DNA from: Clostridia bacterium DTU022
GTDB taxonomy: Bacteria; Bacillota; Dethiobacteria; DTU022
DNA length: 63,238 nucleotides
Direction of reading: 5' to 3'
Assembly (NCBI GenBank): GCA_001512835.1
Contig: LFRQ01000013.1
Location: 1 to 63,238 of the forward strand
The stretch's first letter is position 1; each line of letters begins with the position of its first letter. Positions 1-63,238 of the stretch are shown in pieces. The notes beneath the pieces are model-generated. The model ran no database searches, was not told where the DNA came from, and saw only the letters and a program-made list of their open reading frames with translations. Position numbers and translations under genes: made by a program.

Positions 1-76
1 TGGCAGGGGAGACAGGACTTGAACCCGCAACCTACGGTTTTGGAGACCGTTGCTCTGCCAGTTGAGCTACTCCCCT
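1..76 (-). tRNA. trnW: tRNA-Trp (anticodon CCA), 3' CCA encoded
   Basis: Reverse complement reads AGGGGAGTAGCTCAACTGGCAGAGCAACGGTCTCCAAAACCGTAGGTTGCGGGTTCAAGTCCTGTCTCCCCTGCCA. It has a 7-bp acceptor stem, D stem GCTC/GAGC, anticodon stem ACGGT/ACCGT with loop CTCCAAA, and T loop TTCAAGT. Confidence 0.9.
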
Positions 77-353
77 ACCAGCACATCTTATTTTAATGCA
101 ATTGGCGCGGCCTGTCAATGAAACGGCCGTGTAAAAGTTTTTAGATTCCTTGGTGTTTGTTCTAAAGTATTTTCCCGCCATTTAAGCATGCACAAAAAAG
201 GGGTAAATAGATGGATTTAATCAAGAATTGCGAGCAATTGCGCCCGTTTCGTCAATCCTGTCTTAATACAGCGGCTGGCTGCCGCCAGTATTGCAATGGC
301 GTCTTTAATCATATAAAATAAAATAGATAATCTATATAAGGAGGCGAGAGGCT

Positions 354-1157
354 GTGCCAAAGCTGGGTTTAATTGGCTGTGGAGCCATGGGTTCCGCCCT
401 GGCCAAGGGAATAGTAAAGCACGGCGGCGTCTCCCCGGATAATTTTTATGTTTATGACATTGTTCCCGAGCGCATGGAGGACCTGGTCCTTTCCCTGGGC
501 TGCCGCTCCGGCAATCTGGAAGAACTCTGCCGGGAATGCGACCTGCTCATCTTGGCGGTAAAGCCCCAGGACGTAGAGAACGTACTTGCCTCCATGGCCG
601 GGTTCTTCAGAAAAGAGCAGCTCCTGGTTTCCGTTGCCGCCGGGATTAGCACCCGGTCTATTGAGAAGCTGCTGCCCGCCGGCAGCAAGGTAATCCGGCT
701 CATGCCCAATACCCCCTGCTTAATCGGCGCGGGAGCGGTGGCCGTCTCTTCCGGGAAGGAAGTGACCCTAGAGGAGCTGGAATATGTAGAAAGCTTGCTT
801 ACTCCCCTGGGGATGGTTAAAAGGGTGCCGGAAAAATTGATGGAGGCCGTAACCGGCTTGAGCGGAAGCGGCCCCGCCTTTGCATTTTATTTTATAGAAG
901 CGCTAATCGATGGCGGCGTGGAAGCTGGATTGAGCCGGGACCTGGCCACCGACCTGGCTGCCCAAACCGTGCTGGGAGCGGCGCGAATGCTGCTGGAAAG
1001 CGGGCGCCACCCGGCCGAGTTGAAAAATGCGGTGACCTCGCCGGGGGGCACCACTAGCGCCGGCCTGCTGGCCCTGGAGGAGGGCGCAGCCAGGGCGGCG
1101 ATCATAAAGGCGGTAACCCAGGCGGCCCGCAGGGCGGGAGAGTTGAAGCGTGAGTGA
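354..1157 (+). CDS. proC: pyrroline-5-carboxylate reductase
   Basis: 267-aa ORF. N-terminal Rossmann motif GLIGCGAMGSALAKG and C-terminal P5CR signature SPGGTTSAGL. GTG start follows AAGGAGG. Confidence 0.9.
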   Translation: MPKLGLIGCGAMGSALAKGIVKHGGVSPDNFYVYDIVPERMEDLVLSLGCRSGNLEELCRECDLLILAVKPQDVENVLASMAGFFRKEQLLVSVAAGISTRSIEKLLPAGSKVIRLMPNTPCLIGAGAVAVSSGKEVTLEELEYVESLLTPLGMVKRVPEKLMEAVTGLSGSGPAFAFYFIEALIDGGVEAGLSRDLATDLAAQTVLGAARMLLESGRHPAELKNAVTSPGGTTSAGLLALEEGAARAAIIKAVTQAARRAGELKRE

Positions 1158-2259
1158 GAACAAGGGGCGGCGCGTGGTAGTCAAGGTGGGCACCAGGCTG
1201 CTGACCGACGCCACGGGCAATTTAAAGCTGGAATATATTGAAAAACTGGTCCACGAACTGGCGCAGCTGAAAAACGAAGGCCACGAGCTGATCCTGGTCT
1301 CTTCCGGCGCCATTGGGGCCGGCGTGGGCAAGCTGGGCATGACCAGGAGGCCCACGGCCATACCGGAAAAGCAGGCGGCGGCCGCGGTGGGACAAGGCTT
1401 GCTGATCCAGATTTACGAGAAATATTTTGCCGACTATGGGCTGGTGGTGGCCCAGATCCTGCTTACGCGCTCCGATCTGATCAGCCGGCGCCGCTGCATC
1501 AATGCCAGCAATACCGTTCTAACCCTGCTGCGCTGGGGCGTAATCCCCATTATTAACGAAAACGACACCGTTTCCGTGGAGGAAATCAAGTTCGGGGACA
1601 ACGACCGCCTTTCGGCTCTGGTGGCCGCCCTGATCGATGCCAATCTTCTTATCATTCTCACAACTGTGGACGGTCTGTACGACGGCAATCCGCAACAAGA
1701 GGGCGCCCGCCTGATACCTGTTGTGAAAAAAATAACCAGGGATATAAAGGCTATCGCCGGACCCTCCGGCGACGATCTGGCTACCGGCGGCATGATTACC
1801 AAGCTTAAGGCGGCCGAGATTGTCACCAAGTCCGGAATCGGCATGTATATAGCCAACGGAACCGACCCTACTATCCTGGGCCGCATTCTAAAAGGGGAGC
1901 AGCTGGGCACCTATTTTCAGCCGGAAAAGAACGTTTTAAACCGGCGCAAGCGCTGGATCGCCTACGGGAGAGTGGTTCGGGGCAGCATCGTAATCGACGA
2001 TGGAGCCAAAATCGCCCTCTGCCAGGGCGGCAAGAGCCTGCTACCCGTGGGCGTGATCCAGGTTAAGGGAGAATTCAAGCGAGGCGACCTGATTTCTGTT
2101 TATGACCGATCGGACAACGAAGTGGGGAGGGGGCTGAGCAATTTTTCCTCCGAGGAGTTGCTCCTGATTATGAGGCACAGCAGCTCGCAAATTCCCGCTC
2201 TGCTGGGCCGTCCGGCCGAGGAAGAGGTAATACACCGCGATAACCTGGTTGTATACTAA
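1150..2259 (+). CDS. proB: glutamate 5-kinase with C-terminal PUA domain
   Basis: 369 aa. Amino-acid kinase motifs (VVKVGT, VSSGAIGAG, GDNDRLSA) followed by a PUA-like C-terminus. GTG start overlaps the proC stop. Confidence 0.9.
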   Translation: MSENKGRRVVVKVGTRLLTDATGNLKLEYIEKLVHELAQLKNEGHELILVSSGAIGAGVGKLGMTRRPTAIPEKQAAAAVGQGLLIQIYEKYFADYGLVVAQILLTRSDLISRRRCINASNTVLTLLRWGVIPIINENDTVSVEEIKFGDNDRLSALVAALIDANLLIILTTVDGLYDGNPQQEGARLIPVVKKITRDIKAIAGPSGDDLATGGMITKLKAAEIVTKSGIGMYIANGTDPTILGRILKGEQLGTYFQPEKNVLNRRKRWIAYGRVVRGSIVIDDGAKIALCQGGKSLLPVGVIQVKGEFKRGDLISVYDRSDNEVGRGLSNFSSEELLLIMRHSSSQIPALLGRPAEEEVIHRDNLVVY

Positions 2260-2276
2260 AAGAGAGGAGTTTGATC

Positions 2277-3530
2277 ATGCACCATAGCGAGGTAGTGCAG
2301 AAAGCCCAGGGTGCCCGGGCGGCAGCCAAGGTCCTGGCCACGGTCTCCAGTGCGGACAAGAACCGCGCCCTGCACTATATTGCCGAAGCTCTGGAGAAAG
2401 AAGCGGAGTCGATCATTGCGGCCAATGCCATAGACTTGGAAAACCTTAAGAAAAAAGAGAGTTATACCAAGGCCTTTTATGACCGTCTCCTGCTGAACCG
2501 GGAGCGCATCGCCGGGATGGCGGCGGGGCTGCGGGATATCGCCGCCCTGGAGGATCCCGTGGGCGAGGTAACGGGCATGTGGTACCGGTCCGGCCTGCAG
2601 ATCGGCCAGGTGCGGGTTCCCATCGGCGTAATCGGCATTATCTACGAAGCCCGGCCCAATGTTACCGTGGATGCCGCCGGCCTGACCCTGAAATCCGGCA
2701 ACGCCGTAATCCTCCGCGGCAGCTCCGAGGCCATCAACTCCAACAAAGCCCTGGTGGCCATCATTCAAAACCAGCTGGTGCGGGCCGGCTTGCCCCGGGA
2801 GTCGGTGACCCTGATCGAAGATACCAGCCGGGTCGCCGCCCAGGAGTTGATGCGTCTCAACCAGTACGTGGACCTCTTGATCCCCCGGGGCGGGCCTTCC
2901 CTGATTAACACCGTCATCGAAAACGCCACGGTTCCGGTAATCCAAACGGGGGCGGGGAACTGCCACACCTACATCGACGCCGGTGCCGATGTGGAGATGG
3001 CCGTCAAGATTGCCGTCAACGCCAAGGTCCAGCGTCCCGGTGTCTGCAATGCCATGGAAACCCTGCTGGTTCATGCCGACATTGCCGACGCTTTCCTGCC
3101 GGCCGTTATCCCCGCGCTGCGGAAGGAAGGGGTCGAGATCAGGGGCTGCGAGCGCACCCGGCGCTACAGCCCGGAGGTGGTCCCGGCCCAAGAGGAGGAC
3201 TGGGAGACGGAGTACCTGGATCTCATCCTGGCCGTAAAGGTGGTGGACAGCTTAGACGAGGCCATCGAGCACATTAACCGGTACAGCACCCAGCACTCGG
3301 AAGCCATTGTTACCGAAAACTACCACCGGGCCCGGGAGTTTCTCAACCGGGTTGACTCCGCGGCGGTATACGTGAACGCCTCCACCCGCTTTACTGACGG
3401 GGGAGAGTTCGGCCTGGGAGCGGAGATGGGCATCAGCACGCAAAAGCTGCATGTCCGCGGTCCCATGGGTCTCAAGGCTTTAACCAGCCTCAAGTACATC
3501 ATCTATGGAGCAGGCCAAGTGCGCCAGTAA
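2277..3530 (+). CDS. proA: gamma-glutamyl phosphate reductase
   Basis: ALDH-fold protein with the ProA catalytic-Cys context RPGVCNAMETLLVH. ATG at 2277 lies 7 nt after GGAG; the ORF is open from TTG 2271. Confidence 0.9.
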   Translation: MHHSEVVQKAQGARAAAKVLATVSSADKNRALHYIAEALEKEAESIIAANAIDLENLKKKESYTKAFYDRLLLNRERIAGMAAGLRDIAALEDPVGEVTGMWYRSGLQIGQVRVPIGVIGIIYEARPNVTVDAAGLTLKSGNAVILRGSSEAINSNKALVAIIQNQLVRAGLPRESVTLIEDTSRVAAQELMRLNQYVDLLIPRGGPSLINTVIENATVPVIQTGAGNCHTYIDAGADVEMAVKIAVNAKVQRPGVCNAMETLLVHADIADAFLPAVIPALRKEGVEIRGCERTRRYSPEVVPAQEEDWETEYLDLILAVKVVDSLDEAIEHINRYSTQHSEAIVTENYHRAREFLNRVDSAAVYVNASTRFTDGGEFGLGAEMGISTQKLHVRGPMGLKALTSLKYIIYGAGQVRQ

Positions 3531-3581
3531 ATCAGTTTTGGACACGCAGCAAAAACGCCAGCACAAGCATAAAAAAAGGAG

Positions 3582-4769
3582 GTGCCCTCGTTGGCCAAGC
3601 GTTTTCAAGAAGCCCTCAAGGATGGTTCCATAATTTTCGTGGATACTACGCTGCGGGACGGGGAGCAGACGGCCGGGGTTGTATTCTCAAACGAGGAGAA
3701 AATTCGCATTGCCCGCATGCTCGATTCCATAGGCGTCCATCAAATCGAAGCCGGTATCCCGGCCATGGAAGGAGATGAAAAGCAGGCCATCGCCGACATT
3801 GTCGGCCTTAATCTCCAGGCCAGCATTATGGCCTGGAACAGGGCCAATATCAACGATATCAAGCGCTCCCTGGAATGCGGTGTAGATGCCGTCGCCATCT
3901 CCATTTCCACTTCCGACATCCACATTACCCACAAGCTGCGCACCTCCCGGGAGTGGGTCCTGGAAAACATGACCAAGGCCGTTGAGTTTGCTAAGAATGC
4001 CGGGGTTTACGTATCGGTCAACGCCGAAGACGCTTCCCGCAGCGATTGGGATTTCCTGGTCCAGTTTGCCCGGCGGGCCAAAGAGGCGGGCGCCGATCGT
4101 CTCCGCTTCTGCGATACGGTGGGTGTCCTGGAGCCTTTCAAGACTTATGAAACCATAAGCCGCCTGCTGGAGGCCACGGGCATGGAAATAGAGATGCACA
4201 CCCACAACGATTTTGGCATGGCCACGGCCAATGCCCTGGCCGGGGTGAAGGCAGGAGCGCGCTTTGTGGGGGTGACGGTAAACGGTTTGGGCGAACGGGC
4301 GGGCAATGCCGCCCTGGAAGAGGTGGCCATGGCCTTGAAATACCTCTTCGGCGTGGAGTTGAAGGTAAAAATCAAGGATTTCCTGGAGCTTTGCCAGTAC
4401 GTGGCCCGGGCCTCGGGGCGCCCCCTTTCCGTTCACAAGCCCATCGTGGGTGCCAACACTTTTGCCCACGAGTCGGGGATCCATGCCGACGGCGTAATCA
4501 AAAACCCCCATACTTACGAGGTATTCAGTCCGGAAGAAATTGGCCTGGAGCGGCAGATTATCATCGGCAAGCATTCCGGGTCCCATGCCATCATCGCCAA
4601 GTTCAAGGAATACGGCATCGATCTCTCCCGGGAGGAAGCCGAGGAGATCCTGGCGAAGGTGCGCAAGGTTACCGTCAATTTGAAGCGAACCCTTTTCGAC
4701 AAGGAGCTCATGTATATATATGAGGATTACCTCCACGAAAAGCGGAACGCGGCCCTTGGAGGGAAATAA
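3582..4769 (+). CDS. short HMGL/IPMS-family synthase (homocitrate synthase NifV-like; Re-citrate or citramalate synthase are alternatives)
   Basis: 395 aa with DTTLRDGEQ and HTHNDFGMATANALAG metal/substrate motifs of the 2-isopropylmalate/homocitrate synthase family. It lacks the LeuA C-terminal regulatory domain. The start is uncertain (GTG 3582 or TTG 3591). Confidence 0.75.
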   Translation: MPSLAKRFQEALKDGSIIFVDTTLRDGEQTAGVVFSNEEKIRIARMLDSIGVHQIEAGIPAMEGDEKQAIADIVGLNLQASIMAWNRANINDIKRSLECGVDAVAISISTSDIHITHKLRTSREWVLENMTKAVEFAKNAGVYVSVNAEDASRSDWDFLVQFARRAKEAGADRLRFCDTVGVLEPFKTYETISRLLEATGMEIEMHTHNDFGMATANALAGVKAGARFVGVTVNGLGERAGNAALEEVAMALKYLFGVELKVKIKDFLELCQYVARASGRPLSVHKPIVGANTFAHESGIHADGVIKNPHTYEVFSPEEIGLERQIIIGKHSGSHAIIAKFKEYGIDLSREEAEEILAKVRKVTVNLKRTLFDKELMYIYEDYLHEKRNAALGGK

Positions 4770-4884
4770 ACAAAATCAGCTTTTAACCCGGCTTTAATGT
4801 ATTTAGGGCTGGGTTTTTTTATTTTGCAGTAAGCCGGAAAAAATGGGATAAGCTATAGATGAGCCCCAAAATTCAGGAGAGGTG

Positions 4885-5181
4885 ATGGCCATGATGGAAG
4901 ATTTATTCACCGCGGGCTTAGGGTTTCTGGCTTTAAGCAAGGAGAAGACGGAAGAGATGATCGAGTACCTGGTCAGCAAGGGGGATATGAAGCGGGAAGA
5001 AGCCAAAAAACTGGTTAACCGCCTAATGGAAAAAGGGAAGGAAGAGCGGGAGCGCATGAAAGCCCAGATAAAGGAGAGAAGCGCCCAGCTGGCCAGGGAG
5101 AGGATTACCCGGGAAGACCTGGAACGGATCGAAGCCAAGCTGGATGAACTCCTGGCGCTGGTAAAAGAAAAGCTGGCATGA
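4885..5181 (+). CDS. phasin-like coiled-coil protein (COG3937-type), upstream partner of UbiB
   Basis: About 98 aa, Lys/Glu-rich helical sequence (EEAKKLVNRLMEKGKEERERMKAQIKE). AGGAGAGG RBS. Stop overlaps the ubiB start (ATGA). Confidence 0.55.
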   Translation: MAMMEDLFTAGLGFLALSKEKTEEMIEYLVSKGDMKREEAKKLVNRLMEKGKEERERMKAQIKERSAQLARERITREDLERIEAKLDELLALVKEKLA

Positions 5182-6848
5182 GCCATCCCTGGGGACCCCT
5201 GCGGCAGCTTCGCTATATCAAACGCTACCGCCAGATCCTGAAAGTTTTGATCAAGTACGGTTTTTTGCCGGTCCTGGAGCGGCTGAAGCTGTTCAGGCTC
5301 CGGGGAAAGCTTTTCTTTCGCCGCCCGGCAGAAAAAGATCTGGCCGTTATGAACAAGGAGAAGCGCCTGCGGCTGGCCCTGGAAGAACTGGGGCCCACTT
5401 TTATTAAAATCGGCCAACTGTTGAGCAACCGTGTCGACCTTCTGCCGGCAAGCTATATTCAGGAGCTCTCGCTACTCCAGGATCAGGTGAAGCCTTTCCC
5501 GGCAGCCAAGGCCAAGGAGGCTGTCGAGAGGGAGCTGAAGCTGCCCCTGCCGGAGCTCTTCCAGGAATTCGCAGAGGAGCCCCTGGCGGCGGCCTCCATC
5601 GCCCAGGTTCACCGGGCCCGCCTGTTTAACGGGGAGGATGTGGTGCTCAAGATCAAGCGCCCGGAGATTGAGCAGCAGATGCTCATGGACCTGGAAATAT
5701 TGTCGGTAATTGCCGAGTTCATCGACCGGCAAACCCCTCCTGAATATTTTTACCGGTTCGGGCGCCTCGCCGAAGAGTTGACCCAGATTGTAAAAGGCGA
5801 GCTGGACTTTCTGGCCGAAGCCCGCAACGCCCGCCGGTTCCGGCAGAATTTTAAAGACCACCCCCATGTCTACATCCCTCGGGTGTACTGGGAGTATACC
5901 ACGAGAAACGTCCTCACCCTGGAATATAGGGAAGGGATCAGTCTCAGCCATATCCTGCAGCAGCCCCGGGAAGGAGAGCTGCGCCCCATAGCCGAAATAT
6001 TTACCGACAGTCTATTTAAGCAGGTTTTCGTGGACGGCTTTTTTCACGGCGATCTCCACCCGGGCAATATTAAAATATTGCCTGACGGCAGGCTCTTCTT
6101 TATGGATTTCGGGACGGCGGGCTCGATCGACGACGAGCTCAGGAGCAAATTCGTCCTGATGCTCAAGGCTCTCCGGGAGGGCGACACGGAAACCCTGGTG
6201 GATGAACTCCTGGATTTTGCCTTTGTCCCGGAAGCCGTGGACCGGCGGGAGATAACCAGGGACCTGGAGGGCTTCCTGGAGCAGTACTATACGACCGCCT
6301 TAAAAGATGTTAATATAAGAGAGTTGGTGCAAAATGTGGCCCGGCTGGCCGGGAAGCACCAGATCCGGTTCCCTTATGAATTTCTGCTGCTGATGAAGGC
6401 CCTGGTCACCGCCGAGGGGACGGTGGCGCGCATCGATCCGGGTTTCAATATGGCGGAGGCCGCCAGGAAGTACGGCTTCTATTTGCAGAGGAGCCGCTGG
6501 AAGACCTCCTGGCGCCGCGTGCGGAGGGGCTGGCACGGCTACTGCAGCCTGGCGGAAGAGTTCCCCTACCGGGCCATGGAGCTCTTAAACCTGGCCGCTT
6601 CGGGCAATTTAAAGGTGCAGGTGGAGATTGAAAAAAGCTTCTACCTGGCCAGGCTGCTGAGCGGGGCCGTCAACCGCCTGGCTTTCAGTATTGTCCTGGC
6701 CGCCCTTATCGTCGGCCTCTCCCTGACGGCAACGGGAGCCGACCTGCCTTACCTGGGCCGGGCGCCGGCAAGCGAACTGTTCCTGGCCGCGGCGGCCGCG
6801 GCGGCCATCTGGTGGCTGGTCTCGATGCTGCGCTCAGGGCGCGTATAA
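5178..6848 (+). CDS. ubiB: ABC1/UbiB-family atypical protein kinase
   Basis: 556 aa. Contains LAAASIAQVHRA and the catalytic-loop-like FFHGDLHPGNI motif. Hydrophobic C-terminal helices. Confidence 0.85.
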   Translation: MSHPWGPLRQLRYIKRYRQILKVLIKYGFLPVLERLKLFRLRGKLFFRRPAEKDLAVMNKEKRLRLALEELGPTFIKIGQLLSNRVDLLPASYIQELSLLQDQVKPFPAAKAKEAVERELKLPLPELFQEFAEEPLAAASIAQVHRARLFNGEDVVLKIKRPEIEQQMLMDLEILSVIAEFIDRQTPPEYFYRFGRLAEELTQIVKGELDFLAEARNARRFRQNFKDHPHVYIPRVYWEYTTRNVLTLEYREGISLSHILQQPREGELRPIAEIFTDSLFKQVFVDGFFHGDLHPGNIKILPDGRLFFMDFGTAGSIDDELRSKFVLMLKALREGDTETLVDELLDFAFVPEAVDRREITRDLEGFLEQYYTTALKDVNIRELVQNVARLAGKHQIRFPYEFLLLMKALVTAEGTVARIDPGFNMAEAARKYGFYLQRSRWKTSWRRVRRGWHGYCSLAEEFPYRAMELLNLAASGNLKVQVEIEKSFYLARLLSGAVNRLAFSIVLAALIVGLSLTATGADLPYLGRAPASELFLAAAAAAAIWWLVSMLRSGRV

Positions 6849-6857
6849 GAGGAGGAG

Positions 6858-7808
6858 GTGGAGGCTGTGGGGGAGAAGATATATGGAATCGTGGATGTAG
6901 GCGGGACCAAGATCCTGGCTGTTCTCATGGACGACCACAGCAAAATCCTTTACCGGCACCGCTTTCCCACGCCGGTAAGCGACGACCCCGAGGTCCTCAT
7001 CGGGGAAATCAACGGGGCGCTTAAGGAAGGGATGGAAAAGGTCGGCGGCGCTGTCGAGGAGCTTTCCGGCCTGGGAATATGCGTTGCCGCCCTGGTGGAT
7101 CATAGAGAAGGGGCCGCCTACGAAGCCCCCAACCTGGGCTGGCACCGCCGGGTCCCCCTGAAAGAGATGCTGGCGAAATATTACCGCTGCCCCATTTTGG
7201 TGGAGAACGATGCCAACGCCGCCGTGGTGGGGGAAGTAAAATATGGCGCGGCCGTAGGGCACGACTGCGTCATCTATATCACCATCAGCACCGGCATCGG
7301 AAGCGGCCTCTATCTGGACGGCAAGCTGTACCGGGGGCATACCGGCTTTGCCGGTGAAACGGGCCACATGAAAGCTTTCGGCCGGGGGAGGAAATGCGGC
7401 TGCGGGGGGTCAGATTGTTTCGAAAGTTGGGCCTCGGGGGAGGCCGTGGCGCGCAGCGCCCGCCTGCTCTGGCCCAAACTCCAGCAGAAGGGGATCATCA
7501 ATACCGCCTGGGTGTTTGACCAGGCTGAGGCCAACAACCTCCTGGCCCGGAAGATAGTGGAGAAGTTCATTGAAGATATCGGCACCGGCCTGGCCAACCT
7601 GGTTACCCTTTTAAATCCCTCCTGCCTGGTCATCGGCGGAGGCGTTGTCGCCCGGCGGCCGGAACTGCTGGAGCAGATTCGTCATAAAATATTTGAACAG
7701 GCCGTCAAGCCAAGCGTGGAGGAGACCCAGTTGCAGATCCTCCCGGCTCGCCTGGAAGGCGACGCGGGCATTTGGGGCATGTATGCCTTGTTGCGGCAGG
7801 GTGACTAA
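6858..7808 (+). CDS. ROK-family glucokinase
   Basis: 316 aa. N-terminal DVGGTK ATPase motif and ROK zinc motif GHM...CGCGGSDCFESWASG. Confidence 0.85.
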   Translation: MEAVGEKIYGIVDVGGTKILAVLMDDHSKILYRHRFPTPVSDDPEVLIGEINGALKEGMEKVGGAVEELSGLGICVAALVDHREGAAYEAPNLGWHRRVPLKEMLAKYYRCPILVENDANAAVVGEVKYGAAVGHDCVIYITISTGIGSGLYLDGKLYRGHTGFAGETGHMKAFGRGRKCGCGGSDCFESWASGEAVARSARLLWPKLQQKGIINTAWVFDQAEANNLLARKIVEKFIEDIGTGLANLVTLLNPSCLVIGGGVVARRPELLEQIRHKIFEQAVKPSVEETQLQILPARLEGDAGIWGMYALLRQGD

Positions 7809-7810
7809 TC

Positions 7811-8473
7811 GTGGACTTCTTGGAACTATTTAATGAGATCAGGATATTTGCCAATATTGCCGTCCAGCGCTACGGCCTTGCCGGCATCGCCCTGGTGATG
7901 CTTTTGGAAAGCGCCGGAGTCCCCTTTGCCTCGGCGGTAATGTTAGTCACCGCCGGGAGCATGGTCTTCAGCGGCCAGGTCTCCATCTGGGAAATGGTGG
8001 GGGCCTCCACGGTGGGCATTACCTTGGGGAGCATCCTGAGCTACTCCCTGGGCTACCTCAGCAGCAAGCTGGGGCGGGTCATTAAATTTACCTTCTTTAA
8101 CGGGTGGGGCCGGAAAAAGGAGCCCCAGGGCTCCAAGTCCAAGCTAATTACGTTATGGGAAAAATACGGGAGCTTCTCCGTCTTCATGGGGCAGCTATGG
8201 GGCGTGACCAGGACTTTTATCTCTTTCCCGGCCGGGGCGATGCACATGAATTTCCTTCTTTTTGCGCTGTACACCGCCCTGGGAGGCTTCCTTTTTAGCC
8301 TGCTGGCCGTCGGCTTCAGCATGCTGCTTACCTCCACCCTGAGCTTCCTGGTAAAGTACTTAAATTTCTTGATGAACCTTTCGCCCTGGTACCTTCTGCT
8401 GGTGTTTCTGCTCCTGCTTCTCCTGGGGTTGTTCATAATGTTAAGGAGGCGCCGGAGCAAAGCTAAACTTTAA
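7811..8473 (+). CDS. DedA/VTT-family membrane protein
   Basis: 220 aa, multi-pass hydrophobic protein with a DedA-like N-terminal third (GLAGIALVMLLESAGVPF) and a basic C-terminal tail. Confidence 0.7.
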   Translation: MDFLELFNEIRIFANIAVQRYGLAGIALVMLLESAGVPFASAVMLVTAGSMVFSGQVSIWEMVGASTVGITLGSILSYSLGYLSSKLGRVIKFTFFNGWGRKKEPQGSKSKLITLWEKYGSFSVFMGQLWGVTRTFISFPAGAMHMNFLLFALYTALGGFLFSLLAVGFSMLLTSTLSFLVKYLNFLMNLSPWYLLLVFLLLLLLGLFIMLRRRRSKAKL

Positions 8474-8479
8474 AGGAGA

Positions 8480-8505
8480 AGGAAAAGAGCGGCCGAGCCG
8501 CTCTA
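8480..8505 (-). terminator. rho-independent terminator of the DUF1540 gene (hairpin shared with the dedA end)
   Basis: AGAGCGGC-cga-GCCGCTCT hairpin at 8486-8504. On the minus strand it is followed by TTTTCCTT. Confidence 0.5.
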
Positions 8506-8667
8506 TTCGTTCTCCATGGGTTCAAAAGTGTCGCAGCAGGTATTCTCCGAGCTTTCCGCCTCCATGCCTCCATCCTGGCAATTTACTTCAATGTCTTCGG
8601 CAACGCAATACATGTCCTTCCAGTAGTGGCAATTGGAGACGCTGCACTTTACTTTAATGGCGGCCAT
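8503..8667 (-). CDS. DUF1540-type small Cys-rich protein
   Basis: 54 aa starting MAAIKVKCSVSNCHYW...CCDTF, with paired Cys motifs typical of DUF1540. GGGGTGA RBS. The ORF is open upstream to 8691. Confidence 0.6.
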   Translation of the reverse strand: MAAIKVKCSVSNCHYWKDMYCVAEDIEVNCQDGGMEAESSENTCCDTFEPMENE

Positions 8668-8730
8668 CTTTATCACCCCGCTTCTATGCAAAATCCTATT
8701 ATATTTTGCACCGCATCCGGAAAGATATGA

Positions 8731-10059
8731 TTAATTTCCGTTCCTTTTTTCCGGCAGCAGCCGAAAGATGAAAAGGCAGTCCAGGAGAGTGATCAGGCCG
8801 AAGGCGGCGGTATAGGCGCAGACCACCCCGGAAATGCCCCAGGCCGGCTTGGGCGTCAGGAAGCAAATTAAAACCAGGCTGAGTACGGTTCCCGCCAGGT
8901 CGTTGCTGACCGCCAGGCCCGGCCTCCCGGCCCCGTGCAATATGGCTGCCGTAGTAAACTGCAGGTACGCCAGGGGGGCCACGGGGGCAAGGAGGGCCAC
9001 CAGGCGGGCGGAGGAGAGGTCCCCATAGAAGATTTTTACCAGGATGGGAGCAGCCAGGTAGAGAACCAGGCCGGAAATTATGCCGATGCCGAGGGTTGCC
9101 CACAGGGAGAGGGAAACCAAGCGCCGCACTCGGTGGTGGAGGCGCAGGGTTAGCGCCCCGGCTATGGCCGGGACCAGGGCGGTGTTTAAGGGGATGATCA
9201 GCACCGTGGGCAAAAATAGCAAGGGCAGGGCCATGCCGGAAAACTGTCCGAAGAGGGCGGTGGCCTGGGTCGCGCTGAAACCGGCCAGCTGAAGGCGGGC
9301 GGGGATCAGCAAAGATTCCAGGGTTTGGGTGACGGCGGTGCTCAGGCGGAGGGCCAAAATGGGGAAGGCCAAGGCAAAGAGCTCCCTGAAAATTCCTGCA
9401 GGAACAGGGGTGCCGGCGCCGGCGGCCCTGGGAGGGCTGCTTCGGTAAAGGAAGGAGAAGCAGGCCATCTCCCCGGCGATGATTCCCCCCATCAGTCCCG
9501 CCACCGCCCACTCCAAGCCCCGGGAGGCCAGGAGAAAGGCCGCCGGAAGGCCCAGGAAAACCCGGATAACTTGCTCCGCCACCTGGGAGACGGCGGTAGG
9601 CGTCATATTGCTCCGCCCCTGTTGAAAACTGCGCAGAATGGAAGAAAGGGCGGCTAGGGAAAAAGCGGCCGGCATCAGGCGCAAGGCGGGGATAATTCGC
9701 TTATCGGGAAAGAGGTGGAGCGGGAGAGCCAGGACAGTCCAGAGCAGGAGGGAGACCCCTATTGCCGCCAGGATTACCAGCCGCAGGGATAGTTTTAAAA
9801 CCTTCTCCTGGCCGTAAAGATCGCCCAGGGCGTGGCGGTCGGCCACCATCTTGGTTACCGCGCCGGGCAGGCCCAGGGAGGCCGTGACTACCAGCAGGCC
9901 ATAGATGGGCAGAATCATCTGAAAAAGCCCCAATCCCTCGGCCCCAATCAGCCGGGAGAGAACCATGCGGTTGACCAGGCCGATTAGCCGGACCAGGATT
10001 CCGGCCAAAGTCAGTTGGATGGCCCCTTGCATTAACTTGCCGGAAAGTTTCAAAATCAT
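8731..10059 (-). CDS. spoVB: stage V sporulation protein B-like MOP/MurJ-family flippase
   Basis: Polytopic protein. The N-terminus GAIQLTLAGILVRLIGLVNRMVLSRLIGAEGLGLFQM matches the SpoVB/MurJ pattern. The ORF is open to 10185, and the start (10059 or 10032) is uncertain because no clear RBS is present. Confidence 0.75.
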   Translation of the reverse strand: MILKLSGKLMQGAIQLTLAGILVRLIGLVNRMVLSRLIGAEGLGLFQMILPIYGLLVVTASLGLPGAVTKMVADRHALGDLYGQEKVLKLSLRLVILAAIGVSLLLWTVLALPLHLFPDKRIIPALRLMPAAFSLAALSSILRSFQQGRSNMTPTAVSQVAEQVIRVFLGLPAAFLLASRGLEWAVAGLMGGIIAGEMACFSFLYRSSPPRAAGAGTPVPAGIFRELFALAFPILALRLSTAVTQTLESLLIPARLQLAGFSATQATALFGQFSGMALPLLFLPTVLIIPLNTALVPAIAGALTLRLHHRVRRLVSLSLWATLGIGIISGLVLYLAAPILVKIFYGDLSSARLVALLAPVAPLAYLQFTTAAILHGAGRPGLAVSNDLAGTVLSLVLICFLTPKPAWGISGVVCAYTAAFGLITLLDCLFIFRLLPEKRNGN

Positions 10060-10260
10060 AATGGTACATTCTATGCCGCCAGGTCCAGGGGAAGAAGGTT
10101 CCTTTATCCTATCCTCCTTGGCCTTCTCGATCCCGGAAAGAAGCTCCCGCCCAAATCCGGCGCCGGGGGAAACCGGCAAGGCCATGAATGCATTTAGCAG
10201 GTGATTGGGGCTTGCCTGGAGAAGGAGATGGCGATGTGGCTTGAGGGTCGTTGACTTGTC

Positions 10261-10289
10261 CGCTTCCGGATTCTAATATTAAGTATAAA
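10261..10289 (+). promoter_or_regulatory. sigma-A type promoter for the DUF362 gene
   Basis: TTGACT (10261-10266), 17-nt spacer, TAATAT (10284-10289). Confidence 0.5.
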
Positions 10290-10314
10290 TGAACAAAGGC
10301 AAGGGAGTGTGACC

Positions 10315-11418
10315 ATGAAGGAACTGGAAACCGTATCCCTCGCCAAATGCCCCAGCTATCGCGAGGAAGCCCTTCGGCCGGCGCTGTTGGAGCTGCTGGA
10401 ACCGTGGGGCGGGGCCGGGGGCTTGATCTCTTCGGGGCAGAAGGTGCTCTTGAAGCCAAACTTGCTTACTGCGGCACCCCCCGAAGAAGCGGTTACCAGC
10501 CACCCGGCGCTGATCTCCGCCCTGGTGCAGCTCTTCCAGGAGGCCGGAGCCCGGGTCTTCATCGGCGACAGCCCCGGAGGGGGATCGTACACCCGGGTCC
10601 TGCAGGTCACGGGGATGCTGGAGGTGGCCAGGAAAACGGGGGCGGAGATCCTTTCCTTCAGCGAAGCCGGCGGGCGGCTGGTTGACGGCCGCAGGATTCC
10701 CCTGGCCAAAGCCCTGGAGGAAGTGGACCTGGTAGTCAATGTAGCCAAGTTAAAAACCCATCCCTTGTCCGGCCTTACGGCGGCCGTTAAAAACACCTTC
10801 GGCTGCGTGGTGGACAAGCACAAGATGCGCCTGCACCTGGAGCATCCCAGCCCGGGCCGCTTCGGCCGTCTGCTGCTGGATATTTGCCTGGCCGTCAACC
10901 CGGGCTTTAATATTATCGATGCCGTGATCGGCATGGAGGGGCAGGGACCGCGCAACGGGAGGCCCAGGCCTATAGGCCTGCTCCTGGCCGGGAAAAGCGC
11001 TGTGGCCGTGGATACCGTTGCCGCTGCCATTGCCGGCTTCAAGCCGGTGGAGGTGACCACCCTGGAGGCGGCAAAGCGGAGGAAACTTCCGGGGTCGAGC
11101 CTGGCGGATATACGCCTGGCCGGCCTTTCCCTGGAGGAAGCCCGGATTGACCAATTTGACCGGGGCGTCATCGCCAGGGGGAGGATTGACCGCCTGGTAA
11201 CCCATTACCCCGTCCACTGGGTCATGAACCTCTTCCGGAGAATGAGACCCTATCCCCGGGTTGATCGCCGGGCCTGCAGGGGATGCCGGATCTGCGCCCA
11301 GCACTGCCCGCCCCAGGTGATCAGCATTGAAGACGGCGCCGCCCTCATTGATCGAGGGCGCTGCATTCGCTGCTACTGCTGCCAGGAAATGTGCCCCTAC
11401 GGAGCCGTCCGCCTCTAG
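10315..11418 (+). CDS. DUF362 domain protein with C-terminal 2x[4Fe-4S] ferredoxin domain
   Basis: KVLLKPNLL, KTHPLSG and GMEGQGP stretches typical of DUF362. C-terminal CRGCRICAQHCP and CIRCYCCQEMCP motifs. ATG 7 nt after AAGGGAG. Confidence 0.75.
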   Translation: MKELETVSLAKCPSYREEALRPALLELLEPWGGAGGLISSGQKVLLKPNLLTAAPPEEAVTSHPALISALVQLFQEAGARVFIGDSPGGGSYTRVLQVTGMLEVARKTGAEILSFSEAGGRLVDGRRIPLAKALEEVDLVVNVAKLKTHPLSGLTAAVKNTFGCVVDKHKMRLHLEHPSPGRFGRLLLDICLAVNPGFNIIDAVIGMEGQGPRNGRPRPIGLLLAGKSAVAVDTVAAAIAGFKPVEVTTLEAAKRRKLPGSSLADIRLAGLSLEEARIDQFDRGVIARGRIDRLVTHYPVHWVMNLFRRMRPYPRVDRRACRGCRICAQHCPPQVISIEDGAALIDRGRCIRCYCCQEMCPYGAVRL

Positions 11419-11530
11419 ACCCATCAAAAATCTCTTTCTTTGCTAACGGGAAAGGTATTGCCCGCTTAATTGTAGAAATTAACAGGCAAGGCTGAATTGT
11501 TTGTGCGATGGAAAGGGGAAGGAGAAAAAA

Positions 11531-12286
11531 GTGCGCTACGATCTGGAAGACAAGGTGGTTGTGGTTACCGGCGGGAGCAGGGGGCTGGGTCTGGATCTGG
11601 CCAGGAGCCTGCTGGCCCAGGGGGCCAGGGTGGTTATCTGCGGACGGAAGGAGGAGGGGCTGGAGGCGGCCCGGAAGGAGCTGGGCGAAGAGGAGAAGCT
11701 GCTGGCTGTTCCCGCCCATGTGGCCAAGGAAGAAGACGTGGAGAACCTCTTTCGCCAGGCCCGGGAACGCTTCGGCCGGGTGGATGCCCTGGTGAACAAT
11801 GTGGGGATGAACTTTTTGACCGCTTCCGTGGTGGATACGGATCCCGCCACCTGGAATAAAATTATCGATACCAACTTGACGGGAACCTTCCTATGTTCCC
11901 GGGCGGCCGCCGGAATCATGAAAGAGCAGAAAGAAGGCAAAATCGTCAACATCTCTTCCATAGCGGGGAGGAAGGCCAGTGCCGGCATGGGCATCTACGG
12001 CGTGGCCAAAGCCGGGGTGGAGATGCTGACCAAAGTCCTGGCAGCGGAACTGGCTTCCTACAACATCCAGGTTAACGCAGTGGCGCCCTGCATGATCAGG
12101 ACCAAATTCAGCCAGCCTTTCTGGTCCAACGAAGAGGTTTACAAAGAGATTGTCCAGGAGATACCCCTGGGCAGGATAGCGGAGACCAGCGACGTCATCC
12201 CCGCCATCCTTTTCCTCTGCTCCCCGGCCAGCAATTTTATAACGGGGGAAACCTTGCTGGTAGACGGGGGCAGCTGCGTTTTTTAG
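11531..12286 (+). CDS. short-chain dehydrogenase/reductase (FabG-like)
   Basis: VVVTGGSRGLG (TGxxxGxG), NNVG and YGVAKAG (YxxxK) motifs. GTG start after GGAAGGAG. Confidence 0.85.
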   Translation: MRYDLEDKVVVVTGGSRGLGLDLARSLLAQGARVVICGRKEEGLEAARKELGEEEKLLAVPAHVAKEEDVENLFRQARERFGRVDALVNNVGMNFLTASVVDTDPATWNKIIDTNLTGTFLCSRAAAGIMKEQKEGKIVNISSIAGRKASAGMGIYGVAKAGVEMLTKVLAAELASYNIQVNAVAPCMIRTKFSQPFWSNEEVYKEIVQEIPLGRIAETSDVIPAILFLCSPASNFITGETLLVDGGSCVF

Positions 12287-12314
12287 CCAAAAGCTTGCCT
12301 CCAGCGGAAAGAAC

Positions 12315-12354
12315 GGTGCGGGCCATGAAAACGACCATAGCCCGCACCTTTTAC
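12315..12354 (+). terminator. rho-independent terminator after the SDR gene
   Basis: GGTGCGGGC ... GCCCGCACC 9-bp stem followed by TTTTAC. Confidence 0.65.
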
Positions 12355-12676
12355 TTCTGCCGGGGCTCTGCGGCGCAGGTCTGGAGCAAGCCTGTATAAG
12401 CGTAATAAATACCTTTCATTTCCCGGGCAAGCGCATAATTCGCCTCGAGGGAACAAGAGACGATTGCCGGGCTCGCCATAAGCCTAATCTTGATGAAAGC
12501 TGTCATAATCGCCCCGTTTGGGCCATAAATGCAGCCTCCGGCCGCCAACTTCAGGTCAAATTATGTAAAAAGCGCTCATATACTAAAGCAAAGGATTTTT
12601 TTATTACTTGACATCGCGACGATATTTAATTAGTTTAAATAAAAGTACAATTAACGCAAAGGAGTATTTACAGGCC

Positions 12677-13279
12677 ATGGGCAACCGGCGGCAAGAAGTA
12701 ATCCTGGCAGCAATTAAAGTATTCTCCGAGAAAAACTATAACAAAGCCACTACCGCGGAAATTGCCAGGGAAGCCAGGGTTTCCGAAGGAACGATTTACA
12801 AGCACTTTGCCAGTAAGAAAGAGCTCTTTCTGGAATGCGCGCGGTATATTGAAAACCAGCTCTTTACCAGGTATAAAAAGGTGCACACGGTTTACAAAAA
12901 TCAGCACCTGGAATACTTGCGCCGGGTAGCGTTGGAATACACCTCCTTTGTCTATGAAAACCCCACCATGTCCAAGTTCCTGGCTTTTATGCTCACCAAC
13001 ACCTTCGACCCGGAGATATTGGAAGAATTAAGACAGTTTATTGATGCCAACCTCAAAACCACCGCCTACATGTTGAATGGTGCCCAGGGAACAGGGATGC
13101 TTTCCCCATCCAAGGATATCCAGGCCGCCTCCTGGTTTTACGTGGGCGGCTATTTTACCATTGTCCTCATGATGGAACTGGGAGTTGGCAAAAAGGAATG
13201 CCTGGAGATAGTGGAAAATATGCTGGCCAATACATTTCAATATCCGGCCAAAGAAGTGGAAGAACAGACCATTAAATAG
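12677..13279 (+). CDS. TetR/AcrR-family transcriptional regulator
   Basis: N-terminal HTH ILAAIKVFSEKNYNKATTAEIAREARVSEGTIYKHFASKKELF. About 200 aa. ATG after AAGGAG. Confidence 0.85.
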   Translation: MGNRRQEVILAAIKVFSEKNYNKATTAEIAREARVSEGTIYKHFASKKELFLECARYIENQLFTRYKKVHTVYKNQHLEYLRRVALEYTSFVYENPTMSKFLAFMLTNTFDPEILEELRQFIDANLKTTAYMLNGAQGTGMLSPSKDIQAASWFYVGGYFTIVLMMELGVGKKECLEIVENMLANTFQYPAKEVEEQTIK

Positions 13280-13735
13280 GGAAACCGCTTTTTTACGTCC
13301 GGCACTTTGCCGGAGGGAGAAGACTATGCCCCGAGGCAAGCAAAGCAGCGATCTTCGTTTTAGACTATTGCCCCGGCCTTAAAGCCAATTTTTTATGGCA
13401 AGGGGTCATCCCTGATTAATCTAACCTTATCAACCATGAATCCCCCGGTGCGGAAACAGCATCCAGACCGGACTCTTAAAAAGCCAATACTTTCTCCCCT
13501 TGAAAAACTTTAGAGACCTTTTCTTCTTTCAAACCCTGGAGAGGGTGGAAGAGGTGCGGATCCCCTCCACAAAATCCGCCTCTTCAGGATGGCATAATTC
13601 GCCTTTTTTCCGGCATATTAATAAAGTGATTATTCCCACTATTATAAAATATCTGAAGATTGCAAAATGATGAGCAAGATGGTGATCCTCGCCGTTTAAG
13701 TATAATTTTACAAGTATTTAGTGGGTATTTCAAGT

Positions 13736-13802
13736 TTGACTCGGCAAAAGAAAGCCTAGTAAATTATAAGAACAGGTGAGTGAGTAAACACTTACCATCA
13801 CT
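13736..13802 (+). promoter_or_regulatory. candidate promoter plus imperfect inverted-repeat operator ahead of the SCP2/DUF2148 operon
   Basis: TTGACT (13736-13741), 18 nt, TAAATT. This is followed by GTGAGTGAGTAA-acac-TTACCATCAC (13777-13802), an imperfect inverted repeat of operator-like size. Confidence 0.35.
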
Positions 13803-13910
13803 TGCGCAATTTAACCGGAAACGAGGTGAGGCCCGGAAGAAAGCACCACCGTTTACTTAAGCGCAACGTTATGGTTGGGGTTATTCCATTCCATATCAGG
13901 AGGTAAAATA

Positions 13911-14297
13911 ATGATTTTTGAATCGACAGCTAAGATGTATGACGTCCTGGGGGAGCTGTTCAATGAATTGATGAAGGACCAGCCTCTGTATCAAAAGTTC
14001 ATAGATTCGGATATTACCATCCGTTTTAACATCTCCGATCCCGATGGCTACATCTGGCTTACCAGGGACGGCAAGGTTATTTGCGGGGAGGCCGATTACA
14101 AGCCTACCATCGAGATGACTTTAAGCGGAGATACCTGCCATAAGTTCTGGCTGCAGGAGATCAAAATGCCGGTAGCTCTGGCCAAGGGGTTAATCAAGGC
14201 CAAGGGGCCGCTGCCCAAGGTATTGAATTTGCTGCCCCTGATTAAACCGGCTTATGTCATATATCCCGATATTGCCAAAAAACACGGCATCCTTTAG
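13911..14297 (+). CDS. SCP2 sterol/lipid-carrier domain protein
   Basis: 128 aa. AGGAGG RBS. Its size and the pattern (...ITIRFNISDPDGYIWL...GDTCHKFWLQEIKMPVALAKGLIKAKGP...) fit stand-alone SCP2 domains. Confidence 0.65.
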   Translation: MIFESTAKMYDVLGELFNELMKDQPLYQKFIDSDITIRFNISDPDGYIWLTRDGKVICGEADYKPTIEMTLSGDTCHKFWLQEIKMPVALAKGLIKAKGPLPKVLNLLPLIKPAYVIYPDIAKKHGIL

Positions 14298-14325
14298 GTG
14301 CTGAGCCAAGGAGGGAAGTGAGGGC

Positions 14326-14997
14326 ATGGAAAGAAGCCTAAAACAGTTTGAAGAGGATAGGGTGCAAGCGGCCCGGATTGCCGCCCGGCTGCTCCTGGCT
14401 TCGGCCACAACTTCGCCCCGGGTGGGGGGAGTCGGCGAATGCACCGTGCACATTATCGATGACAAATGCGATATCGAAGACCTCTGCCAGACCATCGAAG
14501 AGATGTCCGAGCTAAACGAGGGCTGGAAACATTTCAAGCGGGACGCCGCCATGCTCCGGGACGCTGATGCGGTCCTAATTCTAACTTCCTTGAGAAGCAA
14601 GACAGACCCCGCCGATATTAATTGCAATATGTGCGGCCACCTGACCTGCGACAACCTCAGAAACGCAGAGCGGCTGCCCCGGGAGCCCGGGATCGCTTTC
14701 CCCGGCCCCTTATGCATTTTCCGGGCCAACAATATCGCCTACGCTGTAGACGGGATCATCTCCCTGGCCAAGTACATCGGCATCGACTACGGCGTCTTCT
14801 GGTCGGCTGGCGCGGCGGCCATGCGCATGAAGCTGGTTCCCAAGGATACCGGCTTTGCCCTGGCCGTGGCCATATCCGTCACCGAGAAGAGCCCCTTCAG
14901 AGACATACCCAAGCGCTACCACGAGATCAACCAGCGGACCATGCAGGACCGCATCATCAGCCGGCTCTGGCCGCAATTCCGCTCCATCTACAGTTAG
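14326..14997 (+). CDS. DUF2148 (COG4739) ferredoxin-domain protein, paralog 1
   Basis: 223 aa. Cys cluster CNMCGHLTC (CxxCxxxxC) plus the downstream Cys in GPLCIFRANN. Paralogous to the next ORF. Confidence 0.7.
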   Translation: MERSLKQFEEDRVQAARIAARLLLASATTSPRVGGVGECTVHIIDDKCDIEDLCQTIEEMSELNEGWKHFKRDAAMLRDADAVLILTSLRSKTDPADINCNMCGHLTCDNLRNAERLPREPGIAFPGPLCIFRANNIAYAVDGIISLAKYIGIDYGVFWSAGAAAMRMKLVPKDTGFALAVAISVTEKSPFRDIPKRYHEINQRTMQDRIISRLWPQFRSIYS

Positions 14998-15025
14998 TGC
15001 CAGGCACGTCAACTTGGTCAACTTT
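14997..15025 (+). repeat. partial third copy of the GTGCCWGGCAC-GTCAACTTNGTCAACTT element
   Basis: GTGCCAGGCACGTCAACTTGGTCAACTTT matches 20943-20971 at 27 of 29 positions. It starts on the last base of the DUF2148-1 stop codon. Confidence 0.8.
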
Positions 15026-15058
15026 TTTGTGTCGACTACTTTTTAAGGAGGTAGAGCA

Positions 15059-15712
15059 ATGGCCGTTCGCGAGATGGATGAACTGGTCCAGAACGGCCTG
15101 GACCGAGCGCTGGAAATTATGGCCCTGGCCGCCCATAACAGCTTCCGCTTCGAGTCGAGGAATACCATTAAAATGCTGGTGGCGGACAAGGAAGAGATGG
15201 AGGCCATAGCCGAATTTTGCTTCTCCCTGGCCGACATGTCCCCCCTGTCTGCCCGGGACGGCCGGCATGTCATGGAACTAATCAAGGAGCCCTGCGCCCT
15301 GCTCCTCATCGGGGACAGCCGGAAGTCCCCCTACAACTACAATTGCGGCGCCTGCGGCTTTCGAACCTGCGCCGAGCTGAACCGGGCGGAAGAGACGGAT
15401 TCGCTCCTGGCCATCGGACCCAGCTGCCAGTTTAAAAATATCAACATCAACATCGCCGCCAACGCCGCGGCGTACATGGCCTGGCGCCTGGGCCTCTACT
15501 GCCGGGTTTTCAGCACCCTGGCCTTTGCCGCCAAGGCCCTGGGCATCATTGATACTGACCTGGTGGTCTGCGTATCGGTGAGCGCCGCCAAGAAGGACCC
15601 CTATTTTGACCGGCATCAGTTCTGGACCGATGAGTACTGGGATGAAGTCTTTGAAAACGAGTTCCCAACTTTCACCCGGGGCTTCATCGGCGCCGTGGAG
15701 AAGGAAGATTAG
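15059..15712 (+). CDS. DUF2148 (COG4739) ferredoxin-domain protein, paralog 2
   Basis: 217 aa. AAGGAGG RBS. CGACGFRTC (CxxCxxxxC) plus GPSCQFKNIN, collinear with paralog 1. Confidence 0.7.
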   Translation: MAVREMDELVQNGLDRALEIMALAAHNSFRFESRNTIKMLVADKEEMEAIAEFCFSLADMSPLSARDGRHVMELIKEPCALLLIGDSRKSPYNYNCGACGFRTCAELNRAEETDSLLAIGPSCQFKNININIAANAAAYMAWRLGLYCRVFSTLAFAAKALGIIDTDLVVCVSVSAAKKDPYFDRHQFWTDEYWDEVFENEFPTFTRGFIGAVEKED

Positions 15713-15739
15713 CCATCATGCTTGGAAGGTGGTATAAAC

Positions 15740-17362
15740 ATGAGTTATAAAGCCCATTTGAACCAGGTAATCGCCTCCCACCTGGTGGAACTCAAGGCCG
15801 ACGAGGTTCCCGACCAGCCCATATTCATCTTCGAAAAGGGAGAGCACGGGGAAGATATCCTTACCTACAAGGACCTGCACGAGAATTCCAACAAGATCGC
15901 CCGCCTTTTCCTGGAGCGGGGCATCGGCAAGGGGGATCATTACGCCATCTACATGCGCAACCACCCCGAGTTTCTCTACTCCCTCCTGGCCGGGATGGTG
16001 CTGGGAGCCATCGCCGTCCCCGTAGACCCGCGCTACCGGGGCGAGCGTTTAAAATACATTCTTCACAACTGCAAGGCCAAAGCGGTAATCGCTTCCGGAG
16101 AATGCCTGGAAGCTCTGGAGGAGGTGCTGGGGGAACTGCCCGAGATCAAGCTGGTCTCCATCGCCTATCGTCCCGAGCAGAACATTCCCTTCAGCAGCAA
16201 GTACCATGCCTTGAACGAGACCCTGGAGCAGGACACCTGGGCCGCCGTGGAGCAGCAGATCATGGATGTCCGGCATCCCATGCAGGTAATCTACACCTCC
16301 GGGACCACGGGAGATCCCAAGGGGGTAACTATCCGGAACAACCGGACCGGCCTCTACACCATCCTGACCCGCATCGTCTGGCAGTATAAGAAGAGCGATA
16401 TATTGTACACCGGCCTTTCCCTCTCCCACGGGAACGCCCAGGCGGTAACCCTCTTTCCGGCCCTGTACCTGGGCTGCCAGGCCGTTTTCAGCCCCCGCTT
16501 TACCAAGAGCCGCATCTGGGATATCTGCCGTAAATACGGCTGCACCTCCTTCTCGCTTTTGGGAGGGATGATGGCGGCCATCTACAACGAGCCGGAGAAG
16601 CCCGATGATGCCGACAATCCCGTCCAAGTGGTGATTAGCGCCGGCACTCCCCGGGCCATCTGGGAAAGCTTTGAGAAGCGCTTCAACGTGCAAATCCTGG
16701 AATGGTACGGCTCCGTGGAGGGAGGCTTCGCCTACAAGCCCATCGGCAAGGGGCCCATCGGCTCATTCGGGAAGGGCCTTCCCGGGGTTATGGAGCTGAA
16801 AGTGGTGGACGAAAATGACAACGAGGTGCCGCCGGGAGTTACCGGGGAACTAATCTGCCGCATGATTAAGGGCGATACGCGAGTGGATTACCTGGGACTC
16901 CCCGAAGCCTCCAAGGAGAAGACCCGGGGCGGCTGGCTACGCACCGGGGACATGGTCCACCGCGATGAAAACGGTTGGTTATTCTTCGACTACCGCAAGG
17001 GCTCCGAGCTGAGGAGAGCCGGCGACTTTATACAGCCCGATTTTGTGGAGAAAGTTATCGGCGAACATCCCGACGTCAGCGAAGTCTGCGTCTACGGCAT
17101 ACCCGCCGCCTCGGGCGCTCCCGGGGAGAGCGACCTGGTGGCGGCCATCTCTCCCTTTGAGGGGAAGACCATCGATCCCGTCTCCATCTACCGGCGCTGC
17201 CAGGAGGAACTGGCCCGCAACTTTATCCCCTCCTACCTGCAGATTGTCGACGAGATCCCGAAAACCATCTCCGAAAAACCCTTGGATCGCCTTCTGCGCG
17301 AGCAGTTTAACCGGGGAGAAGGGGAGATCTACCGTTACGAGGACTACATCAACGAGTTGTAA
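15740..17362 (+). CDS. AMP-forming acyl-CoA synthetase/ligase
   Basis: IYTSGTTGDPKG AMP-binding motif, GELICR, and the C-terminal lysine context ISEKPLDR. About 540 aa. Confidence 0.9.
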   Translation: MSYKAHLNQVIASHLVELKADEVPDQPIFIFEKGEHGEDILTYKDLHENSNKIARLFLERGIGKGDHYAIYMRNHPEFLYSLLAGMVLGAIAVPVDPRYRGERLKYILHNCKAKAVIASGECLEALEEVLGELPEIKLVSIAYRPEQNIPFSSKYHALNETLEQDTWAAVEQQIMDVRHPMQVIYTSGTTGDPKGVTIRNNRTGLYTILTRIVWQYKKSDILYTGLSLSHGNAQAVTLFPALYLGCQAVFSPRFTKSRIWDICRKYGCTSFSLLGGMMAAIYNEPEKPDDADNPVQVVISAGTPRAIWESFEKRFNVQILEWYGSVEGGFAYKPIGKGPIGSFGKGLPGVMELKVVDENDNEVPPGVTGELICRMIKGDTRVDYLGLPEASKEKTRGGWLRTGDMVHRDENGWLFFDYRKGSELRRAGDFIQPDFVEKVIGEHPDVSEVCVYGIPAASGAPGESDLVAAISPFEGKTIDPVSIYRRCQEELARNFIPSYLQIVDEIPKTISEKPLDRLLREQFNRGEGEIYRYEDYINEL

Positions 17363-17386
17363 CTTCTTGGAAAGGAGTGCCGTGTT

Positions 17387-18610
17387 ATGAGTTACCTGGA
17401 ATTAAACCTGGATCTAACCGACGAGCAGCTCATGCTGCGGGACAATATACGCAAGTTTGCCCTGGAGGTAATGAGGCCTACCGCCATGAAGCTGGACCAG
17501 ATGACTCCCGAGGAAGTCATCGCCCCGGACTCTATCTTTTGGGACTGTATGAAACAGGCTTACAAGCTGGGCCTGCATAAGATCCTGATTCCCGAGGAGT
17601 ACGGGGGGCTCGGTCTGTCGCCTATCGAAGTACACATGGTAGTCGAAGAGATGGGCTACGGCAGCAGCGATATCGCCATCGCCCTAGGGGTCAGCTGCTT
17701 CCCGGCTTTTCTGGCCTCCATGGTCCCTACTGATGAGTTGATCAATAACATTATCGTCCCCTACTGCGAAGACACCGAAGCGAAGATCATGGGCTGCTGG
17801 GCGATTACGGAGCCGGATCACGGTTCCGACAGCCTGGCTCCCGGCACCGCCCAGTTTAAAGACCCCAACATTTATGGACAATGCCGAGCCCGTCTGGAGG
17901 GTGACGAGTGGGTAATCAACGGGCAGAAAGCGGCCTGGGTCTCCATGGGGACGGCGGCCACCCACGCCATGGTCTACCTGACCATCGATCCCTCCATGGG
18001 CTTTGCCGGCGGCGGCATCTGCCTGGTTCCCCTGGACCTTCCCGGCGTCTCCCGGGGGAAGCCCCTGAACAAGCTGGGGCAGAGGGCCCTGAACCAGGGG
18101 GAGATCTACTTCGACAATGTCCGGGTGCCCTACGAATACATGCTTGTGGACCAGGAGAGCTACGAAGCTATTCTCGACATCACCCTGGCTACGGCCAATG
18201 CCTATGTCGCCGCCGTATTTACCGGGGTGGCCCGCTCCGCTTACGAGGAGGCGCTGAACTATGCCCGGCAGCGGGTGCAGGGGGGGAAGCCCTTGGTCGA
18301 GCACCAGCACGTGCGCTACAAGCTTTTCCACATGTTTAAAACGGTGGAAGCCTGCCGGGCCCTTTCCCGGGCCGCTATGGTCTACAACCTTAGCACCAGT
18401 CCGCCGGCAACGGAGTACTCCATCGCTTCAAAAGTTTTCTGCACCGACGCCGCTTTCCAGGTGGCCCACGAGGCCATCCAGATCTTCGGCGGCAACGGCC
18501 TGGCCAAGGAGTACGCCATCGAAAAGATCTTCCGCGATGCCCGGGCCGGGATGATCGAGGACGGCTCCAACGACAGCCTGGCCCTGTTTGCCAGCGAACG
18601 GCTCATTTAG
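17387..18610 (+). CDS. acyl-CoA dehydrogenase
   Basis: 407 aa. ACAD pattern: WAITEPDHGSD, the middle beta-domain, and QIFGGNGLAKEYAIEKIFRDAR near the C-terminus. Confidence 0.9.
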   Translation: MSYLELNLDLTDEQLMLRDNIRKFALEVMRPTAMKLDQMTPEEVIAPDSIFWDCMKQAYKLGLHKILIPEEYGGLGLSPIEVHMVVEEMGYGSSDIAIALGVSCFPAFLASMVPTDELINNIIVPYCEDTEAKIMGCWAITEPDHGSDSLAPGTAQFKDPNIYGQCRARLEGDEWVINGQKAAWVSMGTAATHAMVYLTIDPSMGFAGGGICLVPLDLPGVSRGKPLNKLGQRALNQGEIYFDNVRVPYEYMLVDQESYEAILDITLATANAYVAAVFTGVARSAYEEALNYARQRVQGGKPLVEHQHVRYKLFHMFKTVEACRALSRAAMVYNLSTSPPATEYSIASKVFCTDAAFQVAHEAIQIFGGNGLAKEYAIEKIFRDARAGMIEDGSNDSLALFASERLI

Positions 18611-18705
18611 AGCGGAAGGCGGGGAGATAGACCCGGTTTGCTGGTATAAGGCGGAAGACATGGAAGAGATCCCGTTTTTAAAAGGAGTTATCCAAGGAGG
18701 AATCC

Positions 18706-19941
18706 ATGAGCGACGTTTACGTTATCGGTGTCGGCATGACCAAGTTCGGCAAGTTCCTGGAGGGATCCGTAAAGGCCTTGGCCGCAGAGGCCGTCGGCGC
18801 CGTGTTAAAAGACGCCGGAGTGAAGAAGAATGATATCCAGGCGGCCTATGTTTCCAATTCCTTCTGGGGTATGTTCAGCGAGCAGCACTCCATCCGGGGC
18901 CAGGTGCTCCTGCACCCTTTGGGCTTCGAAGAAATCCCCATCATCAACACGGAAAATGCCTGTGCCGGCGCCTCCACGGCGCTGCACCTGGCCTGGACGG
19001 CGGTGAAAGCCGGGCTTTACGATTGCGTGCTGGCCCTGGGAGTAGAGAAGATCAGCCACCAGGATAAGATGCTCTCCTTTCGCTCCTACGCCACCTGCCT
19101 GGACGTGGAAGAGTTCCCCCAAAAAATAGGGCAGATGATGGAGGAACTGAGCAAGCTGGAGCTGGAAATCCCTGAGGAGTCCCAACCCGGCCAGGGGCGC
19201 AGCATCTTCATGGACCTGTATGCCATGGGGGCCCGCTGGCACATGGCCCGCTACGGCTCCACCCAGCGGCAGCTGGCGGCCATCGCCGCCAAGAACCACG
19301 AACACGGCTGCCTTAACCCGTACGCCCAGATCCGGATTAAAATGACTCTAGAAGAGGTGCTCAACGACCGCCCCGTGGCCTATCCCTTTACCAGGGCCAT
19401 GTGCTCTCCCGTGGGCGACGGCGCGGCGGCGGCCATCATCTGCTCCGCCGATTACCTAAAGCACTTGAAAGAGGCCCGGCCGGTAAGAATTGCCGCCTCG
19501 GTGTTGGGCACGGGCCGGGCCCGGGATCTGGACGGCGAGCATATCGGAAAAACGGTGGCCGCCAAGGCCTACCAGTCCGCTTCCGTGGGGCCGGAAGACA
19601 TCGACCTGGCGGAACTCCACGATGCCACCGCCTTCGGAGAACTGCTCCAGTCGGAAGTAATGGGTTTCTGCCCGGAAGGGGAGGGAGGGCTCCTGGCGGA
19701 ATCGGGAGCCACCCGGCTGGGAGGGCGGATCCCCATCAACACCTCCGGGGGCCTGGAGTGCCGCGGGCATCCCATCGGCGCCTCCGGCCTGGCCCAGGTC
19801 TACGAGGTGGTGACCCAACTGCGGGGCGAGGCGGGGGAACGGCAAGTGGAGGGGGCCCGCTGGGCCTTGACGGAAAACGGCGGCGGCTTCCTGGGAGTGG
19901 AAGAGGCGGTGGCGGCAGTGCATATATTTGCCCGGCAGTAG
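18706..19941 (+). CDS. SCP-x/PaaJ-type thiolase-like protein
   Basis: 411 aa. VIGVGMTKFGK, active-site Cys context NTENACAGAS, and C-terminal NTSGGLECRGHPIGASG. Confidence 0.85.
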   Translation: MSDVYVIGVGMTKFGKFLEGSVKALAAEAVGAVLKDAGVKKNDIQAAYVSNSFWGMFSEQHSIRGQVLLHPLGFEEIPIINTENACAGASTALHLAWTAVKAGLYDCVLALGVEKISHQDKMLSFRSYATCLDVEEFPQKIGQMMEELSKLELEIPEESQPGQGRSIFMDLYAMGARWHMARYGSTQRQLAAIAAKNHEHGCLNPYAQIRIKMTLEEVLNDRPVAYPFTRAMCSPVGDGAAAAIICSADYLKHLKEARPVRIAASVLGTGRARDLDGEHIGKTVAAKAYQSASVGPEDIDLAELHDATAFGELLQSEVMGFCPEGEGGLLAESGATRLGGRIPINTSGGLECRGHPIGASGLAQVYEVVTQLRGEAGERQVEGARWALTENGGGFLGVEEAVAAVHIFARQ

Positions 19942-19985
19942 TCAGAATATTCAATCTAGTTGACAAAGTTGACGTGCCAGGCACC
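19941..19985 (+). repeat. left arm of 45-bp inverted repeat
   Basis: GTCAGAATATTCAATCTAGTTGACAAAGTTGACGTGCCAGGCACC. The reverse complement of 20942-20986 matches at 43 of 45 positions. It begins on the last base of the thiolase stop codon. Confidence 0.9.
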
Positions 19986-19992
19986 AAAGAAA

Positions 19993-20024
19993 AGGGGGGC
20001 TCTGCGAAGAGCCCCTCTTTTTAT
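19993..20024 (+). terminator. rho-independent terminator
   Basis: GGGGCTCT-GCGA-AGAGCCCC hairpin (extendable by wobble pairs) followed by a T run. It lies just inside the left inverted-repeat arm. Confidence 0.75.
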
Positions 20025-20085
20025 ATTCTTCTGTTCCTGTACCCGGCAAAAAGTGTTATCATTATCGGTGGGGGAGGGATGGAAA

Positions 20086-20688
20086 ATGTGCGGACGCTTC
20101 CGCATTAACACGGAGCTGGGTTCCCTGAGCCGGCGCTTCCTGGTGGAGGAGTCAGAGATTGACTCATACAAGGGCGGAGAGGTGGCTCCCTCGGACCTGG
20201 CACCCGTGATCGTAAACCAGGAGGGGACCCGGAAGCTGGTCCTGATGCGCTGGGGATTTACCCATCCCGGGGGAAAAGGGCTGATTATTAACGCCCGGAG
20301 CGAAACCGTGGATATAAAGCCCATGTTCAGGAGGGCCTTTCAGAGCAAACGCTGCCTGATTCCCGCCAACGGATTTTTTGAATGGAAACAGGAGGGGCGG
20401 GCCAAAATTAAACATGAAATTATATTCAATGAAGGGCAGCTTTTTGCCATGGCCGGCCTCTATGACTTTTTTGTGGGGGAAGACGGCAGGCGTTATCCCG
20501 CCTTTACGATTATTACCACCCCGGCCAACAAACTGGTAGCCTCCCTGCACCACCGCATGCCGGCAATTCTTCTCCCCGACGGGGAGCAGATCTGGCTGGA
20601 GGGCGTAGCCGGGCAGGCAAGGCTGTTGAAGGACATCCTGCAGCCCTACCCCGATGGGGAAAAGACGATGGCGATCCTCCGCCGCTGA
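20086..20688 (+). CDS. SOS-response-associated peptidase (SRAP; YedK/HMCES family)
   Basis: Starts MCGRF (catalytic Cys2). Also MRWGF, INARSET and ANGFFEW motifs. GGGGGAGGG RBS. About 200 aa. Confidence 0.9.
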   Translation: MCGRFRINTELGSLSRRFLVEESEIDSYKGGEVAPSDLAPVIVNQEGTRKLVLMRWGFTHPGGKGLIINARSETVDIKPMFRRAFQSKRCLIPANGFFEWKQEGRAKIKHEIIFNEGQLFAMAGLYDFFVGEDGRRYPAFTIITTPANKLVASLHHRMPAILLPDGEQIWLEGVAGQARLLKDILQPYPDGEKTMAILRR

Positions 20689-20736
20689 CCCGCCCATGGA
20701 TCTTCTCGGCCTTATCCCGTTTAAGGAGGTGAAACC

Positions 20737-20931
20737 ATGCCCACCATTTTCTTCTACGGTCCCGAACTGGACCCGGATAAGAAGCGGACCCTGATTAGCG
20801 AATTTACCGCCGCGGCCAGCAAGGCCACCGGCCTCAGCCCCTCCGCCTTCGTGGTCTACCTGCGCACATCGACCCCCGAAGACGTGGGCGTCGGGGGAGA
20901 ACTGCTGGCAGACCGCCAGAAAAAACAGTAA
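20737..20931 (+). CDS. 4-oxalocrotonate tautomerase-family protein
   Basis: 64 aa. Met-Pro N-terminus (MPTIFFYGP) and a beta-alpha-beta size typical of the family. GGAGG RBS. Confidence 0.8.
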   Translation: MPTIFFYGPELDPDKKRTLISEFTAAASKATGLSPSAFVVYLRTSTPEDVGVGGELLADRQKKQ

Positions 20932-20941
20932 AGTAAATTTC

Positions 20942-20986
20942 GGTGCCTGGCACGTCAACTTTGTCAACTTTATTGAATATTCTGAC
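20942..20986 (-). repeat. right arm of 45-bp inverted repeat
   Basis: GGTGCCTGGCACGTCAACTTTGTCAACTTTATTGAATATTCTGAC. It starts 10 nt after the tautomerase stop. Confidence 0.9.
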
Positions 20987-21036
20987 ATATTGTACCCCGG
21001 CCGGGAAGGGAGGCCGGGGCTTGCTGTTTTAAAGAT

Positions 21037-21087
21037 TTGACATGCAGGGGCAGCCGTGCTAAGATAATAGTGCACTGTTATATAACA
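21037..21087 (+). promoter_or_regulatory. promoter and palindromic operator of the GntR/ABC operon
   Basis: TTGACA (21037-21042), 17 nt, TAAGAT (21060-21065). A perfect 12-bp palindrome TGTTATATAACA (21076-21087) follows, flanked by ACTGT...ACAGT. Confidence 0.6.
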
Positions 21088-21105
21088 TTAATACAGTTGC
21101 TGGGG

Positions 21106-21498
21106 GTGGAGGGGCTGCGCTTCTTTATTAATTCCCGTTCGGCGGTTCCCATTTACCACCAACTTGTAGAACAGATCAAAAACGCCGTGGCCAGCGGTAT
21201 GCTGGCTCCGGGGCAGCAGCTGCCCTCGGTGCGGGAGCTGGCCGGGGAGTTGGCCATTAATCCCAACACCGTCATCCGGGCGTACAGCATCCTGGAAAGC
21301 GAAGGCATCATTTACCGCCGCCAAGGCAGCGGGACTTTCGTGGCCAAAAATAGCGTGCCCTCCGGAGACTATTCCCGGCTGGAGGAAAAGATTCAGGATT
21401 TGCTGGTGGAGGCCTACCACCTGAAAGTCGGGGAAGAGGAATTGCGGAAGCTCTTTGAAGGAGCCCTGAACAAATGGAAAAAAAGCGAGGTGGAATAA
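21106..21498 (+). CDS. GntR-family (YtrA-like) transcriptional regulator
   Basis: Winged-helix motif PIYHQLVEQIKNAVASGMLAPGQQLPSVRELAGELAINPNTVIRAYSILESEGIIYRRQGSGTFV with a short C-terminus. The start is approximate (GTG 21106; ORF open from 21037). Confidence 0.8.
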   Translation: MEGLRFFINSRSAVPIYHQLVEQIKNAVASGMLAPGQQLPSVRELAGELAINPNTVIRAYSILESEGIIYRRQGSGTFVAKNSVPSGDYSRLEEKIQDLLVEAYHLKVGEEELRKLFEGALNKWKKSEVE

Positions 21499-22397
21499 CG
21501 TTGGAGTATGCCATCCAAACGGAAAGGCTGAGCAAAAGTTTCGGCGGACGCCGGGTTCTGCGCGATATCAACCTGCAGGTTCCCAAGGGTTCTATCTTCG
21601 GTTTTATCGGACCCAACGGAGCCGGGAAGACAACCACCATTCGCCTGCTGCTGGGCTTGATTAAGCCCGATGCCGGCAGCAGCAGCGTCCTGGGTTTGGA
21701 CTCCTTCCAGCAGAGCATTGAAATTCGAAAACGGGTGGGCTACCTGAGCGAGCATAACCAATTCTACCCCTGGATGCGGGTGGAGGAGTTGATCAAGTTC
21801 AACGCCGGCTTTTTCCCCACCTGGGATCACGGCCGGGCCGAACAACTGCTGCAGATGTTTGACCTTCATCCCGGGGCCCGGATCAAGGAGCTCTCCAAGG
21901 GGATGCGCACCCAGCTGGGTCTGGTCATCTCCCTCGCCCACAACCCGGAGCTGCTGATCCTTGACGAGCCCACCAGCGGGCTGGACCCGGTCTGGCGAAG
22001 GCAATTTCTGCAAATAATGGCCCGGGAGGCCGCCTCCAGGGAGACCACCGTATTTTTCTCTTCCCATATCCTCTCCGACGTGGAGCGGGTTGCCGACTGG
22101 CTGGCCATTATCGTGGAAGGCCGCATCAAGACGGTACGCCCCATGGACGACATTAAATACAACGAACGAAAGATCAGGGTTGTTTTTCAGGGAGAGGCGC
22201 CGGAATCGCTGCTGGGCACGGCGGGGATCAAGTCCATCGAACGCCAGGGCAGCGGCTACCTGATCACCGTGGAAGACAATTTCGATGAGATCTATAAAGC
22301 CCTGAAAAATACGCCCCATTTTGCCCTGGAGGTGGTGGAGCAGGACCTGGAAAGCATCTTTTTGGATTACGCCGGAAAGGAGGATATGGATGCCTAG
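21474..22397 (+). CDS. ABC transporter ATP-binding protein
   Basis: Walker A GPNGAGKTT, signature LSKGMRTQ, Walker B LLILDEPTSGLD. Overlaps the GntR stop. Confidence 0.9.
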   Translation: MEKKRGGITLEYAIQTERLSKSFGGRRVLRDINLQVPKGSIFGFIGPNGAGKTTTIRLLLGLIKPDAGSSSVLGLDSFQQSIEIRKRVGYLSEHNQFYPWMRVEELIKFNAGFFPTWDHGRAEQLLQMFDLHPGARIKELSKGMRTQLGLVISLAHNPELLILDEPTSGLDPVWRRQFLQIMAREAASRETTVFFSSHILSDVERVADWLAIIVEGRIKTVRPMDDIKYNERKIRVVFQGEAPESLLGTAGIKSIERQGSGYLITVEDNFDEIYKALKNTPHFALEVVEQDLESIFLDYAGKEDMDA

Positions 22398-23157
22398 CCT
22401 TAACTTGTTGCGGAAAGAGCTGCGGGAGCAGCGCTGGATATTCCTTTTTGCCCTCCTGTTGATCACGGCCATGGGGATTTTCAACGCTTGGAGCTACAAG
22501 TGGATGCCCCTCCTGGAGGATATGGCCGAAGGATTCCTGGGCTCCCAGTTCGGAGCGGAACTTTCCAGGATGCTGGCGGATTATAACTACTATCTCTGGA
22601 GCCAGTGGCAGCCGAAAAACTTGCTCCAGATGGGGACAATTCTGGCCCTTATTTTAGCCGCACCGGCCATCGCCGGAGAGGTCAACCGGAATACCATCGA
22701 ATTTTTAACCAGCCGCCCCATCGGCCGGAAAAAGATCCTGGCCACCAAGGCGGCCGCGGGCATCCTGGTGTTGACCCTGGTCATCTGGATTTCTACCCTG
22801 CTCACCCTGGCTACGGGTCATTTTCTGAAGCCGGAACTGCAATGGGGACGCCTGCTGGCCTCAACGGTCCTGGTTAACGTCGGCTTAATCGCCGTGTACG
22901 CCATCGGCATAGTCTTCTCCAACCTGGCCAACGACAGCATTAAAGCCGGCGCCCTGGCTGCCGGCGCTCTGTTTCTCTGGTCGGGATTCGGCCTGCACCA
23001 GTCCACCCGGGTTCTATCTCCTTTCTGGCATATGAAAGGGCTGTACTGGTTCCTGGAGGTGGAGCCCTTCCCGTGGCTCTCCCTGATTGGGCTGGCCTTG
23101 CTGGCTGCCCTGTCCCTGCTTCTGGCGGGATATCTTTTTGTGAAAAAGGAATTTTAA
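22390..23157 (+). CDS. ABC-2 type permease
   Basis: About 255 aa with six hydrophobic segments. ATG overlaps the ATPase stop (ATGCCTAG). Confidence 0.7.
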   Translation: MPSLNLLRKELREQRWIFLFALLLITAMGIFNAWSYKWMPLLEDMAEGFLGSQFGAELSRMLADYNYYLWSQWQPKNLLQMGTILALILAAPAIAGEVNRNTIEFLTSRPIGRKKILATKAAAGILVLTLVIWISTLLTLATGHFLKPELQWGRLLASTVLVNVGLIAVYAIGIVFSNLANDSIKAGALAAGALFLWSGFGLHQSTRVLSPFWHMKGLYWFLEVEPFPWLSLIGLALLAALSLLLAGYLFVKKEF

Positions 23158-23182
23158 ATCACTTGCAAAGGAGGAAGAAGAG

Positions 23183-23485
23183 ATGTTATTGGCCACTTCC
23201 GATCTGCGCACCGATTACCAGGTTCTGGGGATGGTTCAGGGGTCCAAGGTTAGAGCCGTTCACCTGGGCAAGGATATCGTAGCTAGCCTGCGCCGGCTGT
23301 TGGGGGGAGAGGTAAAAGAGTATGCCAGGATGATCGAAGAGGCCCGCCAAGCCGCCCTGCAGGAAATGATCAAAAGAGCCGAAGAACTGGGTGCCAACGC
23401 CGTTATCGGTGTCCGCTATGCCTCGTCTACCGTGGGCACCGGCATCGCCGAAATAATCGCCTACGGAACGGCAGTAAAGATTTAA
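23183..23485 (+). CDS. YbjQ/UPF0145-family protein
   Basis: 100 aa. Contains GANAVIGVRYASS and IIAYGTAVKI, typical of YbjQ. Confidence 0.8.
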   Translation: MLLATSDLRTDYQVLGMVQGSKVRAVHLGKDIVASLRRLLGGEVKEYARMIEEARQAALQEMIKRAEELGANAVIGVRYASSTVGTGIAEIIAYGTAVKI

Positions 23486-23522
23486 AATATTTAAGCTTAC
23501 TTAAATGCAGCAAAGAAAATTT

Positions 23523-23548
23523 AACCGCCCTGGAAAGGGCGGTTTTTT
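23523..23548 (+). terminator. rho-independent terminator (convergent genes)
   Basis: AACCGCCC-tggaaa-GGGCGGTT followed by TTTT. Confidence 0.75.
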
Positions 23549-24003
23549 CACTGTTCCAACTCATTTTGCAGCTGAATCGACTTAATGCAGTATTTAAATA
23601 CGCCTCCCGGGGCGTCCACCTCAATATGGTCGCCCATCTTGCGCAACAGCAGCGACTTGCCCATGGGGGAGAGGCAGGAGACGTCGCCCTCTCTTACGGT
23701 TCCATGCAGAGGGCTGGCAATACGGTAATTCAAGGTCTCCCCGGTGGCAAGATCCTCCAACTCCACCTCGCAGCCGATGGTCACAAAAGGGACCGCCCGG
23801 TCTTGTTTTTTGGATTTGCGGGCATTGGCCACAAGGCTTTCGATCAAATTGATATACTGTTCAATAAGTTCTTTAAATTCCTCCCGTTCTGGCGACGGAT
23901 CGGGAAAGTACTGGTCAACAATCTTATTTTTCCCCTCTTCCATTTCCACCAGGTGTTTAACCAGGGCTTCAAAAGTGGAATTGGACAAGGTAACCTTATC
24001 CAT
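23548..24003 (-). CDS. GreA/GreB C-terminal-domain family protein
   Basis: 151 aa. GGAGGG RBS. N-terminal helical part followed by a GreA-like C-domain (VTIGCEVELEDLATGETLNYRIASP...LSPMGKSLLLRKMGDHIEVDAPGG). Confidence 0.7.
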   Translation of the reverse strand: MDKVTLSNSTFEALVKHLVEMEEGKNKIVDQYFPDPSPEREEFKELIEQYINLIESLVANARKSKKQDRAVPFVTIGCEVELEDLATGETLNYRIASPLHGTVREGDVSCLSPMGKSLLLRKMGDHIEVDAPGGVFKYCIKSIQLQNELEQ

Positions 24004-24368
24004 GAATATCCCTCCAAGTAATTTCCATAAAAAAATATCCATTAAATGGGATAGCCCAAATAAAGCATAAGGGCGCTCCGCCATCCTTGCGGACGGTGCA
24101 CCCGTTTTATTAATGATATCATAACATACAATCATTGTCAATAGTGTATGATGTTTCCATTATATGCAAGCGGTAAGATTTTATGCCAAGACTGTGCTCC
24201 GCTGCTCTCGCCTAAAGGGCAAAAGGCAAAGGAAACGTCTTGGATCATTAAAGCGGGGGCTGCCCCCGGCACATCGCAGCGCCCATAAAGGCGCTGCCCA
24301 GGCATAATGGCTATACCTTTGAAGCCGTCTTTTTTGTATAATAATAGGGTGAGAAAGGGGGCTTCTCC

Positions 24369-25730
24369 TTGAACCCAGAGTATGAGCTGGCGCTCCGGGA
24401 AACCGGACGCATCGGCACCGGCAAAAAATACTTTATAAAAATTTTTGGCTGCCAGATGAACGAGAACGACTCGGAAATTCTGGCGGGAATCCTGGAAAGC
24501 CTGGATTACCAGCCCGCCGCCCGAATTGAAGAGGCGGATCTCATTGTTATAAACACCTGCGCCGTCAGGGCGAAGCCGGAACAGAAAGTAGCCGCTCTCC
24601 TGGGGAAGCTGCAGGATTTAAAGCGGGAAAAAAAAGACCTGCTTATAGCCGTAGGCGGCTGCATGACCCAGCAGGAGGAGGTCGCCAACTACCTGCAGCG
24701 GCGCTTCCACCACGTGGATCTCATTTTCGGCACCCACCAGCTGCACCGCTTTCCGGCGCTGCTGAAGCAGGCGGCAGAAAGCCGGAAAACGGTGGTCGAC
24801 CTGGGGGAGGAGGAGAACCGGGAAGGGCTGCCCATCCGGCGTGCCAGCAAGTTTAAGGCCTGGCTGCCGGTTATATACGGCTGCAATAATTTCTGCTCCT
24901 ACTGCGTCGTCCCCTTCGTACGGGGGAGGGAGCGGAGCCGACCCTTCCGAGAAATCATGGCGGAGGCCGAGCAACTGGCCCGGGAGGGCTTTCTGGAGAT
25001 TACCCTCCTGGGACAGAACGTAAACTCCTACGGTCACGATCTCCAGGAAGGCCGGGATTTTGCCGACCTCCTCAACCATATTGACCGGGTGGAGGGGCTG
25101 AAGCGGATCCGCTTTTTAACTTCCCATCCCAAGGATCTCTCCCCGCGCCTGATCCGGGCCGTGGCCGAAGGAGAGCATATCTGCGAACACTTTCACCTTC
25201 CCGTCCAGTCGGGGAGCAACCGGATCCTGGAGATGATGAACCGGCGCTACACCCGGGAGCGGTACCTGGAACTGGTGCAGGCCATCAGGGAGTCTATTCC
25301 CGGCGTCTCCATCACCACGGACATTATCGTGGGCTTCCCCGGAGAAACGGAAGCGGATTTTCTGCAAACCCTGGACCTGGTAGAACAGGCCCGTTTTGAC
25401 GCCGCCTTTACCTTTAATTATTCTCCCCGCCGGGGGACCAGAGCCGCTCTCCTGGAGGACGACGTTCCGCAGCAAGAAAAAAGCAGGAGGCTGGAGCGGC
25501 TGATGGAGCTGCAGAACCGGATCAGCAGGGAAACAAATGAAGCCCTGGTGGGGCAGGTGGTGGAGGTTTTGGTGGAAGGGGCAAGCAAGGCCAACCCGGA
25601 GATGTCCACGGGGCGCACGCGAAACAACAAGCTGGTCCATTTCCCCCGGGGCGGCGAGAAAGAAGGAGAGATGCTGTCCATTAAGATCACCCAGGGGCGC
25701 ACCTGGGATTTATTCGGAAAGCGAGCGTGA
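24369..25730 (+). CDS. miaB: tRNA-i6A37 methylthiotransferase
   Basis: UPF0004 N-domain (FGCQMNENDSE), radical-SAM CNNFCSYCVVP, and a C-terminal TRAM domain. Confidence 0.9.
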   Translation: MNPEYELALRETGRIGTGKKYFIKIFGCQMNENDSEILAGILESLDYQPAARIEEADLIVINTCAVRAKPEQKVAALLGKLQDLKREKKDLLIAVGGCMTQQEEVANYLQRRFHHVDLIFGTHQLHRFPALLKQAAESRKTVVDLGEEENREGLPIRRASKFKAWLPVIYGCNNFCSYCVVPFVRGRERSRPFREIMAEAEQLAREGFLEITLLGQNVNSYGHDLQEGRDFADLLNHIDRVEGLKRIRFLTSHPKDLSPRLIRAVAEGEHICEHFHLPVQSGSNRILEMMNRRYTRERYLELVQAIRESIPGVSITTDIIVGFPGETEADFLQTLDLVEQARFDAAFTFNYSPRRGTRAALLEDDVPQQEKSRRLERLMELQNRISRETNEALVGQVVEVLVEGASKANPEMSTGRTRNNKLVHFPRGGEKEGEMLSIKITQGRTWDLFGKRA

Positions 25731-25737
25731 TCGCGGG

Positions 25738-27756
25738 ATGAAACGGCTTTATTTTCCCTGTTTATCCTTTTTATCTTTATTCTGCCTGCTCATCTTAATG
25801 CTCCTGATTTTGCCCGGATGCCAGGCCGACCTCCACCAGGCCGAAGAAGCGGCGAAATCATTCCTGGAGTTCTGGTCGGCGGGCGATTATCAGGCCATGT
25901 ATGAGCTGCTGGACCAGGAATCCCGGAATAAGTACTCGCCCTCCTCCTTTATTGGCTACTACACGGACCTGGAGGAGGCGATAAACCTTTCCGGCGTGGA
26001 ATACCAGCTGGAAAAGGCGGCGGAAACGGATGCCAACCGGGTAACATTCTCTTATTCCGCCCGCCTCCAATCGGATACCGTAGGGGCCATTCCCGCCCCC
26101 AACACCATCATCCTCACCCGCAAGGCCAAGGGAGAGCCCTGGCAAGTCTCCTGGAACCCGGGGCAAATTTTCCCCGAGATGACGGATAACTGCCGGCTAG
26201 TCCTCAAGCGCCTGGTTCCCCGCCGGGGTATAATCCTGGATCGCTACAACCGGCCCCTGGTTCAATACCGCCAATTTAAAGAAGTAGGGGCCGTTCCCGG
26301 GCGCTTCGACGACCAGTCCCGCTTCGCCCGCTCCGTCGCTCCCCTGCTGGGTTTGTCGGCAGCGGAGGTGGAGGCCAAGCTGAACCAGCCCTGGGTCAGG
26401 GAAGGGCTTTTCGTGCCGCTGGCCGTGCTCTCCCCGGAAGAAGAGCACCTGGCGGAACAGTTGTTGAAGATCCCGGGGGTAATGATTAACTTCCTGGAGA
26501 AGCGCTACTACCCCCAGGGGAAGCTCCTGGCCCAGGTAATCGGCTACCTGGGAGAGATCAGCCCCCAGGAGCTGGAGGAGAGAAAAGGCCAGGGCTATTC
26601 TCCCGGGGATATTGTGGGGAAGATGGGCCTGGAGGCGGCCCTGGAAGAGACCCTGGGCGGGCGCTACGGCTATACCATCCAGATTGTCGACGGGGAGGGC
26701 AATGAAAAAGCAATCATTGCCGGCAGGGAGATGGAGCCCGGTCGGGACATTCGCTTAACCATCGACCTGGATCTGCAAAGGGCGGCCCAGGAGGCCCTCT
26801 CCACGAAAACCGGCTCCGTGGTGGTCCTAAACCCGGAGAACGGCCAGATCCTGGCCATGGCCAGTTCACCCTCCTTTGATCCCAACCAGTTTGTTTTCGG
26901 CTTAAGCGCCGAGCAGTGGCAGCAGCTGGAGCAGGATCCCGGCAAGCCTCTCCTCAACCGTTCCACCCAGGGCCTTTACCCGCCCGGCTCCTCTTTCAAA
27001 GTCTTCACCGCGGCGGCCGCCCTGGATGCCGGGGTGTTGGACCCCCGGGAGGTATTCAAAATTGAAGGGAGCAGGTGGCAAAAGTCCGCCGCCTGGGGCA
27101 ACTACTATGTCCAGCGCGTTCGCGGGGATATCAAGGAGTTGAATCTCAAGCAGGCCATGGCTTATTCCGATAATATCTACTTCGCCCAGGTGGGGCTGGC
27201 CTTGGGCGAAAAGCGCTTTCTGGAGTACGGAGAGCGCTTCGGCTTTAATGAATCCATTCCCTTCACCTTGCCCGTGGCCAAATCCCGCCTCTCCAGGGAT
27301 GATCAAATCCGCAGCGAAATCCAGCTGGCCGACAGCAGCTACGGCCAGGGGGAAGTGCTGACAACACCGCTGCACCTGGCCCTGATCAACAGCGCCATTT
27401 ACAACGGCGGCCGGATGCCGCAGCCGAAGCTCCTGATGGAGGCGGGGGAAACCGTCTTTTGGAAGGAGAATATAATCTCCCCGGCGGCAGCCAAGGCGGT
27501 GACGGAATCCCTGGCGGCCGAAGTAAAAGAGGCTCCCGGCGGAGGGAGCTATACCATCGTGGGGAAAACGGGCACGGCCCAGGTTGGCAATGCGGAGGGA
27601 AATATTTGCTGGTATGCCAGCTTTGTAAAAGAGGGCCTGCCTCCGGCGGTAGTGGTGGCCATGGTGGAAGGCGGCACCTGGGCCAGCCAGGAGGCGGTGC
27701 CCCTGGCCCTACAGGTTTGGGAACAGTACGCCGAAATAAGCCGCTCCAATCCATGA
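25738..27756 (+). CDS. class B penicillin-binding protein (lipoprotein signal, NTF2-like N-domain, transpeptidase)
   Basis: Lipobox LILPGC. N-terminal SFLEFWSAGDYQAMYELL (MecA_N-like). Transpeptidase motifs PGSSFK (SxxK), YSDN (SxN) and GKTGTA (KTG). Confidence 0.85.
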   Translation: MKRLYFPCLSFLSLFCLLILMLLILPGCQADLHQAEEAAKSFLEFWSAGDYQAMYELLDQESRNKYSPSSFIGYYTDLEEAINLSGVEYQLEKAAETDANRVTFSYSARLQSDTVGAIPAPNTIILTRKAKGEPWQVSWNPGQIFPEMTDNCRLVLKRLVPRRGIILDRYNRPLVQYRQFKEVGAVPGRFDDQSRFARSVAPLLGLSAAEVEAKLNQPWVREGLFVPLAVLSPEEEHLAEQLLKIPGVMINFLEKRYYPQGKLLAQVIGYLGEISPQELEERKGQGYSPGDIVGKMGLEAALEETLGGRYGYTIQIVDGEGNEKAIIAGREMEPGRDIRLTIDLDLQRAAQEALSTKTGSVVVLNPENGQILAMASSPSFDPNQFVFGLSAEQWQQLEQDPGKPLLNRSTQGLYPPGSSFKVFTAAAALDAGVLDPREVFKIEGSRWQKSAAWGNYYVQRVRGDIKELNLKQAMAYSDNIYFAQVGLALGEKRFLEYGERFGFNESIPFTLPVAKSRLSRDDQIRSEIQLADSSYGQGEVLTTPLHLALINSAIYNGGRMPQPKLLMEAGETVFWKENIISPAAAKAVTESLAAEVKEAPGGGSYTIVGKTGTAQVGNAEGNICWYASFVKEGLPPAVVVAMVEGGTWASQEAVPLALQVWEQYAEISRSNP

Positions 27757-27922
27757 GAGCGGCCATGACCCGGCAGGGTCCCGGCAAGCCCCGGCCATGT
27801 CCCGGTCAGGTTCAGGAAGGCTCTTTTGGGGCGAGGAGGGGGAAAGCAGAGAGGGGCGCAAGCCTTCCGGCACCGTAAACAAAAAACTTTTCCCCGGAAG
27901 GCGGCAACGGCCCTTTAGACGG

Positions 27923-29296
27923 CTAGAAATATGAGAGCATCTCCCGGTATTCCCGGCTCCATTCCCGAAAAGAGGGCTGCAGCCGCTCCTTAATTAATCG
28001 AGTCAGATCGTCATTTAAGCCGCTTTCCAGGCCGGAGAGGACGGCGTTGAATGTATCTTTTAGCTTCTCCGAGGATTCCTGCAGTTTCGTGCTGTAGGTG
28101 AGGCTGTAGCAGGAGCCGATCTGCTTCTCCAGGTTGTAGTACCCTTCCAGGATCACGACCAGCATCTGAGTGGTCTCCGACAAGGGAAGCTCCTTTTTCT
28201 GATCCATGCTTTCCAATATTTTTTCAAGCTTGGACAGCAGTTCTTCCAGCTTCTCCTTCAGGGGAGCAATTTCGAAGCGGCAGCGGGCATACTTGGCGTA
28301 GCGCAGGGTATTCCGGGCCCTTTCCCATTCGTGGAAGGCGGTTTCGGGGCCGGCATTGATTTCGAACAGCCAGTAGCGGCCTTCCCGGTCCCGGGACAAG
28401 TCGATTCCCAGTTCGTCGAAATAGAAGTCTTCCGGGTAGAAGCTGTTCACATGTTCCGCCAGTTCCAGGCCGTAGCGGACCAGCTCCTGGTGGATCTTCT
28501 CTTCCTCCCCGGGGAACTCCATATGCAGGAAGTACTCCAGGTTGGTGGTAATCCCTTCCCGGCTTAAATTGCTCAAGTAGCTGTCTCTTCTCCCGATCCG
28601 GGGGTATATCTTGGTAATTTGCCACCGGCCCTTTTCATCCCTTTGCACGTGGATGCGAAAGTCAAAAGGCTGGTTTTTCGAAGTGCGCACCCGAATGTAA
28701 GGCTGCAAAATATACTTGTCGCTGTGAATTATTTTCGTCAGGAACTGGTCCAGGGTCTTTTGATCCACCCTTTTCATTTCGTTGTGCTCGTGGATCTCGT
28801 AATATTCCCGCTTCTTGGAAATCAAGAAGATATCCGCGCCCTTGCGGCCTGCGATAGGCTTCAGGATCACCTCCCGGTATTTTTGCAAGTGGATATTGAC
28901 ATCGGAGCTTCTTTTCAAAGGGAAGGAATCGATGAGAATATCGGCATAGGTGCCCCGGCGCTTCATCTCCCGGTAAATGGTATACTTGTCAAAAATCCGG
29001 AAGGCAATGGGGGGAACCTTTTTTAGAAACTCATCTTCCTTGGGGGAGCGGGAATCGTCCTTGGTGTAATGAGTGATGATCACTTTCGGGAAGGGGGTAG
29101 TTTTCCAAACCCATTGGCCGTTTTCTCTCAGGTAGCCGGAGACGGTTTTCTTCTCCAGGTCGACGTTGTCCAGGTTGAAAGAGATGATTTCATCCCCCTG
29201 GTACTTGGCTTCGGCCACCAGGGCCCGGACCCGTTCCGGGTATGGGCCGTTAATAAAATTGCCATTCTGGGTGTATAAGCCGAGAAGCATTTTCAA
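27923..29296 (-). CDS. YheC/YheD-family ATP-grasp protein with about 110-aa C-terminal helical extension
   Basis: 457 aa. VILKPIAGRKGADIF, FDFRIHVQRDEKGRWQ and LFEINAGP are typical of YheC/D ATP-grasp proteins. AAGGAG RBS. Visibly more AT-rich than the neighbours. Confidence 0.75.
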   Translation of the reverse strand: MKMLLGLYTQNGNFINGPYPERVRALVAEAKYQGDEIISFNLDNVDLEKKTVSGYLRENGQWVWKTTPFPKVIITHYTKDDSRSPKEDEFLKKVPPIAFRIFDKYTIYREMKRRGTYADILIDSFPLKRSSDVNIHLQKYREVILKPIAGRKGADIFLISKKREYYEIHEHNEMKRVDQKTLDQFLTKIIHSDKYILQPYIRVRTSKNQPFDFRIHVQRDEKGRWQITKIYPRIGRRDSYLSNLSREGITTNLEYFLHMEFPGEEEKIHQELVRYGLELAEHVNSFYPEDFYFDELGIDLSRDREGRYWLFEINAGPETAFHEWERARNTLRYAKYARCRFEIAPLKEKLEELLSKLEKILESMDQKKELPLSETTQMLVVILEGYYNLEKQIGSCYSLTYSTKLQESSEKLKDTFNAVLSGLESGLNDDLTRLIKERLQPSFREWSREYREMLSYF

Positions 29297-29729
29297 TCTC
29301 CTTTTTTGTTTTTTTCTTTAATCTCCCTGCTTTAATTTGTGCCCGCCCTTGCCGGAACAAGGCCGGCGCTCTGGCCCAGCCCTATCCGGCCCCGAGAAGG
29401 GGGGAGGGATTTCGACATTATTTATAGGCCCTTGCAGAGCTTCCAGGGGTTCTGCAGGTTGCTGTCAGTATTTTGCCCGGCTTGATTTAATCCAGCTTTT
29501 ATAATACATTTCTGTAGAAACAGGATATTTCCTGCCCTTTTCCAGAGACCTTTTGGAGGGGGGAGGGGCCTCCCGGCGGCAAGCCCTCCCCGGAAAGGAA
29601 ACAGGAAGTAGGAAAAACTTTAGCGAATTAATTTAAGCAAAGGGGCTTCTATTCCGGAAATCGGCCCCGAAACCCCGGTCGTAGAGGAAGACAGGCCCCT
29701 GTTTATTTAATCAATGGAAAAGATCCGGC

Positions 29730-32363
29730 TTGCCGGAAGAAAGTGGTGACGCTGGAACCTTGAGCAGCAAACTACCGCCGATGATGGAGCAGTACCTGGC
29801 TATTAAGCAGCAGCATCCCGACAAAATCGTCTGGTTCCAGGTGGGCGACTTCTATGAGATGTTTTTCGACGATGCCGTCCTGGCAGCCAGGGAGATGGAT
29901 ATTGCCCTGACCACCAGGGATACCAACAAGGAGAACCCCATCCCCATGGCGGGGGTGCCCATTCACGCCGCGGAAACCTACTTGAACCGCCTCCTGGCCA
30001 AAAATTACAAGGTGGCCATCTGCGACCAGGTGGAGGATCCCGCCCTGGCCCGGGGCCTGGTCCGGCGGGAGGTTACCCGGATCATAACCCCCGGGACGGT
30101 AACGGACTCGGAGATGCTGGAAGAGGGGCGGAACAACTACCTGGCGGCCCTGGTGCAATCCGGGGAATCCGGCTTCGGCCTGGCGGCCGTGGATGTATCC
30201 ACGGGCGACTTCAGCGCCACGGAAACCCGCGGCCCAAAGGCATGGGAGGATATCCTGGATGAATTGCGGCGTCTCCAGCCGGCAGAAGTCATCAGCTCCT
30301 CGCCGGACTTGCTGGAGCAGTTGAAGCCCTCTCTCCTGGGAAAGAACCGGATCCAGCTGGAAAAAGTCGAACCTCTGGAGATGGGGGAGGTGCGCCGCCT
30401 CATCGATCAGCAGTGGGGGGAAGAGTTCTGGGAGGAGGCCAACCTCTCCGGTTACCCCCTGGCCGCGGAAGCCGCCGCCGCCATCCTGACCTATCTCCGG
30501 GAACTGCAGCATCCCCTGGGCAGCCATTTTCATCCCCTGGAGTTGTATTTTGCCGGCAAGCACATGATTATCGACTGTACCACCAACCGCAACCTGGAGC
30601 TAACCCAGACCCTGCGGGAGGGGGACCGGCAAAGGAGCCTCCTGGGCCTGCTGGATTCCTGCATGACCTCCATGGGGCGCCGCCTGCTGCGCCGCTGGGT
30701 AGAGCAGCCCCTGGTTAATATCGAAGCCATCCTGGAGCGTCAGGAGGCCGTGGCAGAGCTTCACCGGCGGCCCCTGCTCCGGAAGGAACTGCGCCGCCTA
30801 TTGCGCGACTTTATCGACCTGGAGCGCTTTTGCAGCCGCCTCTGCTACCAGCGAGTCAATGCCCGGGACCTGGTGGGGCTTAAACGCGCCTTGCTGCTCC
30901 TGCCTTCCTTAAAGAAGGCCCTGGCGGAGGCGGAGGCTTTGCAGTTGACGGAAATTGCCGGGGCCATCCCTTCCTTCGCCGACCTGGTGGAAGTGATCCA
31001 TAACTGCCTGGTGGAGGATCCTCCTCTTTCCTTGAAGGAGGGAGGCCTAATCCGGGAGGGCTACCACCCGGAAGTGGATCGCTACAGGAGCATCTCCCGG
31101 GACGGCAGCCGCTGGCTCCTGGAGTTGGAGCAGAGGGAGCGGGAGCGGACGGGCATTAAAACCCTCAAGATCGGCTACAACCGGAATTTCGGCTACTATA
31201 TCGAAGTAACCCGCAGCAACCTGGGCCAGGTGCCCCCTGATTATTACCGCCGCCAGACCCTGGTCAACGCCGAAAGGTTTACCACCGACGAACTGAAGGA
31301 GATAGAAGACCAGATTACCGGGGCCCGGGACCGGCTGGTCCAGCTGGAGTACGAACTCTTCGAGGAGTTGCGCCAGCGCGTGGCCGGCCACACCAACGAC
31401 TTGCAGCAAACGGCTCACCTCCTGGCCCGCCTGGATTGTCTCCAAAGCCTGGCGGAGGTGGCGGAGCGATACCGCTACTGCCGTCCGCAAATTACTGCAG
31501 GCAACACACTGCACATAGAAAAGGGCCGCCACCCGGTGGTGGAGCGCTTGTCCGGGGAGAGATTTGTCCCCAACGACCTGCACATGGATGAAAACAACTA
31601 TATTGCCATCATTACCGGCCCCAATATGGCCGGCAAAAGTACCTACTGCCGGAGCATCGCCCTGATCTGCCTGATGGGACAGATGGGCGGCTTTGTACCC
31701 GCCAAGAAGGCCGTCCTGCCGGTGCTGGACCGCATTTTCGCTCGGGTTGGCGCCAGCGACGATCTCAGCCGCGGCTACAGCACCTTCATGGTAGAGATGC
31801 AGGAGACGGCCACCATCCTGGCCGAGGCCAGCCCCCGAAGCCTGGTGGTCCTGGATGAAATCGGCCGGGGCACCAGCACCTACGACGGAATGAGCATCGC
31901 CCGGAGCGTTTTGGAGTACATAGCCACCTCCATCAAAGCGAAAACCCTGTTCTCCACCCATTACCACGAGCTTACCAGGCTGGAAGGAGAACTGAAGGGG
32001 ATTAAGAATTATACCATGGCGGTCCGGGAAAAAGGGAAGGAGGTAATCTTCCTGCGGCAGGTGGTTCCCGGCCACTCGGACAAGAGCTACGGCATCAACG
32101 TGGCCCGGCTGGCCGGCCTCCCCCTGGAGGTTATTCTAAGGGCCGAGGCCATCCTGGCGGAGATGGAAACCGCCGCCGCCAAGGAGAAGCAGTTAAGCCT
32201 GCTTCCCTTCACCAGCTGCCTGCCCGCTGTCCGCAGCCGGGAGAAAGAGCTGGTGGACGAAATTATAAACCTGGACCTGAACCGGACCAGCCCCCTGGAG
32301 GCGCTGCAGATTCTCTTCCGCCTCCAGAAGAAGGCGCTGGAAAACGGAGAAGAGAGGGATTAG
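29730..32363 (+). CDS. mutS: DNA mismatch repair protein MutS
   Basis: PMMEQYLAIKQQHPD N-terminus, Walker A GPNMAGKST, STFMVEM, TSTYDG. The start is approximate (TTG 29730 or 29760). Confidence 0.95.
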   Translation: MPEESGDAGTLSSKLPPMMEQYLAIKQQHPDKIVWFQVGDFYEMFFDDAVLAAREMDIALTTRDTNKENPIPMAGVPIHAAETYLNRLLAKNYKVAICDQVEDPALARGLVRREVTRIITPGTVTDSEMLEEGRNNYLAALVQSGESGFGLAAVDVSTGDFSATETRGPKAWEDILDELRRLQPAEVISSSPDLLEQLKPSLLGKNRIQLEKVEPLEMGEVRRLIDQQWGEEFWEEANLSGYPLAAEAAAAILTYLRELQHPLGSHFHPLELYFAGKHMIIDCTTNRNLELTQTLREGDRQRSLLGLLDSCMTSMGRRLLRRWVEQPLVNIEAILERQEAVAELHRRPLLRKELRRLLRDFIDLERFCSRLCYQRVNARDLVGLKRALLLLPSLKKALAEAEALQLTEIAGAIPSFADLVEVIHNCLVEDPPLSLKEGGLIREGYHPEVDRYRSISRDGSRWLLELEQRERERTGIKTLKIGYNRNFGYYIEVTRSNLGQVPPDYYRRQTLVNAERFTTDELKEIEDQITGARDRLVQLEYELFEELRQRVAGHTNDLQQTAHLLARLDCLQSLAEVAERYRYCRPQITAGNTLHIEKGRHPVVERLSGERFVPNDLHMDENNYIAIITGPNMAGKSTYCRSIALICLMGQMGGFVPAKKAVLPVLDRIFARVGASDDLSRGYSTFMVEMQETATILAEASPRSLVVLDEIGRGTSTYDGMSIARSVLEYIATSIKAKTLFSTHYHELTRLEGELKGIKNYTMAVREKGKEVIFLRQVVPGHSDKSYGINVARLAGLPLEVILRAEAILAEMETAAAKEKQLSLLPFTSCLPAVRSREKELVDEIINLDLNRTSPLEALQILFRLQKKALENGEERD

Positions 32364-32364
32364 C

Positions 32365-34260
32365 TTGCCCATCAGGCTGCTGGATGAGCATACCGCCGAA
32401 AAAATTGCCGCCGGAGAAGTCATCGAAAACCCCGCTTCCGTAGTCAAGGAGCTGGTGGAGAATTCCTTGGATGCCGGCGCCACGGTCATCGAAATCCATG
32501 TGGAAGGCGGCGGCAAGGAGTCCATCACCGTCAGCGACAACGGGGAGGGCATCCCCGGGGAGGAGGTGCCCCTGGCCTTTCAAAGGTTTGCCACCAGCAA
32601 GCTGACGAAAATCGATGATTTGCAGGCCATTGCCAGCCTGGGTTTCCGGGGCGAAGCGCTCCCCAGCATCGCCGCCGTAGCCCGGGTCTCCATGACTACC
32701 AGGGTCAAGGAGAGCCTCAGCGCCACCCGGATTGAACTGGCGGGAGGAAAGGTTATAAAGTGCGAAGAAGCGGGAGGCCCTCAGGGGACCAGCGTCCAGG
32801 TAAAAGACCTGTTTTACAACACCCCCGGGCGGTTAAAATTTCTGCAGCACGCCTCCGTGGAGCAGGGGAGAATCGTCGCCTTGACCACCAACCTGGCCCT
32901 GGCCAATCCCGGAGTAGCCTTTACCCTGTCCAGCGAGAAAAGGGTCCTCTTGCAGACCTCCGGGGACGGGAATCTGCTGCACACCATCGCCTCCCTCTGG
33001 GGAGAGGCCTGCGCTGCCGCCATGCTTCCTCTTCAAGGCGGCAGCGAGGATAATCGGACCAAAGTGGAGGGCTTTATCTCGGCCCCTCATTTTCACCGCG
33101 CCTCGCGGCGGACCCACCAGGTCTTTATCGTCAACGGGCGCCTGGTGCAAAGCCCCCTTTTAAGCAGCGCCCTGGAGCGAGGCTACGGAACGCTGCTCCC
33201 CCGGGGGCGGCATCCCGTGGCCGTAATCAACCTTTCTTTGGAGCCCTCCCTGCTAGATGTAAACGTGCACCCGGCCAAGACAGAGATCCGCTTCCTGCGC
33301 AGCGAGCAGGTGAAGGATATGGTCTACCGCACCGTGCGGAACGCCCTGCACAACTCTTATACCTTTGCGCCGGCCCCTTCCCGCGCCGCCGAGGCCGGGA
33401 CAGGGAAGCAGCTGGAGCTGGACCGCCGGCACGGGCTGATCTGGCGGGAGGTGGAGGAACTTCCCTTCGCCCCCGGCGGGCAGGGAGAAGAACCCCTGGA
33501 GCACCCCGGCTATTTCCCGGGAGCGGAGGGCAGAGAAGGGGAGGCGGGGGCCGTCCCCCTTCGGGAAGCCGGGACGGAGCCGGGCCGGGAACATTTACCG
33601 GGCCCGTCCCGAGAATCGTTGTCGGGCCCGTCCCAGGATATCGTGGCCGATCCCTCCCGGGAGTCCATTTGGGAGCCCTCCCCGGAGCCCCTGCGCCTGC
33701 TGGGCCAATACCTGCAGAGCTACCTGGTGGTCCAGCAGGGAGAGGACCTGCTGCTCATCGACCAGCACGCGGCGCACGAACGAATAATCTTCGAAAAGCT
33801 TTCCTCGGAAAACTCGAGCTCCGCCGGCGGCGGTCAACTTACGCTTCCGATAACCGTGGAAGTGCCCCCGGCCTGGCGGGAGCGCCTCCATCAGCTTTTG
33901 CCCCTGCTGGAGGAAATCGGTTTTAAAATGGAACCATTTGGAGATAATACTTTTATTGTCCGGCAAGTTCCCTTTAACGAATGGCACCCGATCAACCGGG
34001 AAGAGCTTTACCTCCTGATCGGCGATCTTTCCGCTTTCGAGGAAGAGAAGATGGCCGACCGGAGGGAGCATATTCGAAAAACCATCGCCTGCCACCGGGC
34101 CATTAAGGCGCACCAGGCTCTCAGCCGGGCGGAGATGGAGGCGCTGCTGCAGCAGTGGAGCGAAACGCCGCGGGCCCATTACTGCCCCCACGGTCGCCCC
34201 GCCGTAATTCGCTTCCGCCGGGGAGAGCTGGAAAAAAGCTTCCGGCGGAGGGGAGGCTGA
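32365..34260 (+). CDS. mutL: DNA mismatch repair protein MutL
   Basis: GHKL ATPase N-domain (IAAGEVIENPASVVKELVENSLDAG, DNGEGI), a long Pro/Gly/Glu linker, and a C-terminal dimerisation domain with DQHAAHERI. Confidence 0.95.
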   Translation: MPIRLLDEHTAEKIAAGEVIENPASVVKELVENSLDAGATVIEIHVEGGGKESITVSDNGEGIPGEEVPLAFQRFATSKLTKIDDLQAIASLGFRGEALPSIAAVARVSMTTRVKESLSATRIELAGGKVIKCEEAGGPQGTSVQVKDLFYNTPGRLKFLQHASVEQGRIVALTTNLALANPGVAFTLSSEKRVLLQTSGDGNLLHTIASLWGEACAAAMLPLQGGSEDNRTKVEGFISAPHFHRASRRTHQVFIVNGRLVQSPLLSSALERGYGTLLPRGRHPVAVINLSLEPSLLDVNVHPAKTEIRFLRSEQVKDMVYRTVRNALHNSYTFAPAPSRAAEAGTGKQLELDRRHGLIWREVEELPFAPGGQGEEPLEHPGYFPGAEGREGEAGAVPLREAGTEPGREHLPGPSRESLSGPSQDIVADPSRESIWEPSPEPLRLLGQYLQSYLVVQQGEDLLLIDQHAAHERIIFEKLSSENSSSAGGGQLTLPITVEVPPAWRERLHQLLPLLEEIGFKMEPFGDNTFIVRQVPFNEWHPINREELYLLIGDLSAFEEEKMADRREHIRKTIACHRAIKAHQALSRAEMEALLQQWSETPRAHYCPHGRPAVIRFRRGELEKSFRRRGG

Positions 34261-34262
34261 CC

Positions 34263-35225
34263 GTGGAGGAAACCGGAAAGAGGAAAATTCCTTTGCTGGT
34301 CCTGGTGGGGCCGACCGCCGTAGGCAAAAGTCGGCTGGCCCTGGAGGTGGCCCCCCGGATTGGGGCGGAGATTATCTCCGCCGATTCGGCGCAGGTATAC
34401 CGGTACATGGATATCGGCACCGCCAAGCCGACGGCCCGGGAGCAGGAGTTGGTAAAACATCACCTGATCGACCTGGTGGACCCGGACCAGGATTTCAGCG
34501 TCTCCGATTTTCAAAGGGAGGCGGACCGGGTGATCAGTCAGCTTTACCGGGGGGGAAAGCTCCCTTTCATGGTGGGAGGGACCGGCCTCTATGTCAATGC
34601 AGTAATTGACCGCTATGTATTCCAGGGCCGGGGCAAAAATATCGGGCTGCGCCGGCAGCTGCAGCAGGCTGCCCGGGAGCAGGGTCTGGAGGTTTTATAC
34701 CGGCGCCTGGCGGAAGTGGATCCCGCTGCGGCCGCCAAGATTCATCCCAACGACCAGAAGCGCATTATCCGCGCCCTGGAGGTTTACTACCAGGACGGCA
34801 TACCCATATCCCGCCAGGTGGAGCTGACCCGCCGCCAGGAATCGCCCTACCGCCTGCTGATGTTTGGCCTTAACATGGAGCGGGAAGAGCTTTACCGGCG
34901 CATCGACCGGCGGGTGGAGGAGATGATGGCCGCCGGCTTCCTTGAGGAGACCCGCCGGCTGCTGGAAAAAGGATTTAAACCCGATTCCCCGGGGCTGCAG
35001 GTCCTGGGTTATCGCCAGCTGGTCCGCTACTTGGAAAACGGCAAAGGTTGGAAAGAGACTGTGGCGGAGATCAAAAAAGAAACCCGGCAGCTGGCCAAGA
35101 GACAACTGACCTGGTTCCGAAGGGACCGGCGGATTATATGGCTGCAGGCGGAAGACGGTCTGGAAGCTTTGGAGGAATTAATTTCCCGTGCGGTGAAGGA
35201 AAAATTAACTTCGCACGCGAATTAA
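34263..35225 (+). CDS. miaA: tRNA dimethylallyltransferase
   Basis: P-loop [30 protein letters not shown] start 2 nt after the mutL stop. Confidence 0.9.
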
Positions 35226-35257
35226 ACCAGATAAGTAAACATGGAAGGAGCTTCTTA

Positions 35258-35512
35258 ATGAAAGCCAGCATAAATTTACAAGATAACTTTTTAAACCAGG
35301 CCCGCAAAGAAAACATGATGCTCACGGTATTCCTGGTGAACGGGTACCAGATCAAGGGAGTTATCCGCAGTTTTGACAACTTCACAGTGCTCCTGGAAGT
35401 GGAAGGAAGGCAGCAGCTGGTTTACAAGCATGCCGTCTCTACCATCATTCCCGTGCGCAACATAAACTTGAACCTGGCCGCAGCCGTCCCCGAGGAAGAG
35501 CAGCCGGAGTAG
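35258..35512 (+). CDS. hfq: RNA chaperone Hfq
   Basis: Sm motifs [12 protein letters not shown]...[23 protein letters not shown]...[23 protein letters not shown]. Confidence 0.95.
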
Positions 35513-35536
35513 CAGAAAAAGTTTTCAGGAGCGTTT

Positions 35537-35567
35537 AAAAAAAAGGCACCGCCAGGTGTCTTTTTTG
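35537..35567 (+). terminator. hfq terminator
   Basis: A-run, AGGCACC-gcca-GGTGTCT hairpin, TTTTT. Confidence 0.7.
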
Positions 35568-35647
35568 CTGCTTTCCAGGCAAAGCTTTGCATAAATATGC
35601 AGGCTCGAGAGGCGCGATGCGGCAGCTTATTGCTGGACTGAAGGCTT

Positions 35648-35885
35648 GTACTTTTTCCCAAAAGCACGCCGAGATACTTTGGCTGCACGATGGAAATCCA
35701 GAAGCCCGCCAAGCCGCCAATACTTTTTCCAGAAGCACAGCCCGAATTTTTCGCTGCCGGGGGGCAGTTCTGGGAGCCGCCCAATGCTTTTCCCAAAAGC
35801 CCATTCCTGATACTCCGATGGTACGGCGGCGGGCTGGAGCCGCCCGCTACTTATCCCCGGCAGCCAGTCCCAATGCTTCAAGGAC
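35648..35885. repeat. degenerate tandem repeat, about 3.5 units of 63-71 bp
   Basis: Units start at 35648, 35719, 35782 and 35845. Each opens with (A)ATRCTTTT(T)CC(C)ARAAGC and closes with G(G/A)AGCCGCC. Confidence 0.7.
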
Positions 35886-35910
35886 GTTTTAATTCCCGCC
35901 ACATATAATA
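35884..35910 (+). promoter_or_regulatory. candidate mother-cell sigma (sigK/sigE-like) promoter of spoVK
   Basis: AC (35884-35885), 16 nt, CATATAATA (35902-35910), which fits AC-N16-CATAnnnTA. No sigma-A -35 is present at the right spacing. Confidence 0.3.
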
Positions 35911-35933
35911 TACTTAGAAACAGGAGGGGTAGC

Positions 35934-36887
35934 ATGGCTTTGCTAAAGCCGCTGCCGCCCGGGGAGGCCTTCTGGAAAAGGGTCCAGCGGGGGGAGCTGG
36001 GGACCCTGGCCGCCCTGGAGGCTCTGGGCGGAGAACCAGCCGGGGCCGGGCTGGAGAACCGGGCGGCCCTGCAGGAAGCCCTGGCGGAGTTGGAACAACT
36101 GGTCGGCTTAAAAGATGTCAAGCAGGTTGTGGAAGAGCTGCGGGCGTACATCGAAATTCAGAAAAAGAGGTCCCGGCACCACCTGAAAAACGAACCCCTG
36201 GTTTTACATACCGTTTTTAAGGGAAACCCGGGAACGGGAAAGACGACGATAGCCCGGCTGCTGGGCCGGATCCTAAAAGGCCTGGGCGTTCTTCCCCAGG
36301 GCCATCTGGTGGAGGTGGAGCGGGCCGACCTGGTGGGCGAGTATATCGGCCATACGGCCCAGAAAACCAGGGAGGTCCTGAAAAAGGCCCTGGGCGGCAT
36401 TCTATTTATCGATGAAGCCTATTCCCTGGGGCGGGGAGGGGAAAGGGATTTCGGTAAAGAAGCCATCGACCTTCTCGTCAAGGGCATGGAAGACTACCGG
36501 AACGATTTTGTGCTCATCCTGGCGGGCTACCGCCGGGAGATGGAGCATTTCCTGGCCCTGAACCCGGGACTAAGCTCCCGCTTTTCCCTGCACCTGGATT
36601 TTCCCGATTACAGCATTGCCGAACTGATGCAAATAGCCGACCTGATGGCCACGGAGCGCCACTACCGCCTCTCTCCCGGCGCCAAAAGCTACCTGCGCCG
36701 CTTTTTGCTGGAACAGAAGCAGAAGGAGGCTTTCAACTTCAGCAATGCCCGCCTGGTAAGAAACACCCTGGAGAGAGCGATGCGCAGGCAGGCGCTGCGC
36801 TTAAGCAAAAAGCCGCTGGAGCCAACCCGCGATGAGTTGATGACCATCGAAAAGACGGATCTGGCGGAGGACGGCTATGAATCTTAA
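35934..36887 (+). CDS. spoVK: stage V sporulation protein K-like AAA+ ATPase (CbbX/SpoVK family)
   Basis: Walker A GNPGTGKTT, Walker B ILFIDEAY. 317 aa, in the conserved position before hflX-ynbB. Confidence 0.85.
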   Translation: MALLKPLPPGEAFWKRVQRGELGTLAALEALGGEPAGAGLENRAALQEALAELEQLVGLKDVKQVVEELRAYIEIQKKRSRHHLKNEPLVLHTVFKGNPGTGKTTIARLLGRILKGLGVLPQGHLVEVERADLVGEYIGHTAQKTREVLKKALGGILFIDEAYSLGRGGERDFGKEAIDLLVKGMEDYRNDFVLILAGYRREMEHFLALNPGLSSRFSLHLDFPDYSIAELMQIADLMATERHYRLSPGAKSYLRRFLLEQKQKEAFNFSNARLVRNTLERAMRRQALRLSKKPLEPTRDELMTIEKTDLAEDGYES

Positions 36888-37491
36888 TGTGGCCGTGGTC
36901 GGGGCCGCCCGATCGGGGAAAAGCTTGTTTTGCATCAATTTTGCCGAGTACCTGGGGGCCAGGAGCCTCTGCTACACCGAAGAGGGCCCCTACGGGCGGG
37001 GGAGAGGGGTTATTACCCCCGAACAGGCCAGGAAGCTCATGGTGGAGCCCGGTTCCCGAACCAACGGCACCGTGCGCACCTTTGCCGTAAACCGCCTGAA
37101 CGGCAAGCCCCTGCGCATTGCCTTTACGGATACCACGGCGCTGCTCCAGGAAGAACCTCTGCCTAAAAGAGAACGCCTCAAACTGATTGCCACCCTGCAG
37201 GCCATCCGGAGAGCCGATTTGATTATTCATCTCATTGACCTGACCTGCACCGATCCCTCCCGCCTGGATTTCGTAGGGAAAATTCACCGCTCCCTGGCGG
37301 CCGCCTGCAGCGGCCAGGGACAGCGGTACCTCCCCCTGGGCAGCAAGTGCGATCTGCTCCAAGAGACAGCCCCGGCGGCAAAGTTATTAATGCCGCCCCT
37401 GAAGTGGATCGAGCCTATATCCTCCCTTACCCGGGAGGGTTTTCCCAGGATCAGGCAATATCTCCTGGCCGGGGCCAACGAGCTGGCCTAG
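36877..37491 (+). CDS. small P-loop GTPase-like protein (uncharacterised)
   Basis: 204 aa. G1 GAARSGKS, G3-like FTDTTAL (DxxG Gly replaced), G4 SKCD, G5-like SSLTREG. ATG overlaps the spoVK end by 11 nt. Confidence 0.6.
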   Translation: MNLNVAVVGAARSGKSLFCINFAEYLGARSLCYTEEGPYGRGRGVITPEQARKLMVEPGSRTNGTVRTFAVNRLNGKPLRIAFTDTTALLQEEPLPKRERLKLIATLQAIRRADLIIHLIDLTCTDPSRLDFVGKIHRSLAAACSGQGQRYLPLGSKCDLLQETAPAAKLLMPPLKWIEPISSLTREGFPRIRQYLLAGANELA

Positions 37492-38046
37492 CAGGGCCGG
37501 CAGAAAACAACCGGCCTCCTCGAAGAAGCGATTGCCAGCCTACGGCGAAGCGCGGCCGCTGTCCTTCTGTTAACCGGGGACGCCTTGAAAAACGATCTAA
37601 CAGCGCCCGGCAAATCGTGTTGGGCGGCCTTGTCGTCGAACCGAACTCCTTTCGAAGCCGCCAAAGCCGCCCGGATAAGGCCGGCCATGGCGGGACAGTG
37701 TAGAAATTGGCACCAGGCAACGGGACAACGGCGCGCCGGCCCGGCGAAAAGGGAGGTATGAAATTTTGGGGCGCACCACTCACAGAATACCCTATATTTT
37801 TACGTTCAAGCAGGAAACCGGCGCTTTTCTTGGAAATAGATATTTGGAGGGGCAGCCTCCAGGCACCGGTAAAGTTGGAGAAATCATGAAATGCGAATCT
37901 TAAGGACCAACGGCGCCTGCTGTATGGCAATGGGCAATGGTTTTGGCAGGGAGCCGTAAGGATGCCTTCGGGGAGGCCGCCAAAGCAAGGAAACAACGCC
38001 AAATCTATCCGGCAGGAATTTGAAGCAGCCGATCCGGAATGATTGC

Positions 38047-38091
38047 TAAGCAAACTAATCCTGAAGGGTTATTAAGCAAACTGATCCTGAA
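38047..38091 (+). repeat. 19-nt direct repeat, two copies with 26-nt period
   Basis: TAAGCAAACTAATCCTGAA (38047-38065) and TAAGCAAACTGATCCTGAA (38073-38091). Confidence 0.8.
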
Positions 38092-38103
38092 AATTTGGAA
38101 ATA

Positions 38104-38221
38104 GGAGGGGGTGCGTAATCCTCCGTTGGCGCCGCCATGAGATAATTCCAAAAGGTGGCCAACCCCGGGAAATGGTTGCCTTCCCAGGGCATGGCGGCTG
38201 AGCCGGCATAAAAAACAGGAG
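38104..38221 (+). ncRNA. structured RNA candidate (possible Moco/Tuco-type riboswitch, unverified)
   Basis: Perfect 9-bp helix GCCGCCATG (38131-38139) / CATGGCGGC (38190-38198) encloses GGGAA/TTCCC and GGCCAACC/GGTTGCC pairings. 5' CCTCCG and 3' AGGAG are reminiscent of the Moco motif. It lies upstream of a W/Mo-pterin enzyme gene, but also upstream of a good sigma-A promoter. Confidence 0.3.
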
Positions 38222-38275
38222 ACCACATCTACCCGCTGCGAATGGACATAAAATAATTCCTTTTTTCTCCCCCGG

Positions 38276-38305
38276 TTGACAAATACAGGCTGTAAAAACT
38301 AATAT
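38276..38305 (+). promoter_or_regulatory. sigma-A type promoter of the AOR gene
   Basis: TTGACA (38276-38281), 18 nt, TAATAT (38300-38305). Confidence 0.5.
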
Positions 38306-38417
38306 ATAGGTATATATGTATAAATTGTATGCAAATCAATTGGGCAAAACCGCTGCGGTACAATCAGGACAAAAAGAGGGATGGAGAACAGGTCAGAATA
38401 TTTGTAGGAGGAAGAAA

Positions 38418-40511
38418 ATGAAGGGTAACTGGGGCAAGATTTTAAAAGTGGATTTAACCAATGGAGTATTCGAGGATATTGAACTCCCGGAAAAGGATTA
38501 CCGCGATTTCCTGGGCGGCAGCGGCCTGGCCGCCAAGTGGTTCTTTGACCATGAGTGCTGGAAAGCAGATCCCCTTTCTCCGGAAAATCCGCTGATGATC
38601 ATGCTGGGACCCATCTCCGGCCTTACCGTGCCGGGAACCTCCCGGCTGGAAATCTGTGCCCGCTCCCCCCTGACCAGGATCTGGGGCGAAGCCTGCATGG
38701 GAGGCCACTTCGCCCCGCAGCTTAAAGCTACCGGCTATGATGGAATTATTATTACGGGCGCTTCAGAGAAGCCTGTTTATCTCTTCGTAACCGATAAGAG
38801 CAAAGAGATAAGGGATGCTTCTCATCTCTGGGGCAAGGACACCTATGAAACGGAAGAGTCGCTCAAAGAAGAAGTGGGCGACAAGCGCGCCCAGGTAATT
38901 TGCATCGGTCCGGCCGGCGAGAACCTGGTGAAATTTGCCAGCGTAATGAACAACCGGGGCTCTACAGCGGGAAGGTGCGGCATGGGAGCCGTAATGGGCT
39001 CCAAAAAGCTAAAGGCGGTAGTGTGCCGGGGCAAAAAGAAGCCCGTCGTCGCCGATGAAGAGGCCATGAAAGAGCTCCGCAACCGGATGGTGGAAAACAT
39101 CAAGCTGAACCTGTTGAGCAAAGGCCTGAAGGCTTTCGGCTCCAACGTGCACATGGAATACGGCATGGCCGTCGGCGACGTTCCCGTCAAAAACTGGCGC
39201 CAGGCCTACTGGGAGGAAGGCCAGAAGAAGTTAAGCGGAAGCAACGTCGCCAGGACCATCTTAACCAAGAGCCATTCCTGTTATGGCTGCCCCATTTCCT
39301 GCAAGCGCCTGGTTAAAGTGGATTACGGGCCTTTCCGCATGGAGGAGGGCCCCGGTGCCGAGTATGAAGCGGCAGCCGCCCTGGGGACCATGCACCTGAT
39401 GGACTCCGTGGAAGCCAATAACAAGGCCAACGAGCTGTGCAACCGCTTTGGAATGGATTGCATCTCCGCCGGTGCCACCCTGGCCTACGCCACCGAGGCG
39501 TATTTAAACGGCGTTTTTACGGATAAAGAAACGGGAGGCATCAAACTCGGCTGGAACAAGCCGGAGGTGATGCTGGAGCTGCTGGAAAAAACCGCCTACC
39601 GGGAAGGATTCGGGGATATCCTGGCCGAGGGCACCAGAGCCATCTCTGAAAAATACGGGGGAAAGGAATACGCCATCCATGTCAAGGGATTGGAGTGCCC
39701 CATGCATGATCCCCGGGCCTTATGGTCCCTGGCCCTCACCTATGCCACCGGCATCAGGGGAGCCTGCCACTGCGCCGACGCCAACCTGTACATCGAATTG
39801 GGCGTCGGCAACAACGACGATCTGAATATCCCCCGTTCCAAGCCCCTCAGAGCGGAAGGCAAAGCGGCTCAGACCATCGGTGCCCAGGTGAAAGGGATTA
39901 TTACCAACTCCGCCATTATCTGCGAATATGTGAAGACGGCCGGCACCGACGATGTGAACGATTTGCTGAACCTGATCAACGCCGCTACCGGCTTCGGCTA
40001 CACCCTGGAGTCCCTGGTGGAGACGGCCCACCGGATCTGGTACCTGAAACGGGCTATCGGCAACCTCTGCGGGGCCACCCGGGAGGACGACCGGCTGCCC
40101 CGGCGTCTTCTGGAGCCCCATCCCGAGGGGCTTACCTCCAAGTTGACGGCCGTGCTCAATCCGCAGTTTTCCTTCTTGTTCCCCTTGCTAAAAAAGATCC
40201 GGGCGGAAAAATTCATGGATGCCCTTGGCTCCGTTGCCAACGCCGTTCTCTTCCCCAATTTCAACAAGATTATGCGGGCAACCAGGTTTCTGCCGGGCAT
40301 CTGGGGGAGCGACCGGGCTTTAAAGGCAGGGAGGGCCGACGAAATCCAGCGCCGGACCATTCCCTTCGATTCTATGCTGGAAGAATACTACAGGCTGAGG
40401 GACATCGACGAAAGAGGGTTCCCCAGGAGGAGGCGCCTGGAGTCCCTGGGATTGCAGGCCGTCGCCGATGCCCTGGAGCGGATGTCGGAATCGCCTGAAG
40501 CAACTGCATAA
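38418..40511 (+). CDS. aldehyde:ferredoxin oxidoreductase-family tungsto/molybdopterin enzyme
   Basis: N-terminus WGKILKVDLTNG...DFLGGSGLAAKWF, an AOR_N-type fold, and a CxxCxxxC-like SHSCYGCPISCKR cluster motif. 697 aa, longer than the roughly 600-aa AORs. AGGAGG RBS. Confidence 0.85.
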   Translation: MKGNWGKILKVDLTNGVFEDIELPEKDYRDFLGGSGLAAKWFFDHECWKADPLSPENPLMIMLGPISGLTVPGTSRLEICARSPLTRIWGEACMGGHFAPQLKATGYDGIIITGASEKPVYLFVTDKSKEIRDASHLWGKDTYETEESLKEEVGDKRAQVICIGPAGENLVKFASVMNNRGSTAGRCGMGAVMGSKKLKAVVCRGKKKPVVADEEAMKELRNRMVENIKLNLLSKGLKAFGSNVHMEYGMAVGDVPVKNWRQAYWEEGQKKLSGSNVARTILTKSHSCYGCPISCKRLVKVDYGPFRMEEGPGAEYEAAAALGTMHLMDSVEANNKANELCNRFGMDCISAGATLAYATEAYLNGVFTDKETGGIKLGWNKPEVMLELLEKTAYREGFGDILAEGTRAISEKYGGKEYAIHVKGLECPMHDPRALWSLALTYATGIRGACHCADANLYIELGVGNNDDLNIPRSKPLRAEGKAAQTIGAQVKGIITNSAIICEYVKTAGTDDVNDLLNLINAATGFGYTLESLVETAHRIWYLKRAIGNLCGATREDDRLPRRLLEPHPEGLTSKLTAVLNPQFSFLFPLLKKIRAEKFMDALGSVANAVLFPNFNKIMRATRFLPGIWGSDRALKAGRADEIQRRTIPFDSMLEEYYRLRDIDERGFPRRRRLESLGLQAVADALERMSESPEATA

Positions 40512-40533
40512 AGGGTAAAGGAGCAGATTATTC

Positions 40534-40785
40534 ATGATTACCGTAAAGCTGCCTTCCCTTCTCCACAAGGAGCTGGGGGAAGAGGAGTACACCAGCAAGG
40601 CCCGGACCGTTGGAGAATTACTGGAAGAACTGGCCAATCGCTATGGCTCCGAAATCATCTCCCGCTACCAGCGGCACTTTGCCGTTTTCGTCAACGGGAG
40701 GGACAGCCGGGAGCTCAAGGGAGAAAAAACAAAGCTGAGAAAGGGAGATACAGTGCAGATCTACCTGGTTATTGCCGGCGGCTAG
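40534..40785 (+). CDS. MoaD/ThiS-family ubiquitin-like sulfur carrier
   Basis: 83 aa ending in Gly-Gly (VIAGG). AAGGAG RBS. Directly downstream of the AOR gene. Confidence 0.7.
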   Translation: MITVKLPSLLHKELGEEEYTSKARTVGELLEELANRYGSEIISRYQRHFAVFVNGRDSRELKGEKTKLRKGDTVQIYLVIAGG

Positions 40786-40809
40786 CGGTTATTCTACGAA
40801 TTATATTTC

Positions 40810-40850
40810 ATGAAAACAGCCCCTTTTTGGAGCTGTTTTCATCTTATTTG
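40810..40850 (+). terminator. rho-independent terminator after the MoaD-like gene
   Basis: ATGAAAACAGC ... GCTGTTTTCAT 11-bp stem followed by CTTATTT. Confidence 0.65.
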
Positions 40851-41189
40851 CAGTGTTTTGCTTGTCATCGGCATTCCAGGCTTCGGCCTGAAGTTGTTCT
40901 CGTATTTTTCGGCCCTGCGCAGCATTTTGAGAAGGAGCCGCCACCCGGAGGCAAAAAAATGCCCTTGAAACCGGCTTTGCGGGGAAGGGCGCGAATACAC
41001 CCGGCCGTACAGGGAGTTTAAACTCTTTCCCCGAAACATTCAATTATGTTAAGATTATGATGAACAATAAATCGATAGCCAAGCAATTCGGAAGCAGCCC
41101 GGCCCATTCCCTTGGCCGGGGATTAAATCAAGGAAGGCCAAAGTAGGAAGAAAGGGGTTTAAAGCAACCTGTCTGCAGAAAAAGCCGTA

Positions 41190-42467
41190 TTGGTCGGCCT
41201 GGAAACGCCGTCAGAAGAGCATAGATTTGATGAGGAAATGGAGGAGTTGTCCCTGCTGGCCCGGACGGCAGGGGCGGAAGTAGTAGCCGTCAGGACGCAG
41301 AAGAAGAAGGCCCCCGATCAGGCTTACTATATCGGGAAGGGAAAAGCCCGAGAGCTGGCGGAAACGGTGCAGCAACGGGAAGCAGAACTGGTCATCTTCA
41401 ACGACGAACTCTCTCCCACCCAGGTGCGCAACCTGGAAGCCCTGCTGGGGGTTAAAGTAGTCGATCGCACCGCCCTAATCCTGGACATTTTTGCCCGCCG
41501 GGCGCGCACCCGGGAAGGGAAGCTGCAAGTGGAACTGGCCCAATTGCAGTACCTGCTGCCCCGCCTGATCGGGAAGGGGGAGCAGCTTTCCCGGCTGGGA
41601 GGCGGCATCGGGACCCGGGGTCCCGGCGAAACCCAGTTGGAGGTAGACCGGCGGGTTATCCGCAAGCGCATCGGCGAACTGCGCCGGGAGATCAATTCCC
41701 TGAGGCGGCACCGCCACCTGCACCGGCAGAAGCGGAAGCGCCACGAGTATCCCCTGGTTAGCCTGGTGGGCTATACCAACGCCGGCAAATCCACGCTGCT
41801 GAACGCCCTCACCGGAGCGCAGCTATATACCGAGGACATGCTCTTCGCCACCCTGGATCCCTCCGTCCGGCGGGGTGTCCTCTCCGACGGCCGGGTGGTC
41901 CTCTTTGCCGACACCGTGGGCTTTATCCACCGCCTGCCTCCCCAGCTCTGGAGCGCTTTCCAGGCCACCCTGGAGGAGATTAACGCCGCCGATCTGCTTT
42001 TGCACGTGGTCGACATCTCCCACCCCGATTGCCTGCACCAGATTACCGCCGTTCGCCAGCACCTCTCCCGCCTGGATCCGGAATACTACCGGCGGGAGCT
42101 GATGGTTTTCAACAAGCTGGACCGCCTCCAGGAACCTTCGGTCCGGCGGTACCTGGAGCGGGAGTTTCCGGAAGGCTGCTTTATCTCCGCACTCCGGGGG
42201 GAAGGCCTCCCTCAGTTGGAGGAGGCTGTGGCCCGGGCATTGAGCCAAACGGCCCGGAGGATTAAACTGTACCTGCCCTACAGCAAGGCCGCCTTGCTTT
42301 ACCGGATTCGACGCAGCGGAAAGGTTTTGGAGGTCGGCTACGGGCCCCGCTTCCTGGAGGTGGAGGCGGAGGTGGGCCAGGCCGACGCCGCCCGGCTGGA
42401 AGAGTACCGCCGGCCGCCGGCAGAAGAGGGCGGCCCTGAATCCCCCCTCTCCAAGGAGGGTTGTTGA
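41190..42467 (+). CDS. hflX: GTPase HflX
   Basis: HflX N-domain (ELSLLARTAGAEVV, ALILDIFARRARTREGKLQVELAQL). G-domain GYTNAGKST, DTVGF, NKLD. TTG start; an in-frame stop lies at 41160. Confidence 0.9.
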   Translation: MVGLETPSEEHRFDEEMEELSLLARTAGAEVVAVRTQKKKAPDQAYYIGKGKARELAETVQQREAELVIFNDELSPTQVRNLEALLGVKVVDRTALILDIFARRARTREGKLQVELAQLQYLLPRLIGKGEQLSRLGGGIGTRGPGETQLEVDRRVIRKRIGELRREINSLRRHRHLHRQKRKRHEYPLVSLVGYTNAGKSTLLNALTGAQLYTEDMLFATLDPSVRRGVLSDGRVVLFADTVGFIHRLPPQLWSAFQATLEEINAADLLLHVVDISHPDCLHQITAVRQHLSRLDPEYYRRELMVFNKLDRLQEPSVRRYLEREFPEGCFISALRGEGLPQLEEAVARALSQTARRIKLYLPYSKAALLYRIRRSGKVLEVGYGPRFLEVEAEVGQADAARLEEYRRPPAEEGGPESPLSKEGC

Positions 42468-42470
42468 AGC

Positions 42471-43742
42471 ATGGCGCTGCGAACTTACTCCTACCTGGAC
42501 TGCCTGAACCTGCCCGACCCCCTGTCCCGCTGGGTCCCGGAATCCCTGGAGGCGGTGGCGCCCCAATGGGAAAAGATCGACGCCACCGTTTTTATAAACC
42601 AGTACCGGGTCCTGGAGGCCTTTCGCCAGGAGCGGGTCAGCGATGCCGATTTTGCCGAAAGCAGCGGCTACGGCTACGGCGACCAGGGGCGGGACAAGCT
42701 GGAAAGAATATTTGCCCGCGTCTTCCACGGCGAAGCCGCCCTAGTGCGCAGCCAGATGGTCTCGGGCACCCATGCCTTGTGCATCGCCCTTTTTGCTTTG
42801 CTCCGCCCCGGGGAGCTGCTGCTCTCCCTGACCGGCCCGCCTTACGATACGCTGCAAACAGTAATCGGGAGCAAGGGTTCCGAGGAGGGGAACCTGGCCC
42901 AGTGGGGGATCCGCTACCACTACTGCCAGGAAACGGACCGCCGCGGCTACCCGGACCTGGAGGGGCTGGACCCCGCCTTGAATCCCCGGCTTATCCTGAT
43001 CCAGCGTTCCCCGGGCTACGATCCCTATCGTCCCCCCCTGACCATCTCCCTTATGGAGAGCTTGATCGCGGCGGCCCGGCGCCGCTACCCGGAAGCCTGG
43101 ATCCTGGTAGACAACTGCTACGGCGAATTCGTGGAGGCCTGGGAGCCCACTGCCGCCGGGGCGGACCTTCTGGTCGGCTCCCTGATTAAAAATCCGGGCG
43201 GGGGGCTGGCCCCGGGGGGAGGCTACGCCGTGGGGCGCCGGGAGCTTATCCATAAAGTTGCCGCGCGGATGACCGCCCCCGGCCTCAATGCCGCTCTGGG
43301 ACCGCTGACGGCCAAAAGAAACCTTTACCAGGGGCTCTTCATGGCCCCCGTTCTGGCGGGCAACGCCTTGAAAAATGCCGTCTTTGCCGCGCACCTTTTC
43401 GCCCGGATGGGCTACCCCGTGCGCCCGGCTTTCGACCAGGAGCGGGGAGACATCGTGCAGACCATTTTTTTGAAAAGCGCCGAGAAGGTGAGGCGCTTCT
43501 GCCAGGCCATCCAAAAATACTCGCCCGTGGACGCCCACCTGACCCTGGAGCCGGCGCCCCTGCCGGGCTACGAAGACCCGGTAATCATGGCGGCGGGCAC
43601 CTTCTACCAGGGAGCTTCCGGCGAGCTCAGCGCCGATGCCCCCATGCGGGAGCCTTATGCCGTCTTCCTGCAAGGGGGGCTTACCCTGCCCCACGCCCTG
43701 GCCGCCACCTGCCTGGCGGCGGCGGAAGTATTAAAGGAATAA
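42471..43742 (+). CDS. ynbB: YnbB-type PLP-dependent methionine gamma-lyase-family protein (aluminium-resistance family)
   Basis: 423 aa. SSGYGYGDQGRDKLE and GSLIKNPGGGLAPGGGY motifs. Conserved position after hflX. Confidence 0.8.
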   Translation: MALRTYSYLDCLNLPDPLSRWVPESLEAVAPQWEKIDATVFINQYRVLEAFRQERVSDADFAESSGYGYGDQGRDKLERIFARVFHGEAALVRSQMVSGTHALCIALFALLRPGELLLSLTGPPYDTLQTVIGSKGSEEGNLAQWGIRYHYCQETDRRGYPDLEGLDPALNPRLILIQRSPGYDPYRPPLTISLMESLIAAARRRYPEAWILVDNCYGEFVEAWEPTAAGADLLVGSLIKNPGGGLAPGGGYAVGRRELIHKVAARMTAPGLNAALGPLTAKRNLYQGLFMAPVLAGNALKNAVFAAHLFARMGYPVRPAFDQERGDIVQTIFLKSAEKVRRFCQAIQKYSPVDAHLTLEPAPLPGYEDPVIMAAGTFYQGASGELSADAPMREPYAVFLQGGLTLPHALAATCLAAAEVLKE

Positions 43743-43855
43743 AGAATTAGTAGCAAAGGAATAAAAAAATAATAAAGAATAATTGCCCATAAATATATTA
43801 AGAGAGTCGTCCCCTTAATATATGTAGCGGCATATATCGAAAGAACCGTCCCTGA

Positions 43856-43888
43856 TCCAAAAATATTGGGCACCCTTCGCGGGTGCCC
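43856..43888 (-). terminator. terminator of the rubrerythrin gene
   Basis: GGGCACCC-ttcgc-GGGTGCCC hairpin, followed on the minus strand by AATATTTTT. Confidence 0.7.
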
Positions 43889-43926
43889 ATGAACCGTTTC
43901 TCCTATTGATCTTTCCAGCGGTGCCC

Positions 43927-44358
43927 TCAACTGAAATACCTTTTTAGCAAGCCCTCCAGGGCCTGGGCGTGCCTGGCCTCGTCCCGGGAAGATTCGTCGA
44001 AAAAGTCGTGCCCGTGGTCGTTGTTGATCTCCTTGGCCTTCAGCGCCGCTTCCCGCTTGCCCCGGTTGGCCATAATCTCTCCTTGCAGCATCCTTTCCAG
44101 GTTCTCCTTGGTGCTGGCGGAGATACGGCCGTTCAACTCGGCAAACCGGGCGGCATGCTCCGCCTCTTCCCAGGCGATGTCCTGCAATATCCTGGCGATT
44201 TCGGGATATCCTTCCCGCTGGGCCTGCCGGGCCATGGCCAGGTAGAGGCCCACTTCCATGGTCTCACCCCGAAATTCTTTATCCACTGCCTCCTGCAGCT
44301 CCGTCTCCCTGGTAACTCCCAGGGCTACGTGGTTAATTAGAGTTTGGGTGTTGCTCAT
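43927..44358 (-). CDS. rubrerythrin-family diiron protein (no rubredoxin domain)
   Basis: 143 aa. ExxH diiron motifs ([21 protein letters not shown]) and an N-terminal [12 protein letters not shown] helix. Confidence 0.8.
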
Positions 44359-44446
44359 CTTGATTCCTCCTTCTATAAATGGTGATTAAATGGTGGCTTA
44401 TATTTTCAAGGCCGCTCCCGGCAGGAGAGGAAGCCGGGAGAGGGCC

Positions 44447-44860
44447 TTAATAACGGCAAGCCGGACAGTGCCCGTAAAAATTTACCTCCATGGACTGGAC
44501 CTTCAGCCCCGGTGTTTTCCGGGCCATCTCCAGAAACTCGCTAAATCTCTGGGTGAGTTCCCCGTTTACATCTAAAACCATGCCGCAGCGGTGGCAGTAA
44601 AAATGGGCGTGGGGGAGGGTATTTCCGTCATAGCGGTACAGGTTGTCGATGCTGAGCTTCCAAACCAGGCCGGCATCTTCAAAAGACTGCAAGGTTTTAT
44701 AAACGGTGTTAAAACTAATCGATGGGAAGCGCTCCCGGACAAGGTCGTACACCGTCTCCACCGACGGGTGGGCCTTGGTGGAGCGCAGGATATCCAAGAT
44801 GGCCAGGCGCTGGGGCGTCACCCGTAAACCCTTGCTTTTTAAAAGCGTGGCGGTATCCAT
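44447..44860 (-). CDS. perR: Fur-family regulator, PerR-like
   Basis: GLRVTPQRLAILDIL DNA-binding helix, HHH-type site (PHAHFYCHRCG), and C-terminal CPAC. GGGAG RBS. Confidence 0.8.
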   Translation of the reverse strand: MDTATLLKSKGLRVTPQRLAILDILRSTKAHPSVETVYDLVRERFPSISFNTVYKTLQSFEDAGLVWKLSIDNLYRYDGNTLPHAHFYCHRCGMVLDVNGELTQRFSEFLEMARKTPGLKVQSMEVNFYGHCPACRY

Positions 44861-44897
44861 GAATATAACTCCCTTCAATATAGATAATAATTACTAC

Positions 44898-44911
44898 ATA
44901 ATAATTATTAT
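44898..44911. promoter_or_regulatory. Fur/PerR-box-like palindrome upstream of perR
   Basis: Perfect 14-bp palindrome ATAATAATTATTAT, 38 nt upstream of the perR start. Confidence 0.6.
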
Positions 44912-45070
44912 CATGTTGTATTATTTTTGTCAATAGGCTAGAAGCATATTTTAAAAAATTTTGGTTTGGGCAACTGGGAAAACGGCCGAAGACAAGCTTG
45001 GCAAATAGAGCGGCGCCTGCCCGTTGAGGGCGGCGGCAAAAAAGGGCTTCCCGGGGGAGGGGAGGGGGAT

Positions 45071-45706
45071 TTACATCTTGCGGAAAAGACCGACTACTTT
45101 GCCCAAAACTTGGACCTGCCGCACCAGGATCGGTTTATAAAGGCTGTTCTCCGGCTGAAGCCGGATCAGGTCGCCCTCCTTGAAAAAGCGCTTGACGGTG
45201 GCCTCGTCCTCCAGGAGCACGGCGGCAATTTCCCCGTTTTCCACGGCTTCCTGCCGGCGGATGATCACATAGTCCCGATCCAAAATGCCCGCTCCTTTCA
45301 TGCTGTCGCCGCTGACTCTCAATACAAAATAGTCGGCGCCCCGGGGGAATTCGGGAGGAAGTGGGAGGTAGCCCTGGTAGTTTTCTTCGGCCAAAACAGG
45401 CTTTCCGGCAGTAATTCGTCCCAGCAGGGGGGCAAAGTTGACGGGAGGCGCAGAAGAAGGAGCGGAAGACGACGCTTTTGAGGCGGGGGAAAAATCAACC
45501 AGGATTTCGATGGCCCTGGGCTTGGTGGGATCCCGGCGGATATAACCCTTTCGCTGCAGCGCCTCCAGGTGGGCGTGGGCCGTGGAGCTGGAACGAAAGC
45601 CCATTTCCCGGCAAATTTCCCGCACCGAGGGGGGATAGTTGCACCGCTCCACCTCTTTTTTTATAAACTCCAGCACCCGCTTCTGCTTTGCGGTAAGGTC
45701 TACCAT
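45071..45706 (-). CDS. lexA: LexA repressor
   Basis: N-terminal wHTH (LTAKQKRVLEFIKKEVERCNYPPSVREICREMGF), cleavage-site region, S24 peptidase motifs GDSM and a Lys region (ATVKRF). A Ser/Ala/Pro-rich linker insertion is present. Confidence 0.9.
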   Translation of the reverse strand: MVDLTAKQKRVLEFIKKEVERCNYPPSVREICREMGFRSSSTAHAHLEALQRKGYIRRDPTKPRAIEILVDFSPASKASSSAPSSAPPVNFAPLLGRITAGKPVLAEENYQGYLPLPPEFPRGADYFVLRVSGDSMKGAGILDRDYVIIRRQEAVENGEIAAVLLEDEATVKRFFKEGDLIRLQPENSLYKPILVRQVQVLGKVVGLFRKM

Positions 45707-45795
45707 ATTTACCACCTTGCAGCGCTTTATAACATTATACCACATCCGGTGCCCAGAACAATTAACTTTCTACATATCAGCGGGAAGTTCTCCGA

Positions 45796-45815
45796 ATATA
45801 TGTCATTACATATAT
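45796..45815. promoter_or_regulatory. 8-4-8 palindrome in the lexA divergent intergenic region
   Basis: ATATATGT-catt-ACATATAT. Confidence 0.4.
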
Positions 45816-46006
45816 CACGGGGAGGGTTCCTTTGATTTATTCCAGTATACAGCCATGTCGTATGAAAGCTGCCCGGTGGGCCAACGGCGAGCCAACTTTC
45901 TTTCCGGACAGTCCAGCTACTGCTGCCGCCACCCGTCGGGAGATCGTCGGCGGGCTTGAGCTTGGAACAACCGCAACCCCTGCTGTTGCCAGGGTGCCGC
46001 TGCAGT

Positions 46007-46071
46007 CGCCGGCGCTTCCCTGCCGGGAATCAAGAAGCCGCTGCTGACGCCGGCGCTTCCCTGCCGGGAAT
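46007..46071 (+). repeat. perfect 24-nt direct repeat (two copies, 41-nt offset), each a CCGGC...GCCGG hairpin
   Basis: CGCCGGCGCTTCCCTGCCGGGAAT at 46007-46030 and at 46048-46071. Confidence 0.9.
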
Positions 46072-46392
46072 AAAAGCGGATTTTTTTTAAATACTATAAA
46101 CACCATAAACGCCGGCAACAGGCTCGCTGGAGGCGGAAGGGGGGATTCCCTTGCCCGTTCCCTGGGGGCGCAAGCCCTTGTTCGAACCCCATATCGAGCA
46201 CTACCAGCACCTGGACGACCCCGAGGAGGATATTGAGGAAAGCTATCCGGCGGCAGAACTCGATGGGGAAAAGATAAGCCGGGAGCAGTTTCTAAACGGC
46301 GTAGAGAATCCTGTCCAGGAAGATTGCGGGGAAAGGGGAGAGGGAGGGAGGCGGCGGGAGGCCGCCCCCGGTCCCGAAGAATATTATAGATA

Positions 46393-46617
46393 GACGGTCT
46401 CCAGCCGGGGTTGGTTAAACAATCCCCGGCCGGAGTTTAATTCATGAGAATGTACCGTCTCAAGATTTGGTTAATTGGGGACCCGGCTGTGATTTAATAA
46501 ATAGCGGGCACCGATTCAAGACTAAGTTCAACGGAACCGAACAGGGCAATTAAATCGTACCGGGTCAAGACTTGGTTATATGCCCGGACCGGGTTTAGTT
46601 AAATGTAACCCGGCCGG
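46393..46617. repeat. array of about 5 degenerate 50-60 bp repeat units downstream of leuA
   Basis: Units start near 46393, 46452, 46508, 46557 and 46589 and share CCG..TCAAGAYTTGGTTAWW..CCCGG. The first and last fold as CCGGG(G)TT..GTTAAA..AA(C)CCCGG hairpins. Confidence 0.6.
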
Positions 46618-46618
46618 A

Positions 46619-48154
46619 TTAACCGTTGTTATAGTTATTATAACCGTTAATCTTGAGCAGCTTGTTTACGCCGTCCAGGTAAGCCTTGACGCTGGCCTCA
46701 ACGATGTCGGTACTGGTGCCGCGCCCCAGGATGGTCTTATTCTGATACGAGATCTTTACTGCAACCTCGCCCAAGGCGTCTCTACCCTTGGTTACCGCGT
46801 TCAACTGGTAGTTCTCCAGCTTTATGTTGAGGCCGACGATCTTGTTGATGGCATTGTAGGCGGCATCAATGGGACCGGAGCCTACAGCCACCTCCTGGAT
46901 AATGCTGTCGTCAGCGCACTTCAGCCGGATTACGGCGGAGGGGATGCTGCGGCTCCCACTCACCGTCTGCAGGTAATCCAGGCGGTACACGGGTTCCGCA
47001 GCAAAAATATGATCGAACACCAGGGCTTCCAGGTCTTCCGGGAAGATCTCCTTCTTCTTATCGGCCAGTTCCACGAAACGGTGGTAGAGGGATTCCAGCT
47101 GCTCTTCCGTAAGGGTATAGCCCAGCTGCTGGAGCTGGTTCTTGACGGCATGGCGACCCGAGCGGGCAGTAAGGAACATCTGGGCCGCCTTGCCGCCGAT
47201 TAGGTCGGCATCGATGATCTCGTAGGTGCGCTTGTCTTTCAGGACACCGTCCTGGTGAATGCCGGAAGAATGGGCAAAGGCATTAATCCCCACCACCGCC
47301 TTGTTCACGGGGATGCGGATCCCCGTAAGCTTGCTGACCAGGCGGCTGGTGCGGTAGATCTCGCCGAAGTTTATGTCCGTATGGTAAGGATAGTGGTCCT
47401 GCCGGATCCTCAAGGCCACGACGATCTCTTCCAGGGCCGCGTTCCCGGCCCTCTCGCCGATGCCGTTAATATTGCACTCCACCTGGCGGGCGCCGTTCTC
47501 GATGGCGGCCAGGGAATTGGCCACCGCCAGGCCCAGGTCATTGTGGCAGTGGACGCTGAAAATCACCTTCTCGGCCCCGGGCACCTTCTCCCGCAGCCTC
47601 CTGATCAAGGCCCCGAATTCCTCGGGGACGGCATAGCCCACCGTATCCGGTATATTGATTACCGTCGCCCCGGCCTTGATGGCCCCTTCGATCACCCGGC
47701 AGAGGTACTCCTCCCGGGCCCTGGTGGCATCCTCCGGCGAGTACTCCACGTCGTCGGCAAAGCGGCGGGCATACTTTACCGCTTCCACCGCCTGCTCCAG
47801 GAGAAGCTCCGGATCCTTTCTTAGCTTGTATTTCATGTGGATATCCGAGGCTCCCAGGAAAACATGGAGCCGCGGGCGTTCCGCCTCCTTGATCGCTTCC
47901 CAGGCGGCATCGATATCCCCCTTCACCGCCCGGGCCAGGGCACAGATCACCGGCCCTTTGACCTGGCGGGCAATCTCCTGGACCGCTTTCAATTCGCCGG
48001 GAGAAGAAATGGGGAAACCGGCTTCGATTATATCTACACCCAGGCGGGCCAGCTGCCGGGCAAGCTCCAGCTTTTCCTCCCGGTTTAGCCTGGCTCCGGG
48101 AGTCTGCTCCCCGTCCCTTAAGGTGCTGTCGAAGATAAAAATTTTTTCTGACAT
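46619..48154 (-). CDS. leuA: 2-isopropylmalate synthase (long form with LeuA regulatory domain)
   Basis: 511 aa. DSTLRDGEQTPG, HCHNDLGLAVANSLAA, and a C-terminal LeuA dimer/allosteric domain. Confidence 0.95.
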   Translation of the reverse strand: MSEKIFIFDSTLRDGEQTPGARLNREEKLELARQLARLGVDIIEAGFPISSPGELKAVQEIARQVKGPVICALARAVKGDIDAAWEAIKEAERPRLHVFLGASDIHMKYKLRKDPELLLEQAVEAVKYARRFADDVEYSPEDATRAREEYLCRVIEGAIKAGATVINIPDTVGYAVPEEFGALIRRLREKVPGAEKVIFSVHCHNDLGLAVANSLAAIENGARQVECNINGIGERAGNAALEEIVVALRIRQDHYPYHTDINFGEIYRTSRLVSKLTGIRIPVNKAVVGINAFAHSSGIHQDGVLKDKRTYEIIDADLIGGKAAQMFLTARSGRHAVKNQLQQLGYTLTEEQLESLYHRFVELADKKKEIFPEDLEALVFDHIFAAEPVYRLDYLQTVSGSRSIPSAVIRLKCADDSIIQEVAVGSGPIDAAYNAINKIVGLNIKLENYQLNAVTKGRDALGEVAVKISYQNKTILGRGTSTDIVEASVKAYLDGVNKLLKINGYNNYNNG

Positions 48155-48200
48155 GCTGCTGCCTCCTTACGCTTTGATTTGGAGTGGGGGAGAGGCATTA

Positions 48201-48460
48201 AAAAAACCTTTCGTCAAGAGACGAAAGGCTAGCCTTTCCGCGGTACCACTCTTTTTGGCGGCAAAACTACTACCGCCCACTCTTTTTAATAACGGAAGCC
48301 CCCGGCCCGGCCTACTCTTGCCCGAAGCAATTTCGGCGGGCAGCTCCCGGAGGAGTTCACCTGGCCAAAACTACCGCCTTGCACCCGAACGGCGGCTCTC
48401 TGGGAGTTTTGCACCCGGCTACTGGTTCCGGTCATCGCTGGTCTATTAAATTTTAATAAC
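48201..48460 (-). promoter_or_regulatory. T-box leader (probably Leu-specific) with promoter and terminator, controlling leuA
   Basis: On the minus strand: promoter TTGACA (48487-48492), 17 nt, TATATT (48464-48469). Stem I motifs AGAGAG and GGGTGCAA. A CUC codon sits in GUGAACUCCUCC. T-box core GAGTGGTACCGCGG (48238-48251). Terminator CCTTTCGT-ctctt-GACGAAAGG plus T7 (48201-48229). Confidence 0.8.
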
Positions 48461-48735
48461 CCTAATATATATAAAAATTAAAGGGGTGTCAATATCTACC
48501 GGCACTCATGTTATCGGCCTGGGATACTGTCACCCTGCAAGCATCAGCCAACGCTCCCGCAATCAATGAAATTGCGTTTATCGGCAACGTCAAAGATGAG
48601 CCAAGCCACCGTCCCCCGGGCTCACGGCTTATTTCAATGATGAGCCAAAGCCACCCTCCCCCGGCCCGCCCCGATTTAGTCTTTTCCTGAAAAACGAAGG
48701 GGAGGCAGGATTTTGCACCCCGCTATGGGAATTAA

Positions 48736-52023
<3,288 letters not shown>

Positions 52024-52297
52024 ATAAGCGAGCTCGCCGGGAAGCCGCAGCCACACTTGTTTTTTGCCGGAGAAGCCGGGCCGGAGGCCTGGCGGCGGGC
52101 AGTTCTCCGTTTTTCCGTTGGAGTTATGATGCGGCGGCGTGAAAAGCCGTATCGCGGCTTTTTCAATAAAAAAACGGAGCAAAATGGAGCAAGATGGTGA
52201 TAGCAGCGGGATGCGGCTCTTGACGGGCAAATGAAAAATGTAGGCGCAAGCAGCGGCTGGCGGGGTAAAGACAATAATCAAGCGGGGAGGAATAACG

Positions 52298-52633
52298 ATG
52301 ACTAGTTTGTTGGAAAAAGCGAGAGAGCTGGGCCAGGCCATAAAGGAATCGGCGGAATTTCAGGAGCTGAAAAGGACTACCGACAACCTCCAGCAGAATC
52401 CGGAAGCTGTAGAAATGATTCGCCATATGCAGGAGATCAGGGATCAGATCGATTTTGTCCGAGCCAGCGGCCTGGAGCCCAGCCGGGAACAGATCGATCG
52501 CTTCAATGACCTCTCGGAAAAGGTAAGAAACAATCTCCTGGTTATCTCTTTCATGAAGGCTCAGGAAAATTTTGGCAAGTTCATGGAAAGGGTCAATAAC
52601 GCCATCAGTCAGGGGATTGAAGGGGCGGATTAA
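52298..52633 (+). CDS. YlbF/YmcA-family (UPF0342) regulatory protein
   Basis: 111 aa helical protein. LGQAIKESAEFQELKR...NPEAVEMI... matches the YlbF pattern. GGGGAGG RBS. Confidence 0.7.
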   Translation: MTSLLEKARELGQAIKESAEFQELKRTTDNLQQNPEAVEMIRHMQEIRDQIDFVRASGLEPSREQIDRFNDLSEKVRNNLLVISFMKAQENFGKFMERVNNAISQGIEGAD

Positions 52634-53126
52634 ACCAGCATCTTAATTGCTGAAAGCGGCCCGGTGCGGCTTAAGCTGCATGGGGTTAAATTAAAGCTGC
52701 CTCTAGTGAATAACTTAAGCGTTACAATACAGCGGCACAATGCCCTTGCTTAAAGCGTCACAGGGCCACTGCCCGGCAGAAGAGGGATGCCTGCTGAAAG
52801 CCGGGCCCGCTTAAGGCGGCACCGTTTTGCTTGCCAAAAAAGTGGCATACGGTGCCGGCTTATTAGGACGGATTAAAATGGCCCAGAGCGCCTGGCGCAG
52901 TTCCTTCCGGGCGGCGGAGTAATTTTTTCTTCAGCAGCCCGGAAGGAAATTTATTTAATGCATCACCTGAGGGAAGCATTTTAGTTTTAAATTAAAGAGT
53001 GGAGCAGGCGCTTTCCCGAACGGGGGACCAAAAGCTTTCGTCAAAACTTTCGCTGCCGGGGCCTTCAAAGGCCTGTTTTCGGGCCCGGATCTATCTTCCG
53101 ATAATATATCTTATGTTAACTAAGGG

Positions 53127-53315
53127 TTATTTTTCTCCCGGGAGGCGCCAGCGCCTGATGGGATGCCCCGCTTCCTTGAGTCTCCTGAGAATGGTGTCAT
53201 GGCTTACCCCCACCATCTCCTCTATTTTGCTGGTGGAGTAGCCGGCGCGGTACAGCTCGATTACCTTTTGCAGGTCCACCTTTTTTCGCGGTCTGGCCAA
53301 GTCGCTCACCCCCAA
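53127..53315 (-). CDS. stand-alone resolvase/invertase-type HTH protein (possible recombinase remnant)
   Basis: 62 aa. ARPRKKVDLQKVIELYRAGYSTSKIEEMVGVSHDTILRRLKEAG resembles the C-terminal HTH_7 domain of serine recombinases. TTG start. No catalytic domain is found upstream. Confidence 0.45.
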   Translation of the reverse strand: MGVSDLARPRKKVDLQKVIELYRAGYSTSKIEEMVGVSHDTILRRLKEAGHPIRRWRLPGEK

Positions 53316-53510
53316 GCCAGTTTTAGATATAAAACTTATTTCCTTTATTGCTTCTGCCCGTTATCTCCGGATGCAGCAACGATTATCTTCTTTTCCGGGC
53401 CCGCCGGCTTTTGCCGTCCCAAGCTTGTTTGTTCTGCTGGCCCAAACCGGGAAAACCTGTCAAGCCAAAGCCCTGCCCGGAAGCACCCCCCCCAAAAAAC
53501 AGCTTCTATT

Positions 53511-53775
53511 TTGCCCTACAAGGCCCTTTTATTTTGCAAGACGACTAATTGGTCTCGCAAAAAGATAAAACCCCTTAAAAAGGCCGTTTTTCAGCAAGCA
53601 GGCAGATGTGCCCTTCAGACCTCAAACATTACCCGAATCATTGCCTGCCCGGCCCCTTGTCCGGAGGCCAAATATTTAGCGGGCGCAAAATTGCCCTACA
53701 AAGGCCCTTTAATGGGCAAGACGACTAATCGGTCCTGCCAATCGCTATTATGCCTTAAAAACCCATTCTCATCAG
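53511..53775 (+). repeat. about 85-nt direct repeat, two copies 180 bp apart
   Basis: TTGCCCTACAAGGCCCTTTTATTTTGCAAGACGACTAATTGGTC...CCTTAAAAA (53511-) versus TTGCCCTACAAAGGCCCTTTAATGGGCAAGACGACTAATCGGTC...CCTTAAAAA (53691-). Confidence 0.8.
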
Positions 53776-54319
53776 CGGCATTAATCATTTCTATGTGCTT
53801 GCCGCCGGCCTTCCAACGCGCTTGAAAAAATCTTTTTTTAAATCAATTTGCAGCCGACAGTTTAATCCTCGAGCAGAAAACGGGATTTAAAACCGGCTTA
53901 AGCTCCGACATTTGGATTGTATCTTTTTAAGCTCCGATATTTGGTTTGTACCTTTTTGCTCAAATCTTATGAGCCAAGGCCATCCGCCGGTCACAGTGCC
54001 GTTCCGCAACAACTCTTCATAACAGTTTATCCAAAAATATCTCCAATAAGCAGCAACGGTTTCGTCAAACTGACCACGTTTCGCCGGCCCGGCAGCGTTT
54101 TGTGCGGCCAAGCCGGCCATATTTTCCGCCTTTCCCAAAACATTTGCTGCGGTCTTAGCGCATTACCGCGCCGCCCGCCCCTATTGCTTACACGGCAAAA
54201 GGGGATATAGTCCTCCGGGAGAGGTGGCCTTATGGATATTATGCGATATTAACGCAAAATTTGTCAAGAGTTATTGCCGATTCAATTAATGCCATTTATT
54301 TACATTTTGCCAAAACTCC

Positions 54320-54586
54320 TTAAAATTTTAACTTTTTGGACCGGGCAAAGGTGTTCTTGGTTCCGGAAAAAAGTCCAATGGAAGAGAGCCCCAGCACTAC
54401 GCCCAGGAGCAGCCCTCTTTTTATATCTCCCGGAGACAAGTAGTACACGGCAAAAAAAATACCCAGCACCAGGGATACCAGGGGGATAAATCTGCTGGGC
54501 AGGCCGGCCCTTTTCAACAGTTCGGAAAGCCCCACAATGACCGGAACGAGGGCAACCCCGTAAACGTTTAACTGTTCCACGGCCAT
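54320..54586 (-). CDS. phage-type holin (Phage_holin_4_1 / phi LC3-like)
   Basis: 88 aa. CAGGAGGG RBS. Two to three TM segments with LVPVIVGLSELLKRAGLPSRFIPLVSLVLGIFFAV...GVVLGLSSIGLFSGTKN and a basic C-terminal tail. Confidence 0.6.
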   Translation of the reverse strand: MAVEQLNVYGVALVPVIVGLSELLKRAGLPSRFIPLVSLVLGIFFAVYYLSPGDIKRGLLLGVVLGLSSIGLFSGTKNTFARSKKLKF

Positions 54587-54760
54587 CCCTCCTGTTTTTT
54601 TATATTTATTTATGTGTTCAGCGCCATTATTAGAACCGGCGGCCGCGCCGCACCCCATCAACTTTTAACTTTTGGCCGGAAACAAGCGGGTTCCCCTATG
54701 GAACCTGACTTGTTCCCTTCACCCCCTCTTATTGCAACCTACCAGGCTTTTTTTCAAGGG

Positions 54761-54871
54761 CTATGCTGCTATAATTTAGGCGAATGATTGCGGGATGGTG
54801 TAGTGGTAGCACGTATGACTCTGGATCATGAGACCCAAGGCAAGGAATATATTATCTTTTGAAAGAAGCCG
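54761..54871 (+). pseudogene. truncated, circularly permuted copy of the tRNA-Gln locus (-10 region plus tRNA nt 1 to about 50, then the -35 block)
   Basis: 54761-54838 matches the reverse complement of 57444-57521 with 1 mismatch. 54842-54871 matches the reverse complement of 57523-57552 (1 mismatch). That second block lies upstream of the first at the intact locus but downstream of it here. Confidence 0.85.
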
Positions 54872-54995
54872 ACCCCGGCGGGATCCGTCATTGCCTCTCC
54901 TCCTTCCCGGCTCCGCCCCCCGCCGGCGCAAACTTCTCCGCCCCGCCCCACTCTGTCAACTTCCATAAAATGCCTGCCTGCCCGGGGAAAAGCGG

Positions 54996-55889
54996 CTAGT
55001 CCTTTCCCATCTCCACAATCCGCCGGGGGTAGGCAATCTCGATCCCCGCCTCCCGGTGCCGCTCCAGGATTAAGCGGCGCAGTTCCCGCTGAATAAACCA
55101 GAAAGACTGGTCCTTAACCAGGCCGATAATGGTGTACTTGGCCCCGGGGGCGTTCTTGTCTTCGATGTCCACCAAGCCATAGAGGTGGGGCGGCTCCACC
55201 AGATTTCCCTGGTCATCGGCAATAAAATGGCTGCCGTAGTTTTCCACCAGCTCCCGGCAAATCGCCTCCGCCACCCGGGATGCCGTCTCGTAGCTGACGT
55301 CATAGGCCAGGTAATAGGAGATAATGGCCCGCATTTTCTGACGGTTGTAATTGCGCACCGTGCGGATTTCGGAATTGGAAATAAAATTGAGGTGTCCTCC
55401 CCACTCCCTAATCTTGGTCATTCGCAAGCCGATCTCTTCCACGGTCCCCTTGATGCCCTGGTTTATCTCCACGAAATCCCCCACGTGGTACTGCTCTTCA
55501 AAAATGATGAAAAAGCCGGTAATGATGTCTTTAACCAGGCTCTGCGCCCCAAAGCCGATGGCCAGCCCGGCAATCCCGGCACCGGCAAACAGCGGTGCCA
55601 CGGGGACCCCTAGAATAGACAAAACCATCAGCATGGCTAGGAAATAGATGGCGTACCGGAAAACACTGTACATCAATATGGAGAGGGTTTTCTCCTTTTT
55701 AATATCCAGGTGGGCCAGGGGAAAGATCCGGTCCAGCATCAGCTTCAACAAGCGCAGGGCGCTCTGGGTCAAAATAATAACCATCAAAATGTAGAGCAAG
55801 CTTTTTATCGCAGCCAGCAGCTGCGGCTCCCAGTCGATCCGGGCCAGGGGCTGCAGCATCCAGGGGGGCAGGTTCAGCCATTCGAGCAT
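54996..55889 (-). CDS. MscS-family mechanosensitive channel
   Basis: N-terminal TM helices followed by the MscS beta-domain (GAQSLVKDIITGFFIIFEEQYHVGDFVEI...GTVEEIGLRMTKIR). ATG 55889 lies 8 nt after GGAGAG. Confidence 0.85.
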   Translation of the reverse strand: MLEWLNLPPWMLQPLARIDWEPQLLAAIKSLLYILMVIILTQSALRLLKLMLDRIFPLAHLDIKKEKTLSILMYSVFRYAIYFLAMLMVLSILGVPVAPLFAGAGIAGLAIGFGAQSLVKDIITGFFIIFEEQYHVGDFVEINQGIKGTVEEIGLRMTKIREWGGHLNFISNSEIRTVRNYNRQKMRAIISYYLAYDVSYETASRVAEAICRELVENYGSHFIADDQGNLVEPPHLYGLVDIEDKNAPGAKYTIIGLVKDQSFWFIQRELRRLILERHREAGIEIAYPRRIVEMGKD

Positions 55890-56001
55890 CGGAATATCTC
55901 TCCGCAATACCGGCTTTGGGATCTAAATGCAGGAAAATCGACACCAGTGTTAAATATATTATTACTAATAACCATAAAAGCTATAAAAGGACATAACCAG
56001 G

Positions 56002-57150
56002 ATGAATATTGGCTTCTTTACCGACAGCTACCGGCCCTACACCAGCGGGGTAGTGCGCTCCATCGAAACCTTCTCCCGGGAGTTTACCGCCCGGGGACAT
56101 GAAGTATATGTTTTCGGCCCCGACTACCCCTTGATGCACTGTCCCAAGGAAGAAAAGGTTTTCCGCTTTATCTCCATACCGGCGCCTACCATGCCCGATT
56201 TTGCCATGCCCATTCCCATTTCCGTGCAACTGGGTTCCACCATACGCCGGATCGGGCTGGATATAATTCATGTCCACTCACCCTTTCTTTTAGGCCGCTT
56301 GGGCGCCCGGGCCGCCCACAGGTACAAGCTTCCTTTGGTTTTTACTTTTCACACCCTTTACGATCAGTACGTCCACTACTTGCCCTTTGCGCAGAACGCC
56401 TCGCGGCGCCTGGTCCAGATTATCGGTCGGGATTTTTGCAACCGCTGCGACATGGTAATAACTCCCTCCCGCCTGGTTTTAAACTATCTCCAGCGCATCG
56501 GGGTAAAAGTCCCCATCTCCACCATCCCCACCGGCATTGAGCTGGAGGAGTTTGAAAATACCGATCCTGCCTGGCTGCAAAAAAATTATCACGTGGATCC
56601 CCGGCACAAGGTTTTGCTCTTCGTGGGCAGGCTGGGACAGGAGAAAAATATCGTTTTCTTGTTAAAAGCATTTGAGAAGGTTCTCCAGTCCTATCCCGAC
56701 TGCGTACTGGTCATCGTGGGCAAAGGCCCCCAGGAAAGCTACCTAAAAGAGCTTTGCCACCAGCTGCGCATCGCCGGCCGGGTCATTTTTACGGGGGTAT
56801 TGCCCCGTCACAAGCTGGTTCACTGTTACGCCAGCTCCCATCTGTTCGTCTTCCCCTCCGTTACCGAGACCCAGGGGCTGGTCATCGGCGAAGCCAAGGC
56901 CGCCGGCCTTCCCGTGGTGGCCATTCGTGCCTTTGGCCCCGCGGAATCCGTTGTCCACGGAGAAGACGGCTTTCTTACCGATCCATCCATACCCTCTTTC
57001 ACGGAAGCCATCCTTAACTTGCTCCGCGACGAGCAACTCTACCGGCGCATGAAGGAAAAAGCCCTCGCCAATGTCCACTTGATCTCCTCGGGGCATTGCG
57101 CGGAACAGATGCTTTCCCTTTATCAGTCCCTTTTGGACAAATACAACTAG
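56002..57150 (+). CDS. GT4-family glycosyltransferase (glycolipid synthase-like)
   Basis: 382 aa. N-terminus IGFFTDSYRPYTSGVV and GT-B C-domain E(x7)E context (FVFPSVTETQGLVIGEAKAAGLPVV). Confidence 0.8.
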   Translation: MNIGFFTDSYRPYTSGVVRSIETFSREFTARGHEVYVFGPDYPLMHCPKEEKVFRFISIPAPTMPDFAMPIPISVQLGSTIRRIGLDIIHVHSPFLLGRLGARAAHRYKLPLVFTFHTLYDQYVHYLPFAQNASRRLVQIIGRDFCNRCDMVITPSRLVLNYLQRIGVKVPISTIPTGIELEEFENTDPAWLQKNYHVDPRHKVLLFVGRLGQEKNIVFLLKAFEKVLQSYPDCVLVIVGKGPQESYLKELCHQLRIAGRVIFTGVLPRHKLVHCYASSHLFVFPSVTETQGLVIGEAKAAGLPVVAIRAFGPAESVVHGEDGFLTDPSIPSFTEAILNLLRDEQLYRRMKEKALANVHLISSGHCAEQMLSLYQSLLDKYN

Positions 57151-57375
57151 CCGGGAGACACGCTACGGGCAGATGGTGAACGAGGAGATGTCGTCTCTTG
57201 GGCAAATACTATTAGCCGGAGAATAGCCGGAGTCCTTTTTGCCGGCGGCGCCATTAGCCGGATTAAGGTCCGTTCTGCCAGTGCTTCCAGGGCCGCAGCG
57301 GGTAAATTAGGTCAATAAAGGGCGCAGAGAGGAAATAAACACGCTTTGTTTATAACGAGGTAAAAGCGACGCTTT

Positions 57376-57414
57376 AAAACAAAAACCCCGGAATCTTCTA
57401 TATTTCCGGGGTTT
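57376..57414 (-). terminator. terminator of tRNA-Gln
   Basis: Minus strand AAACCCCGGAA-atatagaaga-TTCCGGGGTTT followed by TTGTTTT. Confidence 0.75.
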
Positions 57415-57419
57415 CTTTC

Positions 57420-57493
57420 TGGCTGCGGGACCAGGATTCGAACCTGGGTCTTATGATCCAGAGTCATACGTGCTACCACTACACCATCCCGCA
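57420..57493 (-). tRNA. trnQ: tRNA-Gln (anticodon CTG), CCA encoded
   Basis: Reverse complement TGCGGGATGGTGTAGTGGTAGCACGTATGACTCTGGATCATAAGACCCAGGTTCGAATCCTGGTCCCGCAGCCA. Acceptor TGCGGGA/TCCCGCA, anticodon stem TATGA/TCATA with loop CTCTGGA, T arm CCAGG-TTCGAAT-CCTGG. Confidence 0.9.
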
Positions 57494-57506
57494 ATCATTC
57501 GCCTAA

Positions 57507-57535
57507 ATTATAGCAGCATAGACGGCTTCTTTCAA
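57507..57535 (-). promoter_or_regulatory. sigma-A promoter of tRNA-Gln
   Basis: Minus strand TTGAAA (57530-57535), 17 nt, TATAAT (57507-57512). The tRNA starts 13 nt downstream. Confidence 0.7.
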
Positions 57536-57763
57536 GAGATAATATATTCCTTATACCTTACAGCAAACATCTTGTCGCCAACAGGCCCATGCCTGCTCGC
57601 CGCCCTGCCAGCCTCTACCTTGCTTTTTCTTGTACCGTTCTCCTTTCAGGTTCAGATTTATTTAAAGCTAAGATTAACAAGGCTATGGCTATTGCAGCAT
57701 GTTCTCTTTGCTTTGTCGCATCATGTCGAATATTGTATAAGGCCATACTTTTATAGGGTTATG

Positions 57764-57953
57764 TGCAATATATTGCAGACTACTTGTCTGTCATTACTCC
57801 CAATACTCTTTACTACAGCAGCGCTGGAATAAAAATTATACATAATTATACAATTTTTGCATGTAATATATTACATATGGTGCATTGCCATTTATTCTGC
57901 AAATTGCTGCAGCGTATGGCAGGATCATTCGCCTTATTCTGCAATATATTGCA
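57764..57953. repeat. three copies of the 14-bp palindrome TG(C/T)AATATATT(G/A)CA
   Basis: TGCAATATATTGCA at 57764-57777 and 57940-57953, and TGTAATATATTACA at 57862-57875 (a 16-bp palindrome with its flanks). All lie in an AT-rich, ORF-poor spacer. Confidence 0.85.
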
Positions 57954-58006
57954 ATATTCTACTTGCATTATAGCCTTTCTTCCGGCTTCGACCAGAAAGC
58001 CCCGCC

Positions 58007-59455
58007 TTACCTTCCCTCCAGTTGCTGTACCGTGCGCCTCAGGCGCCGCACCGTCTCCTCCCGGCCAAGGAAGGAAAGCAATTCATAAAAGTCCGGCCCG
58101 CCGGTGCGTCCGGAAACGGAAAGGCGTACCGGCTGGATTAAACGCCCCAGGGAGAGGGAGGTTTCCTGGGCCAGCCTGGCAAAAGCCTCCTCGATGGTGC
58201 CCGGTTTGAAGTCGGGGAGGGCTTCCAGTTCGCCGGCAATTTTGTCGATTAGAGAGCCTGTCCCTTCTCTGGAAAAGTGCTTCTCCCAGCCCCGGGGGTC
58301 GTATTCGTAGTCCGCAGAGTAAAAATAGCTGGAAGCCTCGGCCATTTCGGAAAGGGTTTTTGCCCTTTCGCGCATCAGGGATACCACTTTCTGCAGCTTC
58401 CCCAGCTCCTCCTTCCCCGGGTTGGGACTGACCAGTCCTTTGGCCGCAAAAAAGGGCACAGCCAGGCGGGTTATGCGCTCCAGGTTCCCTTCCCGGAGGT
58501 AATGCCCGTTCATCCAGGTCAGCTTCTCGGTATCGTAGATGGCGGCCGTCTTGTTCACCCGCTCCAGGCTAAAACGGGCGATCATCTCTTCCAGGGGCAA
58601 AATCTCCTCGTCTCCGCTCAGGGAAGGCGACCACCCCAGCAGGCACATGTAATTGACCAGGGCTTCAGGAAGATAACCCTTTTCCCGGAATTCCTCCACG
58701 GCGGTAGCCCCGTGCCGCTTGCTCAACTTGCTCCGGTCGGGGGCCAAGATCATGGGCAGGTGCGCATAGCTGGGGATGGCGCAGCCCAGCGCCCGGGCGC
58801 ACAATATCTGCCGGGGCGTGTTGGAGAGGTGCTCTTCCGCCCTGATTACATGGGAGATCTCCAGTTGGGCATCGTCTACGACGCTGGCAAAATTGTAGGT
58901 CGGCAGCCCGCTGGACTTGATAATGATAAAATCGTCGATAAGGGCATTGTCAAAGCGAACGGAGCCCCGGATCAGGTCCTCCACCACGGTTTCGCCCCGG
59001 TCCGGAGTAAGCAGCCTGACCACGGGAACCCGACCCGCCGCTCGCAGTTTTTCCTCCTGCTCAGGAGTCAGGTTTCGGCACTTGCCCGGGTAAAGATAGG
59101 CTTCTCCCTTCCGGCGGGCCTCCTCCCTGCCCGCCTCTAGCTCTTCCGGAGTGCAGTAACACCGGTAAGCCTTCTTATTTTCCAGGAGCAAATTGGCGGC
59201 CCGGTGGTAGCGCTCCAGGTTCTGCGACTGAAAATACGGCCCTTCATCCCAATCCAGGCCCAGCCAGCGCAAGGATTCCATCAAGCCCTCCACGTACTCC
59301 GGACGGGAACGCTCTTCATCGGAATCGTCGATGCGCAGTATAAACACCCCGTCATGTTTTCGGGCAAAGAGATAATTAAAGAGCGCCGTTCGCGCCCCGC
59401 CGATATGCAGCTCCCCAGTGGGGCTGGGAGCAAACCTAACCCTAACCTTGGCCAA
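58007..59455 (-). CDS. gltX: glutamyl-tRNA synthetase
   Basis: Class I motifs: a HIGH-type region (RFAPSPTGELHIGGARTA) and KLSKRHG (KMSKS). 482 aa. Confidence 0.95.
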   Translation of the reverse strand: MAKVRVRFAPSPTGELHIGGARTALFNYLFARKHDGVFILRIDDSDEERSRPEYVEGLMESLRWLGLDWDEGPYFQSQNLERYHRAANLLLENKKAYRCYCTPEELEAGREEARRKGEAYLYPGKCRNLTPEQEEKLRAAGRVPVVRLLTPDRGETVVEDLIRGSVRFDNALIDDFIIIKSSGLPTYNFASVVDDAQLEISHVIRAEEHLSNTPRQILCARALGCAIPSYAHLPMILAPDRSKLSKRHGATAVEEFREKGYLPEALVNYMCLLGWSPSLSGDEEILPLEEMIARFSLERVNKTAAIYDTEKLTWMNGHYLREGNLERITRLAVPFFAAKGLVSPNPGKEELGKLQKVVSLMRERAKTLSEMAEASSYFYSADYEYDPRGWEKHFSREGTGSLIDKIAGELEALPDFKPGTIEEAFARLAQETSLSLGRLIQPVRLSVSGRTGGPDFYELLSFLGREETVRRLRRTVQQLEGR

Positions 59456-59667
59456 AACCCTCCACTCCTTTATCCGGTTAAAATTTTTGCCTCTTTCCTT
59501 TTACTTTAAGTAATATAACATAAGTTACCCGCTATTTCCACATGAAAAGGCCGCCCTTTCCAGGCAGCCTTTCTCCTCCCTTAAAACCCTCCTTGGCAAC
59601 TTTATTAAAAAACTGCCTCTTCCCTAACGGCCCAAAGCCTTCGGGATAGAGTTCTTCAAGGCCCTTT

Positions 59668-59847
59668 TTACTTAAACTGGTTCAAGGCAATGCGGCACTG
59701 TTGCAGGCAGTCCTCTATTTTTTGGGCGGATTCTACAAAAGCATTCTGGGCCTGGGTATTCTCCGTTTCCTGGGCGGCCCGCCTTAATTCCCTTGCCGAG
59801 AAGCTTATATTCTCGATGCACTGTTCCACCCTTTCCCGGACGTCCAT
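59668..59847 (-). CDS. DUF1657-like small helical protein
   Basis: 59 aa (MDVRERVEQCIENISFSARELRRAAQETENTQAQNAFVESAQKIEDCLQQCRIALNQFK). GGGGGA RBS. The composition and size resemble DUF1657 spore-associated proteins. Confidence 0.5.
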   Translation of the reverse strand: MDVRERVEQCIENISFSARELRRAAQETENTQAQNAFVESAQKIEDCLQQCRIALNQFK

Positions 59848-59924
59848 CTCTCTATCCCCCCTGTTTTCTTGATAGTATATTATGGGGCAGATAAGGGGGC
59901 AATCATACGAAAAGCGGGCCAAAG

Positions 59925-61343
59925 TCACCCTCCCCCTGGATCCCTGGCTGCCTCCTCCCCCTCGCCTGTTCCCAGCAGGTAAAGGGCGGCTACCGGGGCG
60001 TAGTAGTCCCGCCCCAGGAACTCCCGGGATACTTCTTTATCGTCCATGTAGACAACGCGCCAGGTGCTGATATAATGGCCCGGCTTCCCGGCCCGGAGCA
60101 GCTTCTTCTCCCCCTTCGGCAGGCTGGAAGTTTTCTGGTAGCGGACGGGGGGGTCAACCTTTTGATAACCGGAGGAGATGATCTCCACCCGCTCCTTCAT
60201 CGGCGGCCCGAAAATCCGGAAAGTCAGCCGGTCTTGCGCCAGCTCCGCACCGATCAAAATATGGTGCTCCCGGTTGTTGACAAATTTAAAATCCAGGAGC
60301 CCCTGGGCGATGGTGGCATCCCGCCCCAGGGGAAGGTAGCCTACCGCCTGGGAGTGGTTCCAGCGCTCCAAGATCTCCAGGTTTGCCAGCAGGGCGGCGT
60401 TGTAAAGGGTGGAAGAAACCTGGCACAAGCCTCCGCCCAAGCCGGGAACCAGTTCCTCTCCCACGATGATGGGCGCCTCCAGGTAGCCTTTCTCCCGGGT
60501 AGCCGGGCCCACCACCTGGCTGAAGGAGAAGACTTCCCCCGGCGCCAGCAGGCAGCCGTTAACTGCCGCGGCCCCGATCCGGATATTGTTAATCCGGTTG
60601 GACGTTCCGGAGACCTGGGTGGAAAAGGAAATCATCACTTTGTCCACCTCCAGGCGCTCCAGATCCTCCGCCGTTACCGGCGGCGCAGATTTTCCCGTGG
60701 GAACCGCCAGGGTTCTCTCCGGCCGGTGTATAGACTCTATGAGCAGCTTCCTTAATTTAACGGCTTGGAGGTAGCGCCCCTCCCGCTCCGGGATAATCTT
60801 TACCTCCTCCCCCTCTACCTGGAAGCGGGCGCTCTCCGGCGAACGGTAGACCATTTCCGCCAGCCGGCGGTTAAATTCCGCCAGCTTCTCTTCATCCACC
60901 AGTACCGGGGCCGTCACCTTGATGGGCCTATTCTTAAACCAGAAAGCCAGCCGTGCAGAAAGTCCTTTTACCCCCCTCCCCGCCCGGGAAACCAGTTCCA
61001 GGGTCTTTTCCCGGTCCGGAGCCAGCCCCATTTCTTGATAGGTTGCCGTTAACGTCCCCTGGGAATCCGGCAGCTCCAGGGATACTTCCTCCTGGGACCA
61101 GAGCTCCCGCTCCAGGAGGGCGGGAAGATCTTTAAGCGGCCTCCCCCCCAGGTTCAGCTGCTCCAGGTAGACGCCGTGGTAAACCCGGTTCCGGTAATAG
61201 GCATAATCGACGGTAATGAGGGCCACGGCAAGAAAAGCGATTGCCGCCAGGGCGTACCGCCATCGCCTTCCGGCAGAGGAGCCGCCCCTGAAGAAAGATA
61301 AGGAAGAAACAACTAGATCCCGGATCTTGTCCTTAACGGGCAC
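59925..61343 (-). CDS. VanW-family protein (N-terminal TM anchor, PG-binding-like and VanW domains)
   Basis: 472 aa. TM segment ALAAIAFLAVALITV. VanW core GGGLCQVSSTLYNAALLANLEILERWNHS. GTG start after GGAGG. Confidence 0.8.
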   Translation of the reverse strand: MPVKDKIRDLVVSSLSFFRGGSSAGRRWRYALAAIAFLAVALITVDYAYYRNRVYHGVYLEQLNLGGRPLKDLPALLERELWSQEEVSLELPDSQGTLTATYQEMGLAPDREKTLELVSRAGRGVKGLSARLAFWFKNRPIKVTAPVLVDEEKLAEFNRRLAEMVYRSPESARFQVEGEEVKIIPEREGRYLQAVKLRKLLIESIHRPERTLAVPTGKSAPPVTAEDLERLEVDKVMISFSTQVSGTSNRINNIRIGAAAVNGCLLAPGEVFSFSQVVGPATREKGYLEAPIIVGEELVPGLGGGLCQVSSTLYNAALLANLEILERWNHSQAVGYLPLGRDATIAQGLLDFKFVNNREHHILIGAELAQDRLTFRIFGPPMKERVEIISSGYQKVDPPVRYQKTSSLPKGEKKLLRAGKPGHYISTWRVVYMDDKEVSREFLGRDYYAPVAALYLLGTGEGEEAARDPGGG

Positions 61344-61533
61344 CGCAATCCTCCCCGCTCCATATCTCTAAAAAAGATATGAACCGGGAAGATGATTTTA
61401 TGCATTGTTATTATTTACGGCAGGTATAAAAAAAAGAAAGGGGTAAACAATATAAATGGAACCTCACAAGGCACGCGGTTAATGTAACTGGTTTACAGCA
61501 ACGGGCCTTTGCTGAGGTTCCGTTTTTTCGGGA

Positions 61534-62664
61534 CTATCTCAAGATGGAAAGCAGTATGCCGGCGGCCACGGCGGAGCCGATAACACCGGCTACGTTGGGC
61601 CCCATGGCATGCATCAGCAGGTAATTGTTGGAGTTGGCCTGCCTCCCTACATCCTGGGAAACCCGGGCGGCCATGGGCACCGCCGAAACACCTGCCGAGC
61701 CGATGAGGGGATTCACTTTCCCCCCGGTGATCAAATATAAAAGCTTGCCCATCAATACTCCTCCAGCCGTCCCTATAGCAAAGGCGACCAGTCCCAGGAA
61801 AATAATCCCGATGGTCTGCCAGGTGAGGAAGTATTCCGCGGTAGCCTTGGCCCCCACGGAAACGCCCAGGAGGATAACCACGATATTATTCAGCTCCGTC
61901 TGGGCCGTTTTGCTCAAGCGCTCCGTAACGCCCGTCTCCCGCAGCAAGTTGCCGAACATGAGCATCCCCAGCAAGGGGACCGCCGCCGGCACCAGCAAAC
62001 CCGTCAGGATAATCACCACGATGGGGAAAATTATTTTCTCCGTCTTGGATACCTCTCTTAACTGTTTCATCTCCACCCGTCGCTCTTTCTCGGTGGTCAG
62101 CAGCCGCATTATGGGCGGCTGGATCACGGGCACCAGGGCCATGTAAGAGTAGGCGGCAATGGCGATGGATCCCAGCAGTTCCGGCGCCAACTGGTTGGCG
62201 CAGTAGATCGCCGTCGGTCCGTCGGCGCCTCCGATGATGCCGATGGCCCCCGCCTGCTGGGGAGTAAAGCCCAGGAACAAGGCTCCTGCAAAAGTCAAGA
62301 AGATCCCCAGCTGGGCCGCCGCCCCCAGCAGAATGGTTACCGGATTGGCAATCAGAGGGCCGAAATCGGTCAAGGCACCGACCCCCAGGAAGATCAAAGG
62401 AGGGTAAATTCCGCTTTCCAAGCCCAGGGAAAGGTAGTAGAGAAGGCCTCCCGGCCCCGATTCGCCGGGCGGGTTCAACAAGTCCGCCAGGGGCAGATTC
62501 ACCAGCAGCATCCCGAAACTAATGGGCACCAAGAGCAGCGGCTCGTACTTCTTGACAATGCCCATGTAAAGCAGGAAGCAGGCGATGGCGATCATGATTA
62601 TTTGGGAAAGCGTTATATTGTAATAGCCGGTAGAATGGATAAAATTAAAGATCAGGTCGAGCAT
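61534..62664 (-). CDS. Na+-translocating decarboxylase beta subunit (OadB/MmdB/GcdB family)
   Basis: About 376-aa polytopic protein. Motifs [11 protein letters not shown] and [15 protein letters not shown] are typical of the family. Confidence 0.85.
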
Positions 62665-62719
62665 AACAGGCTCACCCCCAGGTTTTCGGCTTCGCTGCTG
62701 CTTCTTCCAAATCGGCAAC

Positions 62720-63160
62720 TCATTTCAAAATCACCAGGGTGTCGCCGGTATTAACGGTATCGCCCTTCTTCACCAGCACCCGGGAGACCACACCCCCCTG
62801 AGGTACCGTTATTTCGTTCTCCATTTTCATGGCTTCGATAATCAGAAGCACGTCCCCGGCGTTGACCCGGTCGCCCTCTTGCACCTTGACTTCAATGACG
62901 GTTCCGGGAATAGGAGCGGGGAACTTGAAGCCGTCGCCTTCCGGGCCCGCCGGTTTTTCGGGCTGAATTTTTTCTTGCGGAGCCTTTTCTTCTTTAACGG
63001 GAGGAGCCGGGGCCGCTTCTCTACTCCCCGTTTCCGGCTCCGTAGCCCGGACGCCCGGCGGCACCGCCTGTTCTACCCTGGGAAGACCGGGCTTTTCCGC
63101 CACCTCTTCCACCAGGACATCGTAAGTTTGTCCATCTACCGTTACTTTAAATCTTTTCAC
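62720..63160 (-). CDS. biotin carboxyl-carrier subunit of the decarboxylase
   Basis: 146 aa. Pro/Ala/Glu-rich linker and a biotinyl domain with EAMKMEN. GTG start after GGAGGAG. Confidence 0.85.
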
Positions 63161-63238
63161 GCAACCTACTCCTCCTTATATTCTCTATTTCTGTACGCCC
63201 CTCCAGCAGGCTTTTCCTGGCGGCCAGGCCCCATTTCC

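Follow-up and report, generated by a model that had tools for sequence, protein, structure and literature searches.

Inverted arms around an SRAP-tautomerase segment of an uncultured Bacillota are very probably two members of a dispersed REP-like repeat family

REP sequences and their RAYT transposases, as described in E. coli, Pseudomonas and Stenotrophomonas, are to our knowledge known almost entirely from Proteobacteria. On the whole, these systems share with the repeat reported here a short, high-copy intergenic unit lying mostly between convergent or co-directional genes, repeat ends on or over stop codons (often TAG), a division into subfamilies, the role of assembly and rearrangement breakpoints, and a single-copy Y1/HUH transposase of the RAYT class whose gene adjoins the repeat. 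For the REPs of E. coli, effects on translation termination or mRNA decay have been proposed. The same placement at gene ends has been described for REPs (PMC3733652). Di Nocera et al. (2013) also describe TIRtrons, whose tyrosine transposases (TIRYT) have inverted repeats on both sides, and these repeats occur besides as dispersed families of moderate abundance (PMC3733652). Inverted repeats surround the TIRYT gene as they do the RAYT homologues described below, its 3' repeat lies over the stop codon as at the RAYT gene of the present family, and in both cases single copies, dimers and groups of copies are spread over the genome. MITEs (RUP, bcr1, Correia/NEMIS, ERIC) are likewise small, non-coding and dispersed, often adjacent to genes and co-transcribed with them, and able to close ORFs or supply signals. 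In integron cassettes (ORF plus attC), too, a repeat starts on or just past the stop codon of the preceding ORF, gene-plus-repeat runs keep one orientation, and there is a two-module presence/absence such as we see below between two loci (L117 and L094). Finally, invertons (hin, fim, Bacteroides-type) also have inverted repeats that bracket about 1 kb.

The window analysed here is the whole stretch of 63,238 nucleotides from Clostridia bacterium DTU022. A preliminary description of it had reported 45-bp near-perfect inverted repeats around an SRAP-tautomerase cassette, and had proposed that the two arms could define one unit, namely a mobile cassette, an invertible segment or looped operators. 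Our analysis shows instead a dispersed multi-copy repeat, an undescribed family of the REP/RAYT type, and leaves a dedicated mobile or invertible cassette unsupported. In all probability, the two arms are independent members of this REP-like family with a cognate single-copy RAYT elsewhere in the genome, and the "cassette" is most likely ordinary chromosome between two repeats. The features of the region are the following.

12608-13279, upstream of the arms: TetR gene (Pfam).
14996-15038, minus strand: third copy of the repeat, short form, reading AAAAAAGTTGACCAAGTTGAC-GTGCCTGGCAC-T on the minus strand; nhmmer 44.4 bits.
18706-19941, plus strand: thiolase-like gene (Pfam), last gene of an acyl-CoA operon.
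19941-19985, plus strand: left arm, a copy of the dispersed repeat in its medium (45-bp) form; nhmmer 59.2 bits.
19989-20022, bidirectional: intrinsic-terminator-like hairpin closing the thiolase operon.
20034-20062, plus strand: inferred SRAP promoter, read by eye as TTCCTG, a 17-nt spacer and the extended -10 TGtTATCAT.
20086-20688, plus strand: SRAP (YedK-like) gene, 200 aa, MCGRF N-terminus; Pfam PF02586, 7e-51.
20737-20931, plus strand: 4-oxalocrotonate-tautomerase-family gene, 64 aa; Pfam PF01361, 7.8e-9.
20942-20986, minus strand: right arm, medium form with spacer AAA; nhmmer 59.5 bits.
20995-21030, plus strand: likely terminator hairpin of the SRAP-tautomerase transcript, CCCCGGCC...GGCCGGGG then CTTGCTGTTTT, from our own scan.

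As to structure, the preliminary description holds well. The repeat search of the window recovers a single long inverted pair (n=1), 19941-19988 and 20939-20986, in which 45 of 48 nt match (94% complementary) at a distance of 950 nt; inside the 45-mer the identity is 43 of 45 as claimed, with the only differences in the 3-nt spacer (CTA vs AAA). The proposed build of an AT-rich outer part, GTTGAC-AAA-GTTGAC and an 11-bp palindrome GTGCCWGGCAC was reread in the sequence, the left arm being ordered as outer module TCAGAATATTCAAT, spacer CTA, GTTGACAAAGTTGAC, palindrome GTGCCAGGCAC and then C. The 26-nt core GTTGACAAAGTTGACGTGCCAGGCAC occurs three times in the window, while 0.00 occurrences are expected by chance. 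The left arm does start on the last base of the thiolase stop codon (the G of TAG), so that its outer end overlaps this codon, and its core end lies 3 nt before the terminator-like hairpin. The calls of the SRAP, tautomerase, thiolase and GntR genes, the last downstream of the cassette, are all matched in Pfam, and the tautomerase has Pro directly after the initiator Met. We also agree that the arms look less like terminators than like the multi-site sequences by which proteins recognise mobile DNA; a promoter and terminator scan of the arms gives neither a sigma-70 promoter nor a terminator.

The RNA contigs further show how the two arms are placed relative to transcription. The thiolase mRNA includes the left arm at its end, a contig reaching 19984, and depth falls from about 24 to below 1 across the hairpin at 19989-20022. 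Contigs of three runs begin at 20079-20081, near the SRAP start; the promoter read upstream of it was not flagged by the consensus promoter scan. The core end of the right arm is 10 nt past the tautomerase stop codon, and its outer end is followed 9 nt on by a hairpin with a T-run, which is missing from the consensus terminator listing, and contig depth is 0 from 21068 onward.

The third copy, which the preliminary description missed, brings all three window copies within 6 kb. It sits between two DUF2148 genes, the TAG stop codon of the first one overlapping its core end, and at the centre of its palindrome it carries the base that marks the short subfamily. In the relatives L118, L119 and L121, the spacer between these genes is without the copy, and the stop codon is at the identical position. 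Relatives keep the acyl-CoA operon, with about 75% amino-acid identity, and lack all three window copies. In the comparison of orthologous loci proposed earlier, they thus show the operon without arms; synteny is lost right after the thiolase, whose relatives are only about 75% identical. A MutS scan for closer relatives gave at most 48% identity among the matches listed.

Outside the window, the unit can be written as TCWGAATWTTCAAT-nnA-GTTGACAAAGTTGAC-GTGCCWGGCAC-Y, and it is found at no fewer than 53 further sites beside unrelated housekeeping genes, so the 45-mer, whose copy count had been set as a check, is far from unique. We count 3 copies in the window, 5 loci in the MAG JPNG_maxbin.054 and 64 metagenome stretches; nhmmer over the collected stretches gives 111 matches in 71 unique contexts. 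With a density of about one copy per 22-24 kb, the genome would hold on the order of 100 copies. Since the copies outside the window were collected by an exact-core pattern, the invariance of the core is partly a matter of ascertainment; a looser genome-wide pattern gave mostly chance matches. The copies fall into three length classes (short, medium and long), each with diagnostic substitutions, and units measure 30-85 bp. The long form is a tandem direct pair, tandem being the usual arrangement of close pairs. Within this family, 43 nt of the left arm are identical to the copies L004 and L067 and 44 nt of the right arm to L063 and L087, so that each arm is no closer to its partner than to copies at unrelated loci.

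These gene contexts bear directly on the idea of paired operators, by which the TetR encoded upstream or the GntR encoded downstream would act as a local regulator, bind both arms and loop out the cassette. Palindromes with direct repeats are typical of operators, regulator genes of both kinds flank the region, and there are three copies so close together. Nevertheless, identical 44-45-mers stand beside dozens of unrelated genes, the sites follow stop codons and precede terminators instead of standing at promoters, and the orthologous operon of the relatives does without them. Because the gene contexts of the copies are unrelated, local operator sites are excluded, and we regard this reading as effectively refuted, with next to no probability left for it.

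Compared with the classical REP, a 20-40-nt hairpin with a GTAG (or CGTC) tag, which is not what we find here, the unit is built in another way: two tandem 9-bp units, AAAGTTGAC, plus an 11-bp palindrome and an optional AT-rich module. Only the 11-bp GTGCCWGGCAC is palindromic and the predicted hairpin of the outer module is not preserved by natural variants (z-scores are unremarkable), hence this is not a canonical REP hairpin; an RNA or ssDNA hairpin in the 45-mer was rejected likewise, its stems not being maintained. CGTC does follow GTGCCWGGCAC but belongs to a GTCAAC unit, and TAG often adjoins copies at a variable offset. Unlike REPINs, which are inverted REP doublets tens of bases apart, the doublets here are tandem pairs, and the window pair is 950 nt apart.

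Concerning their placement, the copies are intergenic or on ORF ends, with 19 convergent, 22 unidirectional and 5 divergent contexts, and the unidirectional ones have an orientation bias of 17 to 5. For about half of the copies, the GGCACY end falls between -2 and +10 nt of a stop codon. Counting ORFs of 100 aa or more, 22 of 53 core ends have one that terminates at -2 to +8 nt, compared with 5 of 51 outer ends, and the stop is TAG in 13 of these 22 as against a background of 32%. The right arm, in the usual orientation of the family, and the third copy follow this gene-end rule, whereas the left arm is in the minority opposite orientation. Terminator-like sites past the outer end are found for 13 of 51 copies, hardly above the 8-10 in the other three combinations of flank and strand, and a general rule of stop codon, element and terminator was therefore rejected.

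Such a distribution could mean that the family is retained chiefly because it serves the host at gene ends, whether still mobile or not, for example as a 3'-UTR element for translation termination or mRNA decay or as a binding site of a chromosomal protein. The tight placement of the core end on stop codons and the orientation bias speak for it, as do RNA contigs that carry copies joined to upstream gene ends and a core that is constant while the linker diverges between strains. On the other hand, neither a conserved RNA hairpin nor covariation is seen, Rfam gives no match, relatives do without copies at the corresponding sites, core invariance is biased by the way of collection, and between roughly a quarter and a third of the copies are away from any ORF end. 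Weighing both sides, we consider this explanation rather unlikely.

It is necessary to ask whether the repeat-rich contigs belong to the genome of the window, an assignment made by coverage and composition and not by physical link. Logan contigs break at both arms, where the summed contig depth is about 15-100 times the single-copy depth. The tetranucleotide distance to the window is 0.010-0.029 for repeat-bearing loci, much as for the window's own chunks (0.010-0.018), with one outlier (L064, 0.051) that is probably a chance hit; for the 135 other loci it is at least 0.026 with a median of 0.057. The RAYT locus is present in all 8 runs that hold the window, and its depth relative to the window is 0.85-1.04 in 7 of the 8, across a 10-fold range of depth. 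By sequencing depth and tetranucleotide composition, the repeat-bearing contigs are those of the window's own species.

The transposase was found by annotating the genes between inverted repeat pairs; paralogue clustering gave no multi-copy transposase.

L066:7268-8164: RAYT gene, product of 295-298 aa; Pfam Y1_Tnp 6.7e-13, NCBIfam NF047646 89.6 bits (cut-off 80).

This single-copy gene lies between folD and the OLE RNA gene, in the ole operon. Its HUH motif and the Tyr of RYIHQNP are invariant in 7 homologues, and a C-terminal extension of about 150 aa gives a weak HTH signal; this extension, the ole operon and the uncultured Bacillota host set the system apart from the described REP/RAYT systems. 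The TGA of the gene falls within a repeat copy (8158-8203). In the window's species a clear copy is seen only at this 3' end, the next, inverted one lying past folD and FTCD_C, 2.7 kb upstream. Inverted repeats with a GTGCCWGGCAC-like core are present within about 50 nt on both flanks of four homologues (43-50% identity): they are built on GCACGTGCCTGGCACGTGC in L238, on CGGTGCCAGGCACCG in L242 and on AGTGTCAGGCACT in L236, while in L240 tandem AAATAAGT units are followed by GTGACAGGCACC. The sister families in L238 and L242 have 31-nt perfect palindromes. The TIR sequences described for TIRtrons (e.g. the GGGGWSAS motif; PMC3733652) are unrelated, and in the present case the core is common to four diverged homologues.

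Since inverted copies stand on either side of RAYT genes in this clade, the SRAP-tautomerase segment might be thought a non-autonomous mobile cassette, a cargo-carrying analogue of REPINs or TIRtrons moved in trans by the RAYT. A natural 3-kb two-gene segment between two copies does occur in one population while another lacks it (L117 vs L094), and an exotic origin of the SRAP is possible because it has no close homologue, none above about 51% identity in our search. Yet the arms are as close to unrelated copies as to each other, and their cores face inward, opposite to the outward cores of the RAYT-flanking pairs. There is no second SRAP or tautomerase in about 590 kb of the same genome, and the segment keeps a single location and arrangement in all assemblies, with no target duplication at its outer ends and a GC content like that of the flanks, free of compositional anomaly. 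As for the 3-kb indel, the copies at its ends are in direct orientation and simple recombination would account for it. At other loci, adjacent copies, whether direct, inward or outward, have ordinary metabolic genes between them, which counts against the cassette idea, and no SRAP or tautomerase homologue is near any other copy, so the SRAP was rejected as a partner of the repeat. A mobile cassette is in our judgement very improbable.

A segment that flips against the thiolase operon by homologous or site-specific exchange at the 45-bp arms fares hardly better. The high identity in inverted orientation is a possible substrate, and copies of the family act as natural rearrangement breakpoints. 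Against this, the segment is present in one orientation at nine loci of independent conspecific assemblies (9 of 9 at contig level, a low-frequency inversion being below such resolution), no inverted homologous pair is seen among all locus pairs, and 45 bp is short for RecA-dependent exchange. The absence of a recombinase from the cassette, noted earlier, extends to transposases, invertases and integrases in the 72 kb of the window plus 9 kb beyond. Flipping would have no obvious switch function, since the cassette has its own promoter and terminator. Inversion at this locus is highly unlikely, and the locus differs from described invertons in that its repeats have many further copies, an invertase gene is absent nearby, the assemblies give a single orientation and no promoter is switched.

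Regarding the remaining known elements, MITEs differ in that the 30-85-bp units here are much shorter and show no terminal inverted repeats and no recurrent target-site duplication at their boundaries. An attC identity was rejected, for GTTGAC misfits GTTRRRY, a conserved bulged hairpin is absent and the 72 kb hold no tyrosine recombinase; unlike integron cassettes, the copies have no R/L box hairpin, no IntI and no array, and stand by dispersed housekeeping genes. By eye we also rejected a sigma-54 site in the arms (the GG-N10-GC spacing fails), a CtsR site (period 9, not 10), and CodY and LexA/Cheo boxes; GAAC-N4-GTTC does not occur in the window. The earlier statement that no described family fits is borne out: the Rfam scan of 12000-24000 gives sub-threshold chance matches only, a literature text search for the motifs found nothing relevant, and the repeat has no match among plasmids, phages and viral contigs.

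Taking the arms as members of a REP-like family, the RAYT would mobilise, or once have mobilised, the repeats through single-stranded DNA; its catalytic domain would act at the palindromic core, and the C-terminal helix-turn-helix perhaps reads the tandem 9-bp units. Copies gather at the 3' ends of genes, where their palindromic GGCACY end typically lies on the stop codon or a few bases past it. SRAP and tautomerase would be ordinary genes with their own promoter and terminator that came to lie by chance between copies of opposite orientation, and the arms at this locus would be passive 3'-UTR passengers. The subfamilies, the identical copies and the absence in relatives point indirectly to such mobilisation; with no filled/empty site pair for a single copy among the loci compared within the species, and no target-site duplication, mobility is inferred and not shown.

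That the inverted pair makes the SRAP-tautomerase genes a RAYT-mobilisable or invertible cargo, the repeats delimiting gene modules gained, lost or flipped, is again highly doubtful; if true, it would be a REP-based cassette system in Bacillota, with the two-gene indel of L117 and L094 as its first example. What the preliminary description took for a cassette is rather two neighbouring copies of a genome-wide repeat, which should not be annotated as a transposon, an inverton or an operator pair. An uncultured and widespread Bacillota of anaerobic digesters has a REP-like family of unusual modular build, which hugs stop codons as the classical REPs do. Short-read assemblies break up at the repeats, and the 3-kb indel has its breakpoints at them, which is relevant to binning and pangenome work on the organism. 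For the RAYT clade, the repeats offer a concrete candidate recognition sequence, whose core the homologues keep in their own flanking repeats.

A repeat search of the window gives one long inverted pair, 19941-19988 and 20939-20986, with 48 nt that are 94% complementary and 950 nt between, and the 45-mer arms within it differ solely in the 3-nt spacer (CTA versus AAA). The arms were thus correctly read in the preliminary description, which also had the left one start on the last base of the thiolase stop codon; indeed the thiolase ORF ends at 19941, and the left arm therefore begins on the G of its TAG. The thiolase, SRAP (7e-51, MCGRF start), tautomerase and GntR genes named there are all confirmed by Pfam. 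A third, shorter copy was overlooked, and the 26-nt core GTTGACAAAGTTGACGTGCCAGGCAC, with 0.00 occurrences expected by chance in the window, is found three times. The features are:

14996-15038, minus strand: third copy, a short form with the short-form diagnostic base, between two DUF2148 genes and overlapping the upstream TAG
19941-19985, plus strand: left arm
19989-20022: bidirectional terminator-like hairpin
20942-20986, minus strand: right arm

The third copy takes up most of the spacer between DUF2148a and DUF2148b, which is 61 nt in the window versus 34-46 nt in relatives.

The same unit is dispersed well beyond this locus. Searching one genome per species for the exact pattern gives five sites, each of them in the MAG Bacillota bacterium JPNG_maxbin.054. 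Among metagenomes 64 stretches are found, and a single 117-kb contig has as many as seven copies or more; a profile made from the first eight copies has 111 hits in 71 unique contexts. The neighbouring genes are unrelated, including aldo-keto reductase, MFS and ZIP transporters, CooC, GFO oxidoreductase, acyl-CoA synthetases, HtrA, GH3, FolD, GlmM and DinB. Three forms are seen, each with distinct diagnostic bases, as would be expected of copied sequences and not of independent origin:

Short form: AAAAAGTTGACAAAGTTGAC-GTGCCTGGCAC, central T
Medium form: 45 bp, central A, the form of both window arms
Long form: about 80 bp, a variant first unit AAAGTTGACAAAGTTGCCGGGCCAGGCAYC, a linker and a second unit

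The right arm equals two copies elsewhere (L063 and L087) over 44 identical nt and the left arm two others (L004 and L067) over 43, therefore the arms are no more alike than any two family members, and the idea of a private pair belonging to a special cassette is not borne out, the unit being present in all those contexts. Old copies seem to decay fast, with many C-to-T or G-to-A changes in and around CCWGG: a decayed first unit (L112 3197-3223, L114 9590-9616) differs at 5 of 27 positions though the two contigs are 98.6% identical, and an intact medium copy 130 nt away shows no difference between them.

Three lines of evidence, namely contig depth, the depth of the locus joining folD and a RAYT (REP-associated tyrosine transposase) gene, and tetranucleotide composition, tie the other copies to the window's own genome. 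Logan contigs from four metagenomes, placed on 19300-21600, end inside both arms, and in each run the arms are matched by about 100 contigs, whose depths equal the window depth of that run. The folD-RAYT locus is found at ≥99% identity in 8 of 8 runs tested, with depths, versus the window, of 8-9.5 versus 9.4-12.5, 81.7 versus 95, 18 versus 17, 19.9 versus 20, 12.7 versus 13.3, 14.9 versus 17.6, 19.1 versus 21.4 and 38.9 versus 24.9, run by run. The tetranucleotide distance to the window is 0.010-0.029 for repeat-bearing loci, except for the outlier L064 (0.051), probably a chance hit; it is 0.010-0.018 between 12-kb window pieces and the rest of the window, and at least 0.026 (median 0.057) for 135 of 135 other loci. 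Copy densities are similar, with 3 in 72 kb (the window and 9 kb beyond) and 15 in 330 kb of one assembly, suggesting that a genome has about one hundred copies. In all Logan assemblies read (runs X5, X7, X9, X11, X12, X14, X17 and X20), the segment between the arms is a separate 1008-1010-nt contig (19958-20967) cut inside both arms, and k=31 assemblies of this organism are systematically broken up by the family. The window's own contigs are absent from every genome and metagenome collection scan, and in the species-representative collection no match to its thiolase exceeds 76% identity and none to its MutS exceeds 48%. Repeat-bearing contigs apparently from this species (JPNG_maxbin.054 and JGI contigs) are present there, yet the collections seem either to lack the window region itself or to mask it.

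Judged against crude ORF calls, the copies between genes are 19 convergent, 22 co-directional (17 in one orientation, 5 in the opposite) and 5 divergent. For 27 of 53 unique copies, an opposite-strand ORF ends at -2 to +10 nt from the GGCACY (core) end, in the arrangement gene stop, GGTGCCWGGCAC GTCAAC TTT GTCAAC..., and in 8 of the 27 the TAG overlaps the element. ORFs of at least 100 aa end at the core end in 22/53 copies versus 5/51 at the outer end, with TAG enriched among those stops (13/22 versus a background of 32%). An ORF entering the unit is closed within 30-40 nt in two frames, the tails VPGTSTLST-stop and CLARQLCQLD-stop being encoded by the unit in its usual orientation; several ORFs (L117 6501-8267, L062, L055, L110 and others) seem to owe their stop codon and the 9-10 codons before it to the repeat. 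In the window, the right arm (10 nt past the tautomerase stop) and the third copy obey the rule of core end at stop, and the left arm, which has the rarer orientation, meets the thiolase TAG with its outer end. Lying at gene ends in this way, the repeat may serve a host function there, as is debated for classical REPs; the window arms are probably passive 3'-UTR passengers. All three window sites are free of copies in relatives that share the operon at about 75% amino-acid identity. DUF2148a stops at the same place in these relatives as in the window, so the third copy sits exactly on a pre-existing stop. The distribution is that described for REPs, which lie mostly between convergent or unidirectional ORFs, no more than 20 bp from 3' ends, with termini often supplying TAG (PMC3733652). 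In addition, the first unit of long forms (L002 1856-1961, L099 4300-4380, L061 2569-2653, L114 9590-9770 and others) gives TTGACA, with -10-like hexamers (TATCAT, TATAAT, CATAAT, GATAAT, TATATA) 16-19 nt past it towards the GGCACC end, and 10-60 nt past several copies there is an RBS and then a gene on the same strand; judged by eye only, the arrangement is a possible outward promoter.

The RAYT gene came to light when genes lying between inverted neighbouring copies were annotated. In L066, a locus of the same species as the window, positions 7268-8164 encode a 298-aa protein with matches to Pfam Y1_Tnp (6.7e-13) and to NF047646, the NCBIfam equivalog for REP-associated tyrosine transposase (89.6 bits, cut-off 80); across seven homologues, neither the HUH motif (H63-Y64-H65) nor the Tyr of RYIHQNP varies. 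A medium-form copy (8158-8203) has the TGA of this gene within its outer module, and the next copy, a short form 2.7 kb upstream, has the opposite orientation; judged by depth and composition, the window's genome has a RAYT with a copy on its stop codon. Four homologues (43-50% identity) in other genomes have inverted repeats on the same core at both sides:

L238: ATAACTGCACGTGCCTGGCACGTGCAGTTAT
L242: ATAACTAACGGTGCCAGGCACCGTTAGTTAT
L236: AACTAGAAGTGTCAGGCACTTCTAGTT
L240: two or three tandem AAATAAGT units, then TAGTGACAGGCACC

Comparison of these flanks shows that the core is conserved around diverged RAYT genes. The 3' repeat overlaps the stop codon in L238, L236 and L242, likewise in L066, and the nearest 3' core in L240 is about 18 nt beyond the stop; the L240 build of direct repeats and core mirrors that of the window family. 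A RAYT gene with flanking inverted repeats is the REPtron/TIRtron arrangement (PMC3733652). Around RAYT genes the cores point away from the gene, whereas in the window pair they point inward. The L066 gene is located inside a classic OLE RNA locus, xseA-xseB-ispA-FTCD_C-folD-RAYT-OLE RNA-193-aa oapA-like ORF-dxs-tlyA-like, with the OLE RNA at 8247-8819 (RF01071, 493 bits). The folD-RAYT-OLE order recurs with homologues only 49-50% identical (also L238, L242 and L243-L246), and a bioinformatic survey of OLE-associated proteins mentions no transposase (PMC11332333).

Nothing marks the SRAP-tautomerase segment as a unit, and a specially bracketed cassette is not supported. Its GC content is that of the flanks, the outer ends of the arms have no target duplication, neither the window nor the 9 kb beyond it encodes a transposase, integrase or invertase, and no SRAP or tautomerase homologue is found beside any other copy. 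Recombination between the inverted arms may rarely invert the segment; judged from assembled contigs, gene order and orientation are identical in all conspecific contigs read (24 for each of two look-ups, and nine loci with DNA). In RNA contigs, the thiolase message passes through the left arm to 19984 and depth drops sharply at the terminator, the SRAP RNA is weak and begins at 20079-20081, and no RNA contig extends beyond 21067; therefore the main transcripts each hold only one arm, and no long-range RNA duplex between the arms is expected. For the SRAP protein (20086-20688), a search of 5.8 billion clusters gives no homologue with more than about 51% identity. LexA is encoded at 45071-45745, and no GAAC-N4-GTTC box is found anywhere in the 63-kb window; SOS control of SRAP, if any, would need another operator.

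Family copies do mark rearrangement breakpoints, in the following within-species indel:

L117 6453-9602 versus L094 12102-12181: extra segment of about 3 kb in L117 between two direct long-form copies, single copy in L094

These contigs are 98.6-99.5% identical, the extra segment has an AMP-binding enzyme, an alpha/beta hydrolase and a short-form copy, and this is the sole structural difference found among all homologous locus pairs. The L094 copy has the linker subtype GAATTTTCTGCCAA, unlike both L117 copies, so either it did not arise by simple recombination between those two, or linkers change much more quickly than the flanks, which are 99% identical.

On the whole, the arms belong to a multi-copy, subfamily-structured repeat associated with gene ends. 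The family behaves like a REP/RAYT or TIRtron system. Its RAYT would carry the unit to new sites, or would once have done so, by way of single-stranded intermediates; the catalytic domain would act at the palindromic core, and the weakly HTH-like C-terminal domain (best Pfam hit Sigma70_r4, E 0.008, below threshold) may read the tandem 9-mers. Copy number, placement and RAYT agree with such systems, but the 20-40-nt hairpin with GTAG of REPs is missing, and the doublets are tandem, unlike REPIN doublets. The earlier statement that these ends fit no described element family holds, with no prior description found in Rfam, the literature, plasmids or phages. To our knowledge, REP/RAYT-type systems are little documented in Bacillota, and the present repeats would represent a new family of this type, with an unusual modular build, from Bacillota.
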